A stretch of 64,000 bases of DNA from Methyloligellaceae bacterium (GTDB lineage: Bacteria > Pseudomonadota > Alphaproteobacteria > Rhizobiales > Methyloligellaceae). Numbering within the stretch: position 1 is the first letter of the stretch; each line of letters begins with the position of its first letter. The position numbers and the translations under genes were made by a program. The stretch covers positions 242,371-306,370 of the forward strand of contig CBDDHT010000001.1 of the NCBI GenBank assembly GCA_965228615.1. The letters run 5' to 3'. The notes beneath the pieces are model-generated. The model searched no databases. It saw nothing but the letters and a program-made list of their open reading frames with translations, and was not told where the DNA came from. Shown in pieces: positions 1-64,000 of the stretch.

Positions 1-1115
1 TCTCGGTCATCGATACCGGGATCGGAATTCCAACCGACAAACATGAAGCGATCTTTGGCGCCTTTCAGCAGGTCGATGACTCCTCCACCCGTTGCCACGG
101 AGGGACGGGACTGGGCCTTGCCATTACCAAACGGATCGTCGAAACGCTGGGTGGCAGCATCGGTGTCGAAAGCGAAGTCGGGCGTGGCTCCACTTTTTGG
201 TTCAACGTCGCGCTGCCGATGGCTTCGGACGGTGCACTTTCAAAACAACCGCCGCCCGACGGGCTAACGGATCTTCCTGCTCTTATTGTCGATGACCGCC
301 CGATAAACCGCTTGATTCTCGAGGAGCAATTTGGCCATTGGGGTGCGCGGCCAACACCGGTCGATTCCGGACTGCGCGCTTTGGGTGCGTTGCAGGCTGC
401 TTTGAAAGACGATGCGCCATTTCGTGTTGCGGTGGTTAACGAGACATTGCCCGATATGGACGCGGCGACATTTGTGCAGCATGTCAGAGGTATCGACGGC
501 GCCTCCGATATGCCGATCATTGCCCTGACATCGATTGGTAAGGGCGAAGCCTGGAATCGGCTGCAAGAACTTCGTATTTCCGGACTTTTAGAAAAACCCG
601 TGAAAGGCGAACTCCTGCTGGAGACTATCGAAGAGGCAATTGCCGGCAAGGTGCTGACAGCGGACGCACATTCGGGTCAACAGTCGCCCCCTGCCGCAGG
701 GACTGCGCAATGGACCGTGCTAGTTGCAGAGGATCATGAGATGAACCGCCGATTGGTGGAGCATATGCTCTACGGCTCCGATTTTCGGCCTATATTTGCC
801 GAAAATGGCGAGGCGGCGGTTCGGCTCTATCGCGAAACCCAACCGGATCTCATCTTGATGGACGTGTCGATGCCAAAGATGGATGGGTATGAGGCCACGG
901 CCCGGATACGCGAAATTCAGCAGCATATGGGCAACGCCGTGCCGATTATCGGAGTCACCGCGCATGCATTTGAGGAGGATAAGCGACGGTGCCTTCAGAG
1001 TGGCATGGACGATCACCTGCCAAAACCCCTCGGACTGGAGGCGCTCAGGAATGCACTTGAGCATTGGATCCACGGTCGCCAGTCGAGCGCTGCGCCAATA
1101 GCAACGCTTCAGTAA
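1..1115 (+). CDS. hybrid sensor histidine kinase/response regulator, 5'-truncated by the window edge (end of HATPase_c domain plus two receiver domains)
   Basis: The frame is open from nt 3. It reads SVIDTGIGIP..HGGTGLGLAITKRIVE..GSTFWF (ATP-lid G boxes) and is continuous with the 219..1115 ORF. That ORF holds two REC domains (ALIVDDRPINR...; VLVAEDHEMNRR..DLILMDVSMPKMDGYE..KP). Confidence 0.85.
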   Translation, partial: SVIDTGIGIPTDKHEAIFGAFQQVDDSSTRCHGGTGLGLAITKRIVETLGGSIGVESEVGRGSTFWFNVALPMASDGALSKQPPPDGLTDLPALIVDDRPINRLILEEQFGHWGARPTPVDSGLRALGALQAALKDDAPFRVAVVNETLPDMDAATFVQHVRGIDGASDMPIIALTSIGKGEAWNRLQELRISGLLEKPVKGELLLETIEEAIAGKVLTADAHSGQQSPPAAGTAQWTVLVAEDHEMNRRLVEHMLYGSDFRPIFAENGEAAVRLYRETQPDLILMDVSMPKMDGYEATARIREIQQHMGNAVPIIGVTAHAFEEDKRRCLQSGMDDHLPKPLGLEALRNALEHWIHGRQSSAAPIATLQ

Positions 1116-1211
1116 CCTTTATACAACCCGCGAAACCCCCGGATTAACGCTAATTTCATGCCTGCCGTGTAGCGTCTGCACGGTGTGGTTGTATGAGTTC
1201 TGGGGGCTCAA

Positions 1212-2015
1212 ATGCGTATCGCGTCCTTGTTTAAGTCTTTGGCTTGTTCCGTTTTTGCGATCTCTTTGGCGGCAACGGCAAATGCAGGCGAGCTCAAAAT
1301 CGTCGGTACAGGCGATGGTCTGGAAATGCTACGCGCGCTCGCTGTGGCTTATGCCGCAGAGCATGACAGTGTCGAAATCTCGATCCCACCGAGTATCGGA
1401 TCGGGAGGCGGCGTTGTCGCTGTTGGCTCTGACCGTGAGCGTTTAGGACGTGTCGCGCGGCCTTTGAAGCCGTCTGAGATCAAGTACGGCCTGGTCTATG
1501 TGCCCATTGCCAAGATTCCATCGGCGATTTTCACCCATCCGTCGACCAACATTAGAGGGCTGACCAGCAGCGATCTCGTGCGCGTCTATTCGGGCAAGGC
1601 GACATCGTGGTCGGATCTTGGTGGTGCAAAGCTCAAGGTGAAAGTTGTCCGACGCGAAGAGGCCGACAGCACGCTTCAGGTTCTGCGTGCGAGCATGCCG
1701 GGCTGGTCTTCCCTTGAATTTACATCTCGCTCAAAAACGGCGGTAACGACGCAAGACGCGATCCAGACCGTTCGCCAAATACCGGGGACGATCGGCTTTG
1801 GCCCTTACTCCAAACCCCTTAGCTTCGATATGAACGTTCTTCGGATTGATGGAAAGTTCCCGACTGATCCCGATTATCCTAGTGCCGTCGAGTTGGCTCT
1901 GATCTACAAAGCGGACAGACTCGATAACGCTATGAAATCCTTTGTCGATTTCTCACTGTCAGAAGCAGGCGCCAAGATCATCACCAACTATGGCGGTGTT
2001 CCTGCGCGACCGTAG
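1212..2015 (+). CDS. periplasmic PstS/PBP-fold substrate-binding protein
   Basis: Sec signal MRIASLFKSLACSVFAISLAATANA. Composition and size are typical of type-2 periplasmic binding proteins (SIGSGGG loop). The stop lies 6 nt before the next gene. Confidence 0.65.
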   Translation: MRIASLFKSLACSVFAISLAATANAGELKIVGTGDGLEMLRALAVAYAAEHDSVEISIPPSIGSGGGVVAVGSDRERLGRVARPLKPSEIKYGLVYVPIAKIPSAIFTHPSTNIRGLTSSDLVRVYSGKATSWSDLGGAKLKVKVVRREEADSTLQVLRASMPGWSSLEFTSRSKTAVTTQDAIQTVRQIPGTIGFGPYSKPLSFDMNVLRIDGKFPTDPDYPSAVELALIYKADRLDNAMKSFVDFSLSEAGAKIITNYGGVPARP

Positions 2016-2021
2016 GGTTCA

Positions 2022-4913
2022 ATGAAAATCCGGCTGCGTTCGCTATCTACAAGATTCACTGTTGGTACAACTGCGACGGCAGCAGCGGCTTTTCTTTGCC
2101 TGATCGCACTTGTCGTCTATCAGCTCGAGCGAAGCATCGAGCGCCAGGCCCTGAAGCTGGAAGCGCTCTCGGATGCCAAGCTGGCGGACACGCTCGATGC
2201 CAATGTTCGACTGGCGGGAAAACGCCTTGAAGCCCTTTTCGAAGACACCAGTCGTCGCGTCAGTGCGATTGCGAGCCGTGCCGATACGATCACGGCCGCG
2301 TCCTCGCTCAATGTCGTTGCGATGTCCGAGATGCTCGGTCCTGCAGCGAAGAATGCTCAACTCGATGGAATTGTCGTAGTCAATCATGACGGAAAAGTCA
2401 TTGGCGCCTCCTCCGGACAGGCCGATCTGATTTCAATTGACCTACGCCTCTCTCGAGCCAAGTTTGCCGAACCGATTAAGCGGCTTCTGGCTAGAAACAA
2501 TCCTGCAGATCCGGAAATTTTCACCGATCTGATACCGGCCAATGAGTTCGGCGCACTGATTCCGAAGCCCGGAGAATTTGCAATCTCCCAAGTCGTCTTT
2601 GTACCGTTGTTCGATGACTTTGGAGAGGTATCAGGCGGTTTGATCGCACAGCGCCGGCTTCAGCGTCATGAAGCAACGCTTCTCGAATTTGCTGAAATTG
2701 GTTCGCTGAGTCTGGCGGTTCTCTTGAACGGGAAAGTGATTTCCGATGCGGCGTTTCTCGGCGATCTGTCCAATATCGGCAAGAGGCGTTCTAATTCAAA
2801 CATCACTGCCGATAGTCATCATGTGATCCGATGCAATACGATAATCGAGCCTCTTGAGATTTGTGCCCTAAAGCCCATCGAGGAACTCTATGCGACACAA
2901 TACGAGCTGACCAAGATCGGCAAGGAGGAAGAGCGTTCTCTTGTAAAGTCTCTCATAGTGTTTGGTCTCTTTTCGACGATCGTGTTCGTTCTCTTTTCAA
3001 TCGCCATCGCGCGTCAGATAACGCGACCGCTCACCCGTATCACTCGCGTCGTGTCTGGCGTCGCAGGCGGGGACTATGAGGCGGAAGTCGACAGCACCGA
3101 ACGTGCCGATGAGGTTGGAGACATTGCGCGTGCCGTTGTCTTGCTGCAGGACTCTGTGAAGGAGCGTGATAGTCTGCGCGAGAACATCCAGGTCAAGAAC
3201 GAAATTCTGAAGCGCAAAGAGGCGGAGCTTCGAACCCAGAACGGCCTGTTCGATGCTGCCCTGAACAACATGTCGCATGGATTGTGCATGTTCGGTCAGG
3301 ACCAGAAGTTGATCGTATCGAACAGGCGCTATCTGGAATTATTCGATCTGACATCCGAGCAAGTGTGCCCGGGTATGGAACTTTCGACGCTGATTGCCCT
3401 ACAGCATGTCGCCACTGCAGAAGACTCCGAAGACGATATCGCGCGACCCCCAGACGATGCCTGGCCGGTTAATAGGCGCAGTGCCGATACGCTTCGTCTG
3501 ACAAATGGCCGCATGATCTTGACGACCCGACAACCGCTTATCGGCGGCGGTTGGGTTGCGATATTCGAGGACGTGACCGAACGGCAACGTGCCCGGGACC
3601 GTCTCGCACATCTTGCGAAACATGATGGTCTGACGGACCTGCCAAACCGCATCCGGCTTCGCGAACATCTGACCGCAAGTCTGCTCCAGCGAGAGTCGGA
3701 AGGTGGAAACTTTGCGATCCTGTTTATGGATCTGGACGAATTCAAAACCGTGAATGACTCACTCGGCCACCACGTTGGCGATCAGCTCTTGTGCGAGGTG
3801 GCGGTCCGTCTCAAATCGATTACGACCGACAATCAGTTGGTCGTCCGATTGGGGGGCGACGAGTTTGCAATCGTCACAGAAATCCCGACTCGCGGAACCG
3901 ACGCTGCCCATCTCGCGCGCAAAAGCATCGATGCCGTGTCGCAGCCCTACATGATTGAAGATCATGAAGCTGTAATCAGTGCGAGTGTCGGCATCGCCAT
4001 GGTGCGGGAAGAAGGCCTGGACGGCGATGAACTCCTCCGTCAGGCCGATCTCGCCTTGTACCAAGCCAAGGCAGACGGCCGGAACACATACCGTTTCTTC
4101 GAAGAGGAAATGGGCACGCAGATCAACACCCGTCGTGAGCTGATTACCGATCTCCAGCGTGCAATGGAGAATGGTGAACTCGAGGCGTTCTTCCAGCCGC
4201 AGATAAACCTCGCCGATGATACGATTTCCGGTTTCGAAGCATTGATGCGCTGGCGCCACCCGGTTCGGGGTATGATCTCGCCGGCAGAGTTCATCCCGAT
4301 CGCCGAGGACACGGGGCTAATCGTTCAGATGGGTGAGTGGATCCTGCGCGAGTCGTGCAGGGTAGCGATGGACTGGCCTCTGCCGGTACGGGTCGCCGTC
4401 AACATTTCTGCGCGTCAGCTCAAGTCCAAAGGGTTTGCGTCGACTTTGATCAATACGCTTGCGACGACCGGGCTTCCCTCGAACCGTCTTGAGCTTGAAG
4501 TGACGGAAAGCGTGCTCCTCGGCGAGGACGACGAGACCTTATCGGCGCTGATGCGAACGAAGGCACTTGGTGTCAAGATCTCGATGGATGATTTTGGTAC
4601 CGGATATTCTTCGCTGAGCTGTCTGAGGAGTTTCCCCTTCGATAAGATCAAGATCGATCAGTCTTTCGTGCGATCTATGGCCGACAACGAGGAATCGGAA
4701 TCGATCGTACGTGCCATCGTGGAACTGGCGGATTCTCTCAAAATGACTACGACTGCAGAAGGCGTAGAAACGAAAGACCTGATTAAGCTTCTGAGAAGCT
4801 GTGGCTGCACGGAGGCGCAGGGCTACTACTTTGGCAGGCCGGCACCGGCAAGCGAGGCCAAACGACTTCTGCAATCAAATATGCAGCCACTGAGGATCGT
4901 TGCAAGTGGCTAG
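2022..4913 (+). CDS. membrane sensory diguanylate cyclase/phosphodiesterase (periplasmic region-TM-HAMP-PAS-GGDEF-EAL)
   Basis: N-terminal TM, a second TM (LIVFGLFSTIVFVLFSIAIA) followed by a HAMP-like segment. GGDEF motif RLGGDEFAIV. EAL motif FEALMRW plus DDFGTGYSSL and KIDQSF. Confidence 0.9.
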   Translation: MKIRLRSLSTRFTVGTTATAAAAFLCLIALVVYQLERSIERQALKLEALSDAKLADTLDANVRLAGKRLEALFEDTSRRVSAIASRADTITAASSLNVVAMSEMLGPAAKNAQLDGIVVVNHDGKVIGASSGQADLISIDLRLSRAKFAEPIKRLLARNNPADPEIFTDLIPANEFGALIPKPGEFAISQVVFVPLFDDFGEVSGGLIAQRRLQRHEATLLEFAEIGSLSLAVLLNGKVISDAAFLGDLSNIGKRRSNSNITADSHHVIRCNTIIEPLEICALKPIEELYATQYELTKIGKEEERSLVKSLIVFGLFSTIVFVLFSIAIARQITRPLTRITRVVSGVAGGDYEAEVDSTERADEVGDIARAVVLLQDSVKERDSLRENIQVKNEILKRKEAELRTQNGLFDAALNNMSHGLCMFGQDQKLIVSNRRYLELFDLTSEQVCPGMELSTLIALQHVATAEDSEDDIARPPDDAWPVNRRSADTLRLTNGRMILTTRQPLIGGGWVAIFEDVTERQRARDRLAHLAKHDGLTDLPNRIRLREHLTASLLQRESEGGNFAILFMDLDEFKTVNDSLGHHVGDQLLCEVAVRLKSITTDNQLVVRLGGDEFAIVTEIPTRGTDAAHLARKSIDAVSQPYMIEDHEAVISASVGIAMVREEGLDGDELLRQADLALYQAKADGRNTYRFFEEEMGTQINTRRELITDLQRAMENGELEAFFQPQINLADDTISGFEALMRWRHPVRGMISPAEFIPIAEDTGLIVQMGEWILRESCRVAMDWPLPVRVAVNISARQLKSKGFASTLINTLATTGLPSNRLELEVTESVLLGEDDETLSALMRTKALGVKISMDDFGTGYSSLSCLRSFPFDKIKIDQSFVRSMADNEESESIVRAIVELADSLKMTTTAEGVETKDLIKLLRSCGCTEAQGYYFGRPAPASEAKRLLQSNMQPLRIVASG

Positions 4914-4937
4914 AGAATCTATGCTGTTGCGGAGTAT

Positions 4938-5954
4938 TCAGGCTGCCGCCGGTGTTGGTTGCTGTGTGCGTCGGCCGCCAAATGCCAGCTCGGCCCATTC
5001 GCGAAAGGTGCGCTGAGTACTCGCCGCGAAGAATGGATCGGCATAGAAAGTTGCGTTGGCGGCTAGTGCGTGTTGCCGGACGGCGTCGACCTGGCTGGGC
5101 GAGCCGGCCGCATAGACCACATGATGCTCTTCAAGATACGGAAGAGAATCGGACGGGCGCCGACGAGAAATGTAGAAACCGTCCCCATCGCTGGCTGTCA
5201 ATGTAACGTTGGCGCCGCGCTCGCGTAGCCAATCGACAGCATTCTTCATATAGAGGCCGTCCGCCGTCCTTGCTCCCGCAATCACATGGACCGAGCGGTT
5301 CGGCTGCCCGATACTGGCGGCGACCGCAATCGACCAGATCGGCGCAAAGCCAGTCCCGGTGGAGACCAACACCAACGGGTCGGATTGTCGCCTCAGATAG
5401 CAGTTTCCATAGGGGCCTTTTACAACGACTCTGTGTCCGACTGCGATGTCGGTGCCGAGATGCGATGAGACTTTGCCGCCCGCATAGACCTTCATGTGGA
5501 ACACCAGGACGTCGTGCTCGGCATCGAGATCGAACGGGATCGTCGGACTATAATCGCGCGGTGGATAACCTTTGAAGGCAAGGCGGACATACTGCCCTGG
5601 CAACCAGGGCACCGGCTTCGTCATACGCAGCCGAACCTCAAGCAGATCCTTGGCGATCGGCTCGATGCTCTCCACGGTCCCACGCGTGTTCCGAACGATA
5701 GGAACGGGCTCGTATGAAATCTCGGCATCGCCTTCGAGCGTTGCAAGACAGCCGAGCACCGTGTTCTTTTCCCGCGTGCCGAAATCATCCACGTCGCCGC
5801 TGACGACGGTGATCCGGCATGTTTCGCACTGACCTGAACAGCAATCGTGAGGGACGACAATGCGTCCGCCGAGTGCCGCGTCTATCAACGTTTCGCCGAT
5901 ATTCGCGCGGATGACCTTTCCGTTGACGGTAAGGTTGCACTTTCCACCAGCCAT
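4938..5954 (-). CDS. 2Fe-2S ferredoxin fused to FNR-type FAD/NAD(P)H oxidoreductase
   Basis: N-terminal plant-type cluster motif CCSGQCETC..C. RDYSP flavin motif. GTGFAPI nucleotide-binding motif. Confidence 0.8.
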   Translation of the reverse strand: MAGGKCNLTVNGKVIRANIGETLIDAALGGRIVVPHDCCSGQCETCRITVVSGDVDDFGTREKNTVLGCLATLEGDAEISYEPVPIVRNTRGTVESIEPIAKDLLEVRLRMTKPVPWLPGQYVRLAFKGYPPRDYSPTIPFDLDAEHDVLVFHMKVYAGGKVSSHLGTDIAVGHRVVVKGPYGNCYLRRQSDPLVLVSTGTGFAPIWSIAVAASIGQPNRSVHVIAGARTADGLYMKNAVDWLRERGANVTLTASDGDGFYISRRRPSDSLPYLEEHHVVYAAGSPSQVDAVRQHALAANATFYADPFFAASTQRTFREWAELAFGGRRTQQPTPAAA

Positions 5955-6027
5955 CTAATCGTATCCCTCTTGCAATATGATCGCTTACTCCAGAGCTGGA
6001 GAATTGCTCTAGGAGGTCGGAATTGAA

Positions 6028-7809
6028 CTAGCGAAGATCCAGCCGCACCGGGCGGACGTGCCGTGTATGGCGCGTCTGGTTGTTGTCGAAGACAGCGACC
6101 CACACATACAGGTCACTGGTCATATCTAGATCGAGTGCATGGCCAGTACTGAGCTTGCGCGTGACCTCAAGGGTCCAATAGCCGTTTTCCCATTTTGCAC
6201 CGCCTGCCAAGTCGGCTCTGCTCCCTTCATATTCCCCTATTATGAGAACACCGGGAATAACCGTTCCAACCGGGATCGTCGCATCATGCTCCGCGCTATA
6301 TGGAACGGTGTCTTTTTCTAACATCCACCACTTCGAACCGGGGGCATCGCTCGCCTCCGGCGACAGGTTGAATGCTCCGAGGCCCGCTGTCGTTGCGGCG
6401 TGATCCACGGGCAAACGCTTGACTCCAACCGTTCCGCGGTACCCCCCCGGGGGTTCCCCCTTATAGTTGTAGACATAGAACGACTTGCCCTTGTCGGGTC
6501 CATAGCCGGCGCTATAACGCTTTAGGCCGGCGCGCTGCTTGTCGTTTGCTTCCTTGGGCGGGCCGAACCACATGTCATCGACCTTGCCGAGCATTCCGCC
6601 GCGCGACGCTTTCCACTGCCACACATCGATGATGCTGCCGTCGGTCGTATAGTGCAGACCGCGGCCATTCAGCGGGCCAGGTTTGTCGCTGAGAGGCTTC
6701 CGGCCCATATGGGTCGAGCCAGCCGATCCGAATGTGTCGGACTTGGAGAACATGACCGAAAACTTGTCCTCGTAGAATGCGGACTCGTCGGCGATATCCG
6801 CTTTGTTATGCAGCAGATGCCAGCCATCTGTTCGCTTAATGAGCGGCAGGCGCTTGAGTGATCGGGTCGGGTCCTGCCAGCGGAACGCGAAAGCGATGCT
6901 GTCGGCAGTCCTGACTGCACGCAGCTCGACAGTCGATTCCCCACTGCCTCCAAGATTGACGCCCTGTTGTGTCCGCACAAACACCGGCTCGGCGGTCTGC
7001 CAGGCTTTGTCATTGAGCAGGCCATCGAGCTTCGGTAGGTCTGCAACGCTCTGCGCAACCAATGTATCACGTGTCCCGAAGTCGGTGGTCACAACCACTG
7101 CGGCAACGACAAGCCCGACCGTGAGTGCCTTTGCGAATGGTTTCGCAGACATGCCGCGATACATTCTGAGCGGCTGCGGCCGGAAGAGGCGAAGCAGCTG
7201 CGCAAGCCCGCCATACATATAGTGGCTGAAAACATGCGCCACGATGTAACAGCCGACAATCAGTGCCGCGATATAGTGGATGTCGACGACCAGTCCGCCA
7301 TGACCGAGATAGAGCAGGACGCCCGTCACCGTTAACGCCGCGACGGCAGCAAAGAGTGCCCAGTAGAAGATCACGTTGACCGCCGCCCAGCGCAAGCGGG
7401 GGCTCGCGGGGAGTGTCAGGACAATGGTCTTTTTGAGTGACACGCGCCGCTTCAGCCGGCTCATGGAAAGATACAGCCCGTAAGCTACGATCCCCGCCAG
7501 CACGACTAGTGCCGAGACGAAATGCCATGTCCAGATCTCCCCCTGGGGGAGTATCACTTCCAGTGATTGAGCAAAAACCGAGTATTCAGCATCGGAGGAG
7601 AGCCGTAGTCCAGTCAAAAGACTGACGACAATCGCTATTGCCAGTGCCCAATGCAGAACGATTGTGCCAACGTCACTACGTGGCGCGACGGCGCCCGGTG
7701 GCTGATGCTTCGATGTATAGAGATTATGCTGAGATGTTGCCCGATCTGATGACTCCGCCGCAGGCAACACGCGAAGAAACCGACTCATACTTCCGCTGAA
7801 TGCAGACAC
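6028..7809 (-). CDS. membrane b-type cytochrome domain fused to a periplasmic ethylbenzene-dehydrogenase-gamma/DOMON-like haem-binding domain
   Basis: The N-terminal ~230 aa has 4 TM helices with conserved His (LHWALA.., HVFSHY), as in the Ni/Fe-hydrogenase b-type cytochrome family. The C-terminal ~350 aa is soluble and W/Y/G-rich. The domain name is recalled from memory, not searched. Start is ambiguous (GTG 7809 or ATG 7788). Confidence 0.55.
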   Translation of the reverse strand: MSAFSGSMSRFLRVLPAAESSDRATSQHNLYTSKHQPPGAVAPRSDVGTIVLHWALAIAIVVSLLTGLRLSSDAEYSVFAQSLEVILPQGEIWTWHFVSALVVLAGIVAYGLYLSMSRLKRRVSLKKTIVLTLPASPRLRWAAVNVIFYWALFAAVAALTVTGVLLYLGHGGLVVDIHYIAALIVGCYIVAHVFSHYMYGGLAQLLRLFRPQPLRMYRGMSAKPFAKALTVGLVVAAVVVTTDFGTRDTLVAQSVADLPKLDGLLNDKAWQTAEPVFVRTQQGVNLGGSGESTVELRAVRTADSIAFAFRWQDPTRSLKRLPLIKRTDGWHLLHNKADIADESAFYEDKFSVMFSKSDTFGSAGSTHMGRKPLSDKPGPLNGRGLHYTTDGSIIDVWQWKASRGGMLGKVDDMWFGPPKEANDKQRAGLKRYSAGYGPDKGKSFYVYNYKGEPPGGYRGTVGVKRLPVDHAATTAGLGAFNLSPEASDAPGSKWWMLEKDTVPYSAEHDATIPVGTVIPGVLIIGEYEGSRADLAGGAKWENGYWTLEVTRKLSTGHALDLDMTSDLYVWVAVFDNNQTRHTRHVRPVRLDLR

Positions 7810-8185
7810 CGACTGCCCCCTTTGTCGACGAACCTGACATTAATGAATATTATCAAGGTTTACGTCGTTCAGCTTGATAACTTGTCGTTAGGGTTAATAG
7901 TAGTCGCGAGGGTAAAGGCTGTCGAGATTTTTTTCAACCAAAACGAGTGGTTAGAGCTTTGTGCAACTTTTTAGGGAGAATGGTGCGAGCCGCGGACCCG
8001 TTCTCAGTTCCGACGCCGGCAGACCGACAAACGGGTGCGCTGGACCCACAAAAATGATGCAGACCTGCAACACTGCGAGTCTAATCGTATCCATCCCAGA
8101 GAAATGTTCCAAATCCCGCCGCATTTGAAGCGCGCCATGGCGGTTCCAGGAAATTCCGTATGGCAGACACGGGGAAGTACTGATT

Positions 8186-8578
8186 ATGGAACTAAGAACC
8201 GAAGCTCCCAACACATTCGTACCCAAGACGGACGGTCCGGTTGCCGGTCGTCCGGTGGATCTGGTTCATCTGGCCCGATACACATTGGGAGACGCATCCC
8301 ATGAGCGTCAGGTATTGGCATTATTTCGGACCCAATCGGGCGCCTGTCTCAACAAGCTGGCACATGCCGAGCATGAGCAGGCTTGGCGGGATGCAGCCCA
8401 CACGATAGCAGATTCGGCACGCGATATCGGCGCCTGGCAGGTGGTAAGAACGGCTGAAGATGCCGAAGCCTTGGCAGGGGCCGCCCTGGAAGGCGCGCGT
8501 GTCGAAGCGCTCGAGTCGCTCCAGCGTGATCTGAGCGAGGCGAATGGTTACATTCGCACCCTGCTTGCCGACGGCTAA
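8186..8578 (+). CDS. stand-alone Hpt (histidine phosphotransfer) domain protein
   Basis: Four-helix-sized 130-aa protein with an HxxxxSARDIGA motif (AAHTIADSARDIGA) resembling the Hpt HxxKGxxxxxGA site. Confidence 0.6.
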   Translation: MELRTEAPNTFVPKTDGPVAGRPVDLVHLARYTLGDASHERQVLALFRTQSGACLNKLAHAEHEQAWRDAAHTIADSARDIGAWQVVRTAEDAEALAGAALEGARVEALESLQRDLSEANGYIRTLLADG

Positions 8579-9621
8579 GCTGAGATCCCGGCAAGCGTCG
8601 TAAGGGATCCGTCCGCTTTCACGATGTAGGCCCGGGTGGATTTGCGCGCCGCGAGCAGCATCGCGATCTGTGCTTCCGTCATGACCGAGAAGGCTGTGGA
8701 CAACGCATCGGCGGTGGCGGCTGAACGGTCGGTCACCGACACAGAGCGGTACGCTTGGCTGCTCTTGCCTGTGTGAGGCGCGAAAATGTGATGGTGACGT
8801 CCATCCGATGTGAACCGATATCCCCGACCAGCCGAAGTCGCGAGGGCCATGTCCTTCAGGGAGAGTTGAAAGGCATGATCACTGCCGCCGGTCGGATCTT
8901 CGACTCCTGCCTGCCAGGGCGCGTCTCCGGGAGCTTGCCCTAGACCGAATGTTTCACCGAGATTGATCAATGCACTGCCAAAGCCGAGTCGTTTCAGAGA
9001 GTGCGCGGCGCGATCGGCGATGTAGCCCTGGGCGATTCCATTCAACGTTATGGCCATCCCGGTCTTGGCAAAACGGATCTCATTCGACGAGACGCTGATG
9101 TTTCTTGCGTCGACCAATTCAAGGACGCGGTCCAATTCGATCGAACTTGGACCGTTAGGATCTGCCGAGCCTGATTGAAAATGGTTGGCGTAAAGGTTCC
9201 AGAGCGGCTGCACGGAGATGTCGAATGCACCGTTCGTCTGACGGCCGATTGCAAGGGCCAGCGACGTGAGGGCAATCATGTCCTGATCGGGTTGTTCCAG
9301 ATGGCCGTCCCGGTTCAGGCGCGAAACGGCGCTTGATGGTCGGTAAATGCTGAACAGGTCTTCCAGGCGAGAAATCTCGGCGAGACAGTTTCGAAGCCCT
9401 TCAGCCGCCAGTTCGGAGTTTTCGTGAACAAGTGTGATTTTCGCCTCTGCGCCAAGGGCGACGCCGCGCCACGTGACCGCGTTTGGCGCTGCGGCGCTTT
9501 GCGCCATGCGCATGGCCGCCGTGCCGAGGAGTGCCGTTCCCGTTGCTGCTGCGGTAATGGCGATCACGCGCCTGCGACTCAGGCGCGGCGATGCCGTAGG
9601 AGAACGGATATCAATGGGCAT
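8575..9621 (-). CDS. nosX: NosX, ApbE-family FAD:protein FMN transferase (Tat-exported)
   Basis: Start is trimmed to MPIDIRSPTASPRLSRRRVIAITAAATG (twin-arginine signal). The length is ApbE-like and it is the last gene of the nos cluster. The longer ORF-track start would overlap nosL. Confidence 0.8.
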   Translation of the reverse strand: MPIDIRSPTASPRLSRRRVIAITAAATGTALLGTAAMRMAQSAAAPNAVTWRGVALGAEAKITLVHENSELAAEGLRNCLAEISRLEDLFSIYRPSSAVSRLNRDGHLEQPDQDMIALTSLALAIGRQTNGAFDISVQPLWNLYANHFQSGSADPNGPSSIELDRVLELVDARNISVSSNEIRFAKTGMAITLNGIAQGYIADRAAHSLKRLGFGSALINLGETFGLGQAPGDAPWQAGVEDPTGGSDHAFQLSLKDMALATSAGRGYRFTSDGRHHHIFAPHTGKSSQAYRSVSVTDRSAATADALSTAFSVMTEAQIAMLLAARKSTRAYIVKADGSLTTLAGISA

Positions 9622-10198
9622 GGTGATGATGCTCCGTTTTCTTCTCCCTCGGCTCGTGACCGGCATGCTTGTGATCGGCATGCTTGTGGTCTTTCGAGTC
9701 GCCGACAACATAGTCTTTTGGAATATCGCCAAAGGCGACGACTCGCCCGCCGAACTTCGTTTTGAATGACTCGGCCGCCGCCGCCGTGGCGAACGGTACG
9801 GTCTCCTGCGCGCCCATTCCGCCGCGGCGCGAGCTTTCAATGACGTAGTGGGCGTCCTCTGCCTTAATCCAGATACCGTCGTCCGGTGGCCGTTCCCAAT
9901 TGTCTGCCCGGCTCATGTCGTGGACATAGGTTGCCATCACATTTTGCGCTTCGCCCGGCAGAGCCTTGTAGGCGAAGGCGTCGCGGACCGAGGAAAACCA
10001 TAAAGGCTTTTGTTGTCCGCTCTCGAAGACCTGTGCTTTCGGCCCGGGATGATCGACGACGATCATATTGCAATAGTGACCGATGGCTGCTCGCGTCAGA
10101 GCTTGCGGGTCAGGGGCCGCCGTATCCTCTGTGCAACCGACTAGCACAAAGAGCGGCATCGAAACGATGAACAGGATTTTTCGCAGCGAATTGATCAT
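9611..10198 (-). CDS. nosL: NosL copper-chaperone lipoprotein, with a His-rich C-terminal tail
   Basis: Start is trimmed to MINSLRKILFIVSMPLFVLVGC (lipobox). ATGA overlap with the nosY stop. Position in the nos cluster fits. Tail is DSKDHKHADHKHAGHEPREKKTEHHHHAH. Confidence 0.8.
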   Translation of the reverse strand: MINSLRKILFIVSMPLFVLVGCTEDTAAPDPQALTRAAIGHYCNMIVVDHPGPKAQVFESGQQKPLWFSSVRDAFAYKALPGEAQNVMATYVHDMSRADNWERPPDDGIWIKAEDAHYVIESSRRGGMGAQETVPFATAAAAESFKTKFGGRVVAFGDIPKDYVVGDSKDHKHADHKHAGHEPREKKTEHHHHAH

Positions 10199-11028
10199 GG
10201 TTGTCGGCTCCGAAAGAGGAGGCAGCCCGCCGTGAGCGAGACAATGGTCCATGCGACCAGGACAGCGACAAGCAGTGTCGTTGGAATTGCATTGGCAGCG
10301 CCGATCCCGGCCATCCCCGAGAGTACGGCCACATCTCCGTCGCCTGCCAGATTGAGCATCCGGAACGTGTCTGCCGGATTGAACAGAAGAATAGCTGTCA
10401 CGAGTTGTGTGCTCATTGACTTGGCAGCATCGGATGCAAGTAGCGCCAGCAGAGCCATGTCATAAAGTAACGCGAACAGCAGCCAAGTGCCGATCGCCAA
10501 TCCCGCGGCGGCACCACGCTCCCCTATGCGAGCGTTGAGTGCCAGCCCTATGGCAATGAACACGGCGCCTAGCAGTATTGAAGATCCAATCAGGACCGCA
10601 AAGGCCTGCCACGCCTGCTCGCTCCAATCGCCGCCGGCGAAAAACGCAATTGCGACTCCGGCACAGCCATAACCGATAATAATCGCGACAGAGAGAAGGA
10701 TCAGGTGACCGCAGAACTTGCCGATCACGATCTGCGAGCGTTTTACGGGATATGCAAGCAGGAGCATCAAGGTTCCACGATCCGCCTCTCCAACAAGGCT
10801 GTCATAGGAGATAAGGAGGGCAATAAGAGGAACGAAGAAGATGCTGAGTGATGACAGGGAAACGATCGTCACGGCTAGCGCACTCACCTTCGCGGTGCCT
10901 GTTGGGACGCTTCCGAGCATGGCCAATATCAAAGCGAGTCCGGCCATCAGCAGGGTGACCATCACGACCCAGCGATTGCGCATTCCGTCCTTGATTTCTT
11001 TCGAAGCCAAGATGGCGATAGATCTCAT
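10195..11028 (-). CDS. nosY: NosY ABC-2-type permease
   Basis: Six-TM hydrophobic protein starting MRSIAILASKEIKDGMRNRW. ATGA overlap with the nosF stop. Confidence 0.85.
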   Translation of the reverse strand: MRSIAILASKEIKDGMRNRWVVMVTLLMAGLALILAMLGSVPTGTAKVSALAVTIVSLSSLSIFFVPLIALLISYDSLVGEADRGTLMLLLAYPVKRSQIVIGKFCGHLILLSVAIIIGYGCAGVAIAFFAGGDWSEQAWQAFAVLIGSSILLGAVFIAIGLALNARIGERGAAAGLAIGTWLLFALLYDMALLALLASDAAKSMSTQLVTAILLFNPADTFRMLNLAGDGDVAVLSGMAGIGAANAIPTTLLVAVLVAWTIVSLTAGCLLFRSRQP

Positions 11029-11951
11029 CGGGCCTTCTCCTGCGTCGTATAGGCGGTAAAGACCTGCTCGAGACTCGGTTCCTGGATATCGAGACCGTTG
11101 AATTTGAGATCGCCGGCCATCAACTCCTTCAGCAGGCCGAGTTTTTCGTCCGGCCGGCAATCGAGAACCGCCTTTCCATTAACGGCTTGCCCAGCATCTA
11201 GGCGGTTGGCGAATTTTTCTGCCAGGCGCTGCATCTGGGGTGGTTCGGCACGCACAACAATCCGAGAGGGAAGCGCCAAACGTCGGATGAGCGAATCGAG
11301 CGAATCATCGGCAATCAGTCGCCCTGAGTTGAGGATCGCAATACGGTCTGTGCGTGCTTCAAGTTCGGTCAGAATATGAGATGACAGAAGGATCGCCGCA
11401 CCTTTTTGCTTCTCCTGGTCGACAATATGAAACAGGTTCTGCCTTGCATCTGGGTCGAGGCCTGTCGTTGGCTCATCCAACAATAGGAGTTGCGGATCGC
11501 CGATCAATACCTGAGCAAGACCGAGGCGTTGGCGCATGCCTTTTGAGTAGGTCGAGACACGACGGTCGGCAGCGGCCGACAATCCGACGCGATCGAACAG
11601 CGCATCGATTGCTCCGAGGTCGGCTTGTTTGAGCCGCGTGTAGAATTGCAATGTCTCGCGGCCAGTCAGTGCTCCATGAAAGAGGACCTGTTCGGGCAGG
11701 AACCCAATCTGTTTTTTTGACTGATCGAAGTTTCGATCTGCCGACGCACGTCCCAGGACCTTGAGCGAACCCGATGTCGCAGTGATAAGGCCGAGAATCA
11801 GTTTGAAAAGTGTGCTCTTACCAGCACCGTTCGGTCCGACGAGCGCCACACATGCGCCGGGTTCGATCTCCAGCGACACGGTATCGAGTGCCGTCAGCTT
11901 GCCGTAGTTCTTTCCGATGTCGACTGTCGATACACAGTGAGGTGCGCTCAT
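11025..11951 (-). CDS. nosF: NosF ABC ATPase
   Basis: Walker A GPNGAGKST, signature YSKGMRQR, Walker B LLLLDEP. The start at MSAPHCVST gives an ATGA overlap with the nosD stop. Confidence 0.9.
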   Translation of the reverse strand: MSAPHCVSTVDIGKNYGKLTALDTVSLEIEPGACVALVGPNGAGKSTLFKLILGLITATSGSLKVLGRASADRNFDQSKKQIGFLPEQVLFHGALTGRETLQFYTRLKQADLGAIDALFDRVGLSAAADRRVSTYSKGMRQRLGLAQVLIGDPQLLLLDEPTTGLDPDARQNLFHIVDQEKQKGAAILLSSHILTELEARTDRIAILNSGRLIADDSLDSLIRRLALPSRIVVRAEPPQMQRLAEKFANRLDAGQAVNGKAVLDCRPDEKLGLLKELMAGDLKFNGLDIQEPSLEQVFTAYTTQEKAR

Positions 11952-13237
11952 CGGCTTGCTTCCTCGGCTGAGAGGGTTATGGGCTGCATCAGTGGTGCAC
12001 TGTCGATGACGCCACCGGGATGAAGAGCTGGAAAGGTGGCCTGGGCCCACTTCAGCAAGAGGACCGCCGGCGCATTCGTCAGCAGCTTGGCAATGGGAAA
12101 CCGCCAGAGAATCTGATCGGTCAGATCGTTCGGCCGGAATGCCGTATCGGCGATTCCGTTGCCGTCCAGATCGAAGGCGGCGTGATCGCTCCAATAGTTG
12201 CCGCGCCCCTCTTCCGACCATTCGATCCAGCGGGTTCCCACATATTTGACCTGGGTACGGTTCCCGATGAAGGCGTTGCCGGTGATTGAATTGCGTTCCG
12301 AACCGCCCGTGAAATGCACCCCGATATCGCAATTGGAGAAATGGTTGTTGTCGATCTTGTTCTTGTTGGAGTTATAGATGAAGACGCACTTTTCGGGGCC
12401 GCCAGTGACCCGATTGCCTTGAACGCGGACCTGGTTCGCATAGTTGAACAGGATGCCGCGGTCGCGGTCGTTTCGTGACTCGTTTCCAAGAACCTTGATC
12501 CGCTTCGAAAACATGATCGCGTAGCCAATGTGATTGCCTTGCGACACATTGCCGGAAATCTCGCTGGCATTGGTGTACATGTAGTGCACGCCGAATCTCA
12601 GATCGGTGAAATGGTTGTTGCGAAAGATGTTTTTCTTGCTTGTCGTCACGAAGATTCCGTCACGGCCGAACCGGATCCGATTGTCTTCGACAATTGCGCC
12701 GGGCGCGTTCCAGATCTGGATGCCGTTGCCGCGCTCGTTCACTCGGAGATCTCGGCGGCCGGTTATATCATTCCCACGGACAACTGCGTCTCGGGCGCCC
12801 CAGATATAGACTCCGATCAAATTATTCTCGACCCGGTTGTTCTCGACGCGTGCGCCCTTTGCTTCTTTGCCAAGAAATATGCCTGCATCCTGTGTCTCAA
12901 GCAGTAGGCCAGAGCCTGTGACACGAAGATTGCTGATAACAACGTTTGGAGCATGCACGGCAATAACGTGGCCGGTGCCATTGCCCTCGATTGTGGTGTT
13001 TTCCCCGGTGCCGACAATCTCCAACGACTTGTTGACAATGACCGAACCTCGGTAAATTCCGGAAGACAATCGAAGGGTGCTGCCTGGAGGCGCGACTGTG
13101 ATTGCGGTGGCCAGTTCCCCCGGCAGGACATTGATGACGGCTGTCGTCGCTGCTGCACCGCTGCACGCAATCGTCCCCGCGGCGAGAAGGCTCGCCGCGA
13201 GGATTGCTTGTCGGAACTGTGTGGTTACGCGAACCAT
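11948..13237 (-). CDS. nosD: NosD periplasmic parallel beta-helix protein
   Basis: Signal MVRVTTQFRQAILAASLLAAGTIACSGAAA. Repeated N-x-I/V-x-G/N beta-helix repeats. Lies between nosZ and nosF. Confidence 0.9.
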   Translation of the reverse strand: MVRVTTQFRQAILAASLLAAGTIACSGAAATTAVINVLPGELATAITVAPPGSTLRLSSGIYRGSVIVNKSLEIVGTGENTTIEGNGTGHVIAVHAPNVVISNLRVTGSGLLLETQDAGIFLGKEAKGARVENNRVENNLIGVYIWGARDAVVRGNDITGRRDLRVNERGNGIQIWNAPGAIVEDNRIRFGRDGIFVTTSKKNIFRNNHFTDLRFGVHYMYTNASEISGNVSQGNHIGYAIMFSKRIKVLGNESRNDRDRGILFNYANQVRVQGNRVTGGPEKCVFIYNSNKNKIDNNHFSNCDIGVHFTGGSERNSITGNAFIGNRTQVKYVGTRWIEWSEEGRGNYWSDHAAFDLDGNGIADTAFRPNDLTDQILWRFPIAKLLTNAPAVLLLKWAQATFPALHPGGVIDSAPLMQPITLSAEEASR

Positions 13238-13244
13238 CGACACC

Positions 13245-15137
13245 TCACGCGGCGCGCGGTTCCACGAACATCCGGCCACGCATCTCCATATGCAGTGCGT
13301 GACAGAACCATTGGCAGTAGTACCAGTGGACGCCCGGTGCATCGGCCTTGAAGGTCACCGAGGCGGTCTGCTGCGGACCGATCTCGATGGCAACGCCGTG
13401 ATTGGCCAGGGTGAAGCCGTGGGTCAGATCATCGACATCGTCGACATTCGTGATGATCATGGTGACTTCATCACCCTGTTTGACGGTGAACTTCTCAAGC
13501 GAGAATTCCGGCGCTGCCGAGATCATGTAGACCCGCACCTTGTTGCCGTCGCGTACCACCTTTGCGGCGTCCTCCAGATCGACACCATCCTTCTTCGCCC
13601 AATTCCGGGCATCCTCGAATGTCGGGTCGGCACGGTCATAGACCTGACGAGGATTGACCAGTGATCGTTTGACGATGATGCAATCGTGCGGTTCCGCGAA
13701 TGTCGGCCCGTCATGCACAATCTTCATCTCGTCGCCGGAGATGTCGATCAACTGCTCGTTTTCCGGCTTCAGAGGACCGACATTGATGAAACGGTCCTTT
13801 GAGAATTTATTCAGGGAAACGAGCCACTTGCCGTCAGCCTCCTTGGTCTCGCCCATGGAGGTGTGGTTGTGCCCGGGCTGATAGTGGACGTCGATCTTGC
13901 TGAGGATCGGATCAACCTTTTCGCCGGCAAATTGCTTGCGCGCCTTATCGACACTCCATTTGGCAACCTGACTGTCCAGGAACAGAGTCGTATAGGCATT
14001 CCCGCGATTATCGAATGCCGTGTGGAGCGGTCCAAGGCCCAGCTGTGGTTCGGCAACGACGCATTCCCGCGGCTTGATCTTGTCGGCGAAGGCATCGGGG
14101 AACTTGCGAACGTCGAGCACGGATACGGTCGGCGAGAGCTTGCCGTTGATGACGATATGGATTCCGTCCGGTGCCGAATTCACGCCATGCGGCGAGTTGG
14201 AGATTGGAATGTAGCGCGTGTATTTCGATCCTTTCCGGCCGTCGAGAACGGGGACTTTGCCTTCATAGGTTTTGAAGTCACCGGACTTCACACCGGCTTC
14301 GATAGCGGCGATATCGAAGACAACGCACCAGTCCTGTTCCGAAGATGTCATCTCGGCGAGCGTGACGCCTTCCTCGGAATTGTAACAGGTGGATACCGCG
14401 TATTTGCCCTGATAGTCCGCATCGACATTGTCCAGGTTCCCGTCGACGACCACCTGCCACGCAACCGTCATCGAGTCGCCGTCGATGGCGGAGAAGATGG
14501 CGTGATATTTCGATGGGTCGTCCAGCACCGATCCGTCATTGGGCAGCGGAATACGATGCTCGCCATTGGCGAAGATGTAACCGGTCCGCGGGTATTTCTG
14601 TGGACGCAGACCATGGATGTCGGAGGCGTTCGGGATCGATATGATCTTATCCGTCTTCATGATGTCGCAGCGAATGCGGGCAACGCGCGTATTCGCCTTG
14701 TCGTTGGCAAAGATGTAGCGTCCGTCATAGGTGCCGTCGGTGAAAGACATATGCGGGTGATGCAGGTCCCCGTTCGATGGGAATTCACCCTTGTCCTTCC
14801 AATATTCCTTTTCCCGATCCAGCATGTTCTCGGTCAGGATCTTCTTGCTCTCATTGGTCTGTCCCCAGCCCGTTGCGCTGCATCGGTTGAACACCGGAAC
14901 CCGCATGAGCTCGCGCATGGATGGCATACCGATTATGCGCAGCTCGCCTGACTGCCCGCTGCTCCAAAACCCGTAATAGTCGTCGAGATCGCCAGGAGCG
15001 ACTTCCGACTTGCCGGCCGCCTTGGCCGGGCTTGAGAGCGGCAGCGTGTTCGCCGCAAGAGCGCTTGTGCCGACCGTAACGGCGGTTCCACTCAACATCT
15101 GTCTGCGCGTTAGGCCTAATTTGTCCAATATACCCAT
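13245..15137 (-). CDS. nosZ: nitrous-oxide reductase NosZ (clade I, Tat-dependent)
   Basis: Tat signal [10 protein letters not shown]-terminal CuA motif [18 protein letters not shown] lies 6 nt upstream of the ATG at 15137; an alternative ATG at 15143 abuts the RBS. Confidence 0.95.
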
Positions 15138-15178
15138 TTCCATTCCTCCTTCTCGTAAAGCGGACTCACTGTGAGGCC

Positions 15179-17428
15179 CTAGGCCTCGATCGTTCTGGTG
15201 CGGCCAAGCCGTCTCGGCTTGCGGTAAAGGGATTTGGCGGATTCGAGCGCGTCCTTGTCGGTGGGCTCGCCATCCGGCTTCTTGGATTTCGACGCCTTCA
15301 GGATCATCACCGGGCAGACCTGCTCGTCGAAATACTTCACCTGGCAATTCATGCAGTGAAGGCATTCATTGGGGTTGATGTCGCCCATGGGCGTTATCGC
15401 CTGGACCATGCAATCCTGGGCGCACAGATGGCAGGGGTCGCCACAATTGCGGTACCGCTTCAGCCAATCGAACATCGCAAGTTTGCCGGGGATTGCGAGG
15501 GCAGCGCCAAGCGGACAAAGATAGCGACAGAAAAAGCGCTCGACGAAGAGCCCTATTGCGAGAAGGGCAACAGCGAACACGACAAAGGGCCAGGTCCGGT
15601 CGAAGCGCAACACAATCGCGGTCTTGAATGGCTCGATTTCGGCTAGTTGCTCCGCGAGCGCCAGCGAATAGACCGACAGACCGAGAAGGGCCAGAAAGAT
15701 CAGATACTTGAGAGGCCAAAGGCGTTCGTGCAACGCCCATGGAACGGCCAGTTGGGGGATCTTTACGGCTTTGGCCGCTTTGCTGACCAGTTCCTGGAAT
15801 GCACCGAACGGGCAAAGCCAGCCGCAAAACGCGCCACGCCCCCAGAAGAGAAGCGAGGCGGCGACGGAACACCAGAGAATGAAGATCAATGGCTCGAGCA
15901 GAAAATACTCCCAGCGGAAATCTCCGATCAGGGCGTTGGAGAATACGAGCACGTTGACGACGGAGAGCTGTGCCTGGGCGTAAAACCCAATCCAGAACAG
16001 CGTAAAGAGCATGAAGCCTAAGCGGACCCGGCTGGTGAGCTTGGGATAGCGCACCAGCGTGTTCTGAAAGAAGAAAAGTGCTGTCAGCAGTCCAATCGCG
16101 AACAGGAGAATTGCGATATCAATCCTCTTTTGACTCCAGATGCGTTTCCACAGATCGGATGGTGGAGCAGCTGTAGGAGTTGACGCTGGGGCATTGGTAT
16201 CGGCCGCTGGAGGCGCCTTGGGCGTTTCCTTGATGATATATTTGTCAGGAAGTTGATAGCTCAGCTCGAACGTCTTGAAGACTTTTTCAAGAGCGCCGAC
16301 TGCGCGTGGGACAAGCAGCTGTAGTCGCCAGGGGTCGGTTGGATTAAATGTTGCCGTTTTCGGCGCAATGAACAGGCCGACTTCGCGAAAGCGCGGTGCG
16401 CCCTCTGCAGCGGCGGCACCCAGGCGCTTGTGTCCGCGGTCGCGGAAGCGGAATGACGTTTCGCCCTGGATAACTTGGATGCGATCGAAGATGCCGCCCC
16501 GTACATAGCCGGAACCTTTGAATGAGAATGGCCCGCGCCCCATGATAAGGAAGGCGTGCTGGTCCGGTTTCAATTTCTTCTGGAAGGACTCATATTCGCG
16601 CTCACCGAGCAGACTCTGTGCGACGGAGGGGACAGCAAGTGACGCGATAAAGAGATCGATGAACAGATCGTCTGGAGCACCGGACTCGGGGCGTGCAATG
16701 GCACGGGCATCTCCCAACTTCTCGAAAGCGGTATTGATGTCTCCAATCGTCAGTTTGACGCGCCGGACGGAACCGTCTCCAACAAGCCCGAGCCAATCCT
16801 GCTTCGATCCTGCAGCCTTATCGATGCTCTTCTTGATGCGTGGCGCTGCGGTCTGGGCAGACAATCCACCGAGTCCCAGCGCCCGCGCCGCGGAAATCGT
16901 GGCCCGTTTGATCGAGTCGTCGATAACAAGAACAGTGACCGTGGCACCGGACACGATGTCGACATGGGATGTCGAGCGATTGGTTGCCTTGGCGCTTTCA
17001 ATCACGTCGAAGGATTTATAACCGTCGATAAAATCGACGATCTTCTTTTCGGGAATACCGGCGAGGACGATCGGCTCGCTGTGTTTGACGAGCTTGGCGC
17101 CGGTAATGCGCCCATCCGGACCCAGTCCGATCAGGATTTCCATCGGTTTACCGGAATAACCGATGGCGGAAGAGAAGTCGGTGTTCAGGATCACATGAGC
17201 GACGATATCATTGCCGCGAAGTGCGGGAACCGCGCGCCCGCTCAGGATAGGTTCGCCAAGGCGATCGGCATCCGGAACCAGATCCTGTATTGCGACATCC
17301 TTCAGGAATCGCTGCAAATTGTCGGCAAATGCTGGAGAAGCGAACGAATGACACAGGGCGAAAAAGACGACCGCCAACATCACCGACCAGGTCGGAATGC
17401 AAGGCACACGTTTACGGCCCTGAACCAT
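15179..17428 (-). CDS. nosR: NosR membrane flavo/FeS regulator and electron donor
   Basis: Start is trimmed to [10 protein letters not shown].. (750 aa). Periplasmic FMN-binding-type region, multiple TMs, two CxxxCP motifs ([16 protein letters not shown]), and a C-terminal ferredoxin-like CHLCAQDC...CLHCMNC. Confidence 0.9.
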
Positions 17429-17492
17429 GGTCAGCAACGAGACCTCCGAATAATCACCCTTGCAGCAATAAAGAGGCCGCTGAACAACGACC

Positions 17493-17506
17493 TTGATATT
17501 TATCAA
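17493..17506. promoter_or_regulatory. FNR/FixK/NnrR-type box TTGAT-N4-ATCAA upstream of nosR
   Basis: Perfect palindrome TTGATATTTATCAA lying 65-78 nt upstream of the proposed nosR start codon. Confidence 0.7.
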
Positions 17507-17786
17507 TTCTCGCGAAAAGCTGGAGGTATCAATCGTCTGGGAATTGAATTCGGACGGCCTGTTCTCTGGCCTGTCGTCTCTATGCGAGGCTCGGATGTTG
17601 AGCCCAGGGCAGCGCGCTATTGCTTCGGCCCTGGGGTAACTCTTGCCACGCCAACCAGCGCCCTTCAGACGGACGTGAGTCGACGAGATCAATCTGCGCT
17701 TAGTCGGAAACGACTAAGCGCAGAAAAGTTGATCGATTCTAAGCTGCTAGAGCAAATTATGTGCGTCTGACAAAACGCACGTTGCT

Positions 17787-19118
17787 CTAGTAGGACTGCT
17801 GTGTTTTGGATCGATACTGATCGCGGCGCATCGACTTCCGCGTGCGATTCCACTCGCCGGGCTTCGCCAGGTTCCCTGCGTCCTGGAGGGCCTTTTCCTT
17901 CATTTTCGAGAGGCTTGCGGCACCTAAGCGCTTTGCCTCGCGGTCGAGATAAGCGGCGTTGTTCTGCAGCACCTTTCGGGCTTCGTCGACACGCCCCTTG
18001 TCGCGAAGGCTGACGGCCTGCTCGTTGCGCTCGACTGCGGTTTGCGTTGCGACGGCTGCCATAACGTCCTTATCAAGACTGGCCTCCGCCTCCTGAACGG
18101 ACTTCGTGACATTGATTGTGGTCTGTTTGCTCACGCTCCCACGATTTTTCGACTCCATATCCCGATAATCGACATTCACGTTCGCGATTTTGGCAGAGCC
18201 CGTTTTGAGATTTTTCGGTGTCGCAAGTTCAACGATCACGTATTTGCGTTGCTCACCATAGAGTTGGTTCAACCGCAGGCTGATGCGATCGCCCTTGATC
18301 TCCGCCTTGCGACCAAGAGCACGCATGGGCCTTACGCCTGGCCCGCAGTCGATATGAATTTCGACATCCTGGGCGACAACGGACAAAGCGTCGCCGAACT
18401 CCTGATTGAAGATCGTCACGAGATCCGATGGGCGTTCGACAAACGCGTGATTGCCGTCGCTGGCAAATGCGAGCTTTGTCATCAGGTCCTCGTTATATCC
18501 GAGGCCGAGGCCGATTGTTGTGATCGAAATGCCGTCTTCGGCAGCGCGTTGCCCGAGTTCGCCAAGCGCATGGGGCGTACTCGGGCCGACATTGGCAAGA
18601 CCGTCGGAGAGCAGAATGATGCGGTTGACCGCATCGCGGCGTTTGCCCCGTGCGACTTCACGCAGTCCTTGCTCGACGCCGGCATAAAGGGCCGTCCGTC
18701 CACCGGCAGTGAGCCGTCCGATCTGCCGCCGAAGATGACCGTGATTGCTAGCCCTGGTCGACGGAACAAGTACGTTGACATTGTGATCATAGGCAATGAC
18801 TGCGACCCGGTCGTCGGGACCAAGGCGCCCGAGTGCCATGATTGCTGCCTCTTTGGCGTGCGCGAGTTTTGCTCCCCGCATGGATCCGGAACGATCGATG
18901 ACCAAGGCAATATTGACCGGCGTCCGATACTCTCGGCGTTCAAAAGGGAGGCCCTCGAGATCGACGCGCAGAAAAATACGGTTTTCAGAACCTGCAACGA
19001 CAGCAGTTTGTCCCAGATCCGCCCGAAGTTTGATCCGATTCGAACCGGCTTCAACCGGCAAGGAACCTAGAATTAGCGCGCCAGCAGCCGCTGCCGCGAT
19101 GGTCGTGAATAATCGCAT
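17787..19118 (-). CDS. secreted von Willebrand factor type A (VWA) domain protein
   Basis: Signal MRLFTTIAAAAAGALILGSLPVEA. MIDAS motif VIDRSGSM. Confidence 0.8.
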   Translation of the reverse strand: MRLFTTIAAAAAGALILGSLPVEAGSNRIKLRADLGQTAVVAGSENRIFLRVDLEGLPFERREYRTPVNIALVIDRSGSMRGAKLAHAKEAAIMALGRLGPDDRVAVIAYDHNVNVLVPSTRASNHGHLRRQIGRLTAGGRTALYAGVEQGLREVARGKRRDAVNRIILLSDGLANVGPSTPHALGELGQRAAEDGISITTIGLGLGYNEDLMTKLAFASDGNHAFVERPSDLVTIFNQEFGDALSVVAQDVEIHIDCGPGVRPMRALGRKAEIKGDRISLRLNQLYGEQRKYVIVELATPKNLKTGSAKIANVNVDYRDMESKNRGSVSKQTTINVTKSVQEAEASLDKDVMAAVATQTAVERNEQAVSLRDKGRVDEARKVLQNNAAYLDREAKRLGAASLSKMKEKALQDAGNLAKPGEWNRTRKSMRRDQYRSKTQQSY

Positions 19119-19256
19119 TGCCCAACTCCTCGTCGGGCCCCCGGTCTTTAGTACGTATACATTGGATATGACCAAATCCAGGTCGGCAACATGTCAATTT
19201 GGTAATGTTGATCCTCACTTGGTGACCTGCGGATGGAACGAATGTCCGTCGTCGAA

Positions 19257-20606
19257 TCACGATGTGCTTTCTGGAGATGGTTCTGCCCGGGCAATGGTCA
19301 CAGGTCCCCTCAGAGCAACGTCGCGATGCGGGAAGGGAATATCGACACCGGCTTCCTTGAAGGCATCCCACAGGGCCAGGAATGCAGCGCCCTTGATGTT
19401 CGTGACGCCGCCTTGAGGGTCCATAATCCAAAAGCGCAGGACGAAATCGAGAGAGGAATCGCCGAACGCAACCATATGGCAAACAGGTGATGGGGTTGCG
19501 ATGACGCGCGGCAATTCCGAGACGGATGCGACGGCAAGCTTACGGATCTCATGAGGATCGCTGTCATAGGAAACGCCGAATGGAATTTCGAGACGGATCG
19601 CACGGTTCGAGTGGGACCAGTTCACGACCTGCTCGGAAACGAAATTCTCGTTTGGAATGAGATACTCGACGCCGTCGCGCGTCATCATCGAGACATAACG
19701 GGCCTTGAGCGAGCTGATCCATCCAAATGTATCGTCGATCTCGATCACATCGCCCGGCTTGATCGATCCGTCGATCAGAATGATGATGCCGCTGATCAAG
19801 TTCGATGCCACCTTCTGCAGACCGAATCCGATGCCAAGCCCAACGGCTCCCGAAAATACAGTCAGAACAGTCAGATCCAATCCGATCGCGGACAATGACG
19901 CCAGCACGGCCGTCGCCAGTAGAATGAACTTGACGCTCTTGCCGATGAGAACATGGACCGTCGGCTCAAGCTCGAGGGCGTTGCGAATGCGCCGGTCGAT
20001 GAAATCGCCGACGACGGAGGCCAGCCACACCAGGGCGACCAGGAGAAACGCTCCTTTGAGGACCAGCAGAATGGACAGCCGAAAAGCGCCGATCGAGAAC
20101 GCGGCTTTGTCCAGCAGTCCCGCGACATCATCCAGCAGGCCGATAATCGAGAGCGCCGCCAATGACCATGCCACGACGGCAAAGAGATTCGCGACCGATC
20201 GATTGCGGATGAGCCGCGATGCGATGGAGATCACGACGCCTGCTGTCACAAGCTGGACCGCAATGCCGATGTGATAGCTGCGGCTGGCCCAGAGAAACTC
20301 CCGCATCACGAGGAACGCCGCCCACATAATGAGGGCGAAGAGGATCCATTTGAGTCTTCTGAGCGGGATGATCAGAAGCCGCATCAATTGCGGCTGCTTC
20401 TCGATCAAGCGCAGCCGTTTCTCGATAAGAGGCGTCAGTCCTCGCGCCAGACCGGCGGCAATCGCATAGCAGATGCCGATAATCGCAATCTGGATGAGAA
20501 ACCGCTGCGATGTAACGACGTTTGCAAGGTTGAGGACCGATGCTGTCGCATCTTCCAGCAACGCTTCGAATGAGATAGGGGCTGGTTCTTTGGGCGTCTT
20601 ATCCAT
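19257..20606 (-). CDS. mechanosensitive ion channel (MscS family)
   Basis: Multiple N-terminal TMs followed by the MscS beta-domain signature region PGDVIEIDDTFGWISSLKARYVSMMTRDGVEYLIPNENF. Confidence 0.85.
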   Translation of the reverse strand: MDKTPKEPAPISFEALLEDATASVLNLANVVTSQRFLIQIAIIGICYAIAAGLARGLTPLIEKRLRLIEKQPQLMRLLIIPLRRLKWILFALIMWAAFLVMREFLWASRSYHIGIAVQLVTAGVVISIASRLIRNRSVANLFAVVAWSLAALSIIGLLDDVAGLLDKAAFSIGAFRLSILLVLKGAFLLVALVWLASVVGDFIDRRIRNALELEPTVHVLIGKSVKFILLATAVLASLSAIGLDLTVLTVFSGAVGLGIGFGLQKVASNLISGIIILIDGSIKPGDVIEIDDTFGWISSLKARYVSMMTRDGVEYLIPNENFVSEQVVNWSHSNRAIRLEIPFGVSYDSDPHEIRKLAVASVSELPRVIATPSPVCHMVAFGDSSLDFVLRFWIMDPQGGVTNIKGAAFLALWDAFKEAGVDIPFPHRDVALRGPVTIARAEPSPESTS

Positions 20607-20710
20607 GCTGGCGGGAGATTAGCATGTCGGCTTGTGACCACATCGGTCTTTTTCTCTACGGCGATCTTCGCACCCGTTCATCGAGAAATCTCGCCAAATG
20701 ATTGGAAAAC

Positions 20711-21658
20711 TCATTCGTTACCGTTTGCAAAAATCGTTGCTGCAGGTGCGACGATCAACGGGTCGGGTGCAACGGCGATGGCATCGTCCTTCCCGTCATA
20801 GTCGATGCTATGCAGGACATGCCGCATCGCGTTGAGCCGCGCGCGCGGCTGGTCTTCGGATTTGATAATCGTCCAGGGTGCTTCGCTCGTATCGGTCAAC
20901 TGGAACGTCGCCTCTTTGGCTTCGGTATAATCACCCCAGCGCTGCTGCGCTTCCTTGTCGATAGGGCTCAGTTTCCATTGCTTCAGCGGATCGGTTTCGC
21001 GCTCATGGAAGCGACGGGCCTGTTCGTTCTTGGAAACCGACAGATAGAATTTGATGATCGTGATTCCGCTGCGCACAAGCATCTGTTCGAATTCCGGTGC
21101 CTGCCGCGTAAACTCCCAATATTCGCTCTCGGAACAGAAACCCATCACTTTTTCAACACCTGCCCGGTTGTACCAGGAGCGGTCAAAGAAGACGATCTCT
21201 CCGCCGGACGGCATGTGCTGCACATAGCGCTGGAAGTACCATTGGTTGCGTTCGGTGTCGGTCGGCTTTTCCAGGGCAACGACCCGGATCCCCCGTGGGT
21301 TCATATGCTCCGTGAAGCGTTTGATCGAGCTTCCCTTGCCGGCTGCATCGCGGCCTTCGAATACGATGACAAGCTTCCCGTTTTTGTCCTTGATCCAGTT
21401 CTGGAGTTTTACCAGCTCGATCTGGAGTAAACGTTTCTGCTTGTAGTAGGCCTTGGGACCCATACGCTTGTCATAGGGGTATTGTCCTTTAAGGAAATAC
21501 TTGCGGATCACATTTTCTGTGATCGGTTCCGAATAGTCCCACCGCAGCGCATTCTCGATAGGTCCGCCGGCATCCGGCAGTTCGTAGGACTGCATGAGAT
21601 AATCAGCCCATTCCTGATCCGGAACCGGTGCCTGGTCGGGTGCTGCATCTTGCGCCAT
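20711..21658 (-). CDS. ppk2: polyphosphate kinase 2
   Basis: P-loop FEGRDAAGKGSSIKR and the typical PPK2 layout (..VVALEKPT..; ..FFDRSWYNRAGVE..). Confidence 0.85.
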   Translation of the reverse strand: MAQDAAPDQAPVPDQEWADYLMQSYELPDAGGPIENALRWDYSEPITENVIRKYFLKGQYPYDKRMGPKAYYKQKRLLQIELVKLQNWIKDKNGKLVIVFEGRDAAGKGSSIKRFTEHMNPRGIRVVALEKPTDTERNQWYFQRYVQHMPSGGEIVFFDRSWYNRAGVEKVMGFCSESEYWEFTRQAPEFEQMLVRSGITIIKFYLSVSKNEQARRFHERETDPLKQWKLSPIDKEAQQRWGDYTEAKEATFQLTDTSEAPWTIIKSEDQPRARLNAMRHVLHSIDYDGKDDAIAVAPDPLIVAPAATIFANGNE

Positions 21659-21891
21659 TGAAGTCCTCTCATGTGTCGGTTCAGCGAATATTTAATACCA
21701 GCAATGGACGGCCTATGTGACAGATCCATGTCAATTTGGGATTGCCCAACGTGATAGCCAAATTGACCTGTCGAATTGGACGGGCAAGAGATGGCAAATG
21801 CGGTACTGGCACTCGGTTCGGCCATCCCCCAAAATGTAAACGCAACGCTCGTCCGCTGACCGACGTCCACCCGCAAACGGAGATAAGACCT

Positions 21892-23337
21892 GTGCTCGAA
21901 AAAACCGAGTTCTATATTGATGGTGCCTGGACGGCACCAGACACGACAAATCCATTGACCGTCATAAATCCCGCCGACGAAGAGCCATTTGCGACGATTT
22001 CGCTCGGCACTGAGGTCGATGTGGACAATGCTGTTGCGGTTGCCGCCCGTGCCTTCGAAACATGGGGATTTACCTCCCGTGAAGAGCGACTTGCAAAACT
22101 TGAGGCGTTGGCGGGGATTTACAAGCAGCGCTACCGCGAGATGGCACAGACGATCTCGACGGAAATGGGCGCGCCGATCACTCTGGCAACGCGAGCCCAG
22201 GCCGGCGCCGGACTCGGTCATATCAAAGCCTATATCGATGTCTTGCGCGACTTCACGTTCGAGCATCCGCTGCGAGACGATGCTCAAAGCGAGCACATCA
22301 TCTATGAGCCTGTCGGCGTTGCCGGTCTGATCACACCATGGAACTGGCCTATGAATCAGGTCACGCTGAAGGTCGCCGCAGCTTTGGCGGCAGGATGTAC
22401 GGTTGTCCTCAAACCATCGGAAGTCTCGCCTCTCTCGGCCATGCTTTTTGCCGAGATGATCGACGAGGCCGGATTTCCGCCCGGTGTATTTAATCTCGTC
22501 AACGGTGACGGGCCGAGTGTCGGGCAAGCGCTCTGCCGGCACCCGGATATCGACATGATGTCGTTTACCGGCTCCACACGTGCCGGAATTGCCGTCTCAA
22601 GAGCGAGTGCCGATACGATCAAACGCGTTGCTCTCGAACTTGGCGGCAAGGGCCCGAATATCGTGCTTGCCGATACGGATGTGGCCGCCGCGGTCAAGCG
22701 TGGCGCCGCGCACTGCTTCAACAATTCCGGCCAATCGTGCAATGCGCCGACCCGTATGCTGGTCGAGCATTCCATCTATGAGGAGGCCGTCCAGGTTGCG
22801 ACCGACACGGCGGAAGCCACGAGGGTCGGCGATCCGTCCGAAGAGGGACCGCATATTGGCCCGGTCGTCAGCGAGATCCAGTTCGACAAGATCCAGGGGT
22901 TGATTCAGATGGGCATCGATGAAGGCGCCCGTCTCACGGCGGGCGGTACCGGTCGTCCCGAAGGATTCAACCGTGGATACTATGTTCGCCCGACGGTCTT
23001 TGCCGATGTCACCAACGAGATGACGATCGCGCGCGAAGAGATATTTGGCCCGGTCCTGAGCCTCATTCCGTTCCAGAATGAAGCCGAAGCGATTCGCATG
23101 GCCAACGATACGCCCTATGGACTGACTGCTTATGTGCAGAGTGGCGATCAGGATCGTGCGCAATCCATGGCCCGAAGGTTGCGCTCCGGCATGGTCCAGC
23201 TCAACGGCGCTCAACGTCCGTCAGGTAGCCCGTTCGGCGGCATGAAGCAGTCGGGCAATGGCCGGGAAGGTGGCCGTTGGGGCCTGGAGGAATTCCTGGA
23301 AGTAAAAGCTGTCAGCGGCTGGGTCGGTGGCGACTGA
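21892..23337 (+). CDS. NAD(P)-dependent aldehyde dehydrogenase
   Basis: ALDH motifs LELGGKGP and the catalytic Cys in NSGQSCNAPTR. Start is trimmed to the GTG at 21892 (VLEKTEFYIDGAW), giving a typical ~480-aa length. Confidence 0.85.
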   Translation: MLEKTEFYIDGAWTAPDTTNPLTVINPADEEPFATISLGTEVDVDNAVAVAARAFETWGFTSREERLAKLEALAGIYKQRYREMAQTISTEMGAPITLATRAQAGAGLGHIKAYIDVLRDFTFEHPLRDDAQSEHIIYEPVGVAGLITPWNWPMNQVTLKVAAALAAGCTVVLKPSEVSPLSAMLFAEMIDEAGFPPGVFNLVNGDGPSVGQALCRHPDIDMMSFTGSTRAGIAVSRASADTIKRVALELGGKGPNIVLADTDVAAAVKRGAAHCFNNSGQSCNAPTRMLVEHSIYEEAVQVATDTAEATRVGDPSEEGPHIGPVVSEIQFDKIQGLIQMGIDEGARLTAGGTGRPEGFNRGYYVRPTVFADVTNEMTIAREEIFGPVLSLIPFQNEAEAIRMANDTPYGLTAYVQSGDQDRAQSMARRLRSGMVQLNGAQRPSGSPFGGMKQSGNGREGGRWGLEEFLEVKAVSGWVGGD

Positions 23338-23427
23338 ACACACTCAATCTCATAACGCGGGCGAGATTCGATTGGCTCTGGCCGGCTCTTAGCAGGAGCC
23401 CGGCCTTGGCTGTGCATAATGCTGGCA

Positions 23428-23449
23428 TATAATAATCCAGCTTATTATA
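23428..23449. promoter_or_regulatory. candidate MarR operator (8-bp perfect inverted repeat)
   Basis: TATAATAA-tccagc-TTATTATA ends 7 nt before the marR-family start codon. Confidence 0.5.
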
Positions 23450-23456
23450 ATCCGGC

Positions 23457-23978
23457 ATGGCAGATGATCCTTATCTCACCCGTTCTCTGGGCTTTCTCCT
23501 TGGTGACGTTTCGCGCCTGGTCCGTGCGCGTTTCGATTCACGTGCCGGAACACTAGGGCTGACGCGCGCGCAATGGCGCGTTCTGGCTCGCTTGCGCCGC
23601 CGCGAGGGTATCAACCAGACCGAGCTAGCCGAGATACTCGAGATTGAATCGATTACGCTCGGCCGTCATATCGACCGGCTTGAAGCGAAAGGGTGGGTCG
23701 AGCGTCGACCGGACCCTGCCGACCGCCGGGCTTGGAAGCTGTATCTTGACCCCAGCGTAAAGCCCGTTCTTGCCCAAATGCGGAAACTCTCGGAAGCGAC
23801 TCGCCGCGAAGCCCTAAAAGGCTTCAATGAGACCGAAAGCGAGCAGCTGATCGATCTCCTCCTGAGGGTCAAGGGCAATATGCTCGTATTGGAGCAGCAC
23901 GGGGAAGAGCAGGGTGAGCCGGCCACCAAGGCGGTATCGGGACGGGGTCGGAAAAAGCTCCCGGTCGCATCGCAATGA
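23457..23978 (+). CDS. MarR-family transcriptional regulator
   Basis: Winged-HTH region LTRAQWRVLARLRRREGINQTELAEILEIESITLGRHIDRLEAKGWVERRPDPADRR. Confidence 0.85.
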   Translation: MADDPYLTRSLGFLLGDVSRLVRARFDSRAGTLGLTRAQWRVLARLRRREGINQTELAEILEIESITLGRHIDRLEAKGWVERRPDPADRRAWKLYLDPSVKPVLAQMRKLSEATRREALKGFNETESEQLIDLLLRVKGNMLVLEQHGEEQGEPATKAVSGRGRKKLPVASQ

Positions 23979-25111
23979 CCGAAGAGTCCGACCTGATTAC
24001 GAACAAGGATGGATCGGCGAGCGAGCCGGTCAAACCAAAGGGGCGTCGCCGGTGGGGGCGCTTGTTCGGAATTGCGATTGTGTCCGCCATCGGACCCATC
24101 GCTGCGATCCTCATAGGGTCCTACCTGTACTTTTCGGGCGGCCGATTTGTCTCCACTGACAATGCCTATGTGAAATCTGAAAAGATCGCTGTCAGCGCCG
24201 ACGTATCAGGGCGCGTTGTTGCTGTCGGCGTCAAGGAGAACCAGTTGCTCGAGCCCGATGCGCTGCTCTTCAAGATCGATCCAGAGCCTTATCGAATCGC
24301 GCTGGAGAAAGCTAAGGCGAAGCTGATGTTCGCCCGTCAGGAAATCGAAGCACTTCGTGCTTTGCACAAGCAGAAGCTTGCGGAGCTAAAACTCTCGCAA
24401 GGCGACGTCGGTTTCTATCAGCGCCAATATGATCGGCAACAGAAGCTCAATACGAAGGGATTTACTTCGGAGACCAATCTCGACACGGCGCGCCGTTCCT
24501 TGCGCAATGCGCATGACCGGATCGGCTCTGTAATGCAGGACATTGCCCAGGTTCGCGCCAAGCTTGGCGGCGATCCGGATATTACAACGGACGACCATCC
24601 AGCGGTTCGGGAGGCCGCAGCCGAGCGGGATCAGGCAGCCCTGGATTTGAAGCGAACCGATGTTCGGGCAGTGGCCCCGGGTGTGGTGACCAACTTCGAC
24701 CTCCAGGCCGGAGAATACGTAAGGGCCGGAACGAACGTATTCAGTCTTGTAGGGACTGGCGACGTCTGGATTGAGGCCAATTTTAAGGAAACGGACCTCA
24801 CGCATGTTCGAGTCGGGCAGGTTGCCTCAATCCGGGTTGATGCATATCCGGGCGATAGACGGGAAGCTGTTGTCGCGAGCATCAGTCCGGCCACTGGTGC
24901 TGAGTTCGCGCTACTGCCCGCCCAGAATGCGAGTGGCAATTGGGTCAAGGTCGTTCAGCGTCTGACCGTACGTCTGTCGCTGAAGGGCCGATGGCAGGAG
25001 CCCCCGCTTCGCGCGGGGATGAGCGTGATCGCCGAAATCGACACCGGTCACAAACGCCGCCTGCCTGATTTTGCCAGGGCGGCCCTCAACTGGGCCGGAA
25101 GCTTGATATGA
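23975..25111 (+). CDS. HlyD/EmrA-like membrane fusion protein
   Basis: Single N-terminal TM, coiled-coil centre, barrel-sandwich ends. ATGA overlaps on both sides. Confidence 0.85.
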   Translation: MTEESDLITNKDGSASEPVKPKGRRRWGRLFGIAIVSAIGPIAAILIGSYLYFSGGRFVSTDNAYVKSEKIAVSADVSGRVVAVGVKENQLLEPDALLFKIDPEPYRIALEKAKAKLMFARQEIEALRALHKQKLAELKLSQGDVGFYQRQYDRQQKLNTKGFTSETNLDTARRSLRNAHDRIGSVMQDIAQVRAKLGGDPDITTDDHPAVREAAAERDQAALDLKRTDVRAVAPGVVTNFDLQAGEYVRAGTNVFSLVGTGDVWIEANFKETDLTHVRVGQVASIRVDAYPGDRREAVVASISPATGAEFALLPAQNASGNWVKVVQRLTVRLSLKGRWQEPPLRAGMSVIAEIDTGHKRRLPDFARAALNWAGSLI

Positions 25112-26643
25112 CGGCGCCGGCCATCGCGGCCGCTGCAGAACCAGAACAGCGGCCTGAAGGTGTCCGTCTCCGCCTGATCACGATCGCTCTCATTCTGGCG
25201 CCGCTCATCCAGGTTTTCGACACGTCTCTATTGAGCATTGCCCTTCGGCAGATGCAGGGATCGCTATCGGCGACGCAGGATCAGGTGGCATGGGTCCTGA
25301 CGTCCTATCTGATCGCCGTCACCGTCATGACGCCGGTATGGGGTGCTCTGAGCGGTGTATTCGGACGCAAGCCTCTCATGCTCGTGTCGATCACCTTTTT
25401 CATGATCTTTTCTGTCCTTTCGGGCACATCGGATTCCCTTACCGAAATCCTGATTTACCGTTTCTTCCAGGGTGTCTTTGGTGCGGCGCTCGTTCCGCTA
25501 TCGCAATCATCGCTATTGTCGGTCTACCGGCGCGAGGATTTCGGCATTGCAATGGGATGGTGGGGTGTCGGGCTGATGTTCGGTCCGGTCTTTGGCCCGA
25601 CGCTTGGGGGCTACATCACTGAATATTTCAGTTGGCGCTGGGTTTTCTATCTCAACCTGCCCATCGGGTTCTTGGCGTTCGTGATGATCGGACTGCTGCT
25701 GCCGCGGACGCGCAATGTGAGAAAGCGGAAATTCAACTACTACGGGTTCGTGATGCTCGCGCTGACGGTCGGTCCCGTCCAGTTCATTTTGGATCGCGGC
25801 GAGCGGCTCGACTGGTATTCCTCGCCGACGATCATCGTCCTGACACTGTTAGCAGGGGCGGCATTGTGGATGTTTATCATCAACTCCCTGACCTCGGAAA
25901 CACCGTTCGTCGATACTGCGATCTTTCGAGACAGAAACTATCTGTCCGGCATCGTCCTACGGGTTCTGTTCGGCGGCATGCTTTTCGGGAGTTTGGTGCT
26001 CATTCCCCCTTTCGTGCAGAATCTGGGCGGCTATCCGTTGATCGACAGCGGCCTTATTCTGGCGCCGCGCGGGGCAGGCGCGATGTTTGCTGCACTCTTC
26101 GTCGGCCGAATGCTCAAATACATCGACCCGCGAAAAATGATTGTTTTCGGAATGGCAACGGCAGCGCTGACCATGTGGCAGTTGTCGGCATTCACGCAAG
26201 ACATCGATATGACGACCATCGTCACGATCAATTTCATTCAAGGCATAGCGTTTAGTTGTTTCATAATACCGGTCAACACGGTTGCCTTTTCGACCATCGC
26301 TCCAGAGCACCGCGATGCAGGCACATCATTCTATTCCCTGCTCAACAATATTGGCCGGAGCATGGGGATTGCCCTGCTCGCCGGTTTCCTGGTGCGCAAC
26401 ACACAGGCCAACCACTCGGTTTTGGTCGAGCATGTGTCGCCCTTTAACAGCCATATCCAACATTTCGGTATGCCGGATATCTGGACTCTGACCGATCCCG
26501 CCGGCCTCGCCGCCGTCAACGAGATGATCACCCGGCAGGCAGAATTGATTTCCTATATTGCCGATTTCCGGCTCCTGGCCATTGTTCTTGTCGTCTGTAT
26601 TCCCGTTACTTTTCTGATGCGCAATCCGTTGCGGGCAGCATGA
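25108..26643 (+). CDS. MFS drug efflux transporter, DHA2/EmrB-like (14 TMS)
   Basis: Length and hydrophobicity pattern fit. MFS motif region GALSGVFGRKPLML. Confidence 0.85.
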   Translation: MTAPAIAAAAEPEQRPEGVRLRLITIALILAPLIQVFDTSLLSIALRQMQGSLSATQDQVAWVLTSYLIAVTVMTPVWGALSGVFGRKPLMLVSITFFMIFSVLSGTSDSLTEILIYRFFQGVFGAALVPLSQSSLLSVYRREDFGIAMGWWGVGLMFGPVFGPTLGGYITEYFSWRWVFYLNLPIGFLAFVMIGLLLPRTRNVRKRKFNYYGFVMLALTVGPVQFILDRGERLDWYSSPTIIVLTLLAGAALWMFIINSLTSETPFVDTAIFRDRNYLSGIVLRVLFGGMLFGSLVLIPPFVQNLGGYPLIDSGLILAPRGAGAMFAALFVGRMLKYIDPRKMIVFGMATAALTMWQLSAFTQDIDMTTIVTINFIQGIAFSCFIIPVNTVAFSTIAPEHRDAGTSFYSLLNNIGRSMGIALLAGFLVRNTQANHSVLVEHVSPFNSHIQHFGMPDIWTLTDPAGLAAVNEMITRQAELISYIADFRLLAIVLVVCIPVTFLMRNPLRAA

Positions 26644-27102
26644 ATGAAGCGACGGTTTGTCGAGTGTCGGCGTTTCTCGTTGCACTGATGATGGAACCGG
26701 AAGTGGCTGGATGAATTACATTTGGATTTCGCCGGTCTATGCAGATCATAAGACATCAAATCAAAGGCCAGTTTTGCGAGGTCGAACGCTGGGTGTCGTT
26801 GTCGCGAGTCGAATGCATTATGTCGGTTGGACACAATTATTGGACATGAGCGTCGTCTTTTCGCCGAATTAAAAAGCATTGTTAAGGGAGACAAACGCCT
26901 TCCTCTCGACGCACGGCTGGCCAGAGAACAAGGGTGTTCACCGGTAAATCTGCTCTTCAAGCGGTATCGCGAAAGAGCAATGATTTCGGGGCCAGGGTAT
27001 CCATAATGCCGACCGTGCTGTTGATGGCATCCGCCATCCTATCGATGTTTTCTGCTGTCTGCGTGCACACTGCGTTGTGCCATTCCTGCCGGGGGCGTTG
27101 AG

Positions 27103-27816
27103 ATGTTTCCGGATCTAGAGGCCCGCGATCGCCAACCAGAGATCATGGATCAGCTGGACCTCGACCCAGCCCGCTTCGTCGGATCGCTCGCCGGTCTTCG
27201 CCGCATCAATCGTGTCACGGGAAGCGCGCGCATTCTGTGGCCCGACCTGGTTGAAGCGGCACGATCGAAGCCGGACGGGAAACTGACGGTGCTGGATGTC
27301 GCCTGTGGGGGTGGAGATATCGTTGTATCCCTCTCCAGAAAGGCAAAAAAAGCCGGTTTGCCAATGACCTTTTCTGGTTTTGACGTCAATCCATTGGCCG
27401 TCGAGACGGCTCGACGGCATGCGAGGGCATCCAAGGTCGACGCCAAATTCTACACAATGAATGCGACCTCCGACGCGTTTCCTGACGACTCGGATGTCGT
27501 CATGTGCTCGTTCTTCCTCCATCATCTCCCCCAGTCGCAGGCGACCGGTTTTCTGCGCCGTGCAGCGGAGAGCGCACGGGATCGTCTCCTCGTGCACGAC
27601 CTTGTACGTGCACCGGCAGGTTATCTTCTGGCAAAGGTCGGCACGGTCGCTTTGCTGTGCAACGACGTCTGCCGCAAGGATGGCCCACGCTCGGTACAAG
27701 GGGCTTTCACCTGTCTGGAGGCCGAAGCTCTGTCGGATGCGGCGGGTCTCGATGGTGCTGTCATTGTCCCCCGGTTTCCCTTTCGATATCTGCTTCGCTG
27801 GGTGAGGGCTCGATGA
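27103..27816 (+). CDS. SAM-dependent methyltransferase
   Basis: Motif I VLDVACGGGD. The stop overlaps the next start (ATGA). Confidence 0.8.
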   Translation: MFPDLEARDRQPEIMDQLDLDPARFVGSLAGLRRINRVTGSARILWPDLVEAARSKPDGKLTVLDVACGGGDIVVSLSRKAKKAGLPMTFSGFDVNPLAVETARRHARASKVDAKFYTMNATSDAFPDDSDVVMCSFFLHHLPQSQATGFLRRAAESARDRLLVHDLVRAPAGYLLAKVGTVALLCNDVCRKDGPRSVQGAFTCLEAEALSDAAGLDGAVIVPRFPFRYLLRWVRAR

Positions 27817-28991
27817 CCGCTTGCCCCACACCGCCACCCGATCAAATGAGTTGGGACGTCGCGATTGTCGGCGCGGGCCCTGCGGGATCGTTAGCAGCCC
27901 ATGCTTTGGCTGGTTTCGGGCGGTCGGTTCTCCTCATTGACCGGGGACATTTCCCGCGGAGCAAAGTGTGCGGTGGGTGCCTGAACAGACGTGCCATCGG
28001 GGCATTGAACGAGGCGGGCCACCGGAAACTGCTAGAGGGTCTTCTTCCAGCAAAGATCGAGGCGATCGACATTGCGGCGGCTGGACGTCAGGTGCGTCTC
28101 ACACTGCCGTCCAGCCTGGCAGTGTCCCGACTTGCCCTGGACGATGCGTTGATCAATGCGGCTCGCGAAGCCGGCGCGATGGTCCTGGAAGGATGGAGCG
28201 CGACAGTCGAAAAAGGCAACGAATGTGGTTGGATGATTGCACTCCGGTCAACCGGCCAAAGACGCCGGATCTATGCGCGGGTGTGTATGACTGCTGCCGG
28301 GTTATCCGGCCGCGCGCCTCTTTGCAATGCTGCGGATGTGGACGTGATGCCGCGCTCTCGGATTGGTGCTGGCGTACTGCTCGAGCGTGATCCGATGCTC
28401 ATGAAAAGCGGCCTCGCCGCCGCGAACTCGATCTCGATGACGGTATCGAAAGATGGGTATGTGGGCGTTGCGCCCGCAGAAAATGGGCGCACGATTCTTG
28501 CTGCGGCATTAGATCCGGATGCCGTTCGTTATGCCGGTGGGCTCGGTCAGCTGGCTGGAACGATATTGTCCTCGGCCGGGCGCCCCGTTCCGGGCACATT
28601 GATCGCAGCGGATTGGCGCGGAACGCCCGCCCTGACCCGCCGCGTCCATCCGCTTGCGGGGCACCGTTCTTTGATTCTTGGCGATGCGGCTGGTTATGGC
28701 GAGCCCTTCACGGGCGAAGGTATGGCTTGGGCGATGACCGGGGCCTTGCACGCTGCCAAACTGGTTCATCTGGGCTTGGACGATTGGCGGACATCGACCG
28801 AACGCAACTGGATTTCCTGGCACAGGCAGCATATCGGCCGCTACCAGACGCGCTGTCGCCATTTTGCTCGAGGTCTGCGGCATCCGTGGATTGTCGGTCT
28901 TAGCCTTTCGGCATTGCAGCGCGCGCCTTCGATGGCGAAGCCGCTTGTTCGCTCTCTTCATACCGAAATCGATAATCGGGAGGTCGCTTGA
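27813..28991 (+). CDS. FAD-dependent oxidoreductase (geranylgeranyl-reductase/aromatic hydroxylase-like)
   Basis: Start is trimmed to MTACPTPPPDQMSWDVAIVGAGPAGS (GxGxxG). GD motif LILGDAAGY. Confidence 0.8.
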   Translation: MTACPTPPPDQMSWDVAIVGAGPAGSLAAHALAGFGRSVLLIDRGHFPRSKVCGGCLNRRAIGALNEAGHRKLLEGLLPAKIEAIDIAAAGRQVRLTLPSSLAVSRLALDDALINAAREAGAMVLEGWSATVEKGNECGWMIALRSTGQRRRIYARVCMTAAGLSGRAPLCNAADVDVMPRSRIGAGVLLERDPMLMKSGLAAANSISMTVSKDGYVGVAPAENGRTILAAALDPDAVRYAGGLGQLAGTILSSAGRPVPGTLIAADWRGTPALTRRVHPLAGHRSLILGDAAGYGEPFTGEGMAWAMTGALHAAKLVHLGLDDWRTSTERNWISWHRQHIGRYQTRCRHFARGLRHPWIVGLSLSALQRAPSMAKPLVRSLHTEIDNREVA

Positions 28992-30073
28992 TGGCCCTTA
29001 CGGTCTGTTCCATCGGCTCGGCAGTTCCCGAGCAGTCGCTGACGCGCGACGAGTCCCTTGAGGTTGCCAAACTGATGGCGCCCGAGACGAAACACAAAAC
29101 ACTCAGCAAGATCTTCTGCGGCACAGGCGTCAGAAAGCGTCACAGCGTGCTACTCAGAAAAGGCGATACAGACGATGCAGCCGTTGATTACGACCTTCTC
29201 TACACGCCTGATAATGTTGGCGACCCCGGCCCGACAACGATGGAGCGGATGCAGGTCTATCAGGACCGTGCCCATCCGTTGGCCGAAACCGCCGTTGGCC
29301 GCGCACTCCGGGGAAGCACCATTCGGATTGAGGACCTCACGCATCTCGTGATGGTGACATGCAGCGGATTCTTTGCCCCGGGCGTCGATATAGCACTCAT
29401 GAAATCTATGGGATTGCCGCGCGATCTTGAGCGGGTCCAGGTTGGCTTCATGGGGTGCCAGGGAGCTCTAAACGGTCTCCGCGTCGCCAACGGTCTGGCT
29501 GGAACACGTTCGGATGCTTGTGTCCTGTTGTGTGCGGTCGAGCTCTGCAGTGTGCACTTCCATTATGGCTGGCAGGTCGACCGCGCGGTTGCCAATGCCT
29601 TGTTTGCCGATGGCTCTGCTGCCCTGGTCGGACAATCCGATGGTAGCGGATGGAAAGTGCGCGCCAACGGTGCCTGCCTGGTCCCCCAGTCCGAAGGGGC
29701 CATGAGTTGGCGGATTGGAGATCATGGATTCGAGATGGGATTGTCGTCGGCCTTGCCGCGGATCATCGAAGCCAATTTGCGTCCGTGGCTGGCGGATTGG
29801 CTCAATCAGCACGACCTGACAATAGATGATGTAGCGACATGGGCGGTGCATCCGGGAGGCCCGAGTATTGTGCGCAGCGTACAACGAGGACTCGGTCTTG
29901 CAGACGATGCGCTCGACGTCTCATTGGGCGTCCTTCAGGAGTTGGGCAACATGTCGTCGCCGACAATTCTGTTCATCCTTGAGCGTTTGCTCGCTGCAGA
30001 TGCGGAGCTTCCTTGTGTCGGTTTGGCATTCGGTCCCGGACTGTCTGTCGAAGCCGTTTTGTTCGATGAATGA
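28991..30073 (+). CDS. type III polyketide synthase (chalcone/stilbene synthase family)
   Basis: Catalytic Cys in VTCSGFFAPG, His in WAVHPGGPSI, Asn in GNMSSPT. The ATG overlaps the upstream TGA (TGATG). Confidence 0.9.
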   Translation: MALTVCSIGSAVPEQSLTRDESLEVAKLMAPETKHKTLSKIFCGTGVRKRHSVLLRKGDTDDAAVDYDLLYTPDNVGDPGPTTMERMQVYQDRAHPLAETAVGRALRGSTIRIEDLTHLVMVTCSGFFAPGVDIALMKSMGLPRDLERVQVGFMGCQGALNGLRVANGLAGTRSDACVLLCAVELCSVHFHYGWQVDRAVANALFADGSAALVGQSDGSGWKVRANGACLVPQSEGAMSWRIGDHGFEMGLSSALPRIIEANLRPWLADWLNQHDLTIDDVATWAVHPGGPSIVRSVQRGLGLADDALDVSLGVLQELGNMSSPTILFILERLLAADAELPCVGLAFGPGLSVEAVLFDE

Positions 30074-30192
30074 CCTGTTATCAGCCTGTTCGAGACAAAA
30101 TATCGTCATGAATCTGGTTAACACTAAGACTGTGCAGACTAAGAATTGTGCAAGGTCGATCGTTCGAAGATGCCACCCAAAGGGAGGGGATC

Positions 30193-30345
30193 ATGGGCGT
30201 TATCGCACCGACTGCAATGACCCTAACGCCAGACATGTCACCCTCGGGTGCATTCTTCAGAGCGTCACGCCGCCGGACACTGTCTGACGCGGCGCCAAGC
30301 ACGGGGATCGAAGTCTTCCGAGCCTTCGCTACCGACAACCACTAA
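30193..30345 (+). CDS. hypothetical 50-aa protein downstream of the PKS operon
   Basis: The ATG is preceded by a strong GGGAGGGGA Shine-Dalgarno at -4. No recognisable motif. Confidence 0.3.
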   Translation: MGVIAPTAMTLTPDMSPSGAFFRASRRRTLSDAAPSTGIEVFRAFATDNH

Positions 30346-30555
30346 TCAAAGTTGTTCGCCGAACCCGGTTGGCTGAAGTCGACCGGTCGCTGGCAACGGA
30401 TGGATTGACGCGCCCGACGCAATGCGTCCTCGGCTGCAATCATTGCATCGGTCCCAGCCCGTTCGGCGAATGCTTGAGAGTAGGACGCTCATGCCTCCGC
30501 GCATCGTTCGCGGAGCATTGAAGGTCGTTTGATTTGCACATGGGGAGCAAAGACC

Positions 30556-32826
30556 GTGACGCGATTTGTAAGGCTATTGATGTGTGCGTGCCCATTGATC
30601 GGCGGCGCCTATCTTCTTCACCAAGGACAACTTCTACCATTGAGCAAGCCGGCGCTTGCCGATGAGCGGAAAACACCGCCGGCAACGGGAACGGCTCATA
30701 ATCAGGGCATGCCCGTTCTCGCAGCTCAGTTGAAATCCTATCTGGCGTCCTCAAGCGGGGAGCCACAGGCGCGGCGGGTGGCTGCAAATGAAGAGAATGC
30801 TTCGCAGTCGGACGATCTCCTGGCGCCTGCTAGAACAAGCAACGATACTGAAAGCACGGCTGTAAAACCCGAAACCGGTGATGACCTTCTGTCCGGTCCC
30901 GAGGTTGTCGGCGGCAAGCCGCAACCGACCAATGCTTCTGATGATGCCGCAAACGCGCGCCAGATCGACGAGCTCCTGCAACAATCGGATGAGTCGGAAA
31001 AGAAGGCCAAGGAGAAGGCGCCGAAAGCCGCCGCTGCAGGCGACGGGGAGAAAAATTCTCTGTCGGCCGACGAGGAGCATCTCCAGCTTTTTGCAGAAAA
31101 CCGATATCCATCGGCCGCGACATGCGGGATCTGCCATCCCAAACACTACAAGGAGTGGTCGGTCTCCCAGCATGCTTACGCGCAACTGAGCCCGATCTAT
31201 CTCTCCCTCAATAACAAGATCAATGCTCTGTCGAATGGGTCGAACGGGGACTTCTGCCTTCGTTGTCACAGCCCGATCGGAGCGAATCTCGGCGAGAGTT
31301 CATTCGCATCGAATCTGGATCGCCATCCGGCCTCGCGCGAAGGTATCACCTGTGTCGTCTGCCATCGTATCAACAAGCCTTACAACAAGGTCAGCGGTCG
31401 TCTCGCACTCGTCGAGGGCGGTCTGACCGACCCGGTCTTTGGGCCTGACGGAAACTCGGGTGTGAAGCAGGTTCTGGACGATCCGAAGAAATTCCGCGTG
31501 GTCACCGACCCAAAGGAACCAGGCCGAAAAATCCACGCCAAGGCGAAGCTGTTCGAACCCATCAAATCAGCGACGTTCTGCGGCAGCTGCCACGACGTAA
31601 CCTTGTTCAACGGTTTTCGGCTCGAAGAGGCGTTCAGCGAGTACCGCGTCTCGCCCGCTGCCGCCAAGGGGATTACCTGCCAGGACTGCCATATGGGCAA
31701 GATCCAGGGGAAGGTATCCGGTTACGCGCAAGGGCCTGCGGCTGTCGTCGGCGGCGTGCCGACAAAGAAGCGCAAGCTCACCAGCCATCTCTTCTCGGGA
31801 CCCGACTATCCGGTCATTCATCCCGGGATCTTTCCGCATAACCAGGAAGCAGCCGCCTTTAAGACGTTGCGCCAATGGTTGGAGTTCAAGCACAAGGAAG
31901 GATGGGGCACCGACAAGTTCGAAGACTCGGTTCCCAAAGGATACAAATTCCCGAAAGCGTGGCAGTCAGTCGATGATCGCTATGACGCGCGTGAAATTCT
32001 CAACAAGCAGTTCGAGCTTCTCGAATTTGCCAAGCGGAAGCGTCTCGAAGTCCTGAAGGTTGGCTTTGTCCTCGGCGACATTGAGGTCAAGAAGTCCGAT
32101 CCGAGCGGTATCAAGTTCCGCGTGCAGGTCAGAAACGGCACCGACGGACACAATGTGCCGACCGGGTTTACCGGTGAGCGGCTGATCTGGCTGGACGTGA
32201 CGGTCAAGGACCGCGACGGCAAAGTCGTCATGCGCTCTGGTGACCGCGATCCAAGCGGTGACGTGCGGGATAATCATTCCGCCCATGTTCACGCCGGGAA
32301 GGTGAAACTCGATAAACAGCTCTTCAGCTTGCAGTCGCTTTTCGTCACGCAGAATGGTCGCGGCGGAGAAATCGAGCACGTTATCCCGATCCCGTTCCCG
32401 AGCTTTGCCTTGCCGCGCGTGCTGCCATCGACAACGTCGCTTATTTTTACCGGCGAGCCGGCAACGGAACGAAACCACAAGAAGGGTATCGAGCCGAATG
32501 GCGAGCGTTGGGCGACGTACAAGGTCAGCAGGTCCGCAATGACCGGCAAAGGTCCATACACCGCGACGATCAAGCTCAAGGCCCAAGCCGTGCCGATCAA
32601 TCTCCTGCAGGCCATCCAGAGTGTCGGATTCGACTACGGGATGACACCGAAAGAAGTCGGCACGGAGCTGATCGCCGGAACGCAGGTTCTTTGGAAGAGG
32701 CAGATCAAGCTTGATGTGACGCCGTCACAGACAACTCGTCCGCTCGTGGCTCCGTCCGTTCAGCGATCCGGATCGAAGGAGAGGAGAGGAGAGGGTCTGT
32801 CGTGGGACGATGCCAACGGCGGATGA
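30556..32826 (+). CDS. secreted pentahaem c-type cytochrome
   Basis: Five CXXCH motifs (CGICH, CLRCH, CVVCH, CGSCH, CQDCH). The GTG at 30556 has GGGGAG 8 nt upstream and yields the signal peptide VTRFVRLLMCACPLIGGAYLL..ALA. Start is uncertain (TTG 30529 or ATG 30580 are possible). Confidence 0.8.
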   Translation: MTRFVRLLMCACPLIGGAYLLHQGQLLPLSKPALADERKTPPATGTAHNQGMPVLAAQLKSYLASSSGEPQARRVAANEENASQSDDLLAPARTSNDTESTAVKPETGDDLLSGPEVVGGKPQPTNASDDAANARQIDELLQQSDESEKKAKEKAPKAAAAGDGEKNSLSADEEHLQLFAENRYPSAATCGICHPKHYKEWSVSQHAYAQLSPIYLSLNNKINALSNGSNGDFCLRCHSPIGANLGESSFASNLDRHPASREGITCVVCHRINKPYNKVSGRLALVEGGLTDPVFGPDGNSGVKQVLDDPKKFRVVTDPKEPGRKIHAKAKLFEPIKSATFCGSCHDVTLFNGFRLEEAFSEYRVSPAAAKGITCQDCHMGKIQGKVSGYAQGPAAVVGGVPTKKRKLTSHLFSGPDYPVIHPGIFPHNQEAAAFKTLRQWLEFKHKEGWGTDKFEDSVPKGYKFPKAWQSVDDRYDAREILNKQFELLEFAKRKRLEVLKVGFVLGDIEVKKSDPSGIKFRVQVRNGTDGHNVPTGFTGERLIWLDVTVKDRDGKVVMRSGDRDPSGDVRDNHSAHVHAGKVKLDKQLFSLQSLFVTQNGRGGEIEHVIPIPFPSFALPRVLPSTTSLIFTGEPATERNHKKGIEPNGERWATYKVSRSAMTGKGPYTATIKLKAQAVPINLLQAIQSVGFDYGMTPKEVGTELIAGTQVLWKRQIKLDVTPSQTTRPLVAPSVQRSGSKERRGEGLSWDDANGG

Positions 32827-32895
32827 CGTTTAAGACTGCGCAACGGACAACGATCTGATTGCGAAAAACGCGTTTCGAAAACGAAACCGACAGGG

Positions 32896-34545
32896 ATGAA
32901 GTCAGGAATGAAGCAACTTGTTCGCACGAGGAGTGTTCCCTATGCCGCAACACTCCTCTTGGGATTGGCCCTCCTTGTGGCCGGTACGGATCCGGGGCTG
33001 ACCCAGTACAAGCAGAAGACCTATAAGCCACAGAAAACGGAGAAGTCGGGCAAGTCCGACAAGCTGGTAAAGCATGAGGAGAAGAGACCTTGGTATCGCT
33101 GGTTCTGGCCGCTGGGAGACCGCGTCGAGGTCGAGGAACTGAAGGACGAGTATGTTCCGTTCAAAACGGAGAAGGGCCTTCAGACGCCGGACCAGAAACA
33201 TGATACGGCGGACTTGAAGAACAAGGTATCCGATGCAGAACCAGGCCCGGGCGGAAAGGACACGGCCCGTCTTCCGTCCCGCCCCAAACTCCTTCTTGAG
33301 TTGGGGAACGGCTTTCTGGATACGGGTAATCTGTCACCGGGCTTTGAAGTGCCAATTATTGGTGCGGTCTGGCAGCCGCGGCTCTGGGCTTATCTGATCA
33401 ATCGAACGGCCTTCCAGTCCTTCGATAGCGGCCGGTCGGGCGCTGAGCGCGAGACGGAGATCGCCAACCGTCTGGACTTTTTCGCAAACCTTCAACTGAC
33501 TGGAACGGAAAAGATCCTGCTGGGTATCCGCGCAACGGATAACAACCGGCCTGATCGATTTACCCGCTACACGTTCGACGGGGCCAGTGAGGGCTTCAAC
33601 GACGAGTTCACGGCCAGCGTCGAGACTCTGTTTTTCGAGGGAGATATCGGCAGTCTCTTCCCGGTTATCGATAGGCAGGGTGTGAGGCCCTGGGATCTCG
33701 GCTTTACCGTCGGTCGCCAGCCGCTCGTCTTTCAGGAAGGGATCCTGATCAACGATACAATCGATGCGGTCGGTCTGATCCGCAACAACATCCCGTTTCC
33801 AGGCACATCGAACTTCAGGGTCTCGGCCATGTGGGGCTGGAACCGACTCGATCGCAACGACATCTCGCGCGATCCGGGCGATGAAGACATGTTCGGTCTC
33901 TTCATCGCCGCAGATACGCATCTCAGTACGTACAATCTCGATCTGATCTATGTAAACGACTCCGGTAATGGCGACGGGCTCTATATCGGTGCATCGGCGA
34001 TCCAGCGTCTTGCGGTGCTGGGCGGCCTGAGTACCGCATTCCGGATCAATACATCGATTGCTCTGGAAGACGAGATCCCCGGCAATGTCGTTGGAAACGG
34101 ATCGTTGTTGTCAGCCGAGTTCTCGAAGAACGTCAAAGAGTCGGACGACATCGTCTACTTCAACTCCTTCCTGGGGATCGGTAACTTTACCCAGGCCGGC
34201 CGCGAAGCGGTTGTCGGTGGCCCTTTGGCCAATACGGGCATTCTGTTCGCCTCGCCAAGCCTCAGCACCTATCTGTCGGAGCTTGATCCTTTCACCACGA
34301 ACAGCGTGATCGGTGGTGCCGTCGGCTATCAGGCATTCTGGGACAACAAGCGGCGGAATCTCATTCTCGAAGTGGCAGGCCGTCACGATCTGAGCGGAGA
34401 CGGCTTCGACAGCGTCGCCATCGGCGCGCAATTGCAGCAGGCGCTTGGGCGCCATGTGCAACTGCAGTTCGAGACCTACTACGCCCTCAATGAAGACCGC
34501 CCGGATGGTTACGGGGGCCGTGCCGAAATACAGGTTGTCTACTGA
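32896..34545 (+). CDS. putative outer-membrane beta-barrel protein (porin/alginate-export-like)
   Basis: Sec signal (AATLLLGLALLVAG). The rest is rich in alternating hydrophobic/polar beta-strand patterns, G/N/D turns and aromatic girdle residues. C-terminus is ..AEIQVVY. The family name was not verified. Confidence 0.5.
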   Translation: MKSGMKQLVRTRSVPYAATLLLGLALLVAGTDPGLTQYKQKTYKPQKTEKSGKSDKLVKHEEKRPWYRWFWPLGDRVEVEELKDEYVPFKTEKGLQTPDQKHDTADLKNKVSDAEPGPGGKDTARLPSRPKLLLELGNGFLDTGNLSPGFEVPIIGAVWQPRLWAYLINRTAFQSFDSGRSGAERETEIANRLDFFANLQLTGTEKILLGIRATDNNRPDRFTRYTFDGASEGFNDEFTASVETLFFEGDIGSLFPVIDRQGVRPWDLGFTVGRQPLVFQEGILINDTIDAVGLIRNNIPFPGTSNFRVSAMWGWNRLDRNDISRDPGDEDMFGLFIAADTHLSTYNLDLIYVNDSGNGDGLYIGASAIQRLAVLGGLSTAFRINTSIALEDEIPGNVVGNGSLLSAEFSKNVKESDDIVYFNSFLGIGNFTQAGREAVVGGPLANTGILFASPSLSTYLSELDPFTTNSVIGGAVGYQAFWDNKRRNLILEVAGRHDLSGDGFDSVAIGAQLQQALGRHVQLQFETYYALNEDRPDGYGGRAEIQVVY

Positions 34546-34605
34546 CATCTGCGCCGCTGCACGAAGTCTGAACGATGGCCGACAGCGAATGAAGGAAACG
34601 ATGAC

Positions 34606-35889
34606 ATGCAGACATCATTGATGATCGAGATCGGCGGACTGCTGATCATGAGTGCTGCGACACTCAAGGCCGCGGCGAGTGCGACAGCTCTGGCAGGACG
34701 ACGAATGAAGCTGTCTCGTCTCAACAAGGAATATATTCGGGAGTTCGATCGGCTGGCGGCCCGCAGTTTCCGAGCACAATCAGCCAAACGATTGACGCAT
34801 GAACAGGCGTGGCAGGGCACGCGCAAGTTTCGTGTCGAACGGAGAATTTACGAGGATCATGCGAAAAGCGTCTGCTCATTCTATCTTGTGCCTTACGATG
34901 GGCGGCCGCTTCCACCCTTCGAAGCGGGGCAGTTCCTCACCTTCAAGCTAACCGTGCCCGGACAAAAGCAGACGGTCGTTCGCTGCTATTCCCTGACCAG
35001 TAACCCGGCAGAGCAGCGTTACTATCGCGTGTCGATTAAGCGGATTGCGGGGGCGCCAGGCGATGCCGCAGTCCCGCCAGGGATCGCGTCGAACTACTTC
35101 CACGATCATCTGCGGGAGGGAGCCATTGTCGAGGCTTATGCGCCTTCAGGCGACTTCGTCCTCGATCGGAGTTCGGAAAAACCAATTGTCTTTATCGCCG
35201 GGGGGGTCGGGCTGACTCCGTTCATGAGCATGCTGCACCAGTTAAGTGCCGAAAATTCACCGAGGGAGGTGTGGCTCTTCTATGGTACGCGCAACAGCGG
35301 CGAGCATCTCATGCGGGGGCATCTCGAACATGCCCGCAAATATCATCCCAAATTCAGGACCGTGATTGCCTATAGCCGGCCAACCAAGGCCTGCCGGCGC
35401 GGCGTCGACTACGACGTCGCAGGTCATATAGGCGCTCCTCTCATGGAGCCTCTGCTGAAGGCGAGAGAGTGCGAGATCTATGTTTGCGGCCCTGGAGGGA
35501 TGATCGACACGGTCACACGGGATCTCGCCCGCCTCGGAATTCCGCAGGAGAATGTGAAGCTCGAAAGATTTGCCGAGGCGACGACAGGGCGTGAAGGCAC
35601 GCCTCCGCCCGATCCGAATGTGGAGAGTGGCGGTCGCTTCAAGGTTGCGTTCGTTCGGTCCGGCGTGACGGGAAACTGGTCCGCGGACGGCGGGTCTCTT
35701 CTTGAGTTCGCGGAAGCCGAGGGCATCAAGGCTCGTTGCGGATGCCGCCAGGGGATTTGCGGGATGTGCGCGACGCCGGTTCGGCAGGGCGAGGTCACTT
35801 ATCTCAGCCGTCCTGCAAAGGAACCGGCGCAGGGCACCTGCCTGCCGTGTATCACTCGGCCGAAGAGCGATTTGGTTTTGGAGCTGTAG
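34606..35889 (+). CDS. membrane-anchored FNR-type flavin reductase with C-terminal 2Fe-2S ferredoxin domain
   Basis: N-terminal TM. FAD/NAD modules (RCYSLTS, FIAGGVGLTPF). C-terminal cluster motif CRQGICGMC...C. Confidence 0.8.
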   Translation: MQTSLMIEIGGLLIMSAATLKAAASATALAGRRMKLSRLNKEYIREFDRLAARSFRAQSAKRLTHEQAWQGTRKFRVERRIYEDHAKSVCSFYLVPYDGRPLPPFEAGQFLTFKLTVPGQKQTVVRCYSLTSNPAEQRYYRVSIKRIAGAPGDAAVPPGIASNYFHDHLREGAIVEAYAPSGDFVLDRSSEKPIVFIAGGVGLTPFMSMLHQLSAENSPREVWLFYGTRNSGEHLMRGHLEHARKYHPKFRTVIAYSRPTKACRRGVDYDVAGHIGAPLMEPLLKARECEIYVCGPGGMIDTVTRDLARLGIPQENVKLERFAEATTGREGTPPPDPNVESGGRFKVAFVRSGVTGNWSADGGSLLEFAEAEGIKARCGCRQGICGMCATPVRQGEVTYLSRPAKEPAQGTCLPCITRPKSDLVLEL

Positions 35890-36004
35890 CGCCAACTGGG
35901 GAGGCTCGAAAGAGTCTCCCACTTTTTTGGCGGTTTATGGTTGCGTTGGGATCTCTGGTGGCAATCGCTGGATCGTGCCGTTTGGCTGGTGCGATATGGT
36001 TTGA

Positions 36005-36100
36005 TGGTGCCGTGGTTTTAGATTTGAGTTTATTTCGCTCACGGCTAATCCGCGCTTTGCGCGGGCCTCCGCGGGGGCGCCCTGACCGGGCGGCGGCCAC
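36005..36100. repeat. inverted partial copy of the 181-bp repeat unit
   Basis: gatttgagtttatttcgctcacggct..ggcctccgcggggg..cctgacc is the reverse complement of the unit core at 36240-36320. Confidence 0.85.
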
Positions 36101-36200
36101 TTGGCCTTGCCTCGCTGGTCGCTCGGTTATTCATGGTTCCATGAGAGATGGTGCCGTATGGCTGGTGCTATGCGGCACGATTTTCAGTGTGTCTGAGACA

Positions 36201-36720
36201 ACCGCGCCATAGTGGCGCGGCAAGCGCGACCGCGCGCCGGCCGGTCAGGCCGCCCCCGCGGAGGCCCGTGCCGTAGGCACGGAACAGCCGTGAGCGAAAT
36301 AAACTCAGATCTCCAACCCACGACACTATCCCACCGGACAGCACCGGCGTATTTCTCCAATGCCACACGTGAACAAGGATCACCGCGCCATAGTGGCGCG
36401 GCAAGCGCGACTGCGCGCCGGCCGGTCAGGCCGCCCCCGCGGAGGCCCGTGCCGTAGGCACGGAACAGCCGTGAGCGAAATAAACCCAGATCTCCAACCC
36501 ACGACACTATCCCACCGGACAGCACCGGCGTATTTCCCCAATGCCACACGTGAACAAGGATCACCGCGCCATAATGGCACGGCAAGCGCGACTGCGCGCC
36601 GGCCGGTCAGGCCGCCCCCGCGGAGGCCCACGCCAATGGCACGGAATAGCCGCGAGCGAAAAAACTCAATTCTCAAACCACGGCACCATCCCACCGTGTC
36701 GCACTGGCCAAAACAACCTC
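36201..36720. repeat. tandem array, about 2.9 copies of a 181-bp GC-rich hairpin-containing unit
   Basis: The anchor accgcgccata recurs at 36201, 36382 and 36563. Copies 1 and 2 differ at only a few positions; copy 3 is diverged and runs up to the stop of the decahaem gene. Confidence 0.9.
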
Positions 36721-36724
36721 CGCC

Positions 36725-39157
36725 TCACTTCTTCACGCCGGGAATCTTCGTCATCGTAATCGGCGTCGTGACGCCATCCACATGATAGGTGTGGCACAGA
36801 AGACAATCTTCGCGCGCGACATTGTTCCCATGGCATTCGCTACAGGTCTGTTTTTTTACGGGCTTGAAGTTGGAGCGAAAGTTCTTCGGATCATGCGCCT
36901 TGTAGCTGTCCATGAACCCCGCCTTGTCGTCCAGCGCGTGACAGGTCAGGCACCCGCTCTTGCCGGCAACCAGCCCGAAATGCGGTTCATGATTGAACGC
37001 CGTGAACTTGCTCGCCCGAGTGTTGAGCGATGACGGGCTCCAGTTGACGCGGCGACTCTCGCCTTTGCCCTGATCCACACTGTGGCATTTGGTACATTGA
37101 CCCTGAGCGTCCTTGCTGCTGAGGAGTGCGAATACGGGAGCGACAAGATCGAGCTCCTTAGGACCTGAAAGCCGCCCGGAGAAATCCAGCCAGGAGCGCA
37201 AGAATCCATCGGCATGTCCTGTGGGCTTATAAAGAATCGCGTAGTCCATCCGATACCAGCCACCGAACTCGGCCCAGCTCTCAGGATCGACGGTTGTCGT
37301 ATCACTGGCGCGATCGATCTCCGAGGGCTCTTCTCTTGCCTCGGTTTCTTGAGCGGCCGTTTCGGGCTTCGATTGTTGATCCGGTTCCGCCGCTTCAACC
37401 GGCTCGTCTTCGGGTTTATCGCGTTGTTCTGTGTCTTCGGCACTGTCCGTGTTCTCGGCAGGTCTGTCACCCTTGACGAGATTACCGAACGCATCGATCC
37501 GCCAACGTTCCGACGCCACTCTTGTGCGGTGGCGCGAGGGCTTGGTCTCTATCCGCGATTCTCTCTTAGGTGCTTCTTTGCCTGGCGTAGCAGCGGGCGG
37601 TGCGGTTGTGTCTTTGTCTGGCTCAGGCGTATCGGCGGCACCTGCCAGTCGGTCTCGCATTTCCTGGCCAAGATTGGGGAGCCATTCGCGCTGAGCGTTC
37701 ACGAAAACGTCGTGCGGCATATTAGCCGTCAGTTTCGCGATCAGGTCGGCGTCGATCTCGGCTTCGGACGCTGCTCCAATCTTGTTCAGCACTTGCGACA
37801 TCTTTGATGTCACGAGTGAATAAACAAGGGATTTGATTTCCCAAACCAGGCGTGTGACGGCTTTCAGTTCCAGATCCGATGCTTCGGTCAAATCGAGCAG
37901 GTCGAGATCAGCGATTGTCTGGAGCATCGCGCGTCGCTCTTCATCACGCCCTATGAGCAGCTTCATCAAAGGCGTTATTTCCGCCTCCGATTCAACTGGC
38001 CAAGTACCGATCTGCGCATTCTTCTCCTTCAATGTCTCGACATCGAGACCGGGAAGCGTAAGGAGCGCGATCCCTTTTGGCCCTGTGGCGCGGTCGTCAC
38101 CGACGATCTGGCCGAGATGGCATGAGGAACAAGCCTCGGCAAAGGGTTTGACGGCCATATGCCGGCCTTCCGTGCCGCTCGTGTGGCAATCGGCACAATC
38201 ACCGGGAACGGACTCTTTTTCTTTACCGCCTTTGGCTGTCAGTTCGGGGAAGTGCTTTCCGAAATGACCGCTATGATCGAACGCAATCCGCGTGCGCCGG
38301 CGGAACGGGAAATTGTCGAATTCGGGGTGGTCTTTGCTGAAACTGCTGAATTGCATCTTGTGGCAGGTATGACATCGCGCATCGGACATGGTCGTGAGAT
38401 CGACCATTTTTCCCTGATGCTCCTGATGGCACGAGGCGCAGAAGATGTCGCTTTTTCCAGAGGCGTCGATGGGGAACAAGGTGCTGGACAATCGTGCAAA
38501 GGCAGATGCGGACTTCGATGTAACCTCCGGCTCGAACGACCTACTGATCTGCACCAGCTGCGCTTCGCTCAATCCATGCGGTTTCAGCTCCGAGCCCGGC
38601 ATTTTGTGGCATGTCAGGCACGCCCGACTGTCTGCTGTTGAATCCGCTGTGGCCACAATTGAATGGATCCAGCCAAGCTGGCCGTCTCCGACATTCGTGT
38701 GGCAACTCTTACAGTCACCAACCGGGCCGTGTGCTGTCGTGAGCGGTCCTGGGCCCAGAATCTTCGGGTCTTGTGCATATGTTAAGAGCAGTGCGACGGC
38801 GCCCGCCGATACGGCTGCCACCCATTTCGCCACGAGTTCCCGCCTCGCACGGAGTGTGCGGACCGGCTTGCATGGCGGCTCGGCAATCCGGCAGCTTCCG
38901 TCCTCGTTGGGACCATCGGCACAGGGGCCGCCATCGGCGTCGCGGCGCTGGCAATGCCATTCCGAACCGCTCTTCTCGGGCTCACAGGCAAAGCGCGAAC
39001 CGCAGCGCCCACGAGCACTCGGTCCCGCTCGGCAGGCCTCGTTCGGACCGAGGCGCCCACACATCCAGGCGTGGACAGCGCGGTCCTGGCTCCTGGGGCC
39101 GGCCTTCGGTTTGCGGTTACGGAACAGCTGAGGAATACGCATAGACAGCTGCCACAT
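36725..39157 (-). CDS. membrane-anchored decahaem c-type cytochrome
   Basis: Ten CXXCH motifs (CKSCH, CLTCH, CASCH, CHTCH, CADCH, CSSCH, CTKCH, CLTCH, CSECH, CLLCH). One TM (VAAVSAGAVALLLTY) follows a Cys-rich N-terminal segment. Start is uncertain (39157, 39142 or 39064). Confidence 0.8.
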   Translation of the reverse strand: MWQLSMRIPQLFRNRKPKAGPRSQDRAVHAWMCGRLGPNEACRAGPSARGRCGSRFACEPEKSGSEWHCQRRDADGGPCADGPNEDGSCRIAEPPCKPVRTLRARRELVAKWVAAVSAGAVALLLTYAQDPKILGPGPLTTAHGPVGDCKSCHTNVGDGQLGWIHSIVATADSTADSRACLTCHKMPGSELKPHGLSEAQLVQISRSFEPEVTSKSASAFARLSSTLFPIDASGKSDIFCASCHQEHQGKMVDLTTMSDARCHTCHKMQFSSFSKDHPEFDNFPFRRRTRIAFDHSGHFGKHFPELTAKGGKEKESVPGDCADCHTSGTEGRHMAVKPFAEACSSCHLGQIVGDDRATGPKGIALLTLPGLDVETLKEKNAQIGTWPVESEAEITPLMKLLIGRDEERRAMLQTIADLDLLDLTEASDLELKAVTRLVWEIKSLVYSLVTSKMSQVLNKIGAASEAEIDADLIAKLTANMPHDVFVNAQREWLPNLGQEMRDRLAGAADTPEPDKDTTAPPAATPGKEAPKRESRIETKPSRHRTRVASERWRIDAFGNLVKGDRPAENTDSAEDTEQRDKPEDEPVEAAEPDQQSKPETAAQETEAREEPSEIDRASDTTTVDPESWAEFGGWYRMDYAILYKPTGHADGFLRSWLDFSGRLSGPKELDLVAPVFALLSSKDAQGQCTKCHSVDQGKGESRRVNWSPSSLNTRASKFTAFNHEPHFGLVAGKSGCLTCHALDDKAGFMDSYKAHDPKNFRSNFKPVKKQTCSECHGNNVAREDCLLCHTYHVDGVTTPITMTKIPGVKK

Positions 39158-39929
39158 GAAGGAGAATGAAGACGATCATGCAATAGGTTGCGGGGATGTG
39201 GATGAAGAGCCAGATCTGAAGCGCGCCCTGGTGTGCGTAATGCGAGTCGAGCGCATCCTTCTCAATGACGAATTCTCTGATCTCGTTGAGGAGCTTTCGT
39301 CCGGACTCGTCGACATATTGATCGACCGAATCGATCTCGTCACAGAGTCTTCTGAGCGGTCGTTTCGAGCCTCTGAGATGCGAGAGGAGATTGCGCGGCT
39401 GATGGAAAAAGGCGTGGAGCTGACCGGAATAGAGTTCCGAGATGGCCATCGATCCGGCATGGTTGACCGAGTCAATCGCAAGAGCGCCGGCCTGCTTGGC
39501 GAGCATGGATTGGAATGCCGGAATGCGTTCGAACGCGATCGGCTCGGTTTGGCGCTCCAGCTTGGTCGGAATAGCCCAGGTCAGATAGGCGCCAACCACA
39601 CCACTGGTTGCGACAAGCAAGAAGAGCAGCCAAAGGACCCATTCGAGGAAATAGTCGGGCATGGAAAAGCTGGTGTGAGAGAGAAAGGCCGCAATCACGA
39701 AATAGCCGACAAAGATGTGCGCATTGAGCCACGATGCCGCCGGGCCGACAGACAGTGCGGCCGACTTCTTGCGCAGATGGAAGAAGAACTGCCCCGCAAT
39801 GCCGGCGGTCAAGAACCAACCATCCAGGTATCTCGGGTCGCGAAGCGCCGCGTCATAGAGCCCGACGAGCCAATAGAGCAGCACGATCGCGGCCAGGGTG
39901 ATTGCGATATTTTGCAATCCGTATCTCAT
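39117..39929 (-). CDS. integral membrane protein, unknown family (possible b-haem carrier)
   Basis: About 5 TM helices then a ~110-aa soluble tail. Lies 3 nt after the upstream stop and overlaps the downstream cytochrome start. Confidence 0.6.
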   Translation of the reverse strand: MRYGLQNIAITLAAIVLLYWLVGLYDAALRDPRYLDGWFLTAGIAGQFFFHLRKKSAALSVGPAASWLNAHIFVGYFVIAAFLSHTSFSMPDYFLEWVLWLLFLLVATSGVVGAYLTWAIPTKLERQTEPIAFERIPAFQSMLAKQAGALAIDSVNHAGSMAISELYSGQLHAFFHQPRNLLSHLRGSKRPLRRLCDEIDSVDQYVDESGRKLLNEIREFVIEKDALDSHYAHQGALQIWLFIHIPATYCMIVFILLHVAAVYAYSSAVP

Positions 39930-39932
39930 GAC

Positions 39933-41555
39933 CTACGCCCGTGCGATCCAGTCGTTGAGCGTCCCGGTATCGCTCATGTCGATCCGTATGAGTGCGCCAT
40001 GCGGGCAGGCTCGCTGACATGCCGGTCCGTTGGTCTGCCCGGCGCAAAAATCGCACTTGGTAGCGCGGAGAATTTGCGAACCGTCCGTATCAATATGCCG
40101 TGTCCCGTTGGCGTCGCGGACGGCTTCCATCCGGATATTGCCGTAGGGGCAATTGCTTGCGCAGGTTGCACAGCCGACGCACGATGCGTCATCGATTACG
40201 ACACCGCCGCCGTCGGTTGCCCGCTGGATCGCGCCGGTCGGGCATCCAATCAGGCAGACCGGGTCGACACAGTGCATGCAGGCATTCGCAATCATGAGGT
40301 TTCCATGCGTTGGGCCGTGCCGGACAAAGCGCGGAAAACCGGCATGGGTCGCGGCGCAGGCCCGCACGCAATCGTCGCAGTCCACGCATCGGGTGGTATC
40401 GATCGCCATTGCCCGCGTTCCATTGACGAAGCGGTTGTCGACGAAGAAGTCCATCATGGGCTGGGGAAGGTTTGACCTCTCGCTCGCTGACTGCCGCGAT
40501 CTTTGACGGTCATTGGATCTCGACGTGCCGGTTGTCTCAAGAATTGGCTCGGCGACCGGGCCCGGTATGCGAATGACGTTGGCAAAACCCATCGCCCTGA
40601 GACTGTGCGGTGCGCGCGGCGCGTCGATCGACAGTCGGCTTGTAGCGATTTCGTCGTGTCCGAATATCTCGCCCGCTTTCAGATAACCCGTCGTTCTCTC
40701 GCCATTTCCGAAGGGCTGACTGAGCCGCGCAAACCCGGCTTGGAGAAGGAGAATATCATCGAGATAGTGTCCCTGCTCGACGATCATGGGTTCGCTGTTC
40801 AAGATTGCAGACCGGGCATCATTGTCTTGCCGCGCGCGCTGGAATATGTGCGACCAGCTGAAGTCACCGTAGGTCTCGACACGGCAGAAACCGGCAATAG
40901 TTTCCAGGGTATCGTCGTTGACGTCTGCCAATTGCAACCATGACCGCAGACCGCTTCTGAGGCTGCGCTCGCGGTAGTGTCGATCAATGACGGTCCGGAA
41001 AGATGCGGACCAGTCGCGAAGGTCGCGAAGTGCAGCCCAGCGCAGCTCCAGCAGTTCGGTCCGGTCCTCCGCGACGACCATCGTATGGCTCCGAGGACTT
41101 CTCGTCATCGCCTCGGTGACACCGAAAACCTCGCTCGCGGCCACGATGTCCTGGGACTGTTGTCCGGTGGGTCTCGACGCTGGCCCAGTGGGCTTCGGCT
41201 GCTTCCAGACTTGTTTGATCTGCAGCCAGGTCTTTTTCTCGCTCGCAGTTTCCTGGGGAACGTCATTCGTTTTGAGAAAGGGAGACAAGCGCTCAACCGA
41301 TCCGCGCAGAACAAGAAATACCGAATTGCCATAGTTGCCCTGTCGAAAGACAACGTCTCCCTTTGATGCGCGCAAGACACGCGTATCGTTGGCCAGGATA
41401 TGATCGAGCGGAAGATCGGCCGGAAAATCATCGCCATCGACCTCACTGAACAGAGGCAATCTTCTGAGTTGAGCGACATCTCTCGCCGACAACGGCGCAT
41501 GACCGTACGGTTGATCCCAGCGGCGCGGCCGTCTGACGATGCGGGCTTGAGCCAT
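39933..41555 (-). CDS. two cyclic-nucleotide-binding domains fused to a 4x[4Fe-4S] ferredoxin (NrfC/DmsB-like) domain
   Basis: cNMP-binding-like segments (VVFRQGNYGNSVFLVLRGSV.. ; ..GYLKAGEIFGHDEI). C-terminal CVDCDDCVRAC, CMHCVDPVCLIGCP, CVGCATCASNCP and CDFC..CQRACP. No Tat signal. Confidence 0.75.
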   Translation of the reverse strand: MAQARIVRRPRRWDQPYGHAPLSARDVAQLRRLPLFSEVDGDDFPADLPLDHILANDTRVLRASKGDVVFRQGNYGNSVFLVLRGSVERLSPFLKTNDVPQETASEKKTWLQIKQVWKQPKPTGPASRPTGQQSQDIVAASEVFGVTEAMTRSPRSHTMVVAEDRTELLELRWAALRDLRDWSASFRTVIDRHYRERSLRSGLRSWLQLADVNDDTLETIAGFCRVETYGDFSWSHIFQRARQDNDARSAILNSEPMIVEQGHYLDDILLLQAGFARLSQPFGNGERTTGYLKAGEIFGHDEIATSRLSIDAPRAPHSLRAMGFANVIRIPGPVAEPILETTGTSRSNDRQRSRQSASERSNLPQPMMDFFVDNRFVNGTRAMAIDTTRCVDCDDCVRACAATHAGFPRFVRHGPTHGNLMIANACMHCVDPVCLIGCPTGAIQRATDGGGVVIDDASCVGCATCASNCPYGNIRMEAVRDANGTRHIDTDGSQILRATKCDFCAGQTNGPACQRACPHGALIRIDMSDTGTLNDWIARA

Positions 41556-41780
41556 TTTCCCTCCTAGATGCTTTGTTCCCGACGGGTCGGCCGCTGCCGT
41601 TCAAACGTTGGGAAAATTAGGGAGATGAGACTCGCGTGATGCACCCTTCGTGCACCCCGCTATTCTCTCACTCTAGCAATATCTATAGGTCCTTCTTTGG
41701 CCGCTTTGCGTGATTGCAGAGACCATAGTGGGGCAACAAATGGATCGACCCATGCCTGTCATGCATTGTGCCTGTCACGT

Positions 41781-42830
41781 CTATTTCACAGGCTTGCCTT
41801 TGTATTTCTTCGGAAGCGGAACGAGAGCGTCGATGCCCGCAAACCTCTTGCCGTCATATTTCGCGACGATCGTCAAAGCCTGCTCTGCAATCTTGTCGGC
41901 CGCCGCGGACAAAGCTTTGTTGTTGTTGAGTTTTAGTCCGGCCGATTTCGAAATGCCGACGATCGTGGCCAGCTCCGGGACATTGGGGAGCGCCTGGGAT
42001 ACGGCGGCCATCTTCTTGCGAGCGGCGGCCGCCCGGCGCGCCATCTTCACCGCGTAGGATTTGCGCTCGGTCGCCACGCCGACCGCGCGCAGGGCCGTCT
42101 CGAGTTCGACGGCAACGCCTATGATATAGAGCATGCGTTTTCGGCCGGGACTGGCTTTCGTATTCGACTTGCCTTTGGAGTACCAAAGGTTGTGTCTCAC
42201 TTCACCTTGAGACCAGGAGACGAGTTCGAATTCGCTTCCAGCCGGATGGCCGCCGACATTGACCAGCTTTTCCTGCGGGACCACATGGCAGCCATAGCAG
42301 TTCTTCGCGAGCGCATAGGTGGCGCTCGGCCGGATCATGCCGAGTTTTTCCGATTTCTTCCAACGTGATTTCGCTTCGGCCTTGCTCTCGGTTTCTTTCT
42401 TCTTACCGCTAAACTCGCTGTGAAGCTTCTCCCAATCCTTGCCGCCGCCGTGACAGGATTCGCAGGAGATGCCGGCAATTGTCTTTTTTCTTTTGCCGGT
42501 TTTCTGCGTCGTGAAATGACAGTTCAGGCAGAGACTTTTCGCTTTGATGCGCTTGATGCCCATTTTCTTGGCAATGCGCGAAGCTTCCTTGTTTCGCGGC
42601 ATCTCGCGGAAAGTCTTGAAGTGGTGTGTGCCGCGCCAAACGGTCGTCTCCTCCTTGTGACACTCGCCACAGGCATTAGGGCCGGTGACCTTGGTCGGAT
42701 CGGTATCCGATCGCGCAAGGGCGAGTGGTGCAAACTCGAAATTTGCCCCCCAAAGCATGAGATGTAGAAGCAGTATCGTGATCGTCGATAGACTTGATTT
42801 CGTAAGACCCAATGCCATGTCTCTCTTCAT
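41781..42830 (-). CDS. secreted tetrahaem c-type cytochrome
   Basis: Signal peptide (SLSTITILLLHLMLWG..ALA). Four CXXCH motifs (CGECH, CLNCH, CESCH, CYGCH). Confidence 0.8.
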   Translation of the reverse strand: MKRDMALGLTKSSLSTITILLLHLMLWGANFEFAPLALARSDTDPTKVTGPNACGECHKEETTVWRGTHHFKTFREMPRNKEASRIAKKMGIKRIKAKSLCLNCHFTTQKTGKRKKTIAGISCESCHGGGKDWEKLHSEFSGKKKETESKAEAKSRWKKSEKLGMIRPSATYALAKNCYGCHVVPQEKLVNVGGHPAGSEFELVSWSQGEVRHNLWYSKGKSNTKASPGRKRMLYIIGVAVELETALRAVGVATERKSYAVKMARRAAAARKKMAAVSQALPNVPELATIVGISKSAGLKLNNNKALSAAADKIAEQALTIVAKYDGKRFAGIDALVPLPKKYKGKPVK

Positions 42831-43428
42831 GTTGCCGTCGCAGAATGTGTTACTGACCGGGGGCTATCACGCCACTCGGCTGCGAAATATCGTTCTGTTT
42901 CAAGGCACTGAGACGAGACGGTTTTCGGTTGTGGGCTTGACGGTGAACGCTGATCAGGCCTTTCCGCCAAGCGACCACAACCAGGCACGGGGCACATGGT
43001 TTGTGCAGGTGCAAGGACAGTTGCCCCGAGCCGAACCGAGTCGTGCCGAACCGAAGCTCGAAACGAGAATCCCCTGCGCCCGATAAAGGCACCGGTGCAT
43101 CTCGTCAGCACGCTATGTCGAACGATAGATTTGTGGCGCCTGGCTGAACTCTTGTGGTTGCAGCAGGTTCATGCCGGCGCTGTGACTTCCACCAAATGCG
43201 TTGCGCAAATCCCTCCAGAGCTTTGGAGCCGTGCCGTCTCTCAATTCATTTCGGGAGTTTTTGCTCCCCGGTTTTCGTTGCCGCGGCACGGCGTTGCGCA
43301 CGCGCTTGCCTCGTCGTCTGCGGCAGTTGAAGCCTATCGCGAGAATGTGGCGTCAAACCGGCTTGTCATAGATGATTTCTATACAACGAAAGGCGACTTT
43401 CAGACGCGGAGTTGGAGGGCAGCAATAT

Positions 43429-44382
43429 CTATGAATTCTGCTGTCTCTGATGCTGGGTAAAGGCGAGCGTGGCCAATGCAAAATCTGCCGGCGCGTAACC
43501 GCGATATATGAATGCCGTGCGATCGTTCTTACAGTTTCGCCCGGCAATCTCATTCTGTATGAGTCCTTCGACATCGCCATGGACGAGATCGGCAGGCGCA
43601 AGCTTGTCCTTCATGACGGCTTCCTGGGCCATGTCGTCGATGACGATCCGGTCGAAGGTCGAAAGGCTGTCGGTTACCCAGGGGTCGCCAAGGTCGGTCA
43701 GGGCGGCAAAGGCGCCGGATTTGATCGACGATGCATCGACAAAGGGCGTGCGACCGGGAACACGCGTGATCGCGCTAACGACCAAGTCTGCCTCTCGGAG
43801 AGTGTCACCGGGTGTTTCGGCAGTCGTGTAGTCGAGGCCGAGCGCGTTAGCTGTATCTCTCAACGCGGCGATATTCGTTTGCCCGCGACCGAAAGCGACC
43901 ACGGATTCGATCGGCAGGAATTCGCAAAACGCTGCGAGATGGTTTCTTGCCTGGACGCCGCAACCAATGAAGGCGATGACACGGGCGTCCGGTGATGCCA
44001 TGCGCCTGGCGGCAACAGTACTCAGGGCTGCCGTTCGCTTCGCGGTGATCCAGTTGCCTTCGAGAAGAGCGAGCGGAATGCCGGTCTCACTATCCTGCAG
44101 TGTCACGATCGAATTCATCAGCGGGTGACCCTGCTCGGGATTCCTTGGATTGAGCAGAAGCGATTTGGTCGCCAGATAGGGAGGATCGTCGGCGACCGCC
44201 ATTGTCGACATCACGTAGCGACCGTCGGGGGTCGTAAAGGATGCTTTCGGCGCGCTCCAGGCCTGAGAGCTCGCACGGGCATGGATCGTTTTTTCGATTT
44301 CATCGGCGATTTCGCTGAACGACAGATTGAGCGCCGAAAGAACCTCTTCCGAGAGATAGGGGACGCTTTCGGGCTCGGCCAT
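43429..44382 (-). CDS. ornithine cyclodeaminase/mu-crystallin family protein
   Basis: Rossmann segment VIAFIGCGVQARNH and the overall length/layout of the OCD family. Confidence 0.75.
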   Translation of the reverse strand: MAEPESVPYLSEEVLSALNLSFSEIADEIEKTIHARASSQAWSAPKASFTTPDGRYVMSTMAVADDPPYLATKSLLLNPRNPEQGHPLMNSIVTLQDSETGIPLALLEGNWITAKRTAALSTVAARRMASPDARVIAFIGCGVQARNHLAAFCEFLPIESVVAFGRGQTNIAALRDTANALGLDYTTAETPGDTLREADLVVSAITRVPGRTPFVDASSIKSGAFAALTDLGDPWVTDSLSTFDRIVIDDMAQEAVMKDKLAPADLVHGDVEGLIQNEIAGRNCKNDRTAFIYRGYAPADFALATLAFTQHQRQQNS

Positions 44383-44483
44383 GTGTCGTTTCCGCAGATT
44401 GGGTCAGGAACGCAATAATGCCATAAGAGCACAGCTCGCAAGTGCAATGAGATAAATGCACAGTGGTTGGGGATGGGAACGCT

Positions 44484-46160
44484 ATGGAACCGATGCGCAA
44501 TGCCGAACTCATACTGACAAACGCGAAAATCGCGACACTCGATTCCGACGATCGCATTGCTTCTGCCCTCGCTATCGCGGACGGCCGGTTTCTCGCAGTC
44601 GGCAGCGATACCGAAATCGAAAACCTGGCGACATCCGCTACGCGCAGAATCGATGTTTCGGGCAAGCTCGTCGTTCCGGGGCTCATTGACGGCCATGCTC
44701 ATATGGACCGGGAAGGCCTCAAGGATGTGCTGCCGTCATTGTCGGGCTGCGTATCTATCGCCGATATTCTGGCTCGGATCGCAGAGCTGGCATTGCGGAC
44801 ACCGCCTGGCGAGTGGATCGTCACCATGCCGATCGGTGAGCCGCCCTTTTATGAAGGCGTGCCGGATAATCTGGCGGAGAAACGCGTTCCGACCCGCCAG
44901 GAACTGGACAGTGTCGCACCCGACCATCCGGTCTATATCCGTCCGATCTGGGGCCATTGGCGCAACACGCTTCCGCTCGTGTCCATTGCCAACTCGCTTG
45001 CCCTGGAACGTGCCGGGATCACACGCGATACGCAGGTGCCGGTGCCGTCGATCCAGATCGACAAGGATCTGGCAACCGGCGAGCCGAACGGGATCTTCTA
45101 CGAGTTCACCTACAAGCCGATTGTCGAAAAGACGCTGATGAACTGCATCCCGCGTTTTACGCTGGATGATCGGATTGCAGGCCTCAGACGCTCCATGGCT
45201 GTCTATAACGGATATGGCACCACGAGCGTGTTCGAAGGCCATGGCATCGCCGGCGAGGTCTTTGCGGCCTACCAGCATCTGCGCGAGGAGGGCCCGCTCC
45301 CCGTCCGCGCCTCGCTGATGTTCAGCCCGGCATGGTCGTCGACGGACAAGGAGACGGTTCTCGATTTCCTGGTCGACTGGACACGCTGGCTGGCACGCCG
45401 CGGTCTCGGTGACGACTATCTGCGGATGGCGGGCATGTACACCGAGTCCGATTACTCCGAGGAGAACCGCCTTCGCGCGCTTTGCGGTCCCTACACCGGA
45501 TGGGCCGGTTTCAACTTCGACAGTTGCCTGCCGGAAGACGTCATGCTCGAAATGATGGTCGAGGCCGCGCGCAATGGCATCCGCATCGGCTCGTTCTCGC
45601 CGCGCATTCTCGATTTGTACGAGAGCGTCAACAAACGTGCCCCGATCGACGACCAGCGCTGGCTGATCGAACATGTCGGCATCTTCTCAGAGGATGAAAT
45701 CAAGCGCGTGCGCGACCTCGGCCTAGTCTTGCAGGCCTATTCCAGCAAATGGATTGTGCAGGATGGGGAGGGGCTGAGGGCGGACCTTGGCGATAACGGC
45801 GTGGAGCGTGTCCTGCCGCTTCGCGATCTGATCGAGGCCGGAATCCATGTGTCGCTCGCAACCGACAATGTGCCGCCGACAATGTTCGAGCCGATCTCAC
45901 ACGCCGTGTCGCGCAAGACCGATGCCGGCAAGATGCTTGGGCCGGGCCAGCGCGTCAGCCGGATGGAAGCGCTCGCCTGTGCAAGCAAAGAGGGAGCCTG
46001 GCTCAGTTTCGAGGAAGATCAAAAAGGCACCATCGAAACCGGGAAGCTTGCCGATCTCGCAATCCTGTCCGACGATCTGCTGGAGACGGAAGAGGAGAAT
46101 ATCCCGGACATTTGCGCTGATCTGACGGTAACGGGCGGTGCTGTCACCTTTGAGCGGTGA
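44484..46160 (+). CDS. metal-dependent amidohydrolase (amidohydrolase-3-like)
   Basis: N-terminal HxH motif PGLIDGHAHMD and C-terminal ..SLATDNVP. The ATG at 44484 (MEPMRNAELIL) is preferred over the GTG at 44463. Confidence 0.8.
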   Translation: MEPMRNAELILTNAKIATLDSDDRIASALAIADGRFLAVGSDTEIENLATSATRRIDVSGKLVVPGLIDGHAHMDREGLKDVLPSLSGCVSIADILARIAELALRTPPGEWIVTMPIGEPPFYEGVPDNLAEKRVPTRQELDSVAPDHPVYIRPIWGHWRNTLPLVSIANSLALERAGITRDTQVPVPSIQIDKDLATGEPNGIFYEFTYKPIVEKTLMNCIPRFTLDDRIAGLRRSMAVYNGYGTTSVFEGHGIAGEVFAAYQHLREEGPLPVRASLMFSPAWSSTDKETVLDFLVDWTRWLARRGLGDDYLRMAGMYTESDYSEENRLRALCGPYTGWAGFNFDSCLPEDVMLEMMVEAARNGIRIGSFSPRILDLYESVNKRAPIDDQRWLIEHVGIFSEDEIKRVRDLGLVLQAYSSKWIVQDGEGLRADLGDNGVERVLPLRDLIEAGIHVSLATDNVPPTMFEPISHAVSRKTDAGKMLGPGQRVSRMEALACASKEGAWLSFEEDQKGTIETGKLADLAILSDDLLETEEENIPDICADLTVTGGAVTFER

Positions 46161-46559
46161 GCACGACGTTCGTGGAAGTGATTGTCTTGGCCCGTGACGG
46201 TTGCGATCTGCCGGTATCGCTTTGGTACCGTCACACTTGGCGCCGCTACTCGTTCGGTAGCTTAATGCTCCAAGCACTCATTTAGACGCAGTGCGGGAGG
46301 GGCTGGAAGGGGGGTTGGGTTATCCCGCGGTCAAGCGCCTACAAGGGGAAGGTAGGCGGGGTTTCCTAACACTTCGTTAGGATCGTCCCGATGCCGGCGG
46401 CGAAGAAGGACAAGTCCAGAATCCCTTGCCAATCGCCCATAGCAAGGTCCCGGACTTGATCCGGGACCCAGTGCCAAATCCCGGATTGTGCGCGCTCGCC
46501 CCGGGGGCCCGCATCAAGTGCGGGACGTCTCTCTCAGATGTGCTCGAAAGCAGGAAGCT

Positions 46560-47087
46560 CTAGCCGGCCTGACGAATGGCCGAGAGGATATCTTGCATCG
46601 CATCGCGAGCCAGTGCCTCGAGCTCATCGCCCGTCCGGTTCTGGATCGGGTGTTCCAGCCATACAATGGCGGGCTGAAAGCCGAGCGTCTTGCTTTGCGC
46701 ATCGACCGCGCTTTCGAACTCGGTCGTCACCACGAAGCAGCCGGGCAGACCGCGCGCGTCCATTTCTTGTATGTCATGCAGACCGCACGACGTGCAGGAG
46801 CCTCAATCGGCGAGGGCTTGGACGACGACGTCCGTCTCTTTCGCGATTTGCGCGAGGAGCGCCGGATCGGCGACCTTGGCATTGGTCGGCTTGGCGTAGC
46901 GCCGCGTGTCGATGCCGCGCTCGCCCAGGAGACGCTCGACATGATCGAGGAAGTCGTCGCTGCGGGTCTTGCCGATATCCATGAGAGCGACAGTCTTGCC
47001 CTCAAGCGTCTCGGGCGGTTGACGGCGGGGCCTTTCGAGAGGCGCGTCTTCCGCCGTCGGGTCGTAGAGTTTTGTCGTGCTGCTCAC
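46560..47087 (-). CDS. UGSC-type selenoprotein (in-frame TGA at 46803..46805 read as selenocysteine)
   Basis: The two ORF-track pieces (46803..47087 and 46560..46763) are in the same frame and are separated only by TGA plus 13 sense codons. The junction reads ..VVQALAD-U-GSCTSCGLHD. A SECIS-like hairpin follows. GTG start with GGGAG 8 nt upstream, overlapping the upstream stop (GTGA). Confidence 0.7.
46773..46791 (-). other. SECIS-like hairpin GUCGUGC-GGUCU-GCAUGAC
   Basis: A 7-bp stem (one G-U pair) with a 5-nt loop, starting 11 nt after the UGA. The loop GGUCU occupies positions 22-26 counted from the U of UGA, the same as in the E. coli fdhF SECIS as I recall it. Confidence 0.65.
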
Positions 47088-48523
47088 AATATAATCTCCC
47101 GCGTAACAGGTTGGAGTTCATCTTTATTGCGCCCGCCGATCCAGCCGGCCATGATGCCGGAAAAGAGCCCGGCGGGTCCTCCGGCACGGACGATGAGAAG
47201 CCCGTCCCGGTGGAACTTGGGCAGCATCTCGTCCGCGCAGCTTTCCGGCATGCCTTCGCCAACACCGTTCGCGCCCTGAACCAGATCCCGCCCCGGGCGC
47301 AGGAGCGCATCATACAATTCTTTGCTGATCTGCGCCCTGTCCCAGCCTGCATTTCGATAGATCGCATAATGCTCAGGCGACAAGACCAGGACAGCGTTGC
47401 ACCACTCGCAAAGTTTTGGATGCACGACCGCGGCGAGCGACATGGCAAGCGAGCGGGTCAACTCTTCCGGCGTTCGCGAACGCTGATCCACAAAGCCCTG
47501 CACCCCGTCGCCCTGAAAGAGTGTAATGGCGCTCTTTCCCGGCGCGATCCCGCGCGACACCGAGAGCGGCTCCCATTCCGGATCGCTCTCATCCTCGGCG
47601 AAGCAGAAGGTATATTTGCCGGGTGTTCCTAGCCCCGCCCGGTCGATTTCTCCAGGCCGCCCGCCGCCAATATTGCGAACGATCAGGTTCAGGGCGCGTC
47701 CGATCGTAGCGTTGGCGCGATTGCCCTGCCCAAGCGCGTTGAAGCCGCCATTCATCCCGATCGAACGGGCGATGGGTCCGTTGACGATGATAATGGGACT
47801 ACAAGGTGCTGTTGAGCAGGTCAGCCCATGAAGCGTGAACATCGGGTCGAGCGCCGTTTCGACCGCGGCGATCACAACGGGAAAATACTCAGGCTTGCAT
47901 CCGGCCATGACAGCATTGATGGCGGCCTTCTCGACCGTTAGCGGTGCCAGGTTGGGCGGGATCATACCGATCACATCGTCCGGCGCACGGTTGGTCCCTG
48001 CAAGCATGCGCAAGAGTCGCGGCCCGGTCGGCGGCACCACCGGCAATCCATCGGTCCATCCGCGCTCGAAGGCCTGTTCGATCTCATCGTCATACTCGCC
48101 AATGTCGACCGAACGCGAGCGAAGCGGCAAGTTTCCGAACCGCGCCTGCAAGACCTCCTGCACGCCCGGATCGATATTCTTGGCGCCGCATCCCGGCTGG
48201 TTCTCCGGGAGATCGGCGCCGAGCTCGTCCTTGCCAAGGAAGTCGCGCCACTCGTTGCGGTTCCATCCGAACACACGGGCTGTTTCGTCCCCAGACGCAT
48301 CGAAACGGATCAATGTCGGAACGACTTCGACGCCGAGTTTGAATGAGGTTTCCAGCGTTCTGTCGTCAATAATGGAAGGTACGCCCTCAGGAAACGCCGG
48401 ATCGTCCTGGGAAATGATCTCAATGCCAGAGCCGTTTGCCGCGAGGTCGCGCAGAACCGGCACTACTAGTTGGCAGGTTGGGCAATCTTGTTTGACAACC
48501 GCGATCAGGCGTTCATTGGGCAT
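47084..48523 (-). CDS. thioredoxin-fold (CPTC) N-terminal domain fused to an uncharacterised ~350-aa conserved domain
   Basis: N-terminus MPNERLIAVVKQDCPTCQLVVPVLRDL (CxxC in a thioredoxin-like context). Translationally coupled to the selenoprotein gene. Confidence 0.7.
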   Translation of the reverse strand: MPNERLIAVVKQDCPTCQLVVPVLRDLAANGSGIEIISQDDPAFPEGVPSIIDDRTLETSFKLGVEVVPTLIRFDASGDETARVFGWNRNEWRDFLGKDELGADLPENQPGCGAKNIDPGVQEVLQARFGNLPLRSRSVDIGEYDDEIEQAFERGWTDGLPVVPPTGPRLLRMLAGTNRAPDDVIGMIPPNLAPLTVEKAAINAVMAGCKPEYFPVVIAAVETALDPMFTLHGLTCSTAPCSPIIIVNGPIARSIGMNGGFNALGQGNRANATIGRALNLIVRNIGGGRPGEIDRAGLGTPGKYTFCFAEDESDPEWEPLSVSRGIAPGKSAITLFQGDGVQGFVDQRSRTPEELTRSLAMSLAAVVHPKLCEWCNAVLVLSPEHYAIYRNAGWDRAQISKELYDALLRPGRDLVQGANGVGEGMPESCADEMLPKFHRDGLLIVRAGGPAGLFSGIMAGWIGGRNKDELQPVTREIIL

Positions 48524-48669
48524 GCGGCAACTATTGTAAGGTGAAGTTTATGGTGATCAGCACTGGTTGAAATGATTGTAGCCAAACAGGTCATTGGTTC
48601 AATGCAAACAAGTCATCCACTATGGGATATGAGCTTTCCGCCCTCTTTTCGAGGGGGAGGCGACGATTC

Positions 48670-48990
48670 AGCTATAATATCTCTCAATTCATAGTTTTGG
48701 TATGGCGAATTGGATTCAAGATGATTGGTCAAACTGGTCTTTCGGGTTGTGCTTGCGATCAATTTCACGTTGAAAATTGGTCATCTACTAGCTCGCACTA
48801 CATCACAAGGTGGGCTGCCGTTCTTGGACCGATCAGATCGCTTCAATGCCTTGCTCGACGGCTTGCGGAAGATCTCGAAATCCAATGAGGCCAGTAACCT
48901 CTCAAGTGGTTGGTCACCACAGCTCAATTGCTGCAAACGCTCATCAAGACGAAAAAGAATTTTAGGCTACCCCGCTATGGCCACGCCCAC
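48670..48990 (-). pseudogene. IS5-family transposase relic (N-terminal part only, with stops)
   Basis: The minus-strand translation ILFRLDERLQQLSCGDQPLERLLASLDFEIFRK..SDRSKNGSPPCDVV..* resembles the N-terminal domain of rhizobial IS5-family transposases (..GDPLERL..DFE.FR..GRPPYD..). This is recalled from memory. Confidence 0.55.
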
Positions 48991-49291
48991 GAATGCCAGG
49001 GATACAGTGAGCCAGATAGCGGGCAATTCGCGGTAGATGTTTAGAGGTGTCCGGCTGATGGCTCACGGTTGAGGACGGCCGCTTCCCAACCGTACCGGCG
49101 GATATTTCAACCAAGGGCGAGTGCCGGGTAGAAGTGGCTATGATATATGATGCTTAAGCGTATCGGCCGAGGGTTGCGTCGCTGGAGGGGACATCGATGC
49201 TTTTGAGTGAATCGCTAAGCATACTGCAGGGTCGCGTCCGGGCGCCCGATGTCATAGCTGTGAGAGCAAATGCCAAACCATATCGACGGAA

Positions 49292-50752
49292 CTACCGAAC
49301 TTCACAAATCCGGTCACACGCACTCCGACCGAGCCTAGCCAGCCTGCACTGGTTCACGATGCAGCGGCAGCGATCCTTACATGCCGGCGTCGCCGACCCG
49401 GTTCCGTTACACAAGTTGCTATGACACGCCGCCTCGCTCGCAAAGGTGTAGGCCTGGGTCGACACCGAGGAAGACATCCGACCCGCCAAGCTTCTCGGCA
49501 ATGCCCTGTTGCGATCAGCACCAAGCGCGCGTCCGCTGATGCTGCGGGTCAAGGCCTGCGCCTGTTGGGCTTCTGCGAGTTCCTTGGCCAACCGGCCGCG
49601 TTCATTCACAAGCCCGATTAATTCGGTTTGCGTTTCGATCAGCTCCGCCCGATTTTTTGTGTTGTCGATCCTTACCTTGAAGATTGCCGTGGGTAGCTTG
49701 ATGATCGCATCCGCCACCGTCAGCGGTATCTTGACAAATCCGGCTAGCTCACTGCCCTTTTCGATGTCGACGTCGACAAGCGCTCCGGCGTTGAACTTCA
49801 GGACGGTCTTACGCGTAGCGAAGAATGTCCGGTCAACGCCAATCGCGAGAATCGGTGACTTGTTCTCAAGTGGGACGGCTTTTTGTTTGCGTAGGTTCCA
49901 TCTCACCTCACCTTCGTGCATCGGACTGACATACTTTGCGTTGATGTTGCTCTTGACATAGACCATCAGCGTATAGTTGAGCCGCGGGCGATAGAGAATA
50001 CCCAGTGAGGAGTCAACCGGGGAAATCGTTGGCGCGCGTCGATAATATTGTGACGCCAGAATCGCGTTTTCACGCGATCTGCTGGAGGTCCTTTTCGCGC
50101 CGCGATACTTGGCAAGGAAACCCAAGGGATTCTCGCAATATTCGCCGACTTTGAAATAGCCCATGTCGATGACCCAATCGGCTTCTTGCAGGAGCAGGCA
50201 AAAGCCGAGGTCGTTCAGTGAATCATTGAGAACTGCCGTCTCCATTTCGTCGAACGGGTCGAAATCCGCCTTAAAGGGTTGGACGAAGATACCCCCCACT
50301 GCTCTGGTCCGGAAACTCCTGTCTCCGGATAACCCGGCGAAAACGGTTTCCACCAATGTGTTGGCAATCTCCGGCGTCTTGTCCTCGGCGAAGGACGAAA
50401 TCTCCTGGAGGATCCCCTTCGTTTTTCTGACCGTCAATCGCTCATTGTGCACGGGCGACGTTCTGAAATTCAGGCAATAGCCATGGCGCCGGTCCGGTAC
50501 GGCATGGACCTCCACGGCGTTGAGGACCAGGTTTCCTGATGGCTGCTCCCTCGACTCTCCTTCAGGCGGGGTAACTCTAACGCGAATGACACCTTTAGAT
50601 AGAAAATAGGCGCCTGCGTCTTCTCGGCATGAGACTTCTGATCTGAATTCGCTGATCTGTGTGCTGCCGACCATTGCGCACCCTGCCAGCGAAACAACAA
50701 AGCCGGCAGCTACAATCGAGCCCAGACGGGCATGAGTTCCAAGATTCATCAT
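49292..50752 (-). CDS. lipoprotein A1 of unknown family, with 8-Cys C-terminal tail
   Basis: The start MMNLGTHARLGSIVAAGFVVSLAGC (lipobox) gives an ATGA overlap with the B1 stop. Close paralogue of A2. Confidence 0.75.
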   Translation of the reverse strand: MMNLGTHARLGSIVAAGFVVSLAGCAMVGSTQISEFRSEVSCREDAGAYFLSKGVIRVRVTPPEGESREQPSGNLVLNAVEVHAVPDRRHGYCLNFRTSPVHNERLTVRKTKGILQEISSFAEDKTPEIANTLVETVFAGLSGDRSFRTRAVGGIFVQPFKADFDPFDEMETAVLNDSLNDLGFCLLLQEADWVIDMGYFKVGEYCENPLGFLAKYRGAKRTSSRSRENAILASQYYRRAPTISPVDSSLGILYRPRLNYTLMVYVKSNINAKYVSPMHEGEVRWNLRKQKAVPLENKSPILAIGVDRTFFATRKTVLKFNAGALVDVDIEKGSELAGFVKIPLTVADAIIKLPTAIFKVRIDNTKNRAELIETQTELIGLVNERGRLAKELAEAQQAQALTRSISGRALGADRNRALPRSLAGRMSSSVSTQAYTFASEAACHSNLCNGTGSATPACKDRCRCIVNQCRLARLGRSACDRICEVR

Positions 50753-52209
50753 TGGGATGCTCTCTTCGCGAGTTCTGCGACATTGACGCCCGGACAAAGG
50801 AAGTCCGGCTCCGTCTCAACTCTGATCTTGCCGTCCTTGCCAAGACCGGTCGTCCTGATGTTTGCCAGCGGCTGGCTGCTGAACTCAGCTGGCGCAACAT
50901 CAGCCGGCGGGCTTGGAGCCCTGAGAGCTTTCAGGTGGTTGATTTGCGCGGTAATCAGCCTTTGCTGTGTCTCAACGAGTTGGGCCCTGTTCGACGCGCT
51001 GCTGATCCTGAGCTGTAGAATGCGGGTCGGAAGGGCGACGATGCTCTTCACGACGACAAGCGGTATCTTGACTGCCTCCACAACGGGCGCTGTTTTGCGA
51101 ATGCAGACATTCTGCAGAATCCCGCCGATGAAGACGAGATCTGTGCGGCGCTCCGCGAAGTAGGTGCGCGTCAGGCGGACGGCGACGAGTGGCGAAATGT
51201 TCTCAAGCTGGACTTCTTTTTTGATCTTGAGCCGCCACTCATGTCCTGATTTTTTTTTATCCTTCCTTCGGCCGAACACATAGAGCGTGTAGGACATTTC
51301 CGGTCGGTAGAGAATCCCCTTCGGCAACTCCTCCAAAGGCGTCCGATACTCGTCAAGCAACTCGTGGAAAAAGCGACCACCCACGACTGGGGGTGCCTTC
51401 TTAATCGTCATGATGGGCTTGTCACAGTAATCGTCGATGCGCGCACTTTGGAGATCGAAATTGTAGCCACCCAAGACGGCGCAGAACCCGAAATCTCTCA
51501 AGGCCTGGTTTGCTGCGGCGGTTTGATAAGGCTCGAACGGGTCGAACTCGATGTCCAACACCGTTTCATTGTCACCGAACGTCTGCAGGCGGGCGCTGCC
51601 GCTTAAACCGGCGCCAATATCGAACAGGGACTTGACCAGATCCTGGGCAATCTGCGCGCTACGGTCGATCGCTTTGGAGGACACAATGAACAAAAGGTTG
51701 GTCGTCTTGAGCAGACTTGCGTCCGACTTCCCCGGTATGTCGCTCGCGTCCGCCTCCGGAGTTGTAGCTTTGGCGTCCTTACCCGAAAACAATCCCGGCA
51801 ACGTCTCGCGCAATTCGTCCGGAATAGCGAGCGCCTTACGAACGTAGATTGTATCATCCGCCGTGATCGACCCGCGATATCTTAGGCAATAATTGTGAAG
51901 GCGATCCTCTCTGCGAACTTGCTTTATTTCCTGCAGAACGTATTTTTCCTCTCCCTGCTTTTTTATTTTGAATTTCAGCAGTGATTTCGGCAGTGAGTAA
52001 GAGCCTGCATTGGACTTGCAGGCAATCGGAACCGCTTCGGACCCGACAATCCGCTGGTCTGTCCGCATCATGTCGCATCCAAACGAACCGGTTAAGAGAG
52101 CGGCGAACAGGGCTGCCTTGCTGATGGTCTTATTGGTCTGTTTACGCATGACATCTTTGGATCGCGGCGAACACGCTCCTTCAGCCTGCCGTTTGGTGCC
52201 GAGGATCAT
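50749..52209 (-). CDS. lipoprotein B1 of unknown family (distant homologue of A1/A2)
   Basis: ATGA overlap with the P1 stop. Signal ..KAALFAALLTGSFGC. Close paralogue of B2. An internal start at 52149 (MRKQTNK) is possible. Confidence 0.75.
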   Translation of the reverse strand: MILGTKRQAEGACSPRSKDVMRKQTNKTISKAALFAALLTGSFGCDMMRTDQRIVGSEAVPIACKSNAGSYSLPKSLLKFKIKKQGEEKYVLQEIKQVRREDRLHNYCLRYRGSITADDTIYVRKALAIPDELRETLPGLFSGKDAKATTPEADASDIPGKSDASLLKTTNLLFIVSSKAIDRSAQIAQDLVKSLFDIGAGLSGSARLQTFGDNETVLDIEFDPFEPYQTAAANQALRDFGFCAVLGGYNFDLQSARIDDYCDKPIMTIKKAPPVVGGRFFHELLDEYRTPLEELPKGILYRPEMSYTLYVFGRRKDKKKSGHEWRLKIKKEVQLENISPLVAVRLTRTYFAERRTDLVFIGGILQNVCIRKTAPVVEAVKIPLVVVKSIVALPTRILQLRISSASNRAQLVETQQRLITAQINHLKALRAPSPPADVAPAEFSSQPLANIRTTGLGKDGKIRVETEPDFLCPGVNVAELAKRASQ

Positions 52210-53477
52210 TGTTGGGACCCTTGTGTTGGTGTTATCTCTCCGTCGCAGACGCAGTCTGGCTGCTGGCCGTCAACGACGGGGTCTGGCAACGGCGCTACCT
52301 TGTCGAGCCACGCGCGGACCTGCGGCGTGATAACGCTGTAGATGCCACCGGGACCGCACCTTGCGCCGGAGAAGGCACGGGACGTGATTGCGGCGACGTA
52401 ATAGTTGCTGCCGTCATACAGATAAGCCGGACCGCCGCTATCGCCGCGGCACGTGTCGCGCTGGTAGTACCAGTCGTTGAGGATCATTTCTCGTCCCGGG
52501 ACACAATCCACATAGAGCAGTCCGCCATCGTGGCCGTCGCAGAGCTTCGATCCGATCGCAATGGCAGCGTGGAATTTCGGGCGATCGCCGAAACCGCGAT
52601 CGGTACGGGAATTAATCCCATAACCGACAACAGTCAGGGCGTTCGTCGTCCGCGACAGATAAAGTTCAGGTGGAGCCAGAACAGCCGGTTTCACATTCTC
52701 GGGAGCCGGCCGCCGTAAGAACACCACGGCGATGTCGAAGCCGTACCAGAGACGAGACGTCCGGCTGTACTTCTTGCAGAACCTCTGATCGAACAGCTTG
52801 GTCTTCGTCAGGTCGACATCTCGTCCGACTTGGAGGGCCGCGCTCAGTCTTGAAGGAGCGTTTGCGCCGAATATCGCCAGCAAACGGACCCCGGACAGGT
52901 TTTGCCCCCCAAGCAAGTCACACACACAGTGCCCTGCCGTCAGCACGGCTTCTTCATTAACCAGAACGCCTGTGCACGTGCCCATGGCTGTGCCACCCAT
53001 ATAGGGGCGCAGCGCCACGGCGTGCAGAAAGAAGTCATTCTCCGGAGTGATCCGCTCACCTCCGATGACGCGAAGCCCCAGCTCCGCATCCCGAAGGAAG
53101 CTGTCCACATTGCGACGTGCGACCGGATCCCGATCGAAGGGCGATCGCCGCTCCCGCGCGGCGCGGAGCGCGCCTTTGGTCGGCATTCTGGTCTCATCCG
53201 GCCCACGCTTCACATCACCGAAGACGGCGCGGAGGCCGAACCGCAGCCGCGCCATGTAGGCTGCAGGGTCCCGCTCGTCGAAGGAGCCGACATTCTCCCT
53301 GAGCTTCCTGATGGCGTTGGCTTGGCGAGGTTGGTAGCCCGGCACTCTGAACTTGGCCGTCGCCAGTCTTTCTCTGCGCAAAACGATCGACCGGTCCTGA
53401 GCATATGCGACAATCGTATCGGCAAGAGAGACCGTCACGAGCGTGGCCAGGAGCATAATGGAAAGGTGTGTTTTCAT
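52206..53477 (-). CDS. secreted trypsin-like (S1/chymotrypsin-fold) serine protease zymogen P1
   Basis: Start is trimmed to MKTHLSIMLLATLVTVSLA (signal), 1 nt after the A2 stop. Triad LTAGHCV / DIAVVF / GDSGGP. S1-pocket Asp (RDTCRGDSGGP). Activation-type junction LGLR-VIGGE. Confidence 0.85.
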   Translation of the reverse strand: MKTHLSIMLLATLVTVSLADTIVAYAQDRSIVLRRERLATAKFRVPGYQPRQANAIRKLRENVGSFDERDPAAYMARLRFGLRAVFGDVKRGPDETRMPTKGALRAARERRSPFDRDPVARRNVDSFLRDAELGLRVIGGERITPENDFFLHAVALRPYMGGTAMGTCTGVLVNEEAVLTAGHCVCDLLGGQNLSGVRLLAIFGANAPSRLSAALQVGRDVDLTKTKLFDQRFCKKYSRTSRLWYGFDIAVVFLRRPAPENVKPAVLAPPELYLSRTTNALTVVGYGINSRTDRGFGDRPKFHAAIAIGSKLCDGHDGGLLYVDCVPGREMILNDWYYQRDTCRGDSGGPAYLYDGSNYYVAAITSRAFSGARCGPGGIYSVITPQVRAWLDKVAPLPDPVVDGQQPDCVCDGEITPTQGSQQ

Positions 53478-53478
53478 G

Positions 53479-54948
53479 TCACTCTCCGGCCACACAGAAA
53501 CTGTCACAAGCGCCCTGACCGATGCCGTTCGGAATACACTGGGTGAAAATGCATTGGCAGCGACTCTTGCAGGCCGCTGAAGGCGCGCCATTGGCACCAC
53601 ATTCGCTCCTCTGGCACTGCGCCTCAGACGCATAAGTGTACGGATCTGAGGGGGGCGAAAGTGACAAGGACCGGGCCAGGGAGCGCCCGAAGACAAGCGA
53701 GCCGCCAGTGGCGACCAAGCCGCTTGCCGCCGCGGCGGTCACTGCCCGTGCCTGCTGTTCTTTGGCAAGGTCGCTAGCCAGCTTCTGGCGTCCGTGCTCC
53801 AGCTTGATCAGTTCGGTCTGGGCCTTGATCAGTTCGGCGCGATTCTTCGTGTTGTTTACTCTCAGCTGCAGGATCTTCGTCGGCACCTTGATGATGGCGT
53901 CCGCGATCGTCAGCGGAATCTTGATGAAACCAACGAGTTCGCTGTTCTTTTCGATGTCCACATCGACAAGTGCGCCGGCATTGAACCTCAGGACGGTCTT
54001 GCGCTTGGCGAAGAACGTCCGGTCGACTCCGATTGCAAGGATCGGTGACTTGTTTTCCAGCGGAATGGTTTTCTGCTTGCGCAGGTTCCATCGCACCCCG
54101 CCAGGATGCATGGGACTGATATACTGGGCGTCGATGTTGCTCTTGACATAAACCTTCAGGGTATAGGTCAGGCGCGGGCGATAGAGGATGCCTCGACTGG
54201 AGTCGACAACGCCCGCGCCCGGCGTTTCTCTGAAGGTCTGTGATGCCAGAATTGCACGCTCGCGGATCGCCATAGGTGTCAACTTGGCGCCGCCACGCTT
54301 GGCAAGGAACGTCAGGGGATTATCGCAATACGCACCAGGATCGAATCTGCCCAGGTCAATGACCCAATCGGCTTCCCGCAGCATCATGCAAAAGCCGAGG
54401 TCATTCAGTTCGTCATTGAGAAGGGCTGTCTCCGTTGCGTCGAACGGGTCGAAATCCGCCTTGAAGGGTTGCTGGAATTCGCCGGCGGCGACGCGTGATT
54501 TCGCAAGAGCTTCTCCAGGCAAGTCCTTAAAGACCTGGTCCACCAGGGTGCTGAGCGCGTTTGGCGTTTGGTCCTCGGCAAACGACGAAATCTCCTGCAA
54601 CAGGCCCTTCGTCTTCCGGACCGTCAAGCGCTCATCGTGCAGCGGCGATGATCGAAAGTTCAGGCAGTAGCCATGCCGACGGTCCGGAACCGCATGAACA
54701 CTTACCTCCTGGAGGACAGTGTCGCCATTCTCCACGCTGACATCGACGCTAACGACTCCCTTGGACAGGAAATAGGCACCGGCGTCGTCCCGGCACGTCA
54801 CGTCCAACGTAAGATCACCCAACTGGGTGCTGTCCACCATGGAGCAACTCGCCAAGACCGCGGCCAACGGCAGGGCCGTGAGTGCCACCCCGAGATTGAC
54901 GCGAGAACGCGGCCACCACCAACACCGACTAGTCACGGCCCAGCTCAT
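53479..54948 (-). CDS. lipoprotein A2 of unknown family, with 8-Cys C-terminal tail
   Basis: Signal ..LPLAAVLASC. ATGA overlap with the B2 stop. Collinear with A1. Confidence 0.75.
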   Translation of the reverse strand: MSWAVTSRCWWWPRSRVNLGVALTALPLAAVLASCSMVDSTQLGDLTLDVTCRDDAGAYFLSKGVVSVDVSVENGDTVLQEVSVHAVPDRRHGYCLNFRSSPLHDERLTVRKTKGLLQEISSFAEDQTPNALSTLVDQVFKDLPGEALAKSRVAAGEFQQPFKADFDPFDATETALLNDELNDLGFCMMLREADWVIDLGRFDPGAYCDNPLTFLAKRGGAKLTPMAIRERAILASQTFRETPGAGVVDSSRGILYRPRLTYTLKVYVKSNIDAQYISPMHPGGVRWNLRKQKTIPLENKSPILAIGVDRTFFAKRKTVLRFNAGALVDVDIEKNSELVGFIKIPLTIADAIIKVPTKILQLRVNNTKNRAELIKAQTELIKLEHGRQKLASDLAKEQQARAVTAAAASGLVATGGSLVFGRSLARSLSLSPPSDPYTYASEAQCQRSECGANGAPSAACKSRCQCIFTQCIPNGIGQGACDSFCVAGE

Positions 54949-56384
54949 TGCGCCGACTCCTGCTTTTCGGAATCATCCAGCGCCTGTTGAGCCTGCGACA
55001 CGCGCGAGAAATTGGGACAGACAAAGTCTTCCCCGGTCGTGGGTTCCGCCTTAGAGATGGGACTTGCCTGCGGATCGGTGAACGCCACAGGCACAAATTT
55101 GAACTCCGCTGTCTTCTCTGAAACCTCCCGTTTAGTCATGGCATCGAGCTGGGCTTTTTGTTGCCTCAGAACTTCTTGCTGCGCCTTGACGACCTCGGCC
55201 CTGTTTGACGCGCTGTCGATCTTCAGCTGCAGGATGCGGGTGGGCAGAGCGATGATGCTCTTGACCACGACGAGCGGAAGCTTGACTGCTTCGACCAATG
55301 GAGCTGTCTTTTGAATACAGACGTTCTGCAGGACCCCGCCTATGAAGACCAGATCCGTACGACGCTGGGCGAAATAGGTGCGCGTCAAACGCACAGCGAC
55401 AAGCGGCGAGATGTTCTCAAGTTGGACCTCTTCCTTGAGCTTGAGGAGCCACTCATGCTTGGGATCGGTTTTGTCCTCGTCTCGGCCGAAAACATAGAGC
55501 GTGTAGGTCATTTCCGGGCGGTAGAGAATGCCATTCGGCAGCTCCTCCAATGGTGCCCGGTACTCCGCCAGCAATTCCTCATAATGGTGGCCGTCGACGA
55601 TGGGCGGGGCGGTCTTCAACGTCCCCATCGGGTTATTGCAATACTGATCAATGCGCGCCTGGTGCAGATCGAAATTGTAGCCGCCCAGAACCGCACAAAA
55701 TCCAAGATCCGCCAAGGCCTGATTCGCCTCCGCGGTCTGATAGGGTTCAAACGGGTCGAACTCAATCTCCAGAACCGTTTTCCCTGTGTTGACAAAGAGA
55801 GCCCGGGTGCTCCTGCTGAGCCCTGTACCGATATCGAACACCGATTTGACTAGGTTCTGCACGATCTCCGCGCTGCGATCGATGGCCTTCGACGAGACCA
55901 CATGCAAGAGGTTCGTTAGCTGGAGCAGCTCCGCGTCCGGTCTCGTCACCAGCAGCTCGGCGTCGCCCGTCGCGCGTTCCCTCGCTGTCGTCTGTACGGT
56001 CAACGCTGCTTCAACCAGCTCAGATTTGACGGCTTTTGCCTTGCGGACATAGACCGTGTCGTCCGATGTAATGGCGCCACGGTATTGCAGGCAATAGGTA
56101 TGGAGACGGTCCTCCTTCCTGACTTGCTCGATCGCTTGGAGGACGTGCTCCTTCCTTTTGCCCTGACCGGTCATTTCCTTAACCGTGAAGCGGAGGAATG
56201 ATTTCGGTAGCGCATAGGAGCCCGCATTCGACGTGCACGCGATCGGATCAGCTTCTGACCCGATGATCCGCTGCTCGGTCCGCACCATGTCGCAACCGAG
56301 AAGAAAAGTGACGGATACGCCAACTGCAAAGCCGCCGATTTGCATTATGTTGTTGCGCTTGTGCAATTGACTTTCCCTTCCCAC
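54945..56384 (-). CDS. lipoprotein B2 of unknown family
   Basis: Signal MGRESQLHKRNNIMQIGGFAVGVSVTFLLGC (canonical lipobox). Collinear with B1. Confidence 0.75.
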   Translation of the reverse strand: MGRESQLHKRNNIMQIGGFAVGVSVTFLLGCDMVRTEQRIIGSEADPIACTSNAGSYALPKSFLRFTVKEMTGQGKRKEHVLQAIEQVRKEDRLHTYCLQYRGAITSDDTVYVRKAKAVKSELVEAALTVQTTARERATGDAELLVTRPDAELLQLTNLLHVVSSKAIDRSAEIVQNLVKSVFDIGTGLSRSTRALFVNTGKTVLEIEFDPFEPYQTAEANQALADLGFCAVLGGYNFDLHQARIDQYCNNPMGTLKTAPPIVDGHHYEELLAEYRAPLEELPNGILYRPEMTYTLYVFGRDEDKTDPKHEWLLKLKEEVQLENISPLVAVRLTRTYFAQRRTDLVFIGGVLQNVCIQKTAPLVEAVKLPLVVVKSIIALPTRILQLKIDSASNRAEVVKAQQEVLRQQKAQLDAMTKREVSEKTAEFKFVPVAFTDPQASPISKAEPTTGEDFVCPNFSRVSQAQQALDDSEKQESAQ

Positions 56385-56411
56385 TGTTGCGAAACGCCCG
56401 CGCGTGGATCG

Positions 56412-57617
56412 CTATTTCTTGGTGTATTGAGACAATTCCCTGCAGTTCAAATCCATATTTTGTTTCGATTTGAGCACTAACGACATTTTCCGACCATCTG
56501 TTCCGTCTGCTTGACGGCAAGAAAATTCTATACGCAAATACATCAAATGATCCGGGGTGTGTTTTGATGGGTCACCGCCCGCACAGAATTTGTCTCTAAT
56601 TTTCGACAATTTCTCTACTGACGCGCATGAATAGTGATTAACTCTAAAATCCGTATTTTCTTCTTGATCTTGTGGATCACAAATATTTTGAATGATTTTT
56701 GTTGAGTCACAATATAGTTTTTTATTTTTATCTACGTGTGAATTGGTAAAATCACCAAACGACGCTGCGTTGATGGTTAACCATTTTGTGTCAAAGTAAG
56801 CAGAAATATTCTGATCGACCGATTTAAGTTCGTTGAAGAGCGTGCGAACGGCACTTTCACTGGCATAGTCCAAGACGCGACTATAAGTGTCAGAAATCAC
56901 CTTGATGATCTCCGAAGCAGCCGCCAGCGCGATGTAATCCGGGCATTGGTCTATAAAATTCTCATCGATTGCTTTTCGATACTGTCCGTCATTGATGTAT
57001 TTCACCAATATTCCCAGTTTTTCTTCAGCCGCACCAACAAGAGTTCTGAATTGCAGACCCATGTTGACATTCACAAAATCCTTAAATTGGCTCAAGTCAC
57101 CAACGCGGGCGCCACGATTTTTCATATCTTGAGTGGCTTGATCTAGCGCGACAACTTGTCTGCGTCGCGACACAAAATCTGCAACATCTGCGATTGCTTG
57201 TTCCGCTGCTGAAATTTTCTCCATGAGAATCGTTTTGTTTATTACTTCCACAAGAATGCCCGACGGATTCTGGCTGTTGCTGACGGTGCACTTGCCGGCC
57301 AACGCGTTATGACGTTTCATCAGTTGGCCGTTGGCATAGCTTGTTGAAGAGCACGCTGCGAGCGCCGCCAGCAGCAGCATTACCTGAGCCGCCAAGCTGC
57401 GGCAGACGCATGCGGATCTACAGAGAGGGTCGAGTTTCAGTGCAACTAACTTCCAAAACGGCGTCAATCGTGCTGTGAGGCGCCGTCCCGCAGACTGTAT
57501 TGTCGAAACAAGGGTGGGCGGCGAAAGATAAAAATCCTGTTTGCCAACATAGAAATGGCAAGAATAGTTAGTAATAATATGAGCAATACTGCCACGCGTA
57601 CACATAACAAACTCCAA
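56412..57617 (-). CDS. hypothetical secreted/lipoprotein C (AT-rich gene), first gene of the island operon
   Basis: Long ORF in a visibly AT-rich stretch. Internal signal-like segment ..AAQVMLLLAALAACSS (lipobox). The true start could be as far downstream as 57380. The stop lies 27 nt before B2. Confidence 0.5.
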   Translation of the reverse strand: MEFVMCTRGSIAHIITNYSCHFYVGKQDFYLSPPTLVSTIQSAGRRLTARLTPFWKLVALKLDPLCRSACVCRSLAAQVMLLLAALAACSSTSYANGQLMKRHNALAGKCTVSNSQNPSGILVEVINKTILMEKISAAEQAIADVADFVSRRRQVVALDQATQDMKNRGARVGDLSQFKDFVNVNMGLQFRTLVGAAEEKLGILVKYINDGQYRKAIDENFIDQCPDYIALAAASEIIKVISDTYSRVLDYASESAVRTLFNELKSVDQNISAYFDTKWLTINAASFGDFTNSHVDKNKKLYCDSTKIIQNICDPQDQEENTDFRVNHYSCASVEKLSKIRDKFCAGGDPSKHTPDHLMYLRIEFSCRQADGTDGRKMSLVLKSKQNMDLNCRELSQYTKK

Positions 57618-57631
57618 CGCTTGCAGTTTTA

Positions 57632-57656
57632 ATATTTCATTCTATCTATGAAATAT
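57632..57656. promoter_or_regulatory. 9-bp perfect inverted repeat ATATTTCAT-N7-ATGAAATAT
   Basis: Lies 15 nt upstream of the longest possible start of gene C, at the edge of a ~700-bp AT-rich divergent intergenic region. Confidence 0.4.
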
Positions 57657-58330
57657 CACATACTCGAAAGGTGTTTTTATTTGGGCGTAGAAAGCAGTTT
57701 GTGACATGCGTGTTATTATTGCAACTTGTAACCTATAACTAAATGGTATTTCACGTAATTTTCAGACCTTGGATGTTCCGTGAATTAGCTAAAATCATAG
57801 GAATTTCAGTACTTAAAAGGACAGGTTCGTGCTAGTTGTCTCTTGTGCCACAATATTGACATCAGATTTCAAAAATTCCGCACAAATCGCCACTCGTTGT
57901 TGCAAAACAATCTCGAATGACACGTAAAGCAGACATAACGCACTGATTTAGTGCGAATTAATGGAATTTTTGATTGACGGAGAATCCTTGTAAATCTAAG
58001 GAGTGTCAAGCGAAAGCATTCAACCATACATTTCTACAGTCTCGATAACGATAAGACCCCTATGACTCTCAGTAAATTTGTGTGAAACTGCAAATCCAAT
58101 CTGAGGCTCAGCAGATATTTTTCAGGAGATAGGACAGTGCTCTTTCTAATGATGAGGGTGGTAGCGACTGCTGTTCGCCCGATCTTCCGCTGTCAACGTC
58201 TGCCGATAGTCTCGCTGCGAGTTCGAGGAAGCTCTTAATTAAGGCAAGTCTTCAAAGACTTGCGTTTGTAGGCGAGAAAACACGCAGCACGCACTCCGAC
58301 CCATGGCACCGTGAAAACGAGATCAAGCCA

Positions 58331-60511
58331 ATGAGCCCGAAAAGCCTCACGTCGAGAACGAGAACACTGGCGAAACACTGCCGATGGCGCACGGCGGCCA
58401 TGCTGATTGTCGGTGGTTTTCTGGCAGCCGCACCACTGGGAGCTGAGGAGCTGCGCCCGCTGAAGGACATCGAAGCGGCAGAATTTGGAGCGCAGCTGAG
58501 CGCGGAGTTTAAGGCTCTGCTCGCTAAGTCTGCGAGAATCAAGCAGATCCTCAACGCAGCCCAAGGGGCTGGGAATTGTCCGATCGAACGTCCGCCCGTG
58601 GTAGGCGTAACAGTAACAATCGTAGAGGGGGTCTTGGCCCATGACCAAACGGTCGTCGGCGCACTCCTGAAGCGTCACAAGCCGACGAACCCATTCCGGC
58701 TCCATTGCAGTGGCACCCTCGCTGATCTGAATTCCAAATGGCGCTCAGTAGACCGGGCCCGACAGGGCATCTTCGTGACAGCAGCGCACTGCATCGCGAC
58801 GGACCCCGACCACAAGGCTGATATCAGCCCCGCGGCCTACAAGGTGTTCCTTCAGCACGCCGGGCTCTTCAATGTGCGGAAGATCCACCTGCAGCGCCTT
58901 GATCTGCCAGATGTCAGTAAAGATATCGCAATATTGGAGTTGGATCGTCCTGTCTCCGGCATCGTGCCAATAAGGCCGCGCGTGGACGACAAGCCTGCAA
59001 ACATTATTCGCGCAATGATTGCCGGTTTCGGACGAACGGGCGGTCTTGCAACGGACTATGGGATGAAACGTAGGGGCAATGTCTGCCTCAAACAATGCCC
59101 GGGAAACGATCGGGATAATTTGTGCTGGGAGTTTCAAAGCTCTTCGGGTCCTCCCGGTGTTGCGTCGAATACATGCAATGGGGACTCAGGCGGCCCTGTC
59201 CTTGTGACTGACACCCGTAAGGTAACACAACTGGCCGGCGTAATCTCAGGCGGCTCAATTGAGAGCTGCCTCAGCGGCGATATTGCCACTAACAGCAGCT
59301 TAAACGCGAACAGTGTGTGGATTGAATCGGTATTGGCGTCAGCCAGCACTGAACAGTCATGCAAGAGGAAGTACTCCAATATCGACCCAGATGACATCTT
59401 GGCCGCGACGGGCGAAATCAAGCTGAATGAGAAAGCAAAACGCTACATATTCAATGTCATTGATGGCCTAGAACATATTCCATTGAATAATGCATTTCAC
59501 CCGTTCGTTCAAAGAAACGAGGCTCGAGGCGCGATATGTCGAACAAGAATCAAAGAAATGAAAACAAAAATGGACAACAAGGAATTTGTTGATCTCAGCT
59601 CCCTCAACACAACATTAGCTGTTTGCTGGCCTCACATTAGAGGTAATATTGGGAATGTATTCTCGCGAGCAAAATTTATTCGCACTAAGTCACCTCAATT
59701 GAAAACGGCTCGCCGAAGCATGCCTCGAGGGATTTGCCGTGACATTGACGACCCGTATAGGCAGCCGAAGAAATGGACCCGCTACCTTGAATGCAGAGCG
59801 CTCCATATCAAAAGAGATTTAAATACCGTCAAAGACCAATTTAAAACAATATATGATTATCTGACGAGATCGGAGAGCGCTGGATACTACAACGATGCAC
59901 CTGATGTTCGGCAATTTGAATTAAAGACAGTGCGTGGCGCAATAATAGAAGCTATGACCTCGATAGATGGAATGATAAACAAAACAAATGATATCATAGA
60001 AATCACGAGAAATTTTTTGAGGAATGAGCCTCTTTTGTCTCGCATCGAGCAATCTGAGATGCATGTGGATGAACTATCGATGGATCCATCTGGTCTCATA
60101 ACCGACGATACTTTGCATCTCAGATCTCTCAGTTCTCCTGACAGATATCTTGTATCTCTCGCCAAGGCGTATGCTCGCCAAATCAACTGGCGGCCGGACC
60201 AAGTGCGTATCGCCATGAATGCGATTGACGATCCACTAAAGCCGGCCAACTTTGACCTGAGAATTGTGCCTCCGGACGGTTCCAAACACGAAAGAGCCTG
60301 CCCAACGATAGCCAATCCCAGCCAGTTTGAGTATTGCCAGATCGATGGTCCTGCCCCTGGAGACTGGACCGTTGCGTTTGCCGAATCTACGAGTGGTACG
60401 GGTCAATTCCAGTTAACGGTTGGGTCGGCGTTCCACAGAAAGGACAAGGACGCTGCAACGCATGGCTCATTCTGCTCCACAACAAACACGGTGCACGCAT
60501 CTCGACAATGA
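58331..60511 (+). CDS. secreted S1 (chymotrypsin-fold) serine protease P2 with long C-terminal extension ending in a PPC-like domain
   Basis: Signal (AAMLIVGGFLAAAPLGA). Triad VTAAHCI / DIAILEL / NGDSGGPV. The ~400-aa C-terminal extension ends with ..GPAPGDWTVAFAESTSGTGQFQLTV, reminiscent of pre-peptidase C-terminal domains. Confidence 0.8.
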   Translation: MSPKSLTSRTRTLAKHCRWRTAAMLIVGGFLAAAPLGAEELRPLKDIEAAEFGAQLSAEFKALLAKSARIKQILNAAQGAGNCPIERPPVVGVTVTIVEGVLAHDQTVVGALLKRHKPTNPFRLHCSGTLADLNSKWRSVDRARQGIFVTAAHCIATDPDHKADISPAAYKVFLQHAGLFNVRKIHLQRLDLPDVSKDIAILELDRPVSGIVPIRPRVDDKPANIIRAMIAGFGRTGGLATDYGMKRRGNVCLKQCPGNDRDNLCWEFQSSSGPPGVASNTCNGDSGGPVLVTDTRKVTQLAGVISGGSIESCLSGDIATNSSLNANSVWIESVLASASTEQSCKRKYSNIDPDDILAATGEIKLNEKAKRYIFNVIDGLEHIPLNNAFHPFVQRNEARGAICRTRIKEMKTKMDNKEFVDLSSLNTTLAVCWPHIRGNIGNVFSRAKFIRTKSPQLKTARRSMPRGICRDIDDPYRQPKKWTRYLECRALHIKRDLNTVKDQFKTIYDYLTRSESAGYYNDAPDVRQFELKTVRGAIIEAMTSIDGMINKTNDIIEITRNFLRNEPLLSRIEQSEMHVDELSMDPSGLITDDTLHLRSLSSPDRYLVSLAKAYARQINWRPDQVRIAMNAIDDPLKPANFDLRIVPPDGSKHERACPTIANPSQFEYCQIDGPAPGDWTVAFAESTSGTGQFQLTVGSAFHRKDKDAATHGSFCSTTNTVHASRQ

Positions 60512-60566
60512 CGGGACGGCTGTTTTGTCCCTCACCTGATCGACGGACCTCAGCGGCAATCGCGTC

Positions 60567-61514
60567 CTACAAACGAGCCACCAGCTTTCTGAGCCCCTCC
60601 AGTTCGTGCTCGACATTCTCGATTCGTCGGAGAAACGTCTCCCGCAGCACATCATTGACGCTGACTTCCGCCGCTGCCCTGGCAAATAGCTGATCACGCC
60701 TCCGTCTCGGCGGGTACAGGAATTGAACGCCGTCAATGTCGTCCTGGCTCAACTCCCTATTGGGGATGCCTCTATGGACCTCTGGTCTCATGACGGAGCC
60801 CATTAACTTCACATGATCCATACCCAAAATATGACCGATTTCGTGGAGTGCGACGGTCTCAACGTCAAACTCCTCATCATCGGTATCCACATCGACAGAC
60901 CAATTTCGATCACTGTCATCGAAGCGGATTGGCTTCGGGATTTTATCTTGCGGTGTGTTCCTGGAGCATCCTGGCGGAAAGTCGGCATAAGCGACAACGT
61001 CGCCCTGGCTGTCGAATTTCGAATCATTGCCTGAGACCCAGGCGATATCAACGTGCGGGTTGTCGCTCAAATCAACCTCACGAAAGGTCACAGATTCGGC
61101 CACATCCTGCCACTGGTCGAAGGCCCGTCTTACGGCGTCAAACGCGGCAACATCGCTCAAGGACGAGGGGCCTGCTCCGAAGGCATAGCGAATCTCGCTT
61201 TCTTTCCAAGAGCACTTCGTGCTGAACTCGGTGCCGTTGAGCATGTCTGCAATGCCACATCGTGGCAGGCACATATGATCACGCGTTGCTTTGTCGAATG
61301 TTTCGGTAATGGGACAGCCATTAAATTCCTGGTATTTGCGGAGTGCCAATTGAGTCACCGAATCCAGTTGACAAGGCGTGCAAATGTCCGAAGTTAGATA
61401 ACCCAGCTGGACCAATAAATCCTGGGCTGAGTCAAAACCTTTACGACTCCTTCCCCTTGCTGGCGACCTTACATCCTCGATATTTCTGAATTGAGAATGG
61501 TATCGTCTTGACAT
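60567..61514 (-). CDS. matrixin-like (M10) zinc metalloprotease with PG-binding-like prodomain and cysteine switch
   Basis: HEIGHILGMDH zinc site followed by a Met-turn candidate (GSVMRP). The prodomain has LALRKYQEFNG.. (PGBD-like) and PRCGIAD (compare the MMP cysteine switch PRCGVPD). No obvious signal peptide. Confidence 0.8.
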   Translation of the reverse strand: MSRRYHSQFRNIEDVRSPARGRSRKGFDSAQDLLVQLGYLTSDICTPCQLDSVTQLALRKYQEFNGCPITETFDKATRDHMCLPRCGIADMLNGTEFSTKCSWKESEIRYAFGAGPSSLSDVAAFDAVRRAFDQWQDVAESVTFREVDLSDNPHVDIAWVSGNDSKFDSQGDVVAYADFPPGCSRNTPQDKIPKPIRFDDSDRNWSVDVDTDDEEFDVETVALHEIGHILGMDHVKLMGSVMRPEVHRGIPNRELSQDDIDGVQFLYPPRRRRDQLFARAAAEVSVNDVLRETFLRRIENVEHELEGLRKLVARL

Positions 61515-61744
61515 ATCCTTGGCTCCCGTAACAGAAACTCTGTATTAATACAATAATAGACACTGCAATAGATTTTTATTCAAGCGCAATCCCTGTCAAT
61601 AAGGCCTTTGTGCTGGGTCCCAACAACTGAATCAGCGCGCTTGGCGACTTGCTGGCCTGTGGTTTCAGTGTATTTGCTAGCGGCTGGATCACGTCACCTG
61701 CTGGCGTCGAAGTGGAACTCGTCACCACCAACTAACACCTCGAA

Positions 61745-62680
61745 TTACCGATAATTTCTGTTTGATAAATCCGCCGTTGCGACAACGGTGTTCTGGGAGC
61801 TCGGTTCGAGGCCGGTTTGAGGAATTCGCCAGTCATTGCCGCGTGGTCTTGCGGCTTTGCCGCCAAGCGATCGCCGCTCGGATTTCGAGCCGGAGACAAC
61901 GCTGTGCGCTATAGACGAGATGGCCATGGCGATCGAAGTATTCGCACGTGCATTCCCGATACTCCGGATACAGAGATCCATTGGTCCCTTCTGGTGGGCA
62001 AAGAAATGGTCGACAATGGTGCGGATCTTGGAGCGTTTGGCATGGACGTTTGAGACAAAACCGTTCTTTGCGATCCAGGCGTCATTTTGTGGACGATACG
62101 CGGAATCCGCCCAAACGCCGGATGCATTATTGTCCTTGTCCAACAGCCCCGGCAACTGCGCCCCGTCATAGTGCGATGCGTCTCTGGTCTTCCATCGTCG
62201 GATCAGCCCCTGTCAGCACTCAATTCCGACACGGTTATTATGGTAAAGGCAGGAACTGTGATGTTGTTGGCATGCTTCGTGCCGTCCGGCTTTTGTTTGG
62301 CGGGCTTGTCCTTCCAAGCATGCGGATTCTTGCCAGCCTTGATGTCGGCCTTTTCGCCGTCCGAATTACACCGCTTGGGCGCCGCGATAATCGTCGCGTC
62401 AACGATTTGCCGCCCATCGCCAGATAGCCGGATCTGTTGCGGTGTCTATCAAAGCGGGTAAACAGATCGTCCATGGCACAGGCGTCGGTGAGAACCTAAG
62501 CCGATCTTGGATCTAATTTTCACATCTGTCATCGGAGAGATTGTACAGTACCTGCAGAATCAGAACTGGGATGTATCGATTTCGAACAGAGAACCTTGCA
62601 ACCGCTCGTCAACCCATTCGGCTTGAGGTTGTTACCCATGTCTTAGTTACAAACTGTTACCTGTGTCTCCAGGCTGGACA
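61745..62680 (-). pseudogene. decayed IS5-family insertion sequence (transposase with multiple frameshifts, stops and deletions)
   Basis: Minus-strand fragments in shifting frames: EWVDERLQGSLFEID, IPVLILQVLYNLSDD, LTDACAMDDLFTRFDRH, GGQIVDATIIAAPKR, EKADIKAGKNPHAWKDKPAK, LPGLLDKDNNASGVWADSAYR, NGFVSNVHAK, VDHFFAHQK. These are collinear with an IS5-family DDE transposase as recalled. Confidence 0.7.
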
Positions 62681-62690
62681 AAAAAGCAGG

Positions 62691-62767
62691 TGGTGACCCC
62701 GGGAGGACTCGAACCTCCGACCCTCAGATTAGGAATCTGATGCTCTATCCTGCTGAGCTACGGGGCC
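62691..62767 (-). tRNA. tRNA-Arg (anticodon CCU), CCA encoded
   Basis: The reverse complement GGCCCCGTAGCTCAGCAGGATAGAGCATCAGATTCCTAATCTGAGGGTCGGAGGTTCGAGTCCTCCCGGGGTCACCA folds by hand into a cloverleaf. It has a 7-bp acceptor stem, GCTC/GAGC D stem, TCAGA/TCTGA anticodon stem with loop TTCCTAA, and GGAGG/CCTCC T stem with TTCGAGT. Confidence 0.9.
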
Positions 62768-63522
62768 ATTCATGTTGAAAATCAATGGTGTAGGTTTCTT
62801 CTCTTCTCGTTTTCTCTTCAGACTCGACCCATGATTTAGCAGTTTGCTAGCGGCTCGAACACAAACGATGGAGCTTCTGCCAGATAATTTTCCCAGATGA
62901 TCCGTTGGCTTTGGCACATACGCCGTCAATTTGGACGGCGCATTGCGGGCAAGCGCTGTCACGACCACCCGCCACCACAAAATGCCTGGCTAAACCTAAG
63001 CCCAAAAGACAAACCCTTCAACACGATGATCCTGATCGACTGATCAACATCTTTCCTGTCACAAAAGCCGCAACGCGTCGTTACGTTCGAACTGCGCAGC
63101 GGTTGTTATTGCGATACTGGATCGAGATTGAATTGCTCCGACTTCCGACATTGTTGGAAGAAGAACACTGGCAAGCCGACCCCCTTCTTCACTCCAAAAG
63201 TCGTTTGCGAAGAGCGAATAGACCTTCAAAGACAACAGATTTGGAGGCGAGCACTGGTAACACCAGGGAGCAGCTGAAGAATATTTCATTCCGAACCACT
63301 TGAAGCCGGGCGGGGTGACGCTGGCGCAAAGTGTACCCTTCGGCCAATCCTGTGCTTGTGTTTTCCACAAGCAATGTTTCCATAATTCTTGCTTTTCTCC
63401 CGGTGTGGAATGTACTCTTAAATGCTAATTTCTAATCGCCTTATTTTTTCAACCGGGCGCAATTCGTTTCATAGTATCGAGTGGCCAGCGAATGCGCGCA
63501 TACCAATGGCGCGGAAACTACA

Positions 63523-63702
63523 ATGGCCATTTCAGAGAAAACGCATACTAGGAGTATTGCTGCGATCGCGTTGAGCAGCAGCGTGTTAAGCGCCGGTATT
63601 GCTTATTATGGTGGCGGATTGCCTGCGATGGGCTGGATGGCTTTTGGCTATCTGAGTTCTTTCATACTCGTTTGGGCACTGCTGACACTTGGCGAACATT
63701 AG
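63523..63702 (+). CDS. hypothetical small two-TM membrane protein
   Basis: ORF with two hydrophobic helices (IAAIALSSSVLSAGIAYYGG; MGWMAFGYLSSFILVWALLTL). No motif support. Start is uncertain (GTG 63481 or ATG 63523). Confidence 0.3.
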   Translation: MAISEKTHTRSIAAIALSSSVLSAGIAYYGGGLPAMGWMAFGYLSSFILVWALLTLGEH

Positions 63703-64000
63703 AATCGTCACTGGCTTGAATTCTCTCAGATTTCACGCCGCATGGTCGGCGACCCAGCTCTCGTGGAAAATGGAATTGGTCCTGTTCGGCGCAGGTCACC
63801 CAAGGTTGAGCCGACCAGCAAAGAATCTTGCTGCCGAATGACTGATCTCCAGATCATCGGGCGCTGAAGTCTGAAACGATTAAGTGGAATACCGTTGACG
63901 GTCGTTGGCCTGACGATGTTTGGCCTCAGAGATTAGCTCAGGCAGGATCGCGTACATCTGCTCAATCAGATTCAATGGCAAATGTAGTTCAGGGATTAGC

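Follow-up and report, generated by a model that had tools for sequence, protein, structure and literature searches.

The current analysis identifies, in the genome of a Methyloligellaceae bacterium, a seven-gene cluster that is most likely the Methyloligellaceae-type copy of ptdABCDEFG, with a gene-for-gene match by protein type. The cluster is proposed, with a rough probability of 0.55, to encode a quinone-independent, NOX-like chain that carries electrons from NAD(P)H to an acceptor at the outer membrane or entering through it. Direct observation covers the seven genes, their cofactor motifs, how well these are conserved, and joint inheritance; in what order the carriers act, which way electrons flow, what accepts them and what the system does physiologically are inferred. 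The ptdABCDEFG cluster was named for its penta-, tetra- and decahaem cytochromes in a study of marine Alphaproteobacteria UBA11136 and others (bioRxiv 10.1101/2023.11.21.568154), in which an identical architecture was described and the function was given as "completely unknown". The cluster described here is another copy of one already named, not a discovery. ptd clusters occur widely, in several phyla of marine and saline bacteria, and transcription of ptdAB in an ocean oxygen-deficient zone was reported in the same study.

All seven open reading frames listed in a preliminary description of this DNA were found at the positions and on the strands given there, within the window (the whole stretch of 64,000 nucleotides that was analysed). 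They form two convergent operons, ptdABC on the plus strand and ptdDEFG on the minus strand. CxxCH motifs number 5 in PtdA (30556-32826), 10 in PtdG (36725-39157) and 4 in PtdD (41781-42830), giving the 19 haems that had been claimed, and these counts are kept in orthologues: five in 64 of 64 PtdA sequences, ten in 46 of 48 PtdG sequences and four in all 51 PtdD sequences. The other claimed parts were borne out as well: a cytoplasmic reductase of the NAD(P)H type, an FeS protein, a membrane subunit, multihaem proteins in the periplasm and a barrel in the outer membrane. Homologues from the taxa and sample series of the bioRxiv study (such as the Saanich Inlet Rhodospirillaceae locus L074) are 53-68% identical. 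The seven protein types correspond one for one to those of that study, and the taxon range is the same. There PtdB is a porin whose gene directly follows ptdA, PtdC an FAD/NAD(P) oxidoreductase, PtdD a tetrahaem and PtdG a decahaem protein, PtdE a cNMP-binding FeS protein and PtdF a ferric-reductase-like membrane protein, and the window encodes a counterpart of each. The window copy differs in its split into convergent ptdABC and ptdDEFG, and Hyphomicrobiales/Methyloligellaceae hosts are absent from the table of that study.

Co-occurrence was assessed in related genomes, at 33 loci flanked by 9 kb or more of sequence on either side. Seven genes were present in 23 of these loci, six in 8, and only ptdA and ptdB in 2. 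In the window, the opposite strands of the two operons and the 835-bp, repeat-filled spacer between them could suggest that unrelated operons converge by chance, which would make the "19-haem system" an artefact of joint reading. The co-conservation data refute this explanation, and its probability is negligible: the two gene sets are co-located in 31 of the 33 loci, across several phyla; many loci are colinear; and B, C, D, E, F and G diverge in step from locus to locus (Spearman 0.58-0.87). The earlier claim that both operons form one unit is thereby upheld. Gene order varies within the ptd family, with convergent, colinear and upstream arrangements. The ABC/DEFG split of the window recurs in most Hyphomicrobiales loci, and a single colinear A-B-C-D-E-F-G operon, which is not the arrangement of the window, is found in L051, L052, L054, L059, L063 and L069. 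No conservation of flanking genes was seen across the ptd loci. ptdA and ptdB are adjacent in 77 of 78 loci (with a gap of 69 nt in the window), and their products are the most conserved, with median identities of 68% and 64%, versus 41-43% for C, D, E and F. The ptdE gene is absent from about a quarter of otherwise complete loci; since it is dispensable there, and ptdAB has none of the other genes nearby in the two loci above, the chain may be modular.

PtdC (34606-35889, plus strand) consists of an N-terminal membrane anchor, an FNR-like FAD/NAD(P)H domain and a C-terminal plant-type 2Fe-2S ferredoxin domain (Pfam FAD_binding_6/NAD_binding_1/Fer2), with its bulk in the cytoplasm. Cys380, Cys385, Cys388 and Cys415 are invariant in orthologues. 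The protein scores 229 bits against the reductase half of flavohaemoglobin, under the cut-off of that model. Its description as a membrane-anchored reductase is confirmed as to the domains; the anchor is weakly hydrophobic in the window copy (Kyte-Doolittle 1.58) but conserved in 54 orthologues (mean 1.98), and is followed by Arg/Lys. PtdE (39933-41555, minus strand) is a cytoplasmic protein with Pfam cNMP_binding and 4Fe-4S dicluster domains, in which no export signal was found. It contains two cNMP-binding-like domains and a ferredoxin domain of the DmsB/NrfC/HydN type, which resembles DsrO/HmcB at sub-threshold scores. Sixteen Cys in four CxxCxxCxxxC-type groups are invariant in 39 orthologues, so four [4Fe-4S] clusters are predicted, in agreement with the preliminary description; the bioRxiv study assigned two.

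PtdF (39117-39929, minus strand) is an inner-membrane protein of five helices, with an insert of about 120 aa facing the cytoplasm. In 48 orthologues His71/His85 and His244/His258 are invariant, and the members of each pair lie 14 residues apart on one helix; from this conservation PtdF is predicted to be a transmembrane dihaem cytochrome b. Weak matches recur at sub-threshold scores among 28 orthologues, to DUF4405 (19), Ni_hydr_CYTB (16) and Ferric_reduct (3). PtdF could conceivably hold a quinone site. The electron input had been suggested to be quinol- or NAD(P)H-linked; the domains of PtdC support the NAD(P)H side, and the quinol side found no backing, with no quinol-dehydrogenase family detected in the cluster.

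PtdG (36725-39157, minus strand) is a membrane-anchored decahaem cytochrome, composed of a cytoplasmic N-terminal domain with 8 Cys (residues 33-96), a transmembrane helix (108-126), a periplasmic six-haem module, a spacer of about 340 aa that includes a low-complexity stretch, and a four-haem module. The haem spacing 31/60/22/58/22, gap, 47/36/13 is kept in 46 orthologues. In the bioRxiv study PtdG is periplasmic; here a transmembrane anchor is found, together with the cytoplasmic 8-Cys domain in about half of the copies. PtdD (41781-42830, minus strand), a c554-type cytochrome, is secreted, has four haem sites and carries a Lys/Ala-rich domain at its C-terminus. Its four invariant His outside the CxxCH motifs suggest bis-His ligation of every PtdD haem, and in both PtdG and PtdD invariant His are numerous enough for such ligation. 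In MtrCAB, 20 haems span 185 Å (PMC7198977); by this measure 19 haems could bridge the periplasm.

PtdA (30556-32826, plus strand) is a secreted pentahaem cytochrome c, and its start is ambiguous, at GTG 30556 or TTG 30529. A signal peptide and a low-complexity linker of about 140 aa are followed by the five-haem domain and a C-terminal beta-sandwich with an invariant GHNVPTGF loop. The core is 70-87% identical in 30 homologues, and the Nitrospinota copies are lipoproteins. In sequence and fold, the best match is the pentahaem c552 of T. tepidum (5ZE8), its sole solved relative; the structural model, of low confidence (mean pLDDT 51), places beta-strands in the C-terminal half. A five-haem cap and an Ig-like stem are common to PtdA, this c552 and the Geobacter polysulfide reductase MccSep/ExtKL. 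The extKL genes adjoin a porin-like gene, extI. PtdA also shares with MccSep the loop GH-x-[VI]-P-x-G-X, which bears the catalytic Sec in the latter. It differs from both in being about 300 aa longer, with the N-terminal linker and a larger C-terminal region. Mature PtdA contains no non-haem Cys, and its gene no in-frame TGA that could encode Sec. In a weak alignment, Leu stands at the haem 2 ligand Cys239 of MccSep and Phe at the catalytic Sec325, which MccSep carries in the loop D-G-U-P. PtdA is a member of the c552/MccSep fold family that lacks the catalytic Cys and Sec of MccSep (for which the MccSep paper gives extKL as an alternative gene name).

PtdB (32896-34545, plus strand) carries a signal peptide, a conserved N-terminal extension (WYSWFWPLGDRVEV..., GAVWQPRLW) and the C-terminus ...RAEIQVVY; the database start lies 4 codons downstream and gives 545 aa. 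Relatives are encoded in 153 stretches in a scan of genome species representatives. No Pfam or NCBIfam match, including MtrB/PioB, was obtained for 27 PtdB homologues. The barrel that the preliminary description had postulated is in keeping with a model of 18 beta-strands, of low confidence (mean pLDDT 57), whose Foldseek matches are exclusively 18-strand outer-membrane barrels (MOMP, OccAB/OccK, AlgE, Wzi; E-values 1e-11 to 1e-8). The modest model, together with the Foldseek matches, supports a predicted 18-strand barrel of the OprD/AlgE/MOMP kind, as opposed to the 26-strand sheath of the MtrB type.

In the proposed path, membrane-anchored PtdC would draw electrons from cytoplasmic NAD(P)H and pass them from FAD to its 2Fe-2S centre. 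From there PtdF, the dihaem cytochrome b, would receive them by way of the four FeS clusters of PtdE, or straight from PtdC in loci that lack PtdE, and would carry them across the inner membrane. In the periplasm, decahaem PtdG, anchored in the inner membrane, and tetrahaem PtdD, which is soluble, would relay them to a terminal module formed by the pentahaem PtdA and the outer-membrane barrel PtdB. Because the barrel is too small to sheathe a cytochrome, PtdB would more likely be a specific channel or docking site for an oxidant or product. The outward direction is deduced from thermodynamic reasoning. Electron export would dissipate the membrane potential, and a role outside respiration is therefore suggested, for example reductive metal acquisition or other reduction at the cell surface.

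The chain may be regarded as a split NADPH oxidase or ferric reductase (or Fre-MsrQ) that reaches as far as the outer membrane, with the quinone pool bypassed. As in the NOX/FRE ferric reductases and Fre-MsrQ, an FNR-type NAD(P)H flavoprotein would feed a membrane cytochrome b with two His pairs on two helices, and electrons would move outward without quinones. Unlike in those systems, the components are separate polypeptides, 2Fe-2S and 4x[4Fe-4S] carriers are added, PtdF has five helices with only sub-threshold similarity to Ferric_reduct/DUF4405/Ni_hydr_CYTB, and 19 c-type haems and an outer-membrane barrel lie downstream. The Hmc, Tmc and DsrMKJOP complexes of sulfate reducers also join periplasmic multihaem c, membrane b and cytoplasmic FeS proteins in a quinone-independent transmembrane link; ptd differs from them in having a flavoprotein and an outer-membrane component, and in lacking CCG-type HdrD-like and NrfD-like subunits.

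A more far-reaching and tentative version makes ptd a new class of NAD(P)H-driven, quinone-independent trans-envelope reductase, in which a NOX-like module and 19 haems would serve a catalytic PtdA, and the oxidant would arrive through a dedicated 18-strand PtdB channel. Candidate oxidants in seawater would be ligand-bound or colloidal Fe(III), Mn oxides, iodate, and O2 with superoxide as the product. If this version were true, it could explain unexplained marine bacterial iron reduction or extracellular superoxide. Should ptd indeed send electrons from NAD(P)H to the cell surface, metals or oxidants would be reduced by a route that does without the respiratory quinone pool and is unlike the Mtr and Pcc paradigms. 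New here, and testable as predictions, are the small barrel, the dihaem b, four FeS clusters, the tethered 6+4 PtdG, and the MccSep-fold PtdA without the catalytic residues of MccSep. It counts against export that the ptd hosts are mostly aerobes not known to reduce metals, and that no iron-, oxygen- or NO-responsive operator was found upstream.

An insulated conduit of the Mtr/Pcc type, with a cytochrome inside the barrel and dissimilatory Fe(III)/Mn(IV) respiration to external minerals, was suggested in the bioRxiv study, and the preliminary description had seen an Mtr/Pio/Pcc resemblance; its interpretation is the one published for this cluster type, as a hypothesis only. Multihaem proteins and an outer-membrane barrel do occur together, as in MtrCAB, PioAB and MtoAB, with about 20 haems, enough for the envelope span; the carrier MAG MnTg02 (L014) is one of the abundant organisms on an abyssal Fe-Mn crust, and the lipoprotein nature of Nitrospinota PtdA would also fit. 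Nevertheless, MtrB needs 26 strands to sheathe MtrA (PMC7198977), versus 18 in the PtdB model, so the resemblance is not borne out at the barrel; nor is it at the decahaem, since PtdG, with its inner-membrane anchor and 6+4 layout, is not an MtrA/DmsE-type cytochrome inserted in a barrel. Neither the barrel nor the cytochromes belong to these families by sequence (27 and 24 bits against the DmsE/MtrA model TIGR03508, cut-off 192), and in place of a CymA/NapC-type quinol dehydrogenase the input appears to be NAD(P)H, FeS and cytochrome b. PtdA and PtdB are moreover far more conserved than their counterparts, unusually so for wire and sheath proteins. Such a conduit is therefore unlikely. The HMM searches agree with the earlier statement that no canonical MtrA/MtrB or NrfC/NrfD is present. 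A module of the NrfCD or Alternative Complex III type was rejected: PtdE matches the NrfC, DmsB and DsrO models in its FeS domain alone and far under their cut-offs, it lacks a signal peptide, and five-helix PtdF has no NrfD match.

Electron uptake, in which PtdA/PtdB would oxidise a donor outside the cell or in the periplasm (for instance reduced sulfur, Fe(II), Mn(II) or a cathode) and electrons would run inward to NAD(P)+, could be argued from the presence of the cluster in lithotrophs (Nitrospinota, Methylococcales) and Fe-Mn crust MAGs and from the sulfur chemistry linked to the PtdA fold family. It appears very improbable: by established bioenergetics, as we apply it here, flow to NAD(P)+ (-320 mV) would oppose both the donor redox potential and the membrane potential, the cluster has no coupling site or proton pump, and PtdA, with neither non-haem Cys nor Sec, is unlike the sulfur enzymes MccSep and TsdA. 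A nitrogen-oxide enzyme system (for NO, nitrite or hydroxylamine) functionally tied to nos is improbable. A nos cluster does lie in the window at 8.5-17.7 kb, PtdD is c554-like, PtdC most resembles the reductase half of flavohaemoglobin, a protein inducible by NO, and ptd occurs in nitrite oxidisers and in nod-transcribing bacteria of oxygen-deficient zones; the invariant Leu/Phe at the active-site Cys/Sec of MccSep would, if the weak alignment is right, suit a capped distal pocket. The link to nos drawn earlier finds no support, however: the clusters are 13 kb apart, with unrelated genes between them (VWA, MscS, PPK2, aldehyde dehydrogenase, efflux, PKS), and none of 80 other loci has a nos gene within 10 kb of ptdB. 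Furthermore, NO does not require a channel in the outer membrane, neither a CxxCK haem nor any other NrfA/HAO hallmark is present, NrfA/NrfH matches are far under cut-off, and no NsrR/NnrR-like operator was found upstream. The NAD(P)H-driven export chain is retained as the main reading.

About 430 nt before ptdA, sequence comparison revealed a conserved element (30100-30192, plus strand). It comprises a sigma-70-like TTAACA-17-AAGAAT (30118-30146), a direct repeat GTGCAG-N10-GTGCAA and the Shine-Dalgarno sequence GGGAGGGGA. The block lies 280-430 nt before ptdA in the window and in L002, L004, L005, L006 and L008, loci with proteins of only 64-77% identity. Behind the conserved Shine-Dalgarno follows a short open reading frame of 50 aa (30193-30345, plus strand). 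Only its first residues (M-x-x-I-[A/E]-P) recur in relatives, with lengths of 21-52 aa, and conservation of the whole peptide is limited to L002 (92%); the frame could encode a leader peptide, or else be untranslated. At the other end of the operon, a terminator-like hairpin with a T-run (35899-35920, plus strand) begins 10 nt past the stop codon of ptdC.

The cluster consists of two convergent operons with seven open reading frames, all of which were present exactly as listed in the preliminary description. On the plus strand, ptdA (30556-32826) encodes a protein with a signal peptide, five CxxCH motifs and a match to a cytochrome c554-type domain; the product of ptdB (32896-34545) has a signal peptide and no Pfam or NCBIfam match; and that of ptdC (34606-35889) contains FAD_binding_6, NAD_binding_1 and Fer2 domains and a weakly hydrophobic N-terminal helix, which is kept in 54 orthologues. 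On the minus strand, ptdD (41781-42830) encodes a second protein with a signal peptide and a cytochrome c554-type match, here with four CxxCH motifs. It is followed by ptdE (39933-41555), whose product contains cNMP_binding and 4Fe-4S dicluster domains and lacks an export signal, ptdF (39117-39929), encoding a polytopic protein that matches no Pfam or NCBIfam family as a single sequence, and ptdG (36725-39157), with ten CxxCH motifs and a Cys-rich N-terminus preceding one transmembrane helix. Topology was called from hydropathy and N-terminal sequence. The CxxCH counts of PtdA, PtdG and PtdD (5 + 10 + 4) bear out the nineteen haems claimed earlier for the cluster, and the orthologues contain five motifs in PtdA (64/64), ten in PtdG (46/48) and four in PtdD (51/51).

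An operon of penta-, tetra- and decahaem cytochrome genes was named ptdABCDEFG in marine bacteria (bioRxiv 10.1101/2023.11.21.568154). In that work PtdB is described as a porin, PtdC as an FAD/NAD(P) oxidoreductase, PtdD as a tetrahaem cytochrome, PtdE as a cNMP-binding FeS protein, PtdF as a ferric-reductase-like membrane protein and PtdG as a decahaem cytochrome (bioRxiv 10.1101/2023.11.21.568154). The same authors noted homology to cytochrome c552, stated that the function of ptd "remains completely unknown", and suggested either electron transfer of the porin-cytochrome kind or a part in nitrogen cycling. They reported about 900 FPKM for ptdA and 510 FPKM for ptdB in two ODZ MAGs, and listed Roseibium aggregatum, Tistlia consotensis and Sulfidibacter corallicola among the cultured carriers (bioRxiv 10.1101/2023.11.21.568154). 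No second paper on the cluster was found in the literature library searched. The cluster in the window is a further copy of the known, functionally uncharacterised ptd cluster, in a convergent layout and a Methyloligellaceae-type host. The earlier interpretation as an electron conduit is the same as the hypothesis published for ptd (bioRxiv 10.1101/2023.11.21.568154) and is supported in part by the present analysis. The copy in the window is not a system of a new kind, but ptd itself lends itself well to experiment.

A PtdB profile, run against a single genome for each species, yielded 80 loci, in which the seven genes were mapped by tblastn and ORF mapping. The hosts are Hyphomicrobiales (Methyloligellaceae, Hyphomicrobiaceae, Anderseniella, Filomicrobium), Rhodospirillales, 'MarineAlpha' groups, Methylococcales and Nitrospinota, and the nearest relative is L002, a Methyloligellaceae MAG with proteins 90-97% identical. 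ptdA lies directly 5' of ptdB in 77 of 78 loci. Where at least 9 kb was available on both sides of ptdB (n = 33), all seven genes were found in 23 loci, all except ptdE in eight, and ptdA-ptdB alone in two; the two operons are therefore a single co-conserved unit. Gene order varies among the convergent arrangement of the window, a colinear ptdA-B-C-D-E-F-G, and ptdD-E-F-G upstream of ptdA-B-C. Identity to the window proteins co-varies across loci for PtdB, C, D, E, F and G (Spearman 0.58-0.87). Clustering of all neighbouring ORFs gave no eighth conserved gene, only lineage-specific neighbours: an NADP-type glutamate dehydrogenase, CcmH/CycH and one cyclase. The genes that flank ptd in the window recur in L002 only among the 80 loci compared.

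PtdB homologues are 50-97% identical, have neither names nor Pfam domains, and share an aromatic C-terminal residue and invariant internal motifs. An AlphaFold2 model built from 27 sequences, of low confidence (mean pLDDT 57), has 18 strands over residues 162-548. Its Foldseek matches are 18-strand outer-membrane barrels only, namely MOMP, OccAB/OccK (OprD family), AlgE, Wzi and ScrY (E 1e-11 to 1e-7; TM-scores of 0.5-0.6 on the target), so that the barrel proposed in the preliminary description is upheld by the model. Neither the single sequence nor, with E-values up to 5 allowed, the 27 homologues matched any Pfam or NCBIfam family, MtrB/PioB included. Named equivalogs (DmsE/MtrA, NrfC, DmsB, NrfH, flavohaemoglobin) all scored far under their curated cut-offs against the cluster proteins, in agreement with the earlier view that none of the proteins has the canonical MtrA/MtrB or NrfD/NrfC layout. 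A PDB sequence search with PtdB, PtdG and PtdF gave no meaningful match, exact-sequence look-up of the window PtdB and of protein P0001 gave no record, and cluster look-up gave no names. Sheathing of MtrA requires the 26 strands of MtrB (PMC7198977), whereas PtdB is modelled with 18; PtdB is therefore read, from this model, as a putative channel or docking barrel rather than a sheath.

Only one relative of PtdA has a solved structure, Thermochromatium tepidum pentahaem cytochrome c552 (5ZE8), which is alike in both sequence and fold; PtdA is a member of the c552/MccSep fold family. MccSep, a pentahaem selenoenzyme of Geobacter, catalyses polysulfide reduction (bioRxiv 10.1101/2025.11.18.688581). 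In a profile alignment, the invariant GHNVPTGF of PtdA falls on the GHSIPDGU loop of MccSep with Phe opposite Sec325, and the haem-ligating Cys239 stands opposite an invariant Leu in PtdA HDVTLFNGFRLEEAFSEY, in an alignment that is weak there and anchored by flanking CxxCH motifs. Mature PtdA contains no non-haem Cys. With these replacements and the missing Cys, PtdA is not an enzyme of the MccSep type. Across 30 homologues the PtdA core keeps 70-87% identity, and eight His outside the CxxCH motifs and an 'active-site' region are invariant; given this very high conservation, PtdA may be catalytic. In Alphaproteobacteria PtdA carries a Sec signal peptide, and in Nitrospinota it has a lipobox.

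In PtdF, His71, His85, His244 and His258 are invariant (98-100%, 48 orthologues) and form two pairs with a 14-residue spacing, each pair on one transmembrane helix. Weak matches to haem-b membrane families recur in the orthologues (DUF4405 in 19/28, Ni_hydr_CYTB in 16/28, Ferric_reduct in 3/28), and together with the His pairs are the signature of a predicted transmembrane dihaem cytochrome b. By the positive-inside rule, its Arg/Lys-rich loop of about 120 residues should lie on the cytoplasmic side. PtdE has four Cys groups of the CxxCxxCxxxC type, all 16 Cys of which are invariant in orthologues, and its FeS domain aligns with four-cluster proteins such as HydN, DmsB, DsrO and NrfC; four [4Fe-4S] clusters are thus predicted, versus the two of the published description (bioRxiv 10.1101/2023.11.21.568154). 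PtdG is built of a six-haem and a four-haem module with conserved spacing (31/60/22/58/22, a gap of 205-604 residues, then 47/36/13), and the variable spacer between them is often of low complexity. Residues 33-96 of PtdG (38870-39061, minus strand), which precede its transmembrane helix and are predicted to face the cytoplasm, form an 8-Cys domain with two repeats of the pattern W-x-C-G-R...C...G-P...C...C-x-P. This domain matched no family. It occurs in the window and Nitrospinota copies and, overall, in about half of the orthologues, and is missing in the rest; no correlation was seen between its presence and the loss of PtdE. The domain may bind a metal or FeS centre at the cytoplasmic surface.

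An order of carriers is suggested by these parts. Electrons from NAD(P)H would enter PtdC, passing its FAD and then the 2Fe-2S centre, and in loci having PtdE would continue through the four 4Fe-4S clusters; the two b haems of PtdF would carry them over the inner membrane to the ten haems of PtdG and the four of PtdD, and PtdD would deliver them to the five haems of PtdA at PtdB. In NOX/FRE enzymes and in the Fre-MsrQ pair, a membrane cytochrome b receives its electrons from a flavoprotein of the FNR type, and the same logic is proposed for Ptd. In MtrCAB, 20 haems span 185 A (PMC7198977); by analogy, the 19 Ptd haems with the flexible linkers of PtdG and PtdA could bridge the periplasm, and such a reach argues for a terminal reaction at the outer membrane, not anywhere in the periplasm.

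The same chain might be run inward, with electrons of Fe(II), Mn(II), nitrite or sulfide passed to NAD(P)+, but this flow would be uphill both by redox potential and by membrane potential. Outward flow is favoured, because NAD(P)H is a strong reductant and the membrane potential aids the exit of electrons. Since outward flow dissipates the membrane potential and bypasses the quinones, a non-respiratory role seems more likely than dissimilatory respiration; candidates are reductive iron or manganese acquisition, or other surface or periplasmic reduction. Fe(III), Mn(IV), iodate, sulfur species and O2 are candidate acceptors, none singled out by the present data. As circumstantial information on the acceptor, the MAG MnTg02 (locus L014), abundant in an abyssal Fe-Mn crust community, is a ptd carrier.

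A link between ptd and the nos genes was not supported. The nos cluster (8575-17692, minus strand; NosR-like with FMN_bind/Fer4_5, NosZ, NosD, an ABC-2 membrane protein and ApbE) lies 13 kb from ptd behind unrelated VWA, MscS, PPK2, aldehyde dehydrogenase, HlyD and MFS genes. No nos homologues occur within 10 kb of ptdB in the 80 other loci, and the flanks are common to L002 alone.

Directly upstream of ptdA (27103-30073) are methyltransferase-like and FAD-dependent oxidoreductase-like ORFs and a type III polyketide synthase (chalcone/stilbene synthase domains), an arrangement common to L002 alone. Upstream of ptdA in 59 loci, no Fur, Irr/ICE, RirA, NsrR, NnrR or OxyR operators were found above shuffles; an FNR/CRP-like box was found in 5 of 59 loci (0.75 in shuffles), at scattered positions and not in the window. 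About 430 nt upstream of ptdA, a conserved non-coding block (30100-30345) contains a -35/-10-like site and a direct repeat of GTGCA, together with a strong Shine-Dalgarno sequence. This block is common to L002, L004, L005, L006 and L008, though the proteins of these loci are 64-77% identical, and suggests a long regulated leader. A short ORF after the Shine-Dalgarno sequence has a recurring start, M-x-x-I-[A/E]-P; as the 50-residue peptide is kept in L002 alone, it was rejected as an eighth conserved protein. Rfam gave no matches over 30.0-43.5 kb.

Several minor features were observed in the related loci. In one clade, a glutamate dehydrogenase gene (ELFV_dehydrog) lies beside or inside ptd, its copies 77-84% mutually identical (L078, 6089-7513; L047, 11479-12858; L049, 5838-7217; L055, 2637-4007; L039, 1556-2947; L059, 1-525). 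Neither its strand nor its place is constant: it stands 5' of ptdA in some copies and separates ptdB from ptdC in others. It may reflect a link to NADPH supply, or chance. A dCache-domain adenylate/guanylate cyclase gene lies directly 5' of ptdA in one lineage only (L047, 5399-7243; fragments in L049 and L072), a notable neighbour in view of the cNMP-binding domains of PtdE. In several Hyphomicrobiales loci a CcmH/CycH-type cytochrome c biogenesis gene is divergent and upstream of ptdA (L041, 6226-7554; L070, 6171-7307; L073, 2761-3987; L029, 6399-7610). The MAG OFTM70 has two ptd clusters (L055 and L064) of unlike gene order, and these may be paralogous systems that differ in role. In a Methylococcales MAG (L071, 8311-9713), where ptdAB alone is present, ptdA is seemingly split in two ORFs beside an integrase-like gene and this may be a decaying copy.

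Within the window, the convergent spacer between ptdC and ptdG contains 2.8 tandem copies of a 181-nt unit (36201-36696, 93% matches) and an inverted partial copy (35981-36115); a 25-nt core occurs four times there and nowhere else in the window. The array has no Rfam match and is missing at the same site in L002. Further downstream, six successive minus-strand ORFs of 400-500 residues (49292-57617), mostly without Pfam match and one trypsin-like, are followed by a trypsin-like protein (58331-60511) and a matrixin-type M10 peptidase (60567-61514). Beyond 56 kb the G+C content falls from about 0.58 to 0.45-0.52, and this stretch may mark an island.

Follow-up and report, generated by a model that had tools for sequence, protein, structure and literature searches.

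The question raised by this locus is what kind of sequence occupies the 835-bp gap between two convergent cytochrome operons in the genome of a Methyloligellaceae bacterium (assembly GCA_965228615.1), where a 181-bp tandem array lies beside an inverted copy of itself. The window, the whole stretch of DNA analysed here, comprises 64,000 nucleotides of contig CBDDHT010000001.1 (positions 242,371 to 306,370), and an earlier note on it had listed as options a REP/RIME-like intergenic mosaic, a MITE-derived array, a structured RNA and a barrier to transcription or recombination. The locus holds a single member of a family of dispersed, non-coding repeats that are composite and palindromic and of the interspersed-mosaic-element kind, like REP, BIME and REPIN, and the gap separating the two operons is no locus-specific regulator. 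Among the options listed, the REP/RIME-like intergenic mosaic fits best, the repeat being dispersed and palindromic, without coding content, and located at the 3' ends of genes. Comparisons of orthologous sites were made between the window's own genome and that of a congener, hereafter the sister species.

The tandem array is real. Tandem Repeats Finder placed it at 36201-36696 (2.8 copies of the 181-bp unit, 93% matches, score 859), the unit starts proposed earlier (36201, 36382 and 36563) are in register with ungapped identities of 100, 98 and 62%, and a gapped comparison of the third unit with the first gave 87.5% identity over 136 bases. A chance origin is excluded because of these repeat scores and because the genome-wide BLAST search that the earlier note had called for returned 95 matches of the unit in 30 genomic loci, all of them non-coding. 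The near-identity of the second unit to the first points to a recent local duplication. The stop codons of the flanking genes are where they had been placed, at 35889 (+) and 36725 (-), and the right end of the third unit falls 13 bp from the latter. Both hairpins described for the unit are present (CCGCGCC-ATAGT-GGCGCGG at 36202-36220 and CGTGCC-GTA-GGCACG at 36267-36281), as are the three minus-strand ORFs that had been called spurious (36168..36404, 36184..36585 and 36380..36694), which are by-products of the repeat because the 181-bp period is not divisible by 3.

The account of the inverted copy needed correction in one respect: the copy exists, but it is not a partial one at 36005-36100, being instead a longer and complete arm of a distinct subtype that spans 35971-36146. 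Inverted-repeat pairs join 35981-36115 with the forward units at 81-86% complementarity, the terminal inverted segments pair over 54 nt (35981-36034 with 36659-36712, 83%), and an arm of this B type is an obligatory partner, present at every locus. At the site homologous to the second hairpin the inverted arm carries, as had been observed, a replacement that is itself self-complementary (H4 of the B arm; Table 1). The terminator of the reductase gene sits between its stop codon and the element, and the orthologous site of the sister species has the same stem with its T run.

Table 1. Features of the composite element and its flanks (positions in the window; a dot marks features given without strand).
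Feature	Position	Strand	Remarks
FAD/NAD/2Fe-2S reductase ORF	34606..35889	+	
Intrinsic terminator of reductase gene	35899..35930	+	Stem 35899-35920, then T run; outside element
Whole composite element	35971..36712	.	b-centre-A-A-A: one reverse B-type unit, inner segment, three forward A-type units
Left terminal segment GGCTGGTGCGATATGGTTTGATGGTGCCGTGG	35984..36015	+	Inverted relative to 36678-36709
B-type unit core	36033..36146	-	Reverse; 3' block reads TTTCGCTCACGGCT (36033-36046); stems GGCC-AAGT-GGCC, GCCC-GGTCA-GGGC
Hairpin H4 of B arm	36050..36064	.	CCGCGC-TTT-GCGCGG
Left conserved quasi-palindromic block GGCCTCCGCGGGGGCG	36064..36079	+	Left boundary of invertible inner segment
Inner segment, 171 bp	36080..36250	.	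Type-specific halves of B and A arms plus centre
Central hairpin GTGCCGTATGGCTGGTGCTATGCGGCAC then GATTTTC	36151..36178	+	Symmetry centre; weakly terminator-like for rightward transcription
A-type unit 1	36201..36381	+	Stems H0 36202-36220, H1 36224-36235, H2 36239-36251, H4 36266-36282
A-type unit 1, candidate closing stem H5	36257-36261 with 36288-36292		3' block AGCCGTGAGCGAAA at 36286-36299
Right conserved block CGCCCCCGCGGAGGCC	36251..36266	+	Right boundary of inner segment
A-type unit 2	36382..36562	+	98% identical to unit 1
A-type unit 3	36563..36712	+	Older; ends in right terminal segment 36678-36709
Multihaem cytochrome ORF	36725..39157	-	

Far from being unique to this locus, a case for which the earlier note had allowed, the element is one of 29 copies in its genome, a family of about 86 units that is dispersed and non-coding and amounts to 16.9 kb. 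Every match of the unit and of the minimal element falls in one of 31 short non-coding loci, none longer than about 1.2 kb. The building block is a unit of about 180 bp with a core of about 85 bp that carries four or five short GC stems, and each copy follows the same plan, with reverse B-type units, a 171-bp inner segment containing the central hairpin, and forward A-type units. Reverse cores precede forward cores around a single centre in all 29 copies of this genome and in 17 copies of the sister species, one side being A-type and the other B-type, with arms amplified one to five times. The median identity between adjacent units of an array is 87.5% (maximum 98%), compared with 77% when units of different loci are paired. 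Local tandem duplication enlarges either arm and is the source of the 181-bp array.

All copies in this genome are intergenic. Copies lie at the 3' ends of genes, in many cases at 10-60 bp from the stop codon. About 13 lie between convergent genes, 15 between genes in tandem and 1 between divergent genes, counts that are approximate because they derive from crude codon-usage ORF calls, which mis-scored the two genes of the window and led to this locus being set by hand. Several copies lie past a gene's own intrinsic terminator, including that of the reductase gene here, and one is situated between an imuB-like ORF and dnaE2 in both species. One locus, L071, holds two elements; a transposase or special cargo between them was considered and rejected, as the intervening segment encodes a symporter and a glycerate kinase.

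The core of about 85 bp was found in 96 of the 301 genomes sampled from the order, with named matches including Mesorhizobium, Roseibium and Stappia, and singlets, doublets and clusters coexist across genomes. In Mesorhizobium sp. ORS3359 it forms an in-frame part of a PcrA/UvrD helicase, where it falls between motifs II and III, and in Stappia albiluteola it lies in frame in the C-terminal tail of UvrB, read in the same frame as in PcrA/UvrD. Two copies are located within the 23S-5S spacer of another genus, and another is found beside a tRNA. In each of the three transcribed contexts found in other genera, the unit has the sense orientation.

Comparison with the sister species indicates the age of the family. 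A classifiable element is present there at 25 of the 29 sites, and two more sites hold collapsed or remnant forms. No clean gains were detected between the two species, and there are three loss footprints, recognised as such because each of three seemingly "empty" sites retains a solo terminus of about 30 bp (a terminal segment like GGCTGGTGCGATATGGTTTGATGGTGCCGTGG). The idea that this terminus is a widespread pre-existing target was rejected, as solo copies are absent elsewhere. The family is old and static, with the same sites occupied in both species and losses alone seen. Identity between orthologous inner segments is 86-93%, compared with 70-75% at third codon positions of the flanking genes, and this slower change suggests that the element is being kept, with the proviso that it could partly reflect gene conversion among copies rather than selection at individual sites. 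A single array of the sister species is interrupted by an IS1595-family transposase.

A distinctly unlikely account of these observations is that of a selfish, non-autonomous mobile element, MITE- or REPIN-like, that underwent a burst before the species split and is now immobile and decaying without a host function, in which case the hairpins would be kept by palindrome-templated repair and the similarity of copies by gene conversion. It would accommodate the dispersal of many copies with terminal inverted segments, their star-like relationship (each is about 88% identical to every other), the presence of the core in genes, in an rRNA spacer and beside a tRNA in other genera, as after random insertion, and the occurrence of losses, of collapsed forms and of the IS1595 insertion in one array. 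The MITE option raised earlier nevertheless fails, firstly because target duplication is absent and secondly because there is neither a clean empty site nor a transposase partner. More specifically, a terminal consensus is common to all loci and its outer edge is ragged, the three empty sites are deletion footprints, no transposase is located in or beside any locus, and no autonomous IS with the same ends exists in the genome, the matches of the unit and the minimal element being confined to short non-coding loci. An association with RAYT was also rejected: the sole Y1_Tnp gene of this genome is flanked by other small repeats, and the Y1 transposase does not track the element, a Y1/RAYT gene being present in 4 of 12 element-rich relatives versus 7 of 29 others. 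Neutral relics should moreover have decayed further than is seen at the 25 shared sites, where divergence is well below that of third codon positions, and gene conversion would cluster copies by genome; the copies are without genome-specific clustering.

The inner segment is inverted in place in 7 of the 25 orthologous pairs, in which the outer parts align in the orientation of the flanks and the inner 171 bp align only as the reverse complement. At the window locus, its identity to the orthologue is 0.661 in the same orientation and 0.871 as the reverse complement. The segment, 170-173 bp long at all loci, occasionally flips by recombination between the inverted arms and is bounded by the inverted conserved blocks. 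Its constant length, the inverted copies of the quasi-palindromic block at its boundaries and the occurrence of both orientations at orthologous sites are also what a programmed invertible switch (inverton) might present, flipped by a recombinase at the conserved block so as to alter expression of the neighbouring genes, yet we regard such a switch as extremely improbable. The proportion of flipped pairs is below the 50% expected under fast flipping (one-sided binomial 0.022) and implies roughly one flip per locus pair over about 25-30% third-codon-position divergence. The inverted homology, about 100 bp long, is sufficient for ordinary homologous recombination, no copy has a linked recombinase gene, and a simple scan of 35700-36900 for one promoter type found no promoter-like site in the segment.

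It had also been argued that a hairpin is preserved by compensatory changes and that structure, not sequence, is under selection. The minimal element folds at -251.9 kcal/mol (z = -15.2), the inverted doublet forming one long hairpin, and standard pairs occupy 82.3% of pair cells versus 75.2% in shuffles. The covariation score of 0.157 exceeds both that of the shuffles (0.064, with 0 of 500 reaching the observed value) and those of slid controls (0.015-0.064). Clean CG/GC swaps number 60/31 and 47/42 in H1 and 61/33 in H2, although such covariation counts are dominated by a few subfamily splits and represent far fewer independent events than cells. Further evidence for compensation comes from H4, which takes the form of 24 different stems, each pairing over 5 bp or more with the loop free, and averages 5.4 Watson-Crick pairs compared with 3.0 in shuffles. 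The preservation of pairing by compensatory change is thus upheld, but the exclusion of sequence is not, as most of the element is conserved in sequence too: across 44 copies, 65 of the 171 inner columns show no variation, and throughout the order the blocks CGCGGAGGCC and GCCGTGAGCG hardly vary. A local stem spanning the conserved block (H3) was rejected; it conflicts with H2, and the L003-type double change gave it no support in any register.

Several stems with compensatory change across genera would also be in keeping with a gene encoding a small, structured RNA, or with a cis-acting RNA domain under a promoter of its own, the unit or the whole element then constituting a multi-copy family outside Rfam. 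The sense orientation of the unit in all three transcribed contexts of other genera agrees with this, as do the candidate closing stem, which carries G.U in 91 of the 96 units, the remaining 5 having G-C, and the excess of G.U over A.C pairs (16 vs 4) on the unit-sense strand of H4, although an alignment-based tally of such pairs is confounded by misaligned H0 and H4 columns. We nonetheless consider an RNA gene very unlikely. Promoter-like sites in the locus number 0, with 0.3 expected by chance, there is no terminator at the 3' end of the unit, and the element hugs stop codons without an intergenic region of its own. The units of the two arms are on opposite strands, so that any one transcript has one arm alone in sense. 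A described RNA family, as entertained in the earlier note, fares no better, since Rfam 15 matched none at the window locus, where it returned noise alone (MIR820, E = 0.023, 29.9 bits against a threshold of 196 bits), and a search of six genomes at a permissive threshold gave nothing overlapping the core at six other loci.

As far as sequence can tell, this palindromic element is probably a kept, working piece of "junk-like" DNA. The best reading is that of a BIME/REPIN-like mosaic element retained by selection, which as a whole explanation has, in our judgement, about an even chance of being correct. How it might work is a more tentative matter. By analogy with E. coli REP elements, which damp read-through and protect mRNA 3' ends, it is quite possible that the element acts at the RNA level: with copies directly after genes, often between convergent genes, transcripts arriving from either side would fold into stable stems because the element is symmetric, and these stems would lessen read-through and protect upstream mRNAs at their 3' ends without being absolute terminators. 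Against such a role, no stem is followed by a good U run and the terminator-like sites are all weak. Copies beyond a gene's own terminator may be little transcribed from that side, and the copy between the imuB-like ORF and dnaE2 in both species excludes a strong terminator.

Protein binding on DNA is indicated at least as strongly by the strict sequence conservation of the 16-bp quasi-palindrome. A somewhat unlikely alternative is therefore worth setting out, in which the element acts on DNA, with the quasi-palindrome GGCCNCCGCGGNGGCC and the cruciform-prone arms as putative sites of extrusion or of binding by gyrase, a nucleoid protein or some dimeric protein; these sites would relieve or insulate supercoiling between convergent or adjacent transcription units. 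A supercoiling role has been proposed for BIME-2 and gyrase in E. coli. The quasi-palindromic block is the most conserved part of the element order-wide, with the CGCGGAGGCC columns invariant in 96 units from many genera, and it is nearly exclusive to the elements in this genome (65 occurrences inside and 4 outside), which is conservation of sequence and not of pairing alone. Convergent gene pairs are enriched, and the tolerance of either polarity, seen in the flipped pairs, would be expected if strand were irrelevant. Compensatory changes in three short stems are, however, needless for a duplex site, even if they do fit cruciform or single-strand folding, and the copies within ORFs and an rRNA spacer of other genera are hard to picture as topological devices.

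A broader, speculative proposal that we rate as doubtful is that the core of about 85 bp, with its near-invariant CCGCGG-centred quasi-palindrome, would be a functional module across Rhizobiales/Hyphomicrobiales, recognised by a conserved host factor, which in this genus has been built into symmetric, arm-amplifiable two-way insulator cassettes. If true, the host factor would be a dimeric DNA- or RNA-binding protein or a processing nuclease, the cassettes would serve as two-way transcript-end or topological insulators between genes, and the family, far from being selfish debris, would be a repeat that has been domesticated and has a defined partner protein.

Rhizobia and their relatives commonly carry intergenic mosaic repeats, which are routinely masked from searches for RNA and regulatory elements as being of 'unknown function' (PMC2573895, PMC2245857). 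The present family offers a good test case, with fixed orthologous sites in two species, clear signs of constraint, several covarying stems, a sharply conserved 16-bp block, and natural variation in arm number and polarity. It explains spurious repeated-peptide ORFs and assembly breaks as well as the odd insertions in UvrD and UvrB of Mesorhizobium and Stappia, and its unit number and polarity are ready markers for strain typing.

Among known systems, the RIME/Sm repeats of Sinorhizobium are similar in being intergenic mosaic or palindromic repeats of the same broad bacterial group; in S. meliloti the RIMEs, Sm-1 to Sm-5 and the AB/C palindromes are annotated, in dozens of copies, as being 'of unknown function', their sequence and structure both conserved (PMC2573895, PMC2245857). 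A comparison that covered the plasmids and chromids of Sinorhizobium and Rhizobium and the named core-motif matches gave no match to the present element in those genera. A 441-bp query against 72,556 plasmid records found nothing on Sinorhizobium, Rhizobium or Agrobacterium replicons, the sole match being a weak one in Roseibium, and the same three genera are absent among 58 named matches of a 24-base core motif. Literature searches with the element's own sequence strings returned unrelated matches alone, and those on palindromic elements in Rhizobiales and on REPIN/RAYT in rhizobia gave nothing relevant.

In behaviour, the family resembles the Rickettsia palindromic elements (RPEs), with a core in frame in conserved proteins and also in non-coding RNA contexts, a likeness of behaviour between different orders. 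The copies in the window's genome, however, are all intergenic, and head-to-head tandem arrays are not known from RPEs. The BOX element of Streptococcus pneumoniae is built of modules, the internal ones standing in tandem and varying in number, and ERIC is an imperfect palindrome over 100 bp in length that is co-transcribed with the genes beside it. The present element is like both by description, in its modular build and in its long imperfect palindrome, respectively. In BOX, however, the B repeats lie between A and C modules in one orientation, whereas here two arrays are mirror-imaged, and the arms of the ERIC/IRU elements of enterobacteria are not amplified. Bru-RS1 and Bru-RS2 of Brucella, a related lineage, are palindromic repeats of about 100 bp known as hot spots for IS insertion. 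The array of the sister species with its IS1595 insertion offers a descriptive parallel, being a single insertion and no shown hot spot.

The closest parallels are in the REPIN and BIME/REP systems. As in a REPIN, the working unit is a doublet in inverted orientation whose fold is a single long hairpin, but the element is about four times larger and its presence does not follow that of the Y1/RAYT gene. Like the BIME/REP (PU) elements of E. coli, it is dispersed, non-coding and palindromic, is found after genes and between cistrons, and forms mosaics of two subtypes plus linkers with a variable number of units. The roles proposed for BIME/REP are mRNA 3'-end protection and gyrase or IHF binding, and such an element is recognised by being bound by gyrase, IHF or Pol I or by stabilising the upstream mRNA. 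The likeness to E. coli REP is one of description, as the unit here is about 180 bp with a multi-stem core of 85 bp and not one palindrome of about 35 bp, and in place of the alternating orientation of E. coli BIMEs two same-sense arrays face away from a single centre. Finally, while REPs are usually species-specific, the core of this element is conserved across a whole order.

The array in the window lies between a reductase gene and a multihaem cytochrome gene (Table). Tandem Repeats Finder places it at 36201-36696 (period 181, 2.8 copies, 93% matches, score 859) and a repeat search of the window resolves three in-register units beginning at 36201, 36382 and 36563, confirming the head-to-tail 181-bp units between two genes described in an earlier note; both GC hairpins described there are also present (36202-36220 and 36267-36281 in the first unit). 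Units 1 and 2 are 98% identical, while unit 3 aligns with gaps at 87.5% over 136 bases. Inverted-repeat pairs link 35981-36115 with every forward unit (81-86% complementarity), and a terminal inverted pair (35981-36034/36659-36712, 83%) encloses the entire region. A 25-bp direct repeat spaced by 176 bp (35971-35995 and 36147-36171) indicates that similar short sequences bound each unit, which would make them a ready substrate for slippage. Both flanking genes score below threshold in a codon-usage model built on long ORFs of the window's own genome (G000); codon usage in the cytochrome cluster may be atypical, possibly from horizontal acquisition.

The repeat belongs to a genome-wide family. 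BLAST of one unit against the 6.64-Mb G000 assembly (57% G+C; window at C1:242371-306370) returned 95 matches at 30 loci rather than this locus alone, and adding a minimal element as query gave 31 loci totalling 16.9 kb, two of them short remnants and none exceeding about 1.2 kb. Unit order, read by anchoring on the 3' block AGCCGTGAGCGAAA, follows one plan in all of 29 G000 copies and 17 copies from the same-genus genome G001: n reverse cores precede m forward cores (n and m each 1-5), with the two central cores always about 253 bp apart and a tandem period of 177-181 bp. Subtype A carries the stems GCGC-GACC-GCGC and GGCC-GGTCA-GGCC plus the hairpin CCGCGCC-ATAGT-GGCGCGG; subtype B carries GGCC-AAGC-GGCC and GCCC-GGTCA-GGGC and lacks the first hairpin. 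Every element has one side of A only and the opposite side of B only; mixed sides were never seen. The window copy reads b-centre-A-A-A (lower case for reverse units), so the inverted copy noticed earlier is real but longer than described, being the obligatory B arm and not a partial copy; the 181-bp array is the amplified A arm. Neighbouring array units are more alike (median identity 87.5%, maximum 98%) than units of different loci (77%), which argues that arrays arise through local duplications of differing age. A second, far smaller hairpin repeat, CCCCGGATCAAGTCCGGGG (plus CAGGCTC), is nested within some units at a constant position, ..GGTCAG^G.., and has about 31-42 copies dispersed over G000.

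Coordinates of features in the window and at related loci (G001, sister species; G010, same-family genome; L, extracted loci)
Feature	Position	Strand	Context
FAD/NAD/2Fe-2S reductase ORF	34606..35889	+	flanks array on one side
Multihaem cytochrome ORF	36725..39157	-	flanks array on other side
Reductase gene intrinsic terminator	35899-35920, with T run		before window element
Weak terminator-like site	central hairpin with GATTTTC	+	
Weak terminator-like site	A-type first hairpin read antisense, with TCCTTGTTCA		
Nested small repeat	G000 C4:~3269450-3269500		in B unit of element C4:3269356-3269747
Nested small repeat	G001 L067:2502-2613		
Nested small repeat	G001 L073:2493-2604		
Nested small repeat	G001 L074:~2990-3020		
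'Empty' site	G000 C3:548154-548192		versus G001 L067
'Empty' site	G000 C4:2470443-2470501		versus G001 L074
'Empty' site	G001 L088		versus G000 C4:894185
23S rRNA gene	G010 L005, ends 352		neighbour of cores
5S rRNA gene	G010 L005:834-948		neighbour of cores

Pairs were counted on a hand-drawn helix set in an alignment of 96 unit cores, drawn from the window, from G001 and from a large number of distant genomes. Standard pairs filled 82.3% of cells (75.2% shuffled), 166 cells were changed on both sides (66 shuffled) and the covariation score was 0.157 (0.064 shuffled; 0.015-0.064 with partners slid by 1-3 columns), each observed value being reached in 0 of 500 shuffles, although the cores share ancestry and many of the swapped cells come from the A/B split, so that independent events are far fewer than cells. 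With that proviso, the covariation analysis proposed in the earlier note came out positive. Covariation was clearest in stems H1 (CG:60/GC:31 and CG:47/GC:42, 95% paired) and H2 (GC:61/CG:33, 99% paired), H1 taking the forms GCCC/GGGC, GTGC/GCAC, GCAC/GTGC, GTCC/GGAC and GGGC/GCCC in distant genomes. H4, the second of the two hairpins noted and the one said to be preserved through compensatory changes, is blurred in the core alignment by its variable loop and was hence counted alignment-free; leaving loops free and asking for 5 bp or more, this count gives 24 different stems, with a mean of 5.4 Watson-Crick pairs (3.0 shuffled), which bears that claim out. On the unit-sense strand of H4, G.U exceeds A.C by 16 to 4, the alignment-wide tally being confounded by misaligned columns. 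A minimal b-A element folds into a single extended hairpin that carries local stems (-251.9 kcal/mol, z = -15.2), as expected for an imperfect palindrome. Rfam 15, the comparison suggested for a structured RNA, gave zero matches to the element, and that these copies would form a family of RNA genes seems highly unlikely, ranking behind the transcript-end and DNA-level roles discussed below.

The inner segment can be inverted in place. At the site orthologous to that of the window copy, G001 carries a-a-centre-B. The cleanest flipped pair, G001 L077 and G000 C4:1532063-1532435, consists of two minimal elements whose outer parts keep their flank orientation and share, at the same end, a tail variant peculiar to this locus (ATGGTCCAGCCAATC), and whose inner parts align near-perfectly as reverse complement only. 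Between the two inverted blocks nearest the centre, GGCCTCCGCGGGGGCG and CGCCCCCGCGGAGGCC, lie 170-173 bp at every locus, and each orthologous inner-segment pair fits one orientation, straight or reversed (about 0.87-0.93 versus 0.65-0.72). Seven of the 25 comparable orthologous pairs are flipped, equivalent to about one flip for each locus pair across the G000-G001 divergence. This lies below the 50% expected of a fast switch (one-sided binomial 0.022), and we give very little credence to a programmed switch, which ranks behind the transcript-end and DNA-level roles; with flips this rare and about 100 bp of inverted homology, ordinary recombination suffices as an explanation.

Orthologous inner segments are 86-93% identical between the two genomes (mean 88.4%). 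Non-orthologous segments compared between genomes are just as similar (87.4%), as are paralogues within each genome (88.4% and 86.9%), and the copies show no grouping by genome, which speaks against concerted evolution. In the two flanking orthologous genes, identity at third codon positions is only 69.9% and 75.1%. Across 44 copies, 65 of the 171 inner-segment columns are invariant and a further 93 are conserved at 90% or more. The simplest reading of these comparisons is that selection would hold every copy near one consensus, with a minority of free positions already saturated; gene conversion may also contribute.

Site orthology, established by matching flanks in both directions, shows retention and loss. 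At 25 of the 29 G000 sites G001 has an element that can be classified, and at two others a collapsed or remnant form; the number of units differs at most shared sites. All three 'empty' sites (Table) retain a solo terminal segment of about 30 bp and G000 has no other solo termini, even allowing 6 mismatches in 30, which marks these sites as loss footprints and not naive targets. The proposal that the array derives from a MITE fails the defining tests: no clean gain was seen between G000 and G001, the ragged outer ends carry no target duplication, and no transposase lies within or adjoining any G000 locus. Collapsed elements (G000 C4:2085288-2085576; G001 L091 and L093) have their outer arms joined through a single H4 hairpin as a perfect 47-nt palindrome, TCGCTCACGGCTAATCCACGCCAACGGCGTGGATTAGCCGTGAGCGA, and look like deletions between both H4 palindromes. 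A selfish relic is an unlikely description of the family, placed behind the transcript-end and DNA-level roles. The element is a BIME/REPIN-like composite repeat whose arms were amplified through local duplication and whose inner segment rarely flips; its family is old, static and under constraint.

Other differences touch individual copies. In G001, the A-type array of the element orthologous to G000 C4:2951636-2952396 has taken an insertion, an IS1595-family transposase gene (L094:2351-3451; DDE_Tnp_IS1595 and a zinc ribbon) together with about 3.6 kb of DNA. Elements aB and bbbA flank 2.9 kb of DNA with genes for a Na/sulfate-citrate-type symporter and a glycerate kinase (G001 L071:2514-6498); G000 lacks this entire 4-kb block (C3:1275536-1275540), either because G000 lost it or because G001 gained a cassette flanked by repeats. 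In place of the G000 element at C1:618093-618650, G001 (L082:545-2581) has a 678-aa ORF of unusual architecture, a caspase (Peptidase_C14) fused to a periplasmic solute-binding domain (SBP_bac_8).

Gene neighbours, called with a crude codon-usage ORF caller and corrected by hand at the window locus, give approximate counts of 13 convergent, 15 tandem and 1 divergent arrangement among 29 copies (probability of at most one divergent about 0.0025, with 25% expected). Many copies start 10-60 bp past a stop codon, the window element ends 13 bp from the cytochrome stop, and several copies lie just past a gene's own intrinsic terminator. One copy, present in G000 and G001, separates dnaE2 (NF004225) from an ORF that we take to be imuB-like from its C-terminal sequence; such genes normally form one operon, so the element is tolerated within such an arrangement. 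A pattern scan of the window locus found five weak terminator-like sites, against 1.2 expected by chance, and no promoter-like sites. Our leading guess at function, a tentative one, is a two-way transcript-end element: stable stems would form whichever side transcription enters, attenuating read-through and protecting upstream 3' ends without an absolute stop. Second, and more doubtful, is a role at the DNA level that would centre on the near-invariant quasi-palindromic block; in G000 this block has 65 occurrences within the loci and 4 elsewhere.

The full composite of about 370 bp was found in G000 and G001 (51 matches), and wider sharing concerns the ~85-bp core only, which occurs in 25 of 41 relatives and, across Rhizobiales/Hyphomicrobiales, in 96 of the 301 genomes sampled and in 65 of 125 genera; elsewhere in the class about 9 of 298 sampled genomes match, mostly in short pieces. 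Among the matches listed for the exact 24-base motif GGTCAGGSCGCCCNCGCGGAGGCC in named genomes are Mesorhizobium (many species), Roseibium, Stappia, Rhodobium, Oricola, Aquamicrobium, many Rhizobiaceae and Hyphomicrobiales metagenome-assembled genomes, and at least one Caulobacteraceae. Three actinobacterial records (L017, L038 and L058; Streptomyces sp., Pseudonocardiaceae, Streptosporangiales) also match exactly, with little or no similarity beyond the motif; these matches probably arose by chance in G+C-rich DNA. A/B doublets with the central hairpin are present in distant genomes too (L003, L006/L036, L022, L059), so the pairing of the two subtypes is old. Other genera also have the core in places that are transcribed. 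A helicase gene of Mesorhizobium, Aquamicrobium and Oricola holds the core between DEYQD and VGDDDQSIYGWRG; in Mesorhizobium sp. ORS3359 it reads in frame as AEGRKPDRASAGQAAPAEASERSERAAVSENK in a protein matching PcrA/UvrD over two stretches, and in Stappia albiluteola an extension past the end of the UvrB profile contains it, read in that same frame (GKRDRAPAGQAAPAEASERSERTAVS). Two tandem cores in G010 (L005:566-805) lie in sense orientation in the 23S-5S spacer and are thus part of the rRNA precursor there; in another genome (L013) a core adjoins a tRNA gene.

Elements of this kind are well known as REP/BIME, REPIN, ERIC, BOX and RPE. Rhizobial examples are RIMEs, Sm-repeats and AB/C palindromes (PMC2573895, PMC2245857). 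BIMEs differ from the large element in unit size and arrangement, and it does not pass the defining tests of RAYT-linked REPINs: the sole Y1 (IS200-like, RAYT-like) transposase gene of G000 (L007:1423-2088 = C3:~537168-537833, 221 aa) has two other small repeat types upstream of it (..GGATTCCAGCCTTCGCTGGAATGACG.., 33 copies in G000) and is not flanked by the large element, and among relatives the presence of Y1 genes does not follow that of the element. The nested small repeat sits directly upstream of this gene and may be the transposase's own REP. No match was found in Sinorhizobium, Rhizobium or Agrobacterium replicons of a plasmid collection, nor was the sequence found printed in the literature searched. 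An older description may exist, for instance among the published RIMEs or the chromosomal repeats of S. meliloti. The element is unusual in its mirror-image arrays with fixed A/B asymmetry, the inversion in place of its inner segment, its clear signal of constraint, and an order-wide core that also occurs in frame within DNA-repair genes.

Follow-up and report, generated by a model that had tools for sequence, protein, structure and literature searches.

A single gene, rather than two separate open reading frames, occupies positions 47087..46560 (minus strand) of the window, by which we mean the whole 64-kb stretch of DNA that was analysed. Judged from its sequence, this is one gene for a predicted 175-residue selenoprotein of the UGSC family, split by a TGA codon. 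Taken jointly, three propositions seem to us very probable: that there is a single UGSC selenoprotein gene, that its UGA is decoded by way of SelB and tRNA-Sec, and that the gene forms a two-gene redox module with its partner. The gene and the elements within it are as follows.

46560..47087, minus strand: predicted UGSC-family selenoprotein gene, 175 aa including Sec95, with a GTG start and a TAG stop
46803..46805, minus strand: predicted Sec95 codon, TGA within the motif D-U-G-S-C-T-S-C (Cys in 21 and TGA in 59 related loci)
46560..46802, minus strand: coding part 3' of the Sec codon, residues 96-175, recognised by its substitution pattern against L001, the nearest related locus
46773..46791, minus strand: SECIS-type hairpin GUCGUGC/GGUCU/GCAUGAC, +15..+33 from the U of UGA, recognised by local folds and synonymous-site conservation

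Translation of the minus strand from 47087 to 46560 gives 176 codons, the last of them TAG, with just one internal stop: the TGA at 46805..46803. Residues on either side read ..DVVVQALAD*GSCTSCGLHDIQEMDARG.., and the Sec-spanning stretch of the predicted product reads ..QALAD-U-GSCTSCGLHDIQEMDAR. In the mechanical list of open reading frames this one frame appears as two entries, 46803..47087 with 94 aa and 46560..46763 with 67 aa, and the preliminary description was correct in stating that the two share a frame and that the codons between them are all sense. Both fragments are present as separate proteins in the public protein collection. The part that specifies residues 96-175 is either called separately by ORF finders or missed altogether. 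When the window was scanned for in-frame TGA junctions with long open flanks, the TGA at 46805..46803 ranked first of 171 by the GC3 on its two sides. No further selenoprotein gene emerged in the 64 kb when every in-frame TGA junction and every SECIS-like site was examined.

Membership of the family was assessed with U replaced by C in the query. The Pfam model for UGSC (PF24696) gave 126.2 bits against a cut-off of 25, over residues 7-171, and the NCBIfam model NF041046 (UGSC family (seleno)protein) gave 122.2 bits (E = 1.7e-35). Although the latter value lies below the nominal cut-off of 125, we take the protein to belong to NF041046 because two proteins so named by NCBI itself score 120.2 and 121.2 bits with the same tool. 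The earlier assignment to this family is therefore upheld, with scores on a par with those of NCBI-named members. A large protein search returned 188 full-length homologues with identities of up to ~55%. In an alignment of 23 homologues, which is continuous across the window TGA, D-C-G-S-C-T-S-C is invariant, and the most conserved region of the family is formed by residues 96-108 (GSCTSC..), which lie between the TGA and the first ATG downstream. Comparison with Cys-type homologues had been proposed as a check: they align end to end across the TGA, with C-G-S-C at the Sec column.

The UGSC family was first noted in Hyphomonas neptunium and ocean metagenomes in 2007-2008 (PMC1976440, PMC2398784, PMC13188914), and since 2008 UGSC-containing proteins have been counted with the selenoprotein families that are most abundant in aquatic metagenomes (PMC2398784, PMC13188914). 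The window gene shares with known UGSC proteins its recognition by both HMMs, a length of ~175 aa, the U/C-G-S-C-T-S-C column, the Sec/Cys dimorphism and a hairpin directly after the UGA. The subgroup comprising the window and L001 differs from other UGSC genes in encoding Gly, not Ser, after the third Cys, with the consequence that the loop reads GGUCU and not AGUYU. Since UGSC has been known since 2007-2008 and is present in both NCBIfam and Pfam, this is not a new family: the window gene is an additional member of an already catalogued one, from which it shows no essential difference.

Evidence that the TGA is read as selenocysteine comes firstly from comparison of related UGSC loci (n = 80), obtained by scanning one genome per species. 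The Sec column holds TGA in 59 of these and TGC or TGT in the other 21. TGA-form loci are spread over several bacterial classes, with the frame intact. After the motif the TGA forms have TCG TGC AGT YTG CAY GAC in common, and among 60 unique TGA-type sequences the third codon positions at +18, +21, +24, +27 and +33 are invariant, as are G23 and U24; the same third positions vary in Cys-type sequences. Position +30 is C or U in TGA forms, and either base pairs with G18. Mean third-position entropy over +12..+33 is 0.29 bit in the 60 TGA-type sequences versus 1.28 bit in the Cys type, while values in the flanks (1.4-1.6 bit) are alike in the two groups. The constraint extends to the protein, for TGA forms encode S/G-L-H where Cys forms encode S-T-H, which suggests that the demands of the hairpin have shaped the amino acid sequence. 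No compensatory covariation was detected in the stem, because the stem is almost invariant (five of its seven pairs never vary). Synonymous-site constraint restricted to TGA forms supports the view that the hairpin is under selection in those forms. Together with Cys in the non-TGA homologues, it strengthens the reading of the locus as a UGA with a SECIS, as had been proposed from the window alone.

A critical issue is whether the TGA might nonetheless be a true stop, in which case the locus would be a decaying pseudogene, or would yield the 94-residue N-terminal fragment alone, possibly beside an independent 67-residue ORF. Such a reading accords with the behaviour of ORF finders and public gene calls, which split the locus into proteins of 94 and 67 aa, and with the lack of Sec machinery within the window. 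It accords poorly with the presence of the same TGA in an intact frame in 59 of 80 loci from several bacterial classes, with a hairpin whose synonymous sites are kept constant by the TGA forms alone, and with the fact that the most conserved residues of the family (96-108) precede the first downstream ATG. Further evidence against a true stop comes from the nearest locus (L001), which lies on a Methyloligellaceae MAG chromosome (OZ245780.1), is 95% identical to the window at the amino acid level, which marks the two sources as close relatives, and matches it at 90% of nucleotides across 8.1 kb. Neither the TGA nor the hairpin differs between the two. Downstream of the TGA they differ at 12 nucleotides, 11 of which are third codon positions, and two codons are nonsynonymous; when the same changes were placed at random, so few replacements arose in 0.04% of trials (P = 0.0004). 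This bias toward third positions indicates that residues 96-175 have been translated in the lineage of the window. We consider a true stop highly unlikely.

The same comparison bears on two further possibilities. One is that the lineage has recently lost the capacity to decode Sec, leaving a selenoprotein-like gene whose read-through has gone, a notion that gains some plausibility from the frequency of Sec-to-Cys conversions in the UGSC family (21 of 80 loci). Yet the window and L001, at 90% nucleotide identity, both keep the TGA and the hairpin and have diverged downstream in a near-synonymous manner, which is unexpected once translation ends at the TGA; a recent loss is thus very unlikely. 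The other is that a mistake in sequencing or assembly has put TGA in place of TGC or TGT. A single base separates TGA from a Cys codon, but the same TGA occurs in the independent assembly L001 and in 58 further loci, all with SECIS-type codon choices that are absent from Cys forms, and the chance of such an error is close to nil.

We return to the reading of the TGA as a Sec codon, for which the nature of the hairpin is central. Its stem (+15..+21 with +27..+33) has seven pairs, including one G-U (G18-U30), and starts 11 nt after the UGA; the loop GGUCU occupies 46784..46780 (+22..+26), which places G23 at 46783 and U24 at 46782. A 7-bp hairpin with one G-U pair, 11 nt past the UGA and with its loop at 22-26, had been claimed, and it was reproduced at 46791..46773. 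The folding of the region, also proposed as a check, gave a result that depends on the length of sequence used: local folds of 31-51 nt return exactly the hairpin at 46791..46773, and the 31-mer (-10.2 kcal/mol, z = -2.1) alone is notable, the thermodynamics being weak in larger contexts (z = -0.65 at 41 nt and +0.72 at 76 nt). Because the 76-nt fold does not return the hairpin as its minimum-energy structure, thermodynamics alone provide no argument. The arrangement is nonetheless rare in the window: of the 2022 TGA trinucleotides on both strands, a single one is followed by G23 and U24 within a stem of seven perfect pairs at +15..+33, compared with a mean of 0.13 in shuffled windows. A search of the Rfam SECIS families gave no match, either at the gathering threshold or at E <= 10.

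In E. coli the upper stem-loop of the SECIS comprises 17 nt and lies 11 nt from the UGA; U17 is bulged, and the loop carries G23/U24 (PMC8659212). The preliminary description had called the window hairpin fdhF-like and had quoted the fdhF sequence; the quotation was exact, since 5412 of 5426 E. coli genomes contain it within fdhF at 100% identity. The likeness stands as regards register: like the E. coli fdhF element, the window hairpin lies inside the ORF, opens its upper stem 11 nt past the UGA and carries GGUCU, with G23/U24, at +22..+26, followed by GCA. It does not stand as regards the bulged U17, which the E. coli element requires and in whose place the window has seven contiguous pairs and a loop of five rather than six nucleotides. 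Position 17 is a C paired with G31, and a bulge is found in none of 29 aligned sequences, though the bulged-U17 criterion was defined for E. coli SelB and may not hold for other SelB proteins. The window hairpin is fdhF-like in position and loop only and is, by analogy, a putative SelB-binding element.

Neither selA, selB, selC and selD nor a gene for tRNA-Sec was found within the 64-kb window, whose one tRNA is Arg-CCT; a strain-specific segment adjoins this tRNA-Arg, and a search for att-type direct repeats around it gave none. The downstream conservation demands read-through only, and it could be asked whether the UGA is read by a route other than SelB and tRNA-Sec, such as a near-cognate tRNA for Trp or Cys, or a genetic code in which UGA has been reassigned. 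Nothing specific favours this. Elsewhere in the window TGA terminates the partner gene, nosZ and further long ORFs in the usual way, evidence against reassignment; Cys at the column in non-TGA homologues is the classic Sec/Cys pattern; both in its position and in its G23/U24 loop the hairpin corresponds to a SelB-binding element; and in two relatives of the TGA type, the Burkholderiales/Betaproteobacteria MAGs L055 and L063, selB and tRNA-Sec are immediate neighbours of the module. We regard a different route as extremely unlikely. Decoding as selenocysteine, which the conserved RNA element suggests, would see the UGA at 46805..46803 read by bacterial SelB and tRNA-Sec, directed by a hairpin within the ORF, 11 nt past the UGA, that would present G23 and U24 in its apical loop.

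The second component of the proposed module is the gene immediately upstream, whose features are these.

47084..48523, minus strand: partner gene, 479 aa, Trx-like domain plus domain X, upstream of UGSC in 79 of 80 loci
48484..48473, minus strand: CPTC (residues 14-17) of the partner Trx-like domain (~residues 1-105), recognised by sequence profile and fold
48190..48188, minus strand: Cys112 of the partner linker, motif PGCGAK
Minus strand, ~residues 150-479 of the partner (~330 aa): domain X, with invariant Cys209 and Cys307 and no Pfam or NCBIfam match
47084..47087, minus strand: GTGA overlap of the partner stop (TGA) and the UGSC start (GTG), read from the sequence

The coupling of UGSC to an upstream CPTC gene by a GTGA overlap was recovered as described before (47087..47084, with C-P-T-C at residues 14-17), and a GGGAG at 47100..47096 lies 8 nt upstream of the UGSC GTG. 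In 79 of 80 loci the partner is the gene that immediately precedes UGSC, the one exception being a locus that lacks upstream sequence, and in most loci that have such sequence it ends within a few nucleotides of the UGSC start. No other neighbour is common to more than 13 of the 80 loci, and the neighbourhood gives no clue to a pathway. The upstream gene had been described as a thioredoxin-fold CPTC protein. This holds for its ~100 N-terminal residues, which are thioredoxin-like both by profile (among PDB sequences, thioredoxins only were matched) and by fold, but the protein as a whole is a 479-aa fusion of that domain with the large unannotated domain X. In an alignment of partner proteins Cys112 (PGCG), Cys209 (AGC.PEY) and Cys307 (FCFAEDE) are invariant.

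Domain X, though strongly conserved, has no sequence relative in Pfam, NCBIfam or the PDB. A likeness of the partner to class I fumarate hydratase emerged from Foldseek with a probability of 0.77-0.93, but at a TM of ~0.2 and an rmsd of 14-16 A, and is not relied upon. An exhaustive search for relatives of domain X recovered 5540 representative clusters, the best 150 of which were counted by architecture.

X alone: 94 of the best 150
Trx-like or AhpC/TSA-like domain, then X: 30 of the best 150
UGSC-X fusion: 11 of the best 150
X-UGSC fusion: 5 of the best 150
Duplicated X: 10 of the best 150

One protein counted under X alone (P0354) carries a thioredoxin-reductase domain after X, as seen in Pfam and NCBIfam scans. 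The ends of the fusions are telling: four X-UGSC proteins stop exactly one residue short of the Sec column and five UGSC-X proteins start just past it, and we infer that these are the products expected of gene callers from Sec-containing fusions. Two UGSC-X fusions (P0357 and P0378) have lost the Cys motif, and it follows that the UGSC domain may have an additional role that is structural and not redox-related. The X/UGSC fusions are probably the "UGSC/Unknown_1" fusion mentioned in 2008 (PMC2398784).

A second Sec site came to light within the partner itself. In 12 betaproteobacterial loci (L002, L004, L010, L011, L014, L018, L027, L036, L039, L052, L053 and L054) the Cys112 column of the partner is occupied by a TGA in frame (..RPG-U-GS..). 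This TGA is followed by CUCGAGCC-CGGGGU-GGCCGAG, in which third-position entropy over +15..+36 is 0.06 bit versus 1.1-1.26 bit in the flanks. A Sec codon with a hairpin of its own indicates that in this betaproteobacterial clade both genes of the module are selenoprotein genes, and Sec at the Cys112 column elsewhere suggests that Cys112 of the window partner marks a redox-active position. No NCBIfam model matched the partner family, and we found no description of it in the literature that mentions UGSC; the selenoprotein form of the partner (P-G-U-G-S) may be previously undescribed.

The AlphaFold2 model of the window UGSC protein is confident (pLDDT 88, pTM 0.83); it comprises five beta-alpha units and places Sec95 between strand 3 and helix 3, with Cys98 and Cys101 in the first turns of that helix. 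Foldseek searches with the model returned flavodoxins and flavodoxin-like domains at TM values of up to 0.49, with no close relative among them, and a profile search of PDB sequences with UGSC gave no match. A thioredoxin-like fold was guessed for UGSC in 2008 (PMC2398784); the five beta-alpha units and the Foldseek matches make the predicted model flavodoxin-like instead. UGSC is thus predicted to adopt a flavodoxin-like alpha/beta fold, in which a U-x-x-C-x-x-C motif (Sec95, Cys98 and Cys101) begins helix 3.

Two known systems invite comparison. The same spacing, U-x-x-C-x-x-C, is the motif of GrdB (PMC13188914). Selenoprotein B of glycine reductase and PrdB of D-proline reductase (PF07355) resemble UGSC in this motif, in the pairing of a small Sec-containing subunit with a larger partner, and in the implied supply of electrons from the thioredoxin system. 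The resemblance goes no further: PF07355 did not match the window UGSC even at E <= 10, which leaves the motif spacing alone in common, and the window partner did not match GrdE or PrdA. Moreover, most hosts of UGSC belong to the Proteobacteria and Bacteroidota and live aerobically or facultatively, whereas those of GrdB and PrdB are anaerobes that ferment amino acids. In the thioredoxin-coupled arsenate reductase ArsC of the LMW-phosphatase type, a triple-Cys relay operates on a flavodoxin-like fold. UGSC is like ArsC in its predicted flavodoxin-like fold, in having a Cys or Sec at the N-terminus of a helix, and in possessing three residues that could form a Trx-reducible relay; an ArsC structure (1rxe) is among the weak Foldseek matches to the UGSC model (rank 49, TM 0.32). 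This structural resemblance is weak, however, and there is neither sequence similarity nor an arsenic-related gene context.

Gene order, fusions and motifs suggest a redox relay and a physical interaction between UGSC and its partner. In this module of two genes UGSC would provide the small redox subunit, with a selenol or thiol as its reactive group, and the other member would be the co-translated upstream protein, with its Trx-like CPTC domain and domain X. Sec95 would act as the nucleophile and be resolved as a selenenylsulfide with either Cys98 or Cys101; the CxxC and Cys112 of the partner would then re-reduce UGSC, with NAD(P)H as the ultimate source of electrons, delivered through a flavoprotein of the thioredoxin-reductase type. 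The catalytic part of the module would be domain X. A broader conjecture, which we offer tentatively and hold to be somewhat less than an even bet, is that a two-component oxidoreductase, very widespread yet never characterised, has UGSC as its small seleno/thiol subunit and domain X as its catalytic part. Fusion or gene adjacency would link domain X to modules of four kinds (Trx-like, peroxiredoxin-like, UGSC and thioredoxin-reductase), and in one betaproteobacterial clade the Trx-X partner would itself be a selenoprotein with a SECIS of its own.

For annotation, the locus is a textbook example of a selenoprotein gene halved by stop-codon-based gene calling. By itself the UGSC gene adds little biologically; more is to be gained from pursuing its partner, the fusion proteins and the additional Sec site. 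An obligate partner, fusions with an unannotated domain and with modules of the thioredoxin system, and a second site of Sec insertion provide residues and a protein pair that can be tested, and with them a route toward the function of UGSC.

Synteny between the window and L001, the nearest related locus, on a Methyloligellaceae MAG chromosome, holds at 90% nucleotide identity over 40561..48667 and ends just upstream of the partner gene, the 479-aa gene that directly precedes UGSC. The match resumes with 75 nt of the 3′ part of tRNA-Arg(CCT) (62691..62767). The gap between partner and tRNA-Arg thus marks about 14 kb as strain-specific, beside a tRNA gene. Features noted in the window outside the partner–UGSC module are as follows.

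Features of the window outside the partner–UGSC module
about 8575..17692, minus strand: nitrous-oxide reductase cluster (nosR-like FMN/4Fe-4S protein, nosZ, nosD, ABC ATPase, ABC-2 permease, ApbE)
30529..32826 (plus strand), 36725..39157, 41781..42830 and 39933..41555 (these three minus strand): genes for several MtrC/c554-like multihaem cytochromes c and for a cNMP-binding 4Fe-4S protein
about 48667..62660: strain-specific segment, from comparison with L001
49292..52209 and 53479..56384: ORF pair (~480–500 aa each) in two diverged tandem copies (72–80% at the nucleotide level)

The strain-specific segment, in which a search for an att repeat found none, shows a drop in GC to 0.44–0.47 at 56–60 kb; it encodes trypsin-like proteases and a matrixin-like peptidase in addition to the tandem ORF pairs, for which there was no Pfam match. 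In the window, a few kb separate the cytochrome c and cNMP-binding 4Fe-4S genes from the module; this proximity is not conserved in other genomes.

The 94-aa and 67-aa pieces of the window's UGSC gene are deposited as separate public proteins (from a 927,033-bp contig), and that of the L001 chromosome is likewise split in the public protein collection. One or more public gene sets thus annotate the gene wrongly. Entries named by NCBI as UGSC family (seleno)protein score 120–121 bits against NF041046, below its listed cut-off of 125, which indicates that the cut-off is not literally applicable to hmmscan scores here.

The partner combines a Trx-like domain with domain X (window 47087..48076, minus strand; partner residues about 150–479). 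The domain X family is large, comprising 5540 representative clusters, and matches nothing in Pfam, NCBIfam or the PDB by sequence; Foldseek returned class I fumarate hydratase only, as weak matches. Domain X occurs alone, duplicated, or fused to Trx-like, AhpC/TSA-like, UGSC or thioredoxin-reductase domains, the UGSC fusions being found in both orders.

Across the 80 related loci the CxxC dipeptide of the partner (residues 14–17) correlates with UGSC type: CPTC is present in 47 of 50 loci with TGA at the UGSC Sec codon and a readable partner motif, and CETC or CDTC in 18 of 21 Cys-type loci. The exceptions may point to a clade effect and not to direct tuning.

In two TGA-type Burkholderiales/Betaproteobacteria MAGs, tRNA-Sec and a SelB gene adjoin the partner–UGSC pair, immediately upstream of it and in divergent orientation.

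tRNA-Sec and SelB genes beside the module
L055: tRNA-Sec, 3-98; SelB, 1882-4179
L063: tRNA-Sec, 402-497; SelB, 2462-4717

A second Sec site came from the partner gene. Twelve betaproteobacterial loci among the 80 carry an in-frame TGA (PG-U-GS) at the column of Cys112, whose codon in the window is 48190..48188.

In-frame TGA of the partner gene (locus:position)
L002:4828, L004:2600, L010:4796, L011:4667, L014:4695, L018:4744
L027:4582, L036:4901, L039:4895, L052:4892, L053:4895, L054:4895

Downstream of this TGA all 12 share a conserved hairpin, CUCGAGCC/CGGGGU/GGCCGAG, whose synonymous sites are frozen (0.06 bit vs 1.1–1.26 bit in the flanks). TGA and hairpin together indicate that the partner is itself a selenoprotein in those 12 loci. 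This Sec-containing partner matches no NCBIfam model, and the selenoprotein form of the family may be undescribed so far.

Follow-up and report, generated by a model that had tools for sequence, protein, structure and literature searches.

The stretch of DNA analysed here (the window, 64 kb) contains six tightly packed minus-strand ORFs, C, B2, A2, P1, B1 and A1, located where an earlier note on this DNA had placed them. The gene C, listed as 56412-57617, is followed by B2 (54945-56384; lipobox LLGC, Cys31) and A2 (53479-54948; lipobox LASC, Cys35), the first and second genes of a canonical pair of B-type and A-type lipoproteins. Next comes P1 (52206-53477), encoding an S1A trypsin-type serine protease zymogen predicted to be secreted, and then B1 (50749-52209; lipobox SFGC, Cys45) and A1 (49292-50752; lipobox LAGC, Cys25), a second B-A pair that has no protease of its own. 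Database gene calls were available for A1 (P0001, 100%), A2 (P0002) and B2 (P0008, which begins 6 codons downstream of the listed ORF start). At the sequence level, start and stop codons overlap as ATGA at the B2/A2, P1/B1 and B1/A1 junctions, while 1 nt separates A2 from P1 and 27 nt separate C from B2. Thus, the packing described in the earlier note was verified in the sequence; regarding its proposal that the genes form one coupled unit, the overlapping and 1-nt junctions were seen, and it is from this spacing that co-transcription of the six genes as a single operon is suggested.

Pairwise alignments gave 60% identity between A1 and A2 (482 aa), 59% between B1 and B2 (470 aa) and 30% between A1 and B1 (413 aa, E 1e-47), in agreement with the earlier view of two paralogue pairs that are themselves distantly homologous. 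By sequence, B and A are two ancient subfamilies within one unnamed lipoprotein family, which comprises 2803 representative clusters when the threshold is E<=1e-3, or 454 when it is 1e-30, and whose members are labelled in RefSeq/UniProt as hypothetical, lipoprotein or transmembrane protein. The lipobox Cys is present in the four A/B proteins of the window and 122 of 157 homologues match a loose lipobox pattern, the others mostly looking 5′-truncated or carrying a variant box. The collinear motifs that the earlier note had listed were seen in the A/B alignments, and most of them are conserved across 121 homologues. Among the residues conserved in these 121 sequences are C42, G47, Y49, C93, D124, D165-P166, C185, C206, G251/Y254/R255/P256, W285, N297, P300, R308, F311, F320, G323, K332, P343 and P354. 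The two subfamilies differ in their cysteines: B-type proteins combine a core Cys329 with an odd number of tail Cys (103 of 105), whereas in A-type proteins Cys329 is absent and the tail count is even (99 of 99). Accordingly, B2 carries the Cys329 equivalent and a single tail Cys, and A2, devoid of Cys329, has 8 tail Cys that make up two C-x4-C-x9-C-x3-C modules. Judged from the sequences, these patterns are those expected for an oxidising compartment.

The AlphaFold model of A1 (pLDDT 78) predicts a beta-rich core, a Pro-containing hydrophobic helix (335-359), a long helix (363-406) in which the a/d positions are conserved, and flexible segments. Foldseek searches with this model against PDB and BFVD gave no match, and consequently no pore-former, toxin or gasdermin fold, leaving the idea that A and B are effectors without structural support. 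Searches of the A/B sequences against Pfam, NCBIfam, PADLOC and PDB sequences were also negative, so that the family remains as unassignable as the earlier note had considered it.

P1 matches the Pfam Trypsin family (E 1.5e-18) and is homologous to the proteases of other cassettes (see below). The triad and the S1-pocket Asp previously proposed were located at H183, D248 and S347, and at Asp341 within RDTCRGDSGGP. The protein starts with a signal peptide (∼residues 1-26), followed by a pro-region up to R136 and the junction LGLR|VIGGE, whose predicted activation bond corresponds to codons R136-V137 (53067-53072, minus strand). In PDB alignments, urokinase catalytic chains begin with query residue 137 at chain residue 1, and query residue 136 aligns with residue 2 of pro-granzyme K. 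The classical junction had therefore been correctly recognised but not the ∼190-aa length given to the pro-region, since signal and pro-region together span 136 aa, or ∼110 aa without the signal peptide. The specificity of the linked proteases is trypsin-type (Arg/Lys), an Asp189 equivalent being present in almost all linked S1 proteases, and about 14 of 34 (∼40%) show a [RK]|[IVM]x[GN]G junction 37-44 residues ahead of the catalytic His.

The 401-aa ORF of C probably extends too far in the 5′ direction, TTG 57467 being the likelier start, and contains a lipobox (LAAC) at Cys89. The N-terminal part of the protein is helical, and a domain with six Cys lies at the C-terminus. This domain is probably SUEL-type (rhamnose-binding) lectin-like: hhalign gave a 92.5% probability for the C-type domain against a small SUEL alignment, and the Pfam SUEL_Lectin match was sub-threshold only. 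An HMM built from the C-terminal domain of 15 C-like proteins from outside the window matched C alone among the 284 window ORFs (E 7e-7, residues 280-371).

The two further proteases that had been noted nearby were also found. A divergently oriented gene (58331-60511, plus strand) encodes a 726-aa protein with an N-terminal hydrophobic signal-like segment, an S1 domain (Pfam Trypsin E 1.3e-12) and ∼400 C-terminal aa that match no assigned domain; this neighbour is possibly an accessory protease of the cassette, and extra S1 genes recur close to other cassettes. The second is an M10 (matrixin-type) zinc metalloprotease (60567-61514, minus strand; Pfam Peptidase_M10 E 1.1e-27) with a weak PG_binding_1 match (E 0.0019), a neighbour whose membership of the cassette is not established.

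Comparison of 58 related loci revealed a canonical unit composed of a C-like gene, B, A and an S1 protease. This cassette of a lectin-like exported protein, two related lipoproteins and a trypsin-like pro-enzyme is real and recurs in soil Alphaproteobacteria, mainly Hyphomicrobiales (Rhizobium, Mesorhizobium, Hyphomicrobium, Devosia, Hoeflea, Bradyrhizobium and others). A protease surrounded by duplicated pairs, which the earlier note took as the design, does not correspond to this unit, the second B-A pair being peculiar to the window. B precedes A in every pair able to be scored, S1 is the next same-strand gene in 31 of 34 assessable pair loci, and at least 16 of 27 loci have a C-like gene upstream, window C having the same domain. 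Downstream there is often a caspase-like C14 protease, a subtilase S8 or a second S1. Signal peptides or lipoboxes were found on C, B, A, S1, C14 and the second S1, while some S8 subtilases have no obvious signal peptide. No published description of the A/B cassette was found in the literature; the set is of importance because lipoproteins without any known relative by sequence or predicted fold stand nearly always beside a protease.

The window locus shows a dip in GC and has a tRNA-Arg at a distance of 5 kb, and homologous cassettes are found on conjugative Rhizobium plasmids beside an IS66 gene. These features make the accessory island of the earlier note plausible, although an att repeat was looked for at the locus and not found. 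A fixed-spacing DNA pattern, with a recall of ∼84% of known members, detected 49 stretches in 185,579 species genomes, and the 49 were confirmed as true members by HMM. Such a rare and patchy distribution, with plasmid-borne and sometimes duplicated copies and absence from most relatives, would be unexpected for an envelope housekeeping or quality-control module in which B/A would be adaptors for processing or turnover of outer-membrane or cell-wall components. We consider this explanation very improbable, even though the location would be periplasmic or membrane-bound and some loci have peptidoglycan-related neighbours (the weak PG_binding_1 match on the window M10 and a Peptidase_M15_4 in locus L003).

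The clustering of several proteases (S1, C14, S8, M10, M15_4) with a lectin-like protein, in an accessory and plasmid-borne location, could also reflect independent exported factors grouped for co-regulation, for example a pair of surface adhesin or nutrient-capture lipoproteins, degradative proteases and a lectin used in foraging or in interaction with a host or plant, none of them necessarily being the substrate of another. This is quite improbable, because B, A and S1 keep this order, their stop and start codons overlapping, across widely divergent members, and protease adjacency persists even in single-copy members of other phyla, which together argue for direct functional dependence. Indeed, the question whether A/B homologues are linked to proteases elsewhere was answered not only by the pair loci but also by these single copies, family members being flanked by proteases of three unrelated clans: S8 (loci L010 and L035), C14 (L029) and Trypsin_2 (L048 and L050).

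Dependence might mean that B/A, anchored in the membrane, control the protease instead of being cleaved by it, whether as cognate inhibitors or immunity proteins protecting the envelope of the producer, as a membrane tether, or as a zymogen foldase/activator. Translational coupling and strict adjacency suggest a complex, and there are precedents in protease-inhibitor operons and in the lipoprotein partners of envelope proteases (NlpI-Prc, LbcA-CtpA, PrtM-PrtP). Nevertheless, A/B resemble no inhibitor, TPR adaptor or foldase family, two conserved proteins of ∼45 kDa would be unusually large for inhibitors, and B/A are more conserved than the protease. Moreover, neighbours of three unrelated folds (S1/Trypsin_2, S8, C14) are hard to square with fold-specific inhibition or chaperoning; a bait-and-trap inhibitor would be the exception, but no thioester-type features were seen in A/B. 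We therefore regard this explanation as unlikely. Non-homologous replacement of the protease beside the family fits a substrate role better than a fold-specific inhibitor, foldase or adaptor.

The best explanation, which we favour tentatively and with slightly less than even confidence, is that the window holds a conserved extracytoplasmic cassette, the products of which are all exported, in a single copy that includes an additional B-A pair. Gene linkage suggests, with the same reserve, that the linked proteases process the B/A pair, which would be a disulfide-locked pro-protein. B and A would be lipid-anchored via the N-terminal Cys and, as paired genes and the heptad pattern suggest, may form a heteromer through conserved C-terminal heptad helices, the helical C-terminal part of B being closed into a loop by a putative Cys329-to-tail disulfide. 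P1 would be secreted as a zymogen, activated by a cut at R136|V137 made by itself or by another cassette protease, and would then cleave B/A after Arg/Lys within flexible basic segments, the candidate sites being a hairpin loop (267-284), a hinge (356-364) that contains R/K361 and the disordered linker past the coiled coil. Cleavage could turn a latent disulfide-held pro-protein into an active one, on the model of two-chain toxins that are nicked or of gasdermins cut by their proteases; lectin-like C might supply carbohydrate binding for targeting or sensing, and the output might be membrane damage, adhesion or envelope defence. Several observations count against processing. The flexible segments contain no invariant basic residue (position 361 is R/K in 85 of 121 sequences, and the basic hairpin loop varies), a classical activation junction is recognisable in the minority of linked proteases mentioned above, the second B-A pair lacks its own protease, and some S8 subtilases lack an obvious signal peptide. 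Also, tight translational coupling and the near 1:1:1 gene dosage fit a stable B/A/protease complex equally well.

Among known systems, NlpI-Prc, LbcA-CtpA and PrtM-PrtP resemble the cassette in having a lipoprotein whose function is tied to an exported protease, and the inhibitors of AprA-AprI/Inh and staphopain-staphostatin resemble it in being operon-linked as well. In these systems the partner is a TPR protein, a PPIase-like foldase or a small inhibitor and the protease belongs to S41, S8, M10 or C47, whereas A/B show no such fold or domain and occur with three protease clans. The lectin-started zymogen cascades of animals (lectin complement pathway, horseshoe-crab clotting, insect Toll/prophenoloxidase) offer what would be a pure analogy, as CLIP, CUB and Sushi modules are absent and B/A are unrelated to coagulogen, Spaetzle or complement proteins. 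Both nevertheless combine a lectin-like protein with S1A proteases, Arg|Ile/Val-x-Gly-Gly junctions, Asp189 and several basic-P1 proteases in one cluster, outside the cytoplasm.

Bacterial gasdermin operons (gasdermin with a C14, S1, S8 or CHAT protease) are cytoplasmic, while the cassette is all exported, with signal peptides, lipoboxes and conserved disulfides. Furthermore, the cassette has no gasdermin fold by Foldseek, its A/B proteins of ∼440-490 aa form an obligate B/A pair, and the proteases in cassettes with such a pair carry no fused repeat or NTPase sensor domains, unlike those of gasdermin systems. The cassette resembles them in placing an N-terminally lipidated protein beside S1, C14 or S8 protease(s), in its accessory, patchy distribution, and in a C-terminal segment that could act as a latch. 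Nicked disulfide-held protoxins (diphtheria toxin, botulinum neurotoxin, Pseudomonas exotoxin A) and those activated by trypsin-like enzymes (proaerolysin, epsilon-toxin) have no sequence or fold similarity to A/B, which are predicted to be lipid-anchored instead of released and whose protease is encoded in cis. As in the cassette, these toxins are exported precursors associated with an Arg/Lys-specific enzyme, and a cut in the long loop of B-type proteins, closed by a putative disulfide, would likewise leave two joined chains.

The six ORFs that the earlier note had placed on the minus strand were all found exactly as given there, namely C (56412-57617), B2 (54945-56384), A2 (53479-54948), P1 (52206-53477), B1 (50749-52209) and A1 (49292-50752). 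The junction sequences bore out the claimed packing, with ATGA stop/start overlaps at B2/A2, P1/B1 and B1/A1 and a gap of 1 nt at A2/P1, and placed C 27 nt ahead of B2. The relationships proposed within the unit also held: A1 and A2 shared 60% identity, B1 and B2 shared 59%, and A and B were homologous to each other (30% identity between A1 and B1 over 413 residues, E = 1e-47). Identity between the cores of the two B-A pairs at the DNA level was only 70-72%, indicating that the duplication is old. We rejected the idea that a second protease had been lost from the unit, having found no protease remnant behind A1. Overall, the finding proved real and its description largely accurate.

As had been claimed, the signal sequences of A1, A2, B1 and B2 all close with a lipobox Cys (LAGC, LASC, SFGC and LLGC, respectively). 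On the usual combination of an N-terminal charged region, a hydrophobic stretch and a lipobox ([LVI][ASTVI][GAS]C), all four are predicted to be lipidated. A loose lipobox pattern was present in 122 of 157 homologues, most of the others being truncated. In B1 and B2 the lipobox Cys (codons at window positions 52077 and 56294) is followed at +2 by an Asp, which in E. coli is an inner-membrane retention signal. We considered a split of the lipoproteins between inner and outer membrane and dropped it because the +2 Asp is specific to B1 and B2 of this window and is not a family feature, the homologues having mostly S, A, T, N or Q.

The two further proteases reported nearby were confirmed. One is a 726-aa protein (58331-60511, plus strand) with a signal-like N-terminus, an S1 domain at ~146-322 and a C-terminal part of ~400 aa that matched nothing in Pfam or NCBIfam. 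The other is an M10 matrixin-type metalloprotease (60567-61514, minus strand) with a weak PG_binding_1 match and no obvious signal peptide; its similarity to the NCBIfam 'myxosortase-dependent metalloprotease' model was partial and far below threshold. GC content falls to 45-52% over 56-64 kb, compared with 55-61% elsewhere in the window, and a tRNA-Arg(CCT) gene lies at 62691-62767 (minus strand), ~5 kb beyond C. The GC dip and the tRNA are suggestive of a genomic island. We looked for an att-like direct repeat of the tRNA-Arg end that would mark a tRNA-bounded island and found none; the window DNA had no match among PLSDB plasmids, and a transposase assignment for the ORF at 61745-62155 was unsupported by Pfam or NCBIfam. 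On the other side of the unit, the ORF directly downstream of A1 (47084-48523, minus strand, 479 aa) has an N-terminal thioredoxin-like CPTC motif and matched nothing in either Pfam or NCBIfam. At 36725-42830 (minus strand), a cyclic-nucleotide-binding protein with 4Fe-4S domains is flanked by a cluster of multihaem c-type cytochromes (MtrC/MtrF-like and c554-like). The upstream genes are ordinary chromosomal ones, coding for an amidohydrolase, an ornithine cyclodeaminase-family protein and multihaem cytochromes.

The earlier note could name no family for A and B, and profile searches of Pfam, NCBIfam and PADLOC gave the same outcome. None of A1, A2, B1 and B2 matched a Pfam family at E ≤ 0.1, their NCBIfam matches were at chance level, and ten divergent and eight unusually long homologues had no relevant curated-family match in the three collections. 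Likewise, neither phmmer nor a profile of 121 sequences found a relative among PDB sequences (best E with the profile, 0.12). A word-indexed search had returned only seven homologues, as if the family were very rare; this was overturned when 1.84 billion cluster representatives were searched exhaustively with an HMM, which identified 2803 members at E ≤ 1e-3, 454 of them at E ≤ 1e-30. Where the source gave members a name, it was 'hypothetical protein', 'Lipoprotein' or 'Transmembrane protein'. We then modelled A1 with AlphaFold. The 121-sequence alignment yielded a model with pLDDT 78 and pTM 0.61, and one of 9 sequences yielded an unusable model (pLDDT 56). The model comprises a beta-rich core with long strands (~26-332), a hydrophobic helix with two invariant prolines predicted at lower confidence (335-359), a long helix (363-406), a disordered linker and a small Cys-rich helical tail. 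Comparison of this model by Foldseek, a check that the earlier note had proposed, revealed no relative of the fold in PDB or BFVD (best E 0.085 and 0.1, respectively, against a threshold of E ≤ 0.001, with all TM-scores ≤ 0.21). No known toxin or pore-former, alpha-2-macroglobulin, LolA/LptE-type lipoprotein or gasdermin appeared at meaningful Foldseek scores. From these searches we concluded that A and B belong to a sizeable unnamed lipoprotein family, with no sequence or fold relative detectable in Pfam, NCBIfam, PADLOC, PDB or BFVD.

Analysis of residue conservation across the 121 sequences showed that the lipobox Cys, four core Cys (42, 93, 185 and 206) and G47, Y49, D124, P166, W285, N297 and G323 are invariant. 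The best-conserved stretch of the family is K332-SEL-x-GFV-x-IPL-...-LP-...-[RK]361, and it is followed by a helix with conserved hydrophobic residues at 371, 374, 378, 381, 385 and 389, whose spacing of 3-4 is that of a coiled coil. Cysteines of the C-terminal tail covary with Cys329. Where Cys329 is present, the tail holds an odd number of Cys in 103 of 105 proteins, almost always one; where it is absent, the number is even in all 99 proteins (0, 2, 4, 6, 8 or 10), A1 and A2 carrying two C-x4-C-x9-C-x3-C modules. This pattern suggests that in B-type proteins a disulfide from Cys329 to the tail would close the helical C-terminal part into a loop and that A-type tails would form self-contained disulfides. 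It is also an independent indication of an oxidising, extracytoplasmic location. The two types define two subfamilies, and in every locus with both genes scorable the B-type gene came before the A-type gene.

P1 had been described as a trypsin-like protease, and Pfam PF00089 (Trypsin) recognised it with 67.9 bits (cut-off 20.6; E = 1.5e-18). The catalytic triad lies in canonical motifs, TAGHC (H183), DIAV (D248) and GDSGG (S347), and the Asp reported for the S1 pocket (equivalent to position 189) is D341 in RD341TCRGDSGGP, from which specificity for Arg/Lys is predicted. The claim that P1 is made as a zymogen stood with respect to the activation junction, LGLR136↓V137IGGE, and needed correction with respect to the pro-region, put at ~190 aa: signal and pro-region together actually amount to 136 aa. 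The nearest solved relatives of P1 are factor Xa, granzyme K, plasmin and urokinase. Alignments with the urokinase catalytic chain start at P1 residue 137, which is residue 1 of the activated chain, and this supports the junction as a classical activation bond; the pro-granzyme K alignment starts at P1 residue 136, its residue 2. The predicted bond has the form expected in family S1A, a basic residue followed by an [IV]-x-G-G N-terminus aligned with Ile16. Nearly all S1 proteases linked to the lipoprotein genes keep the Asp189 equivalent (D[TS]C.GDSGG), and in ~14 of 34 of them a classical [RK]↓[IVM]x[GN]G junction was recognisable at the right distance from the catalytic His.

To survey gene neighbourhoods, we inspected the contigs of five homologues and found a Pfam Trypsin gene after two neighbouring family members, with a Peptidase_C14 or Peptidase_S8 gene next in several of them. 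We also designed a degenerate DNA pattern of fixed spacing (N..P-7-R..F-8-F..G.L-6-K-10-P-10-P), which recovered 132 of 157 known members. The window contained four matches to it and each of eight known loci exactly two, where none is expected by chance. Scanning one genome per species for 185,579 species returned 49 stretches, all 49 of which were true members by HMM. Nearly all came from Hyphomicrobiales; the groups represented include Mesorhizobium, Rhizobium, Hyphomicrobium, Devosia, Hoeflea, Nitratireductor, Aquibium, Bradyrhizobium, Rhodoplanes, Xanthobacteraceae and Methyloligellaceae, plus Roseobacter. A few single-copy members occurred in Nitrospirales, Desulfovibrio, Verrucomicrobiia, Victivallis and Planctomycetaceae.

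The expected co-occurrence with S1 proteases was evident in these loci. Of the 34 pair loci whose downstream sequence was long enough, 31 have an S1 protease as the next gene on the same strand; B1-A1 of the window, placed directly after P1, is among the exceptions. Genes found repeatedly beyond the S1 gene code for C14 caspase-domain proteins (640-730 aa), S8 subtilases or a second S1 protease. Single-copy members adjoin genes for S1 (loci L013, L016, L024, L046 and L057), S8 (L010 and L035), C14 (L029) or Trypsin_2 proteases (L048). In a Parvularculaceae MAG (L050, 280-3909, minus strand) a single member is followed by a 1209-aa protein with Trypsin_2 and a WD40 beta-propeller, with a divergent S1 gene opposite. 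The A/B family sits in a conserved, exported, multi-protease cassette, with near-obligatory protease adjacency and two ancient lipoprotein subfamilies in fixed order. That the lipoproteins and the proteases are independent factors, merely co-regulated, we regard as improbable, and a role in envelope housekeeping as more improbable than any other reading considered here.

Several cassettes are found in cultured strains, including R. leguminosarum WSM1325 (Rleg_5446-5451, on pR132503), Hyphomicrobium facile DSM 1565 and Mesorhizobium huakuii NBRC 15243. On two conjugative Rhizobium plasmids the cassette has six genes, annotated only as three hypothetical proteins, an S1 family peptidase, a caspase family protein and a serine protease, and on one of these plasmids an IS66 gene lies immediately 3′ of the cassette. 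In three loci (L014 5878-7116, L018 182-1312 and L056 3715-4767) the S1 gene is followed by an S8 subtilase with no obvious N-terminal signal peptide, whereas the S1 and C14 components do have signal peptides. A metagenomic protein of 746 aa (P0075) consists of an A-type member whose sequence leads on into the first part of a trypsin domain (residues 573-623 by Pfam Trypsin); it is either naturally fused or the product of read-through from the A gene into the S1 gene. One locus (L026) has three lipoprotein genes ahead of the S1 gene, in the order B, B, A, S1, and several genomes hold two cassettes (L012 and L014 on one Methyloligellaceae chromosome; L020 and L046 on a contig of Mesorhizobium sp. 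GbtcB19). The window is therefore not alone in showing copy-number variation of lipoprotein genes or whole cassettes within one genome, which is also seen at L024. A literature search using accessions, locus tags and keywords found no published description of the cassette; the operon mentioned in PMC3501461 (Asplund-Samuelsson et al. 2012, 'Metacaspases in Operons') might be its six-gene version.

The ORF of C is probably over-extended at its start, the likely start codon being TTG at 57467, and contains a lipobox of its own at Cys89 of the ORF. In at least 16 of 27 loci a relative of C lies upstream of the lipoprotein genes, and it frequently overlaps the start of B by 4 nt. These relatives begin with a signal peptide, continue with an N-terminal part that is helical and in places repetitive, and end in a ~120-aa C-terminal domain carrying six invariant Cys and the motifs h-I-x-x-A-x-[FY]GD, C[DN]AT, LCG[YF][DNE]P[AIV]P and L-x-V-x-Y-x-C. 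An HMM of this domain built without the window sequence matched C alone among the 284 window ORFs (E = 7e-7). Pfam, NCBIfam and PADLOC returned nothing for C, and none of ten relatives exceeded the cut-off of Pfam PF02140 (SUEL_Lectin; 31.4 bits), two of them scoring 12-14 bits (E = 0.09 and 0.26) and C itself giving no match. Three of the five best matches among PDB sequences were SUEL lectins (CSL3, ADGRL2 and latrophilin-1), weak in score (E = 0.19-1.9) and with the hallmark motifs in register (h-I-x-x-A-x-YG, paired Cys, DP-x-P and L-x-V-x-Y-x-C). Using hhalign against a four-sequence SUEL alignment we obtained 92.5% probability and E = 4.8e-7 over 69 columns, an optimistic E-value because that alignment was built from fragments chosen by the preceding PDB search. 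For the same reason we grade it as only probable, from sequence resemblance, that the C-terminal domain of C is like SUEL-type (rhamnose-binding) lectins.

How might such a cassette work? The reading we tentatively favour is that B/A are a pro-protein cleaved by the linked proteases. The proteases found beside family members belong to three unrelated clans, which points to a need for proteolysis as such and favours a substrate over an inhibitor, foldase or adaptor; this is the strongest comparative argument for the substrate role. B and A would associate on the membrane via their heptad helices, P1 would be activated at R136↓V137, and the active protease or proteases would cut B/A after Arg/Lys in flexible basic segments, turning a disulfide-held pro-form into an active form. 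Candidate sites are a hairpin loop (267-284, with a median of 2-3 R/K per 10 residues), the low-confidence hinge at 356-364 (R/K361 in 85 of 121 sequences) and the linker after the coiled coil. Against this reading, no single candidate site is invariant, and the tight gene coupling would also be compatible with a stable complex. Control or inhibition of the protease by B/A seems unlikely, given the three unrelated clans and the lack of a match to TPR/S41 adaptor systems or known inhibitor families in Pfam, NCBIfam or the Foldseek comparison with PDB.

A broader reading, which we consider very unlikely, takes the whole cassette as an extracytoplasmic recognition-and-protease cascade with a lectin sensor and a B/A effector. 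At the cell surface or in the periplasm, the SUEL-lectin-like C would recognise a glycan that is foreign or damaged and so activate the trypsin-type zymogen, and the orthocaspase, second S1 protease or subtilase would relay or amplify the signal. The proteases would then nick a disulfide-locked B/A heteromer, freeing the conserved hydrophobic, Pro-containing helix to act on a membrane, be it the producer's (abortive defence) or an attacker's.

Should the substrate model be right, the cassette, represented by thousands of metagenome sequence clusters, would be a widespread unrecognised envelope system of soil- and plant-associated Alphaproteobacteria, run by zymogen-type proteases, and would provide a new class of protease-controlled extracytoplasmic effectors, a new protein fold and a function for many secreted bacterial proteins annotated 'S1 family peptidase' or 'caspase family', whose genes are at present orphans. 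Zymogen-type proteases are best known from animal blood clotting and immunity, and zymogen cascades initiated by lectins from complement and arthropod clotting; the cascade, if real, would be a prokaryotic counterpart of the latter with a new effector fold. Whatever the mechanism, family definitions are merited both for B/A and for the C-terminal domain of C, and the conserved cassette offers a concrete gene set for deletion, also in cultured strains.

By comparison with Pfam, NCBIfam, PADLOC, PDB and BFVD, the cassette fits under no known kind of system. PADLOC gave no meaningful match to anti-phage defence, just weak protease-domain similarity to LmuA and Avs1b. In NlpI-Prc and LbcA-CtpA a TPR lipoprotein is paired with an S41 protease, whereas the cassette has no TPR or S41 match in Pfam or NCBIfam. 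Bacterial gasdermin systems resemble it in their adjacent S1, C14 or S8 protease genes and in the flanking by proteases of different clans. However, no gasdermin fold was among the Foldseek PDB matches listed, none of which fell below E = 0.08, and instead of the cytoplasmic location of gasdermins the cassette has signal peptides, lipoboxes and conserved, covarying Cys. Taken together, the cassette is a member of neither the gasdermin systems nor the nicked toxins nor the animal lectin cascades; by analogy, it would work most like protease-activated pro-protein systems such as nicked two-chain toxins and gasdermin/protease pairs, and its lectin-like component and zymogens may recall the lectin-initiated cascades of animals.
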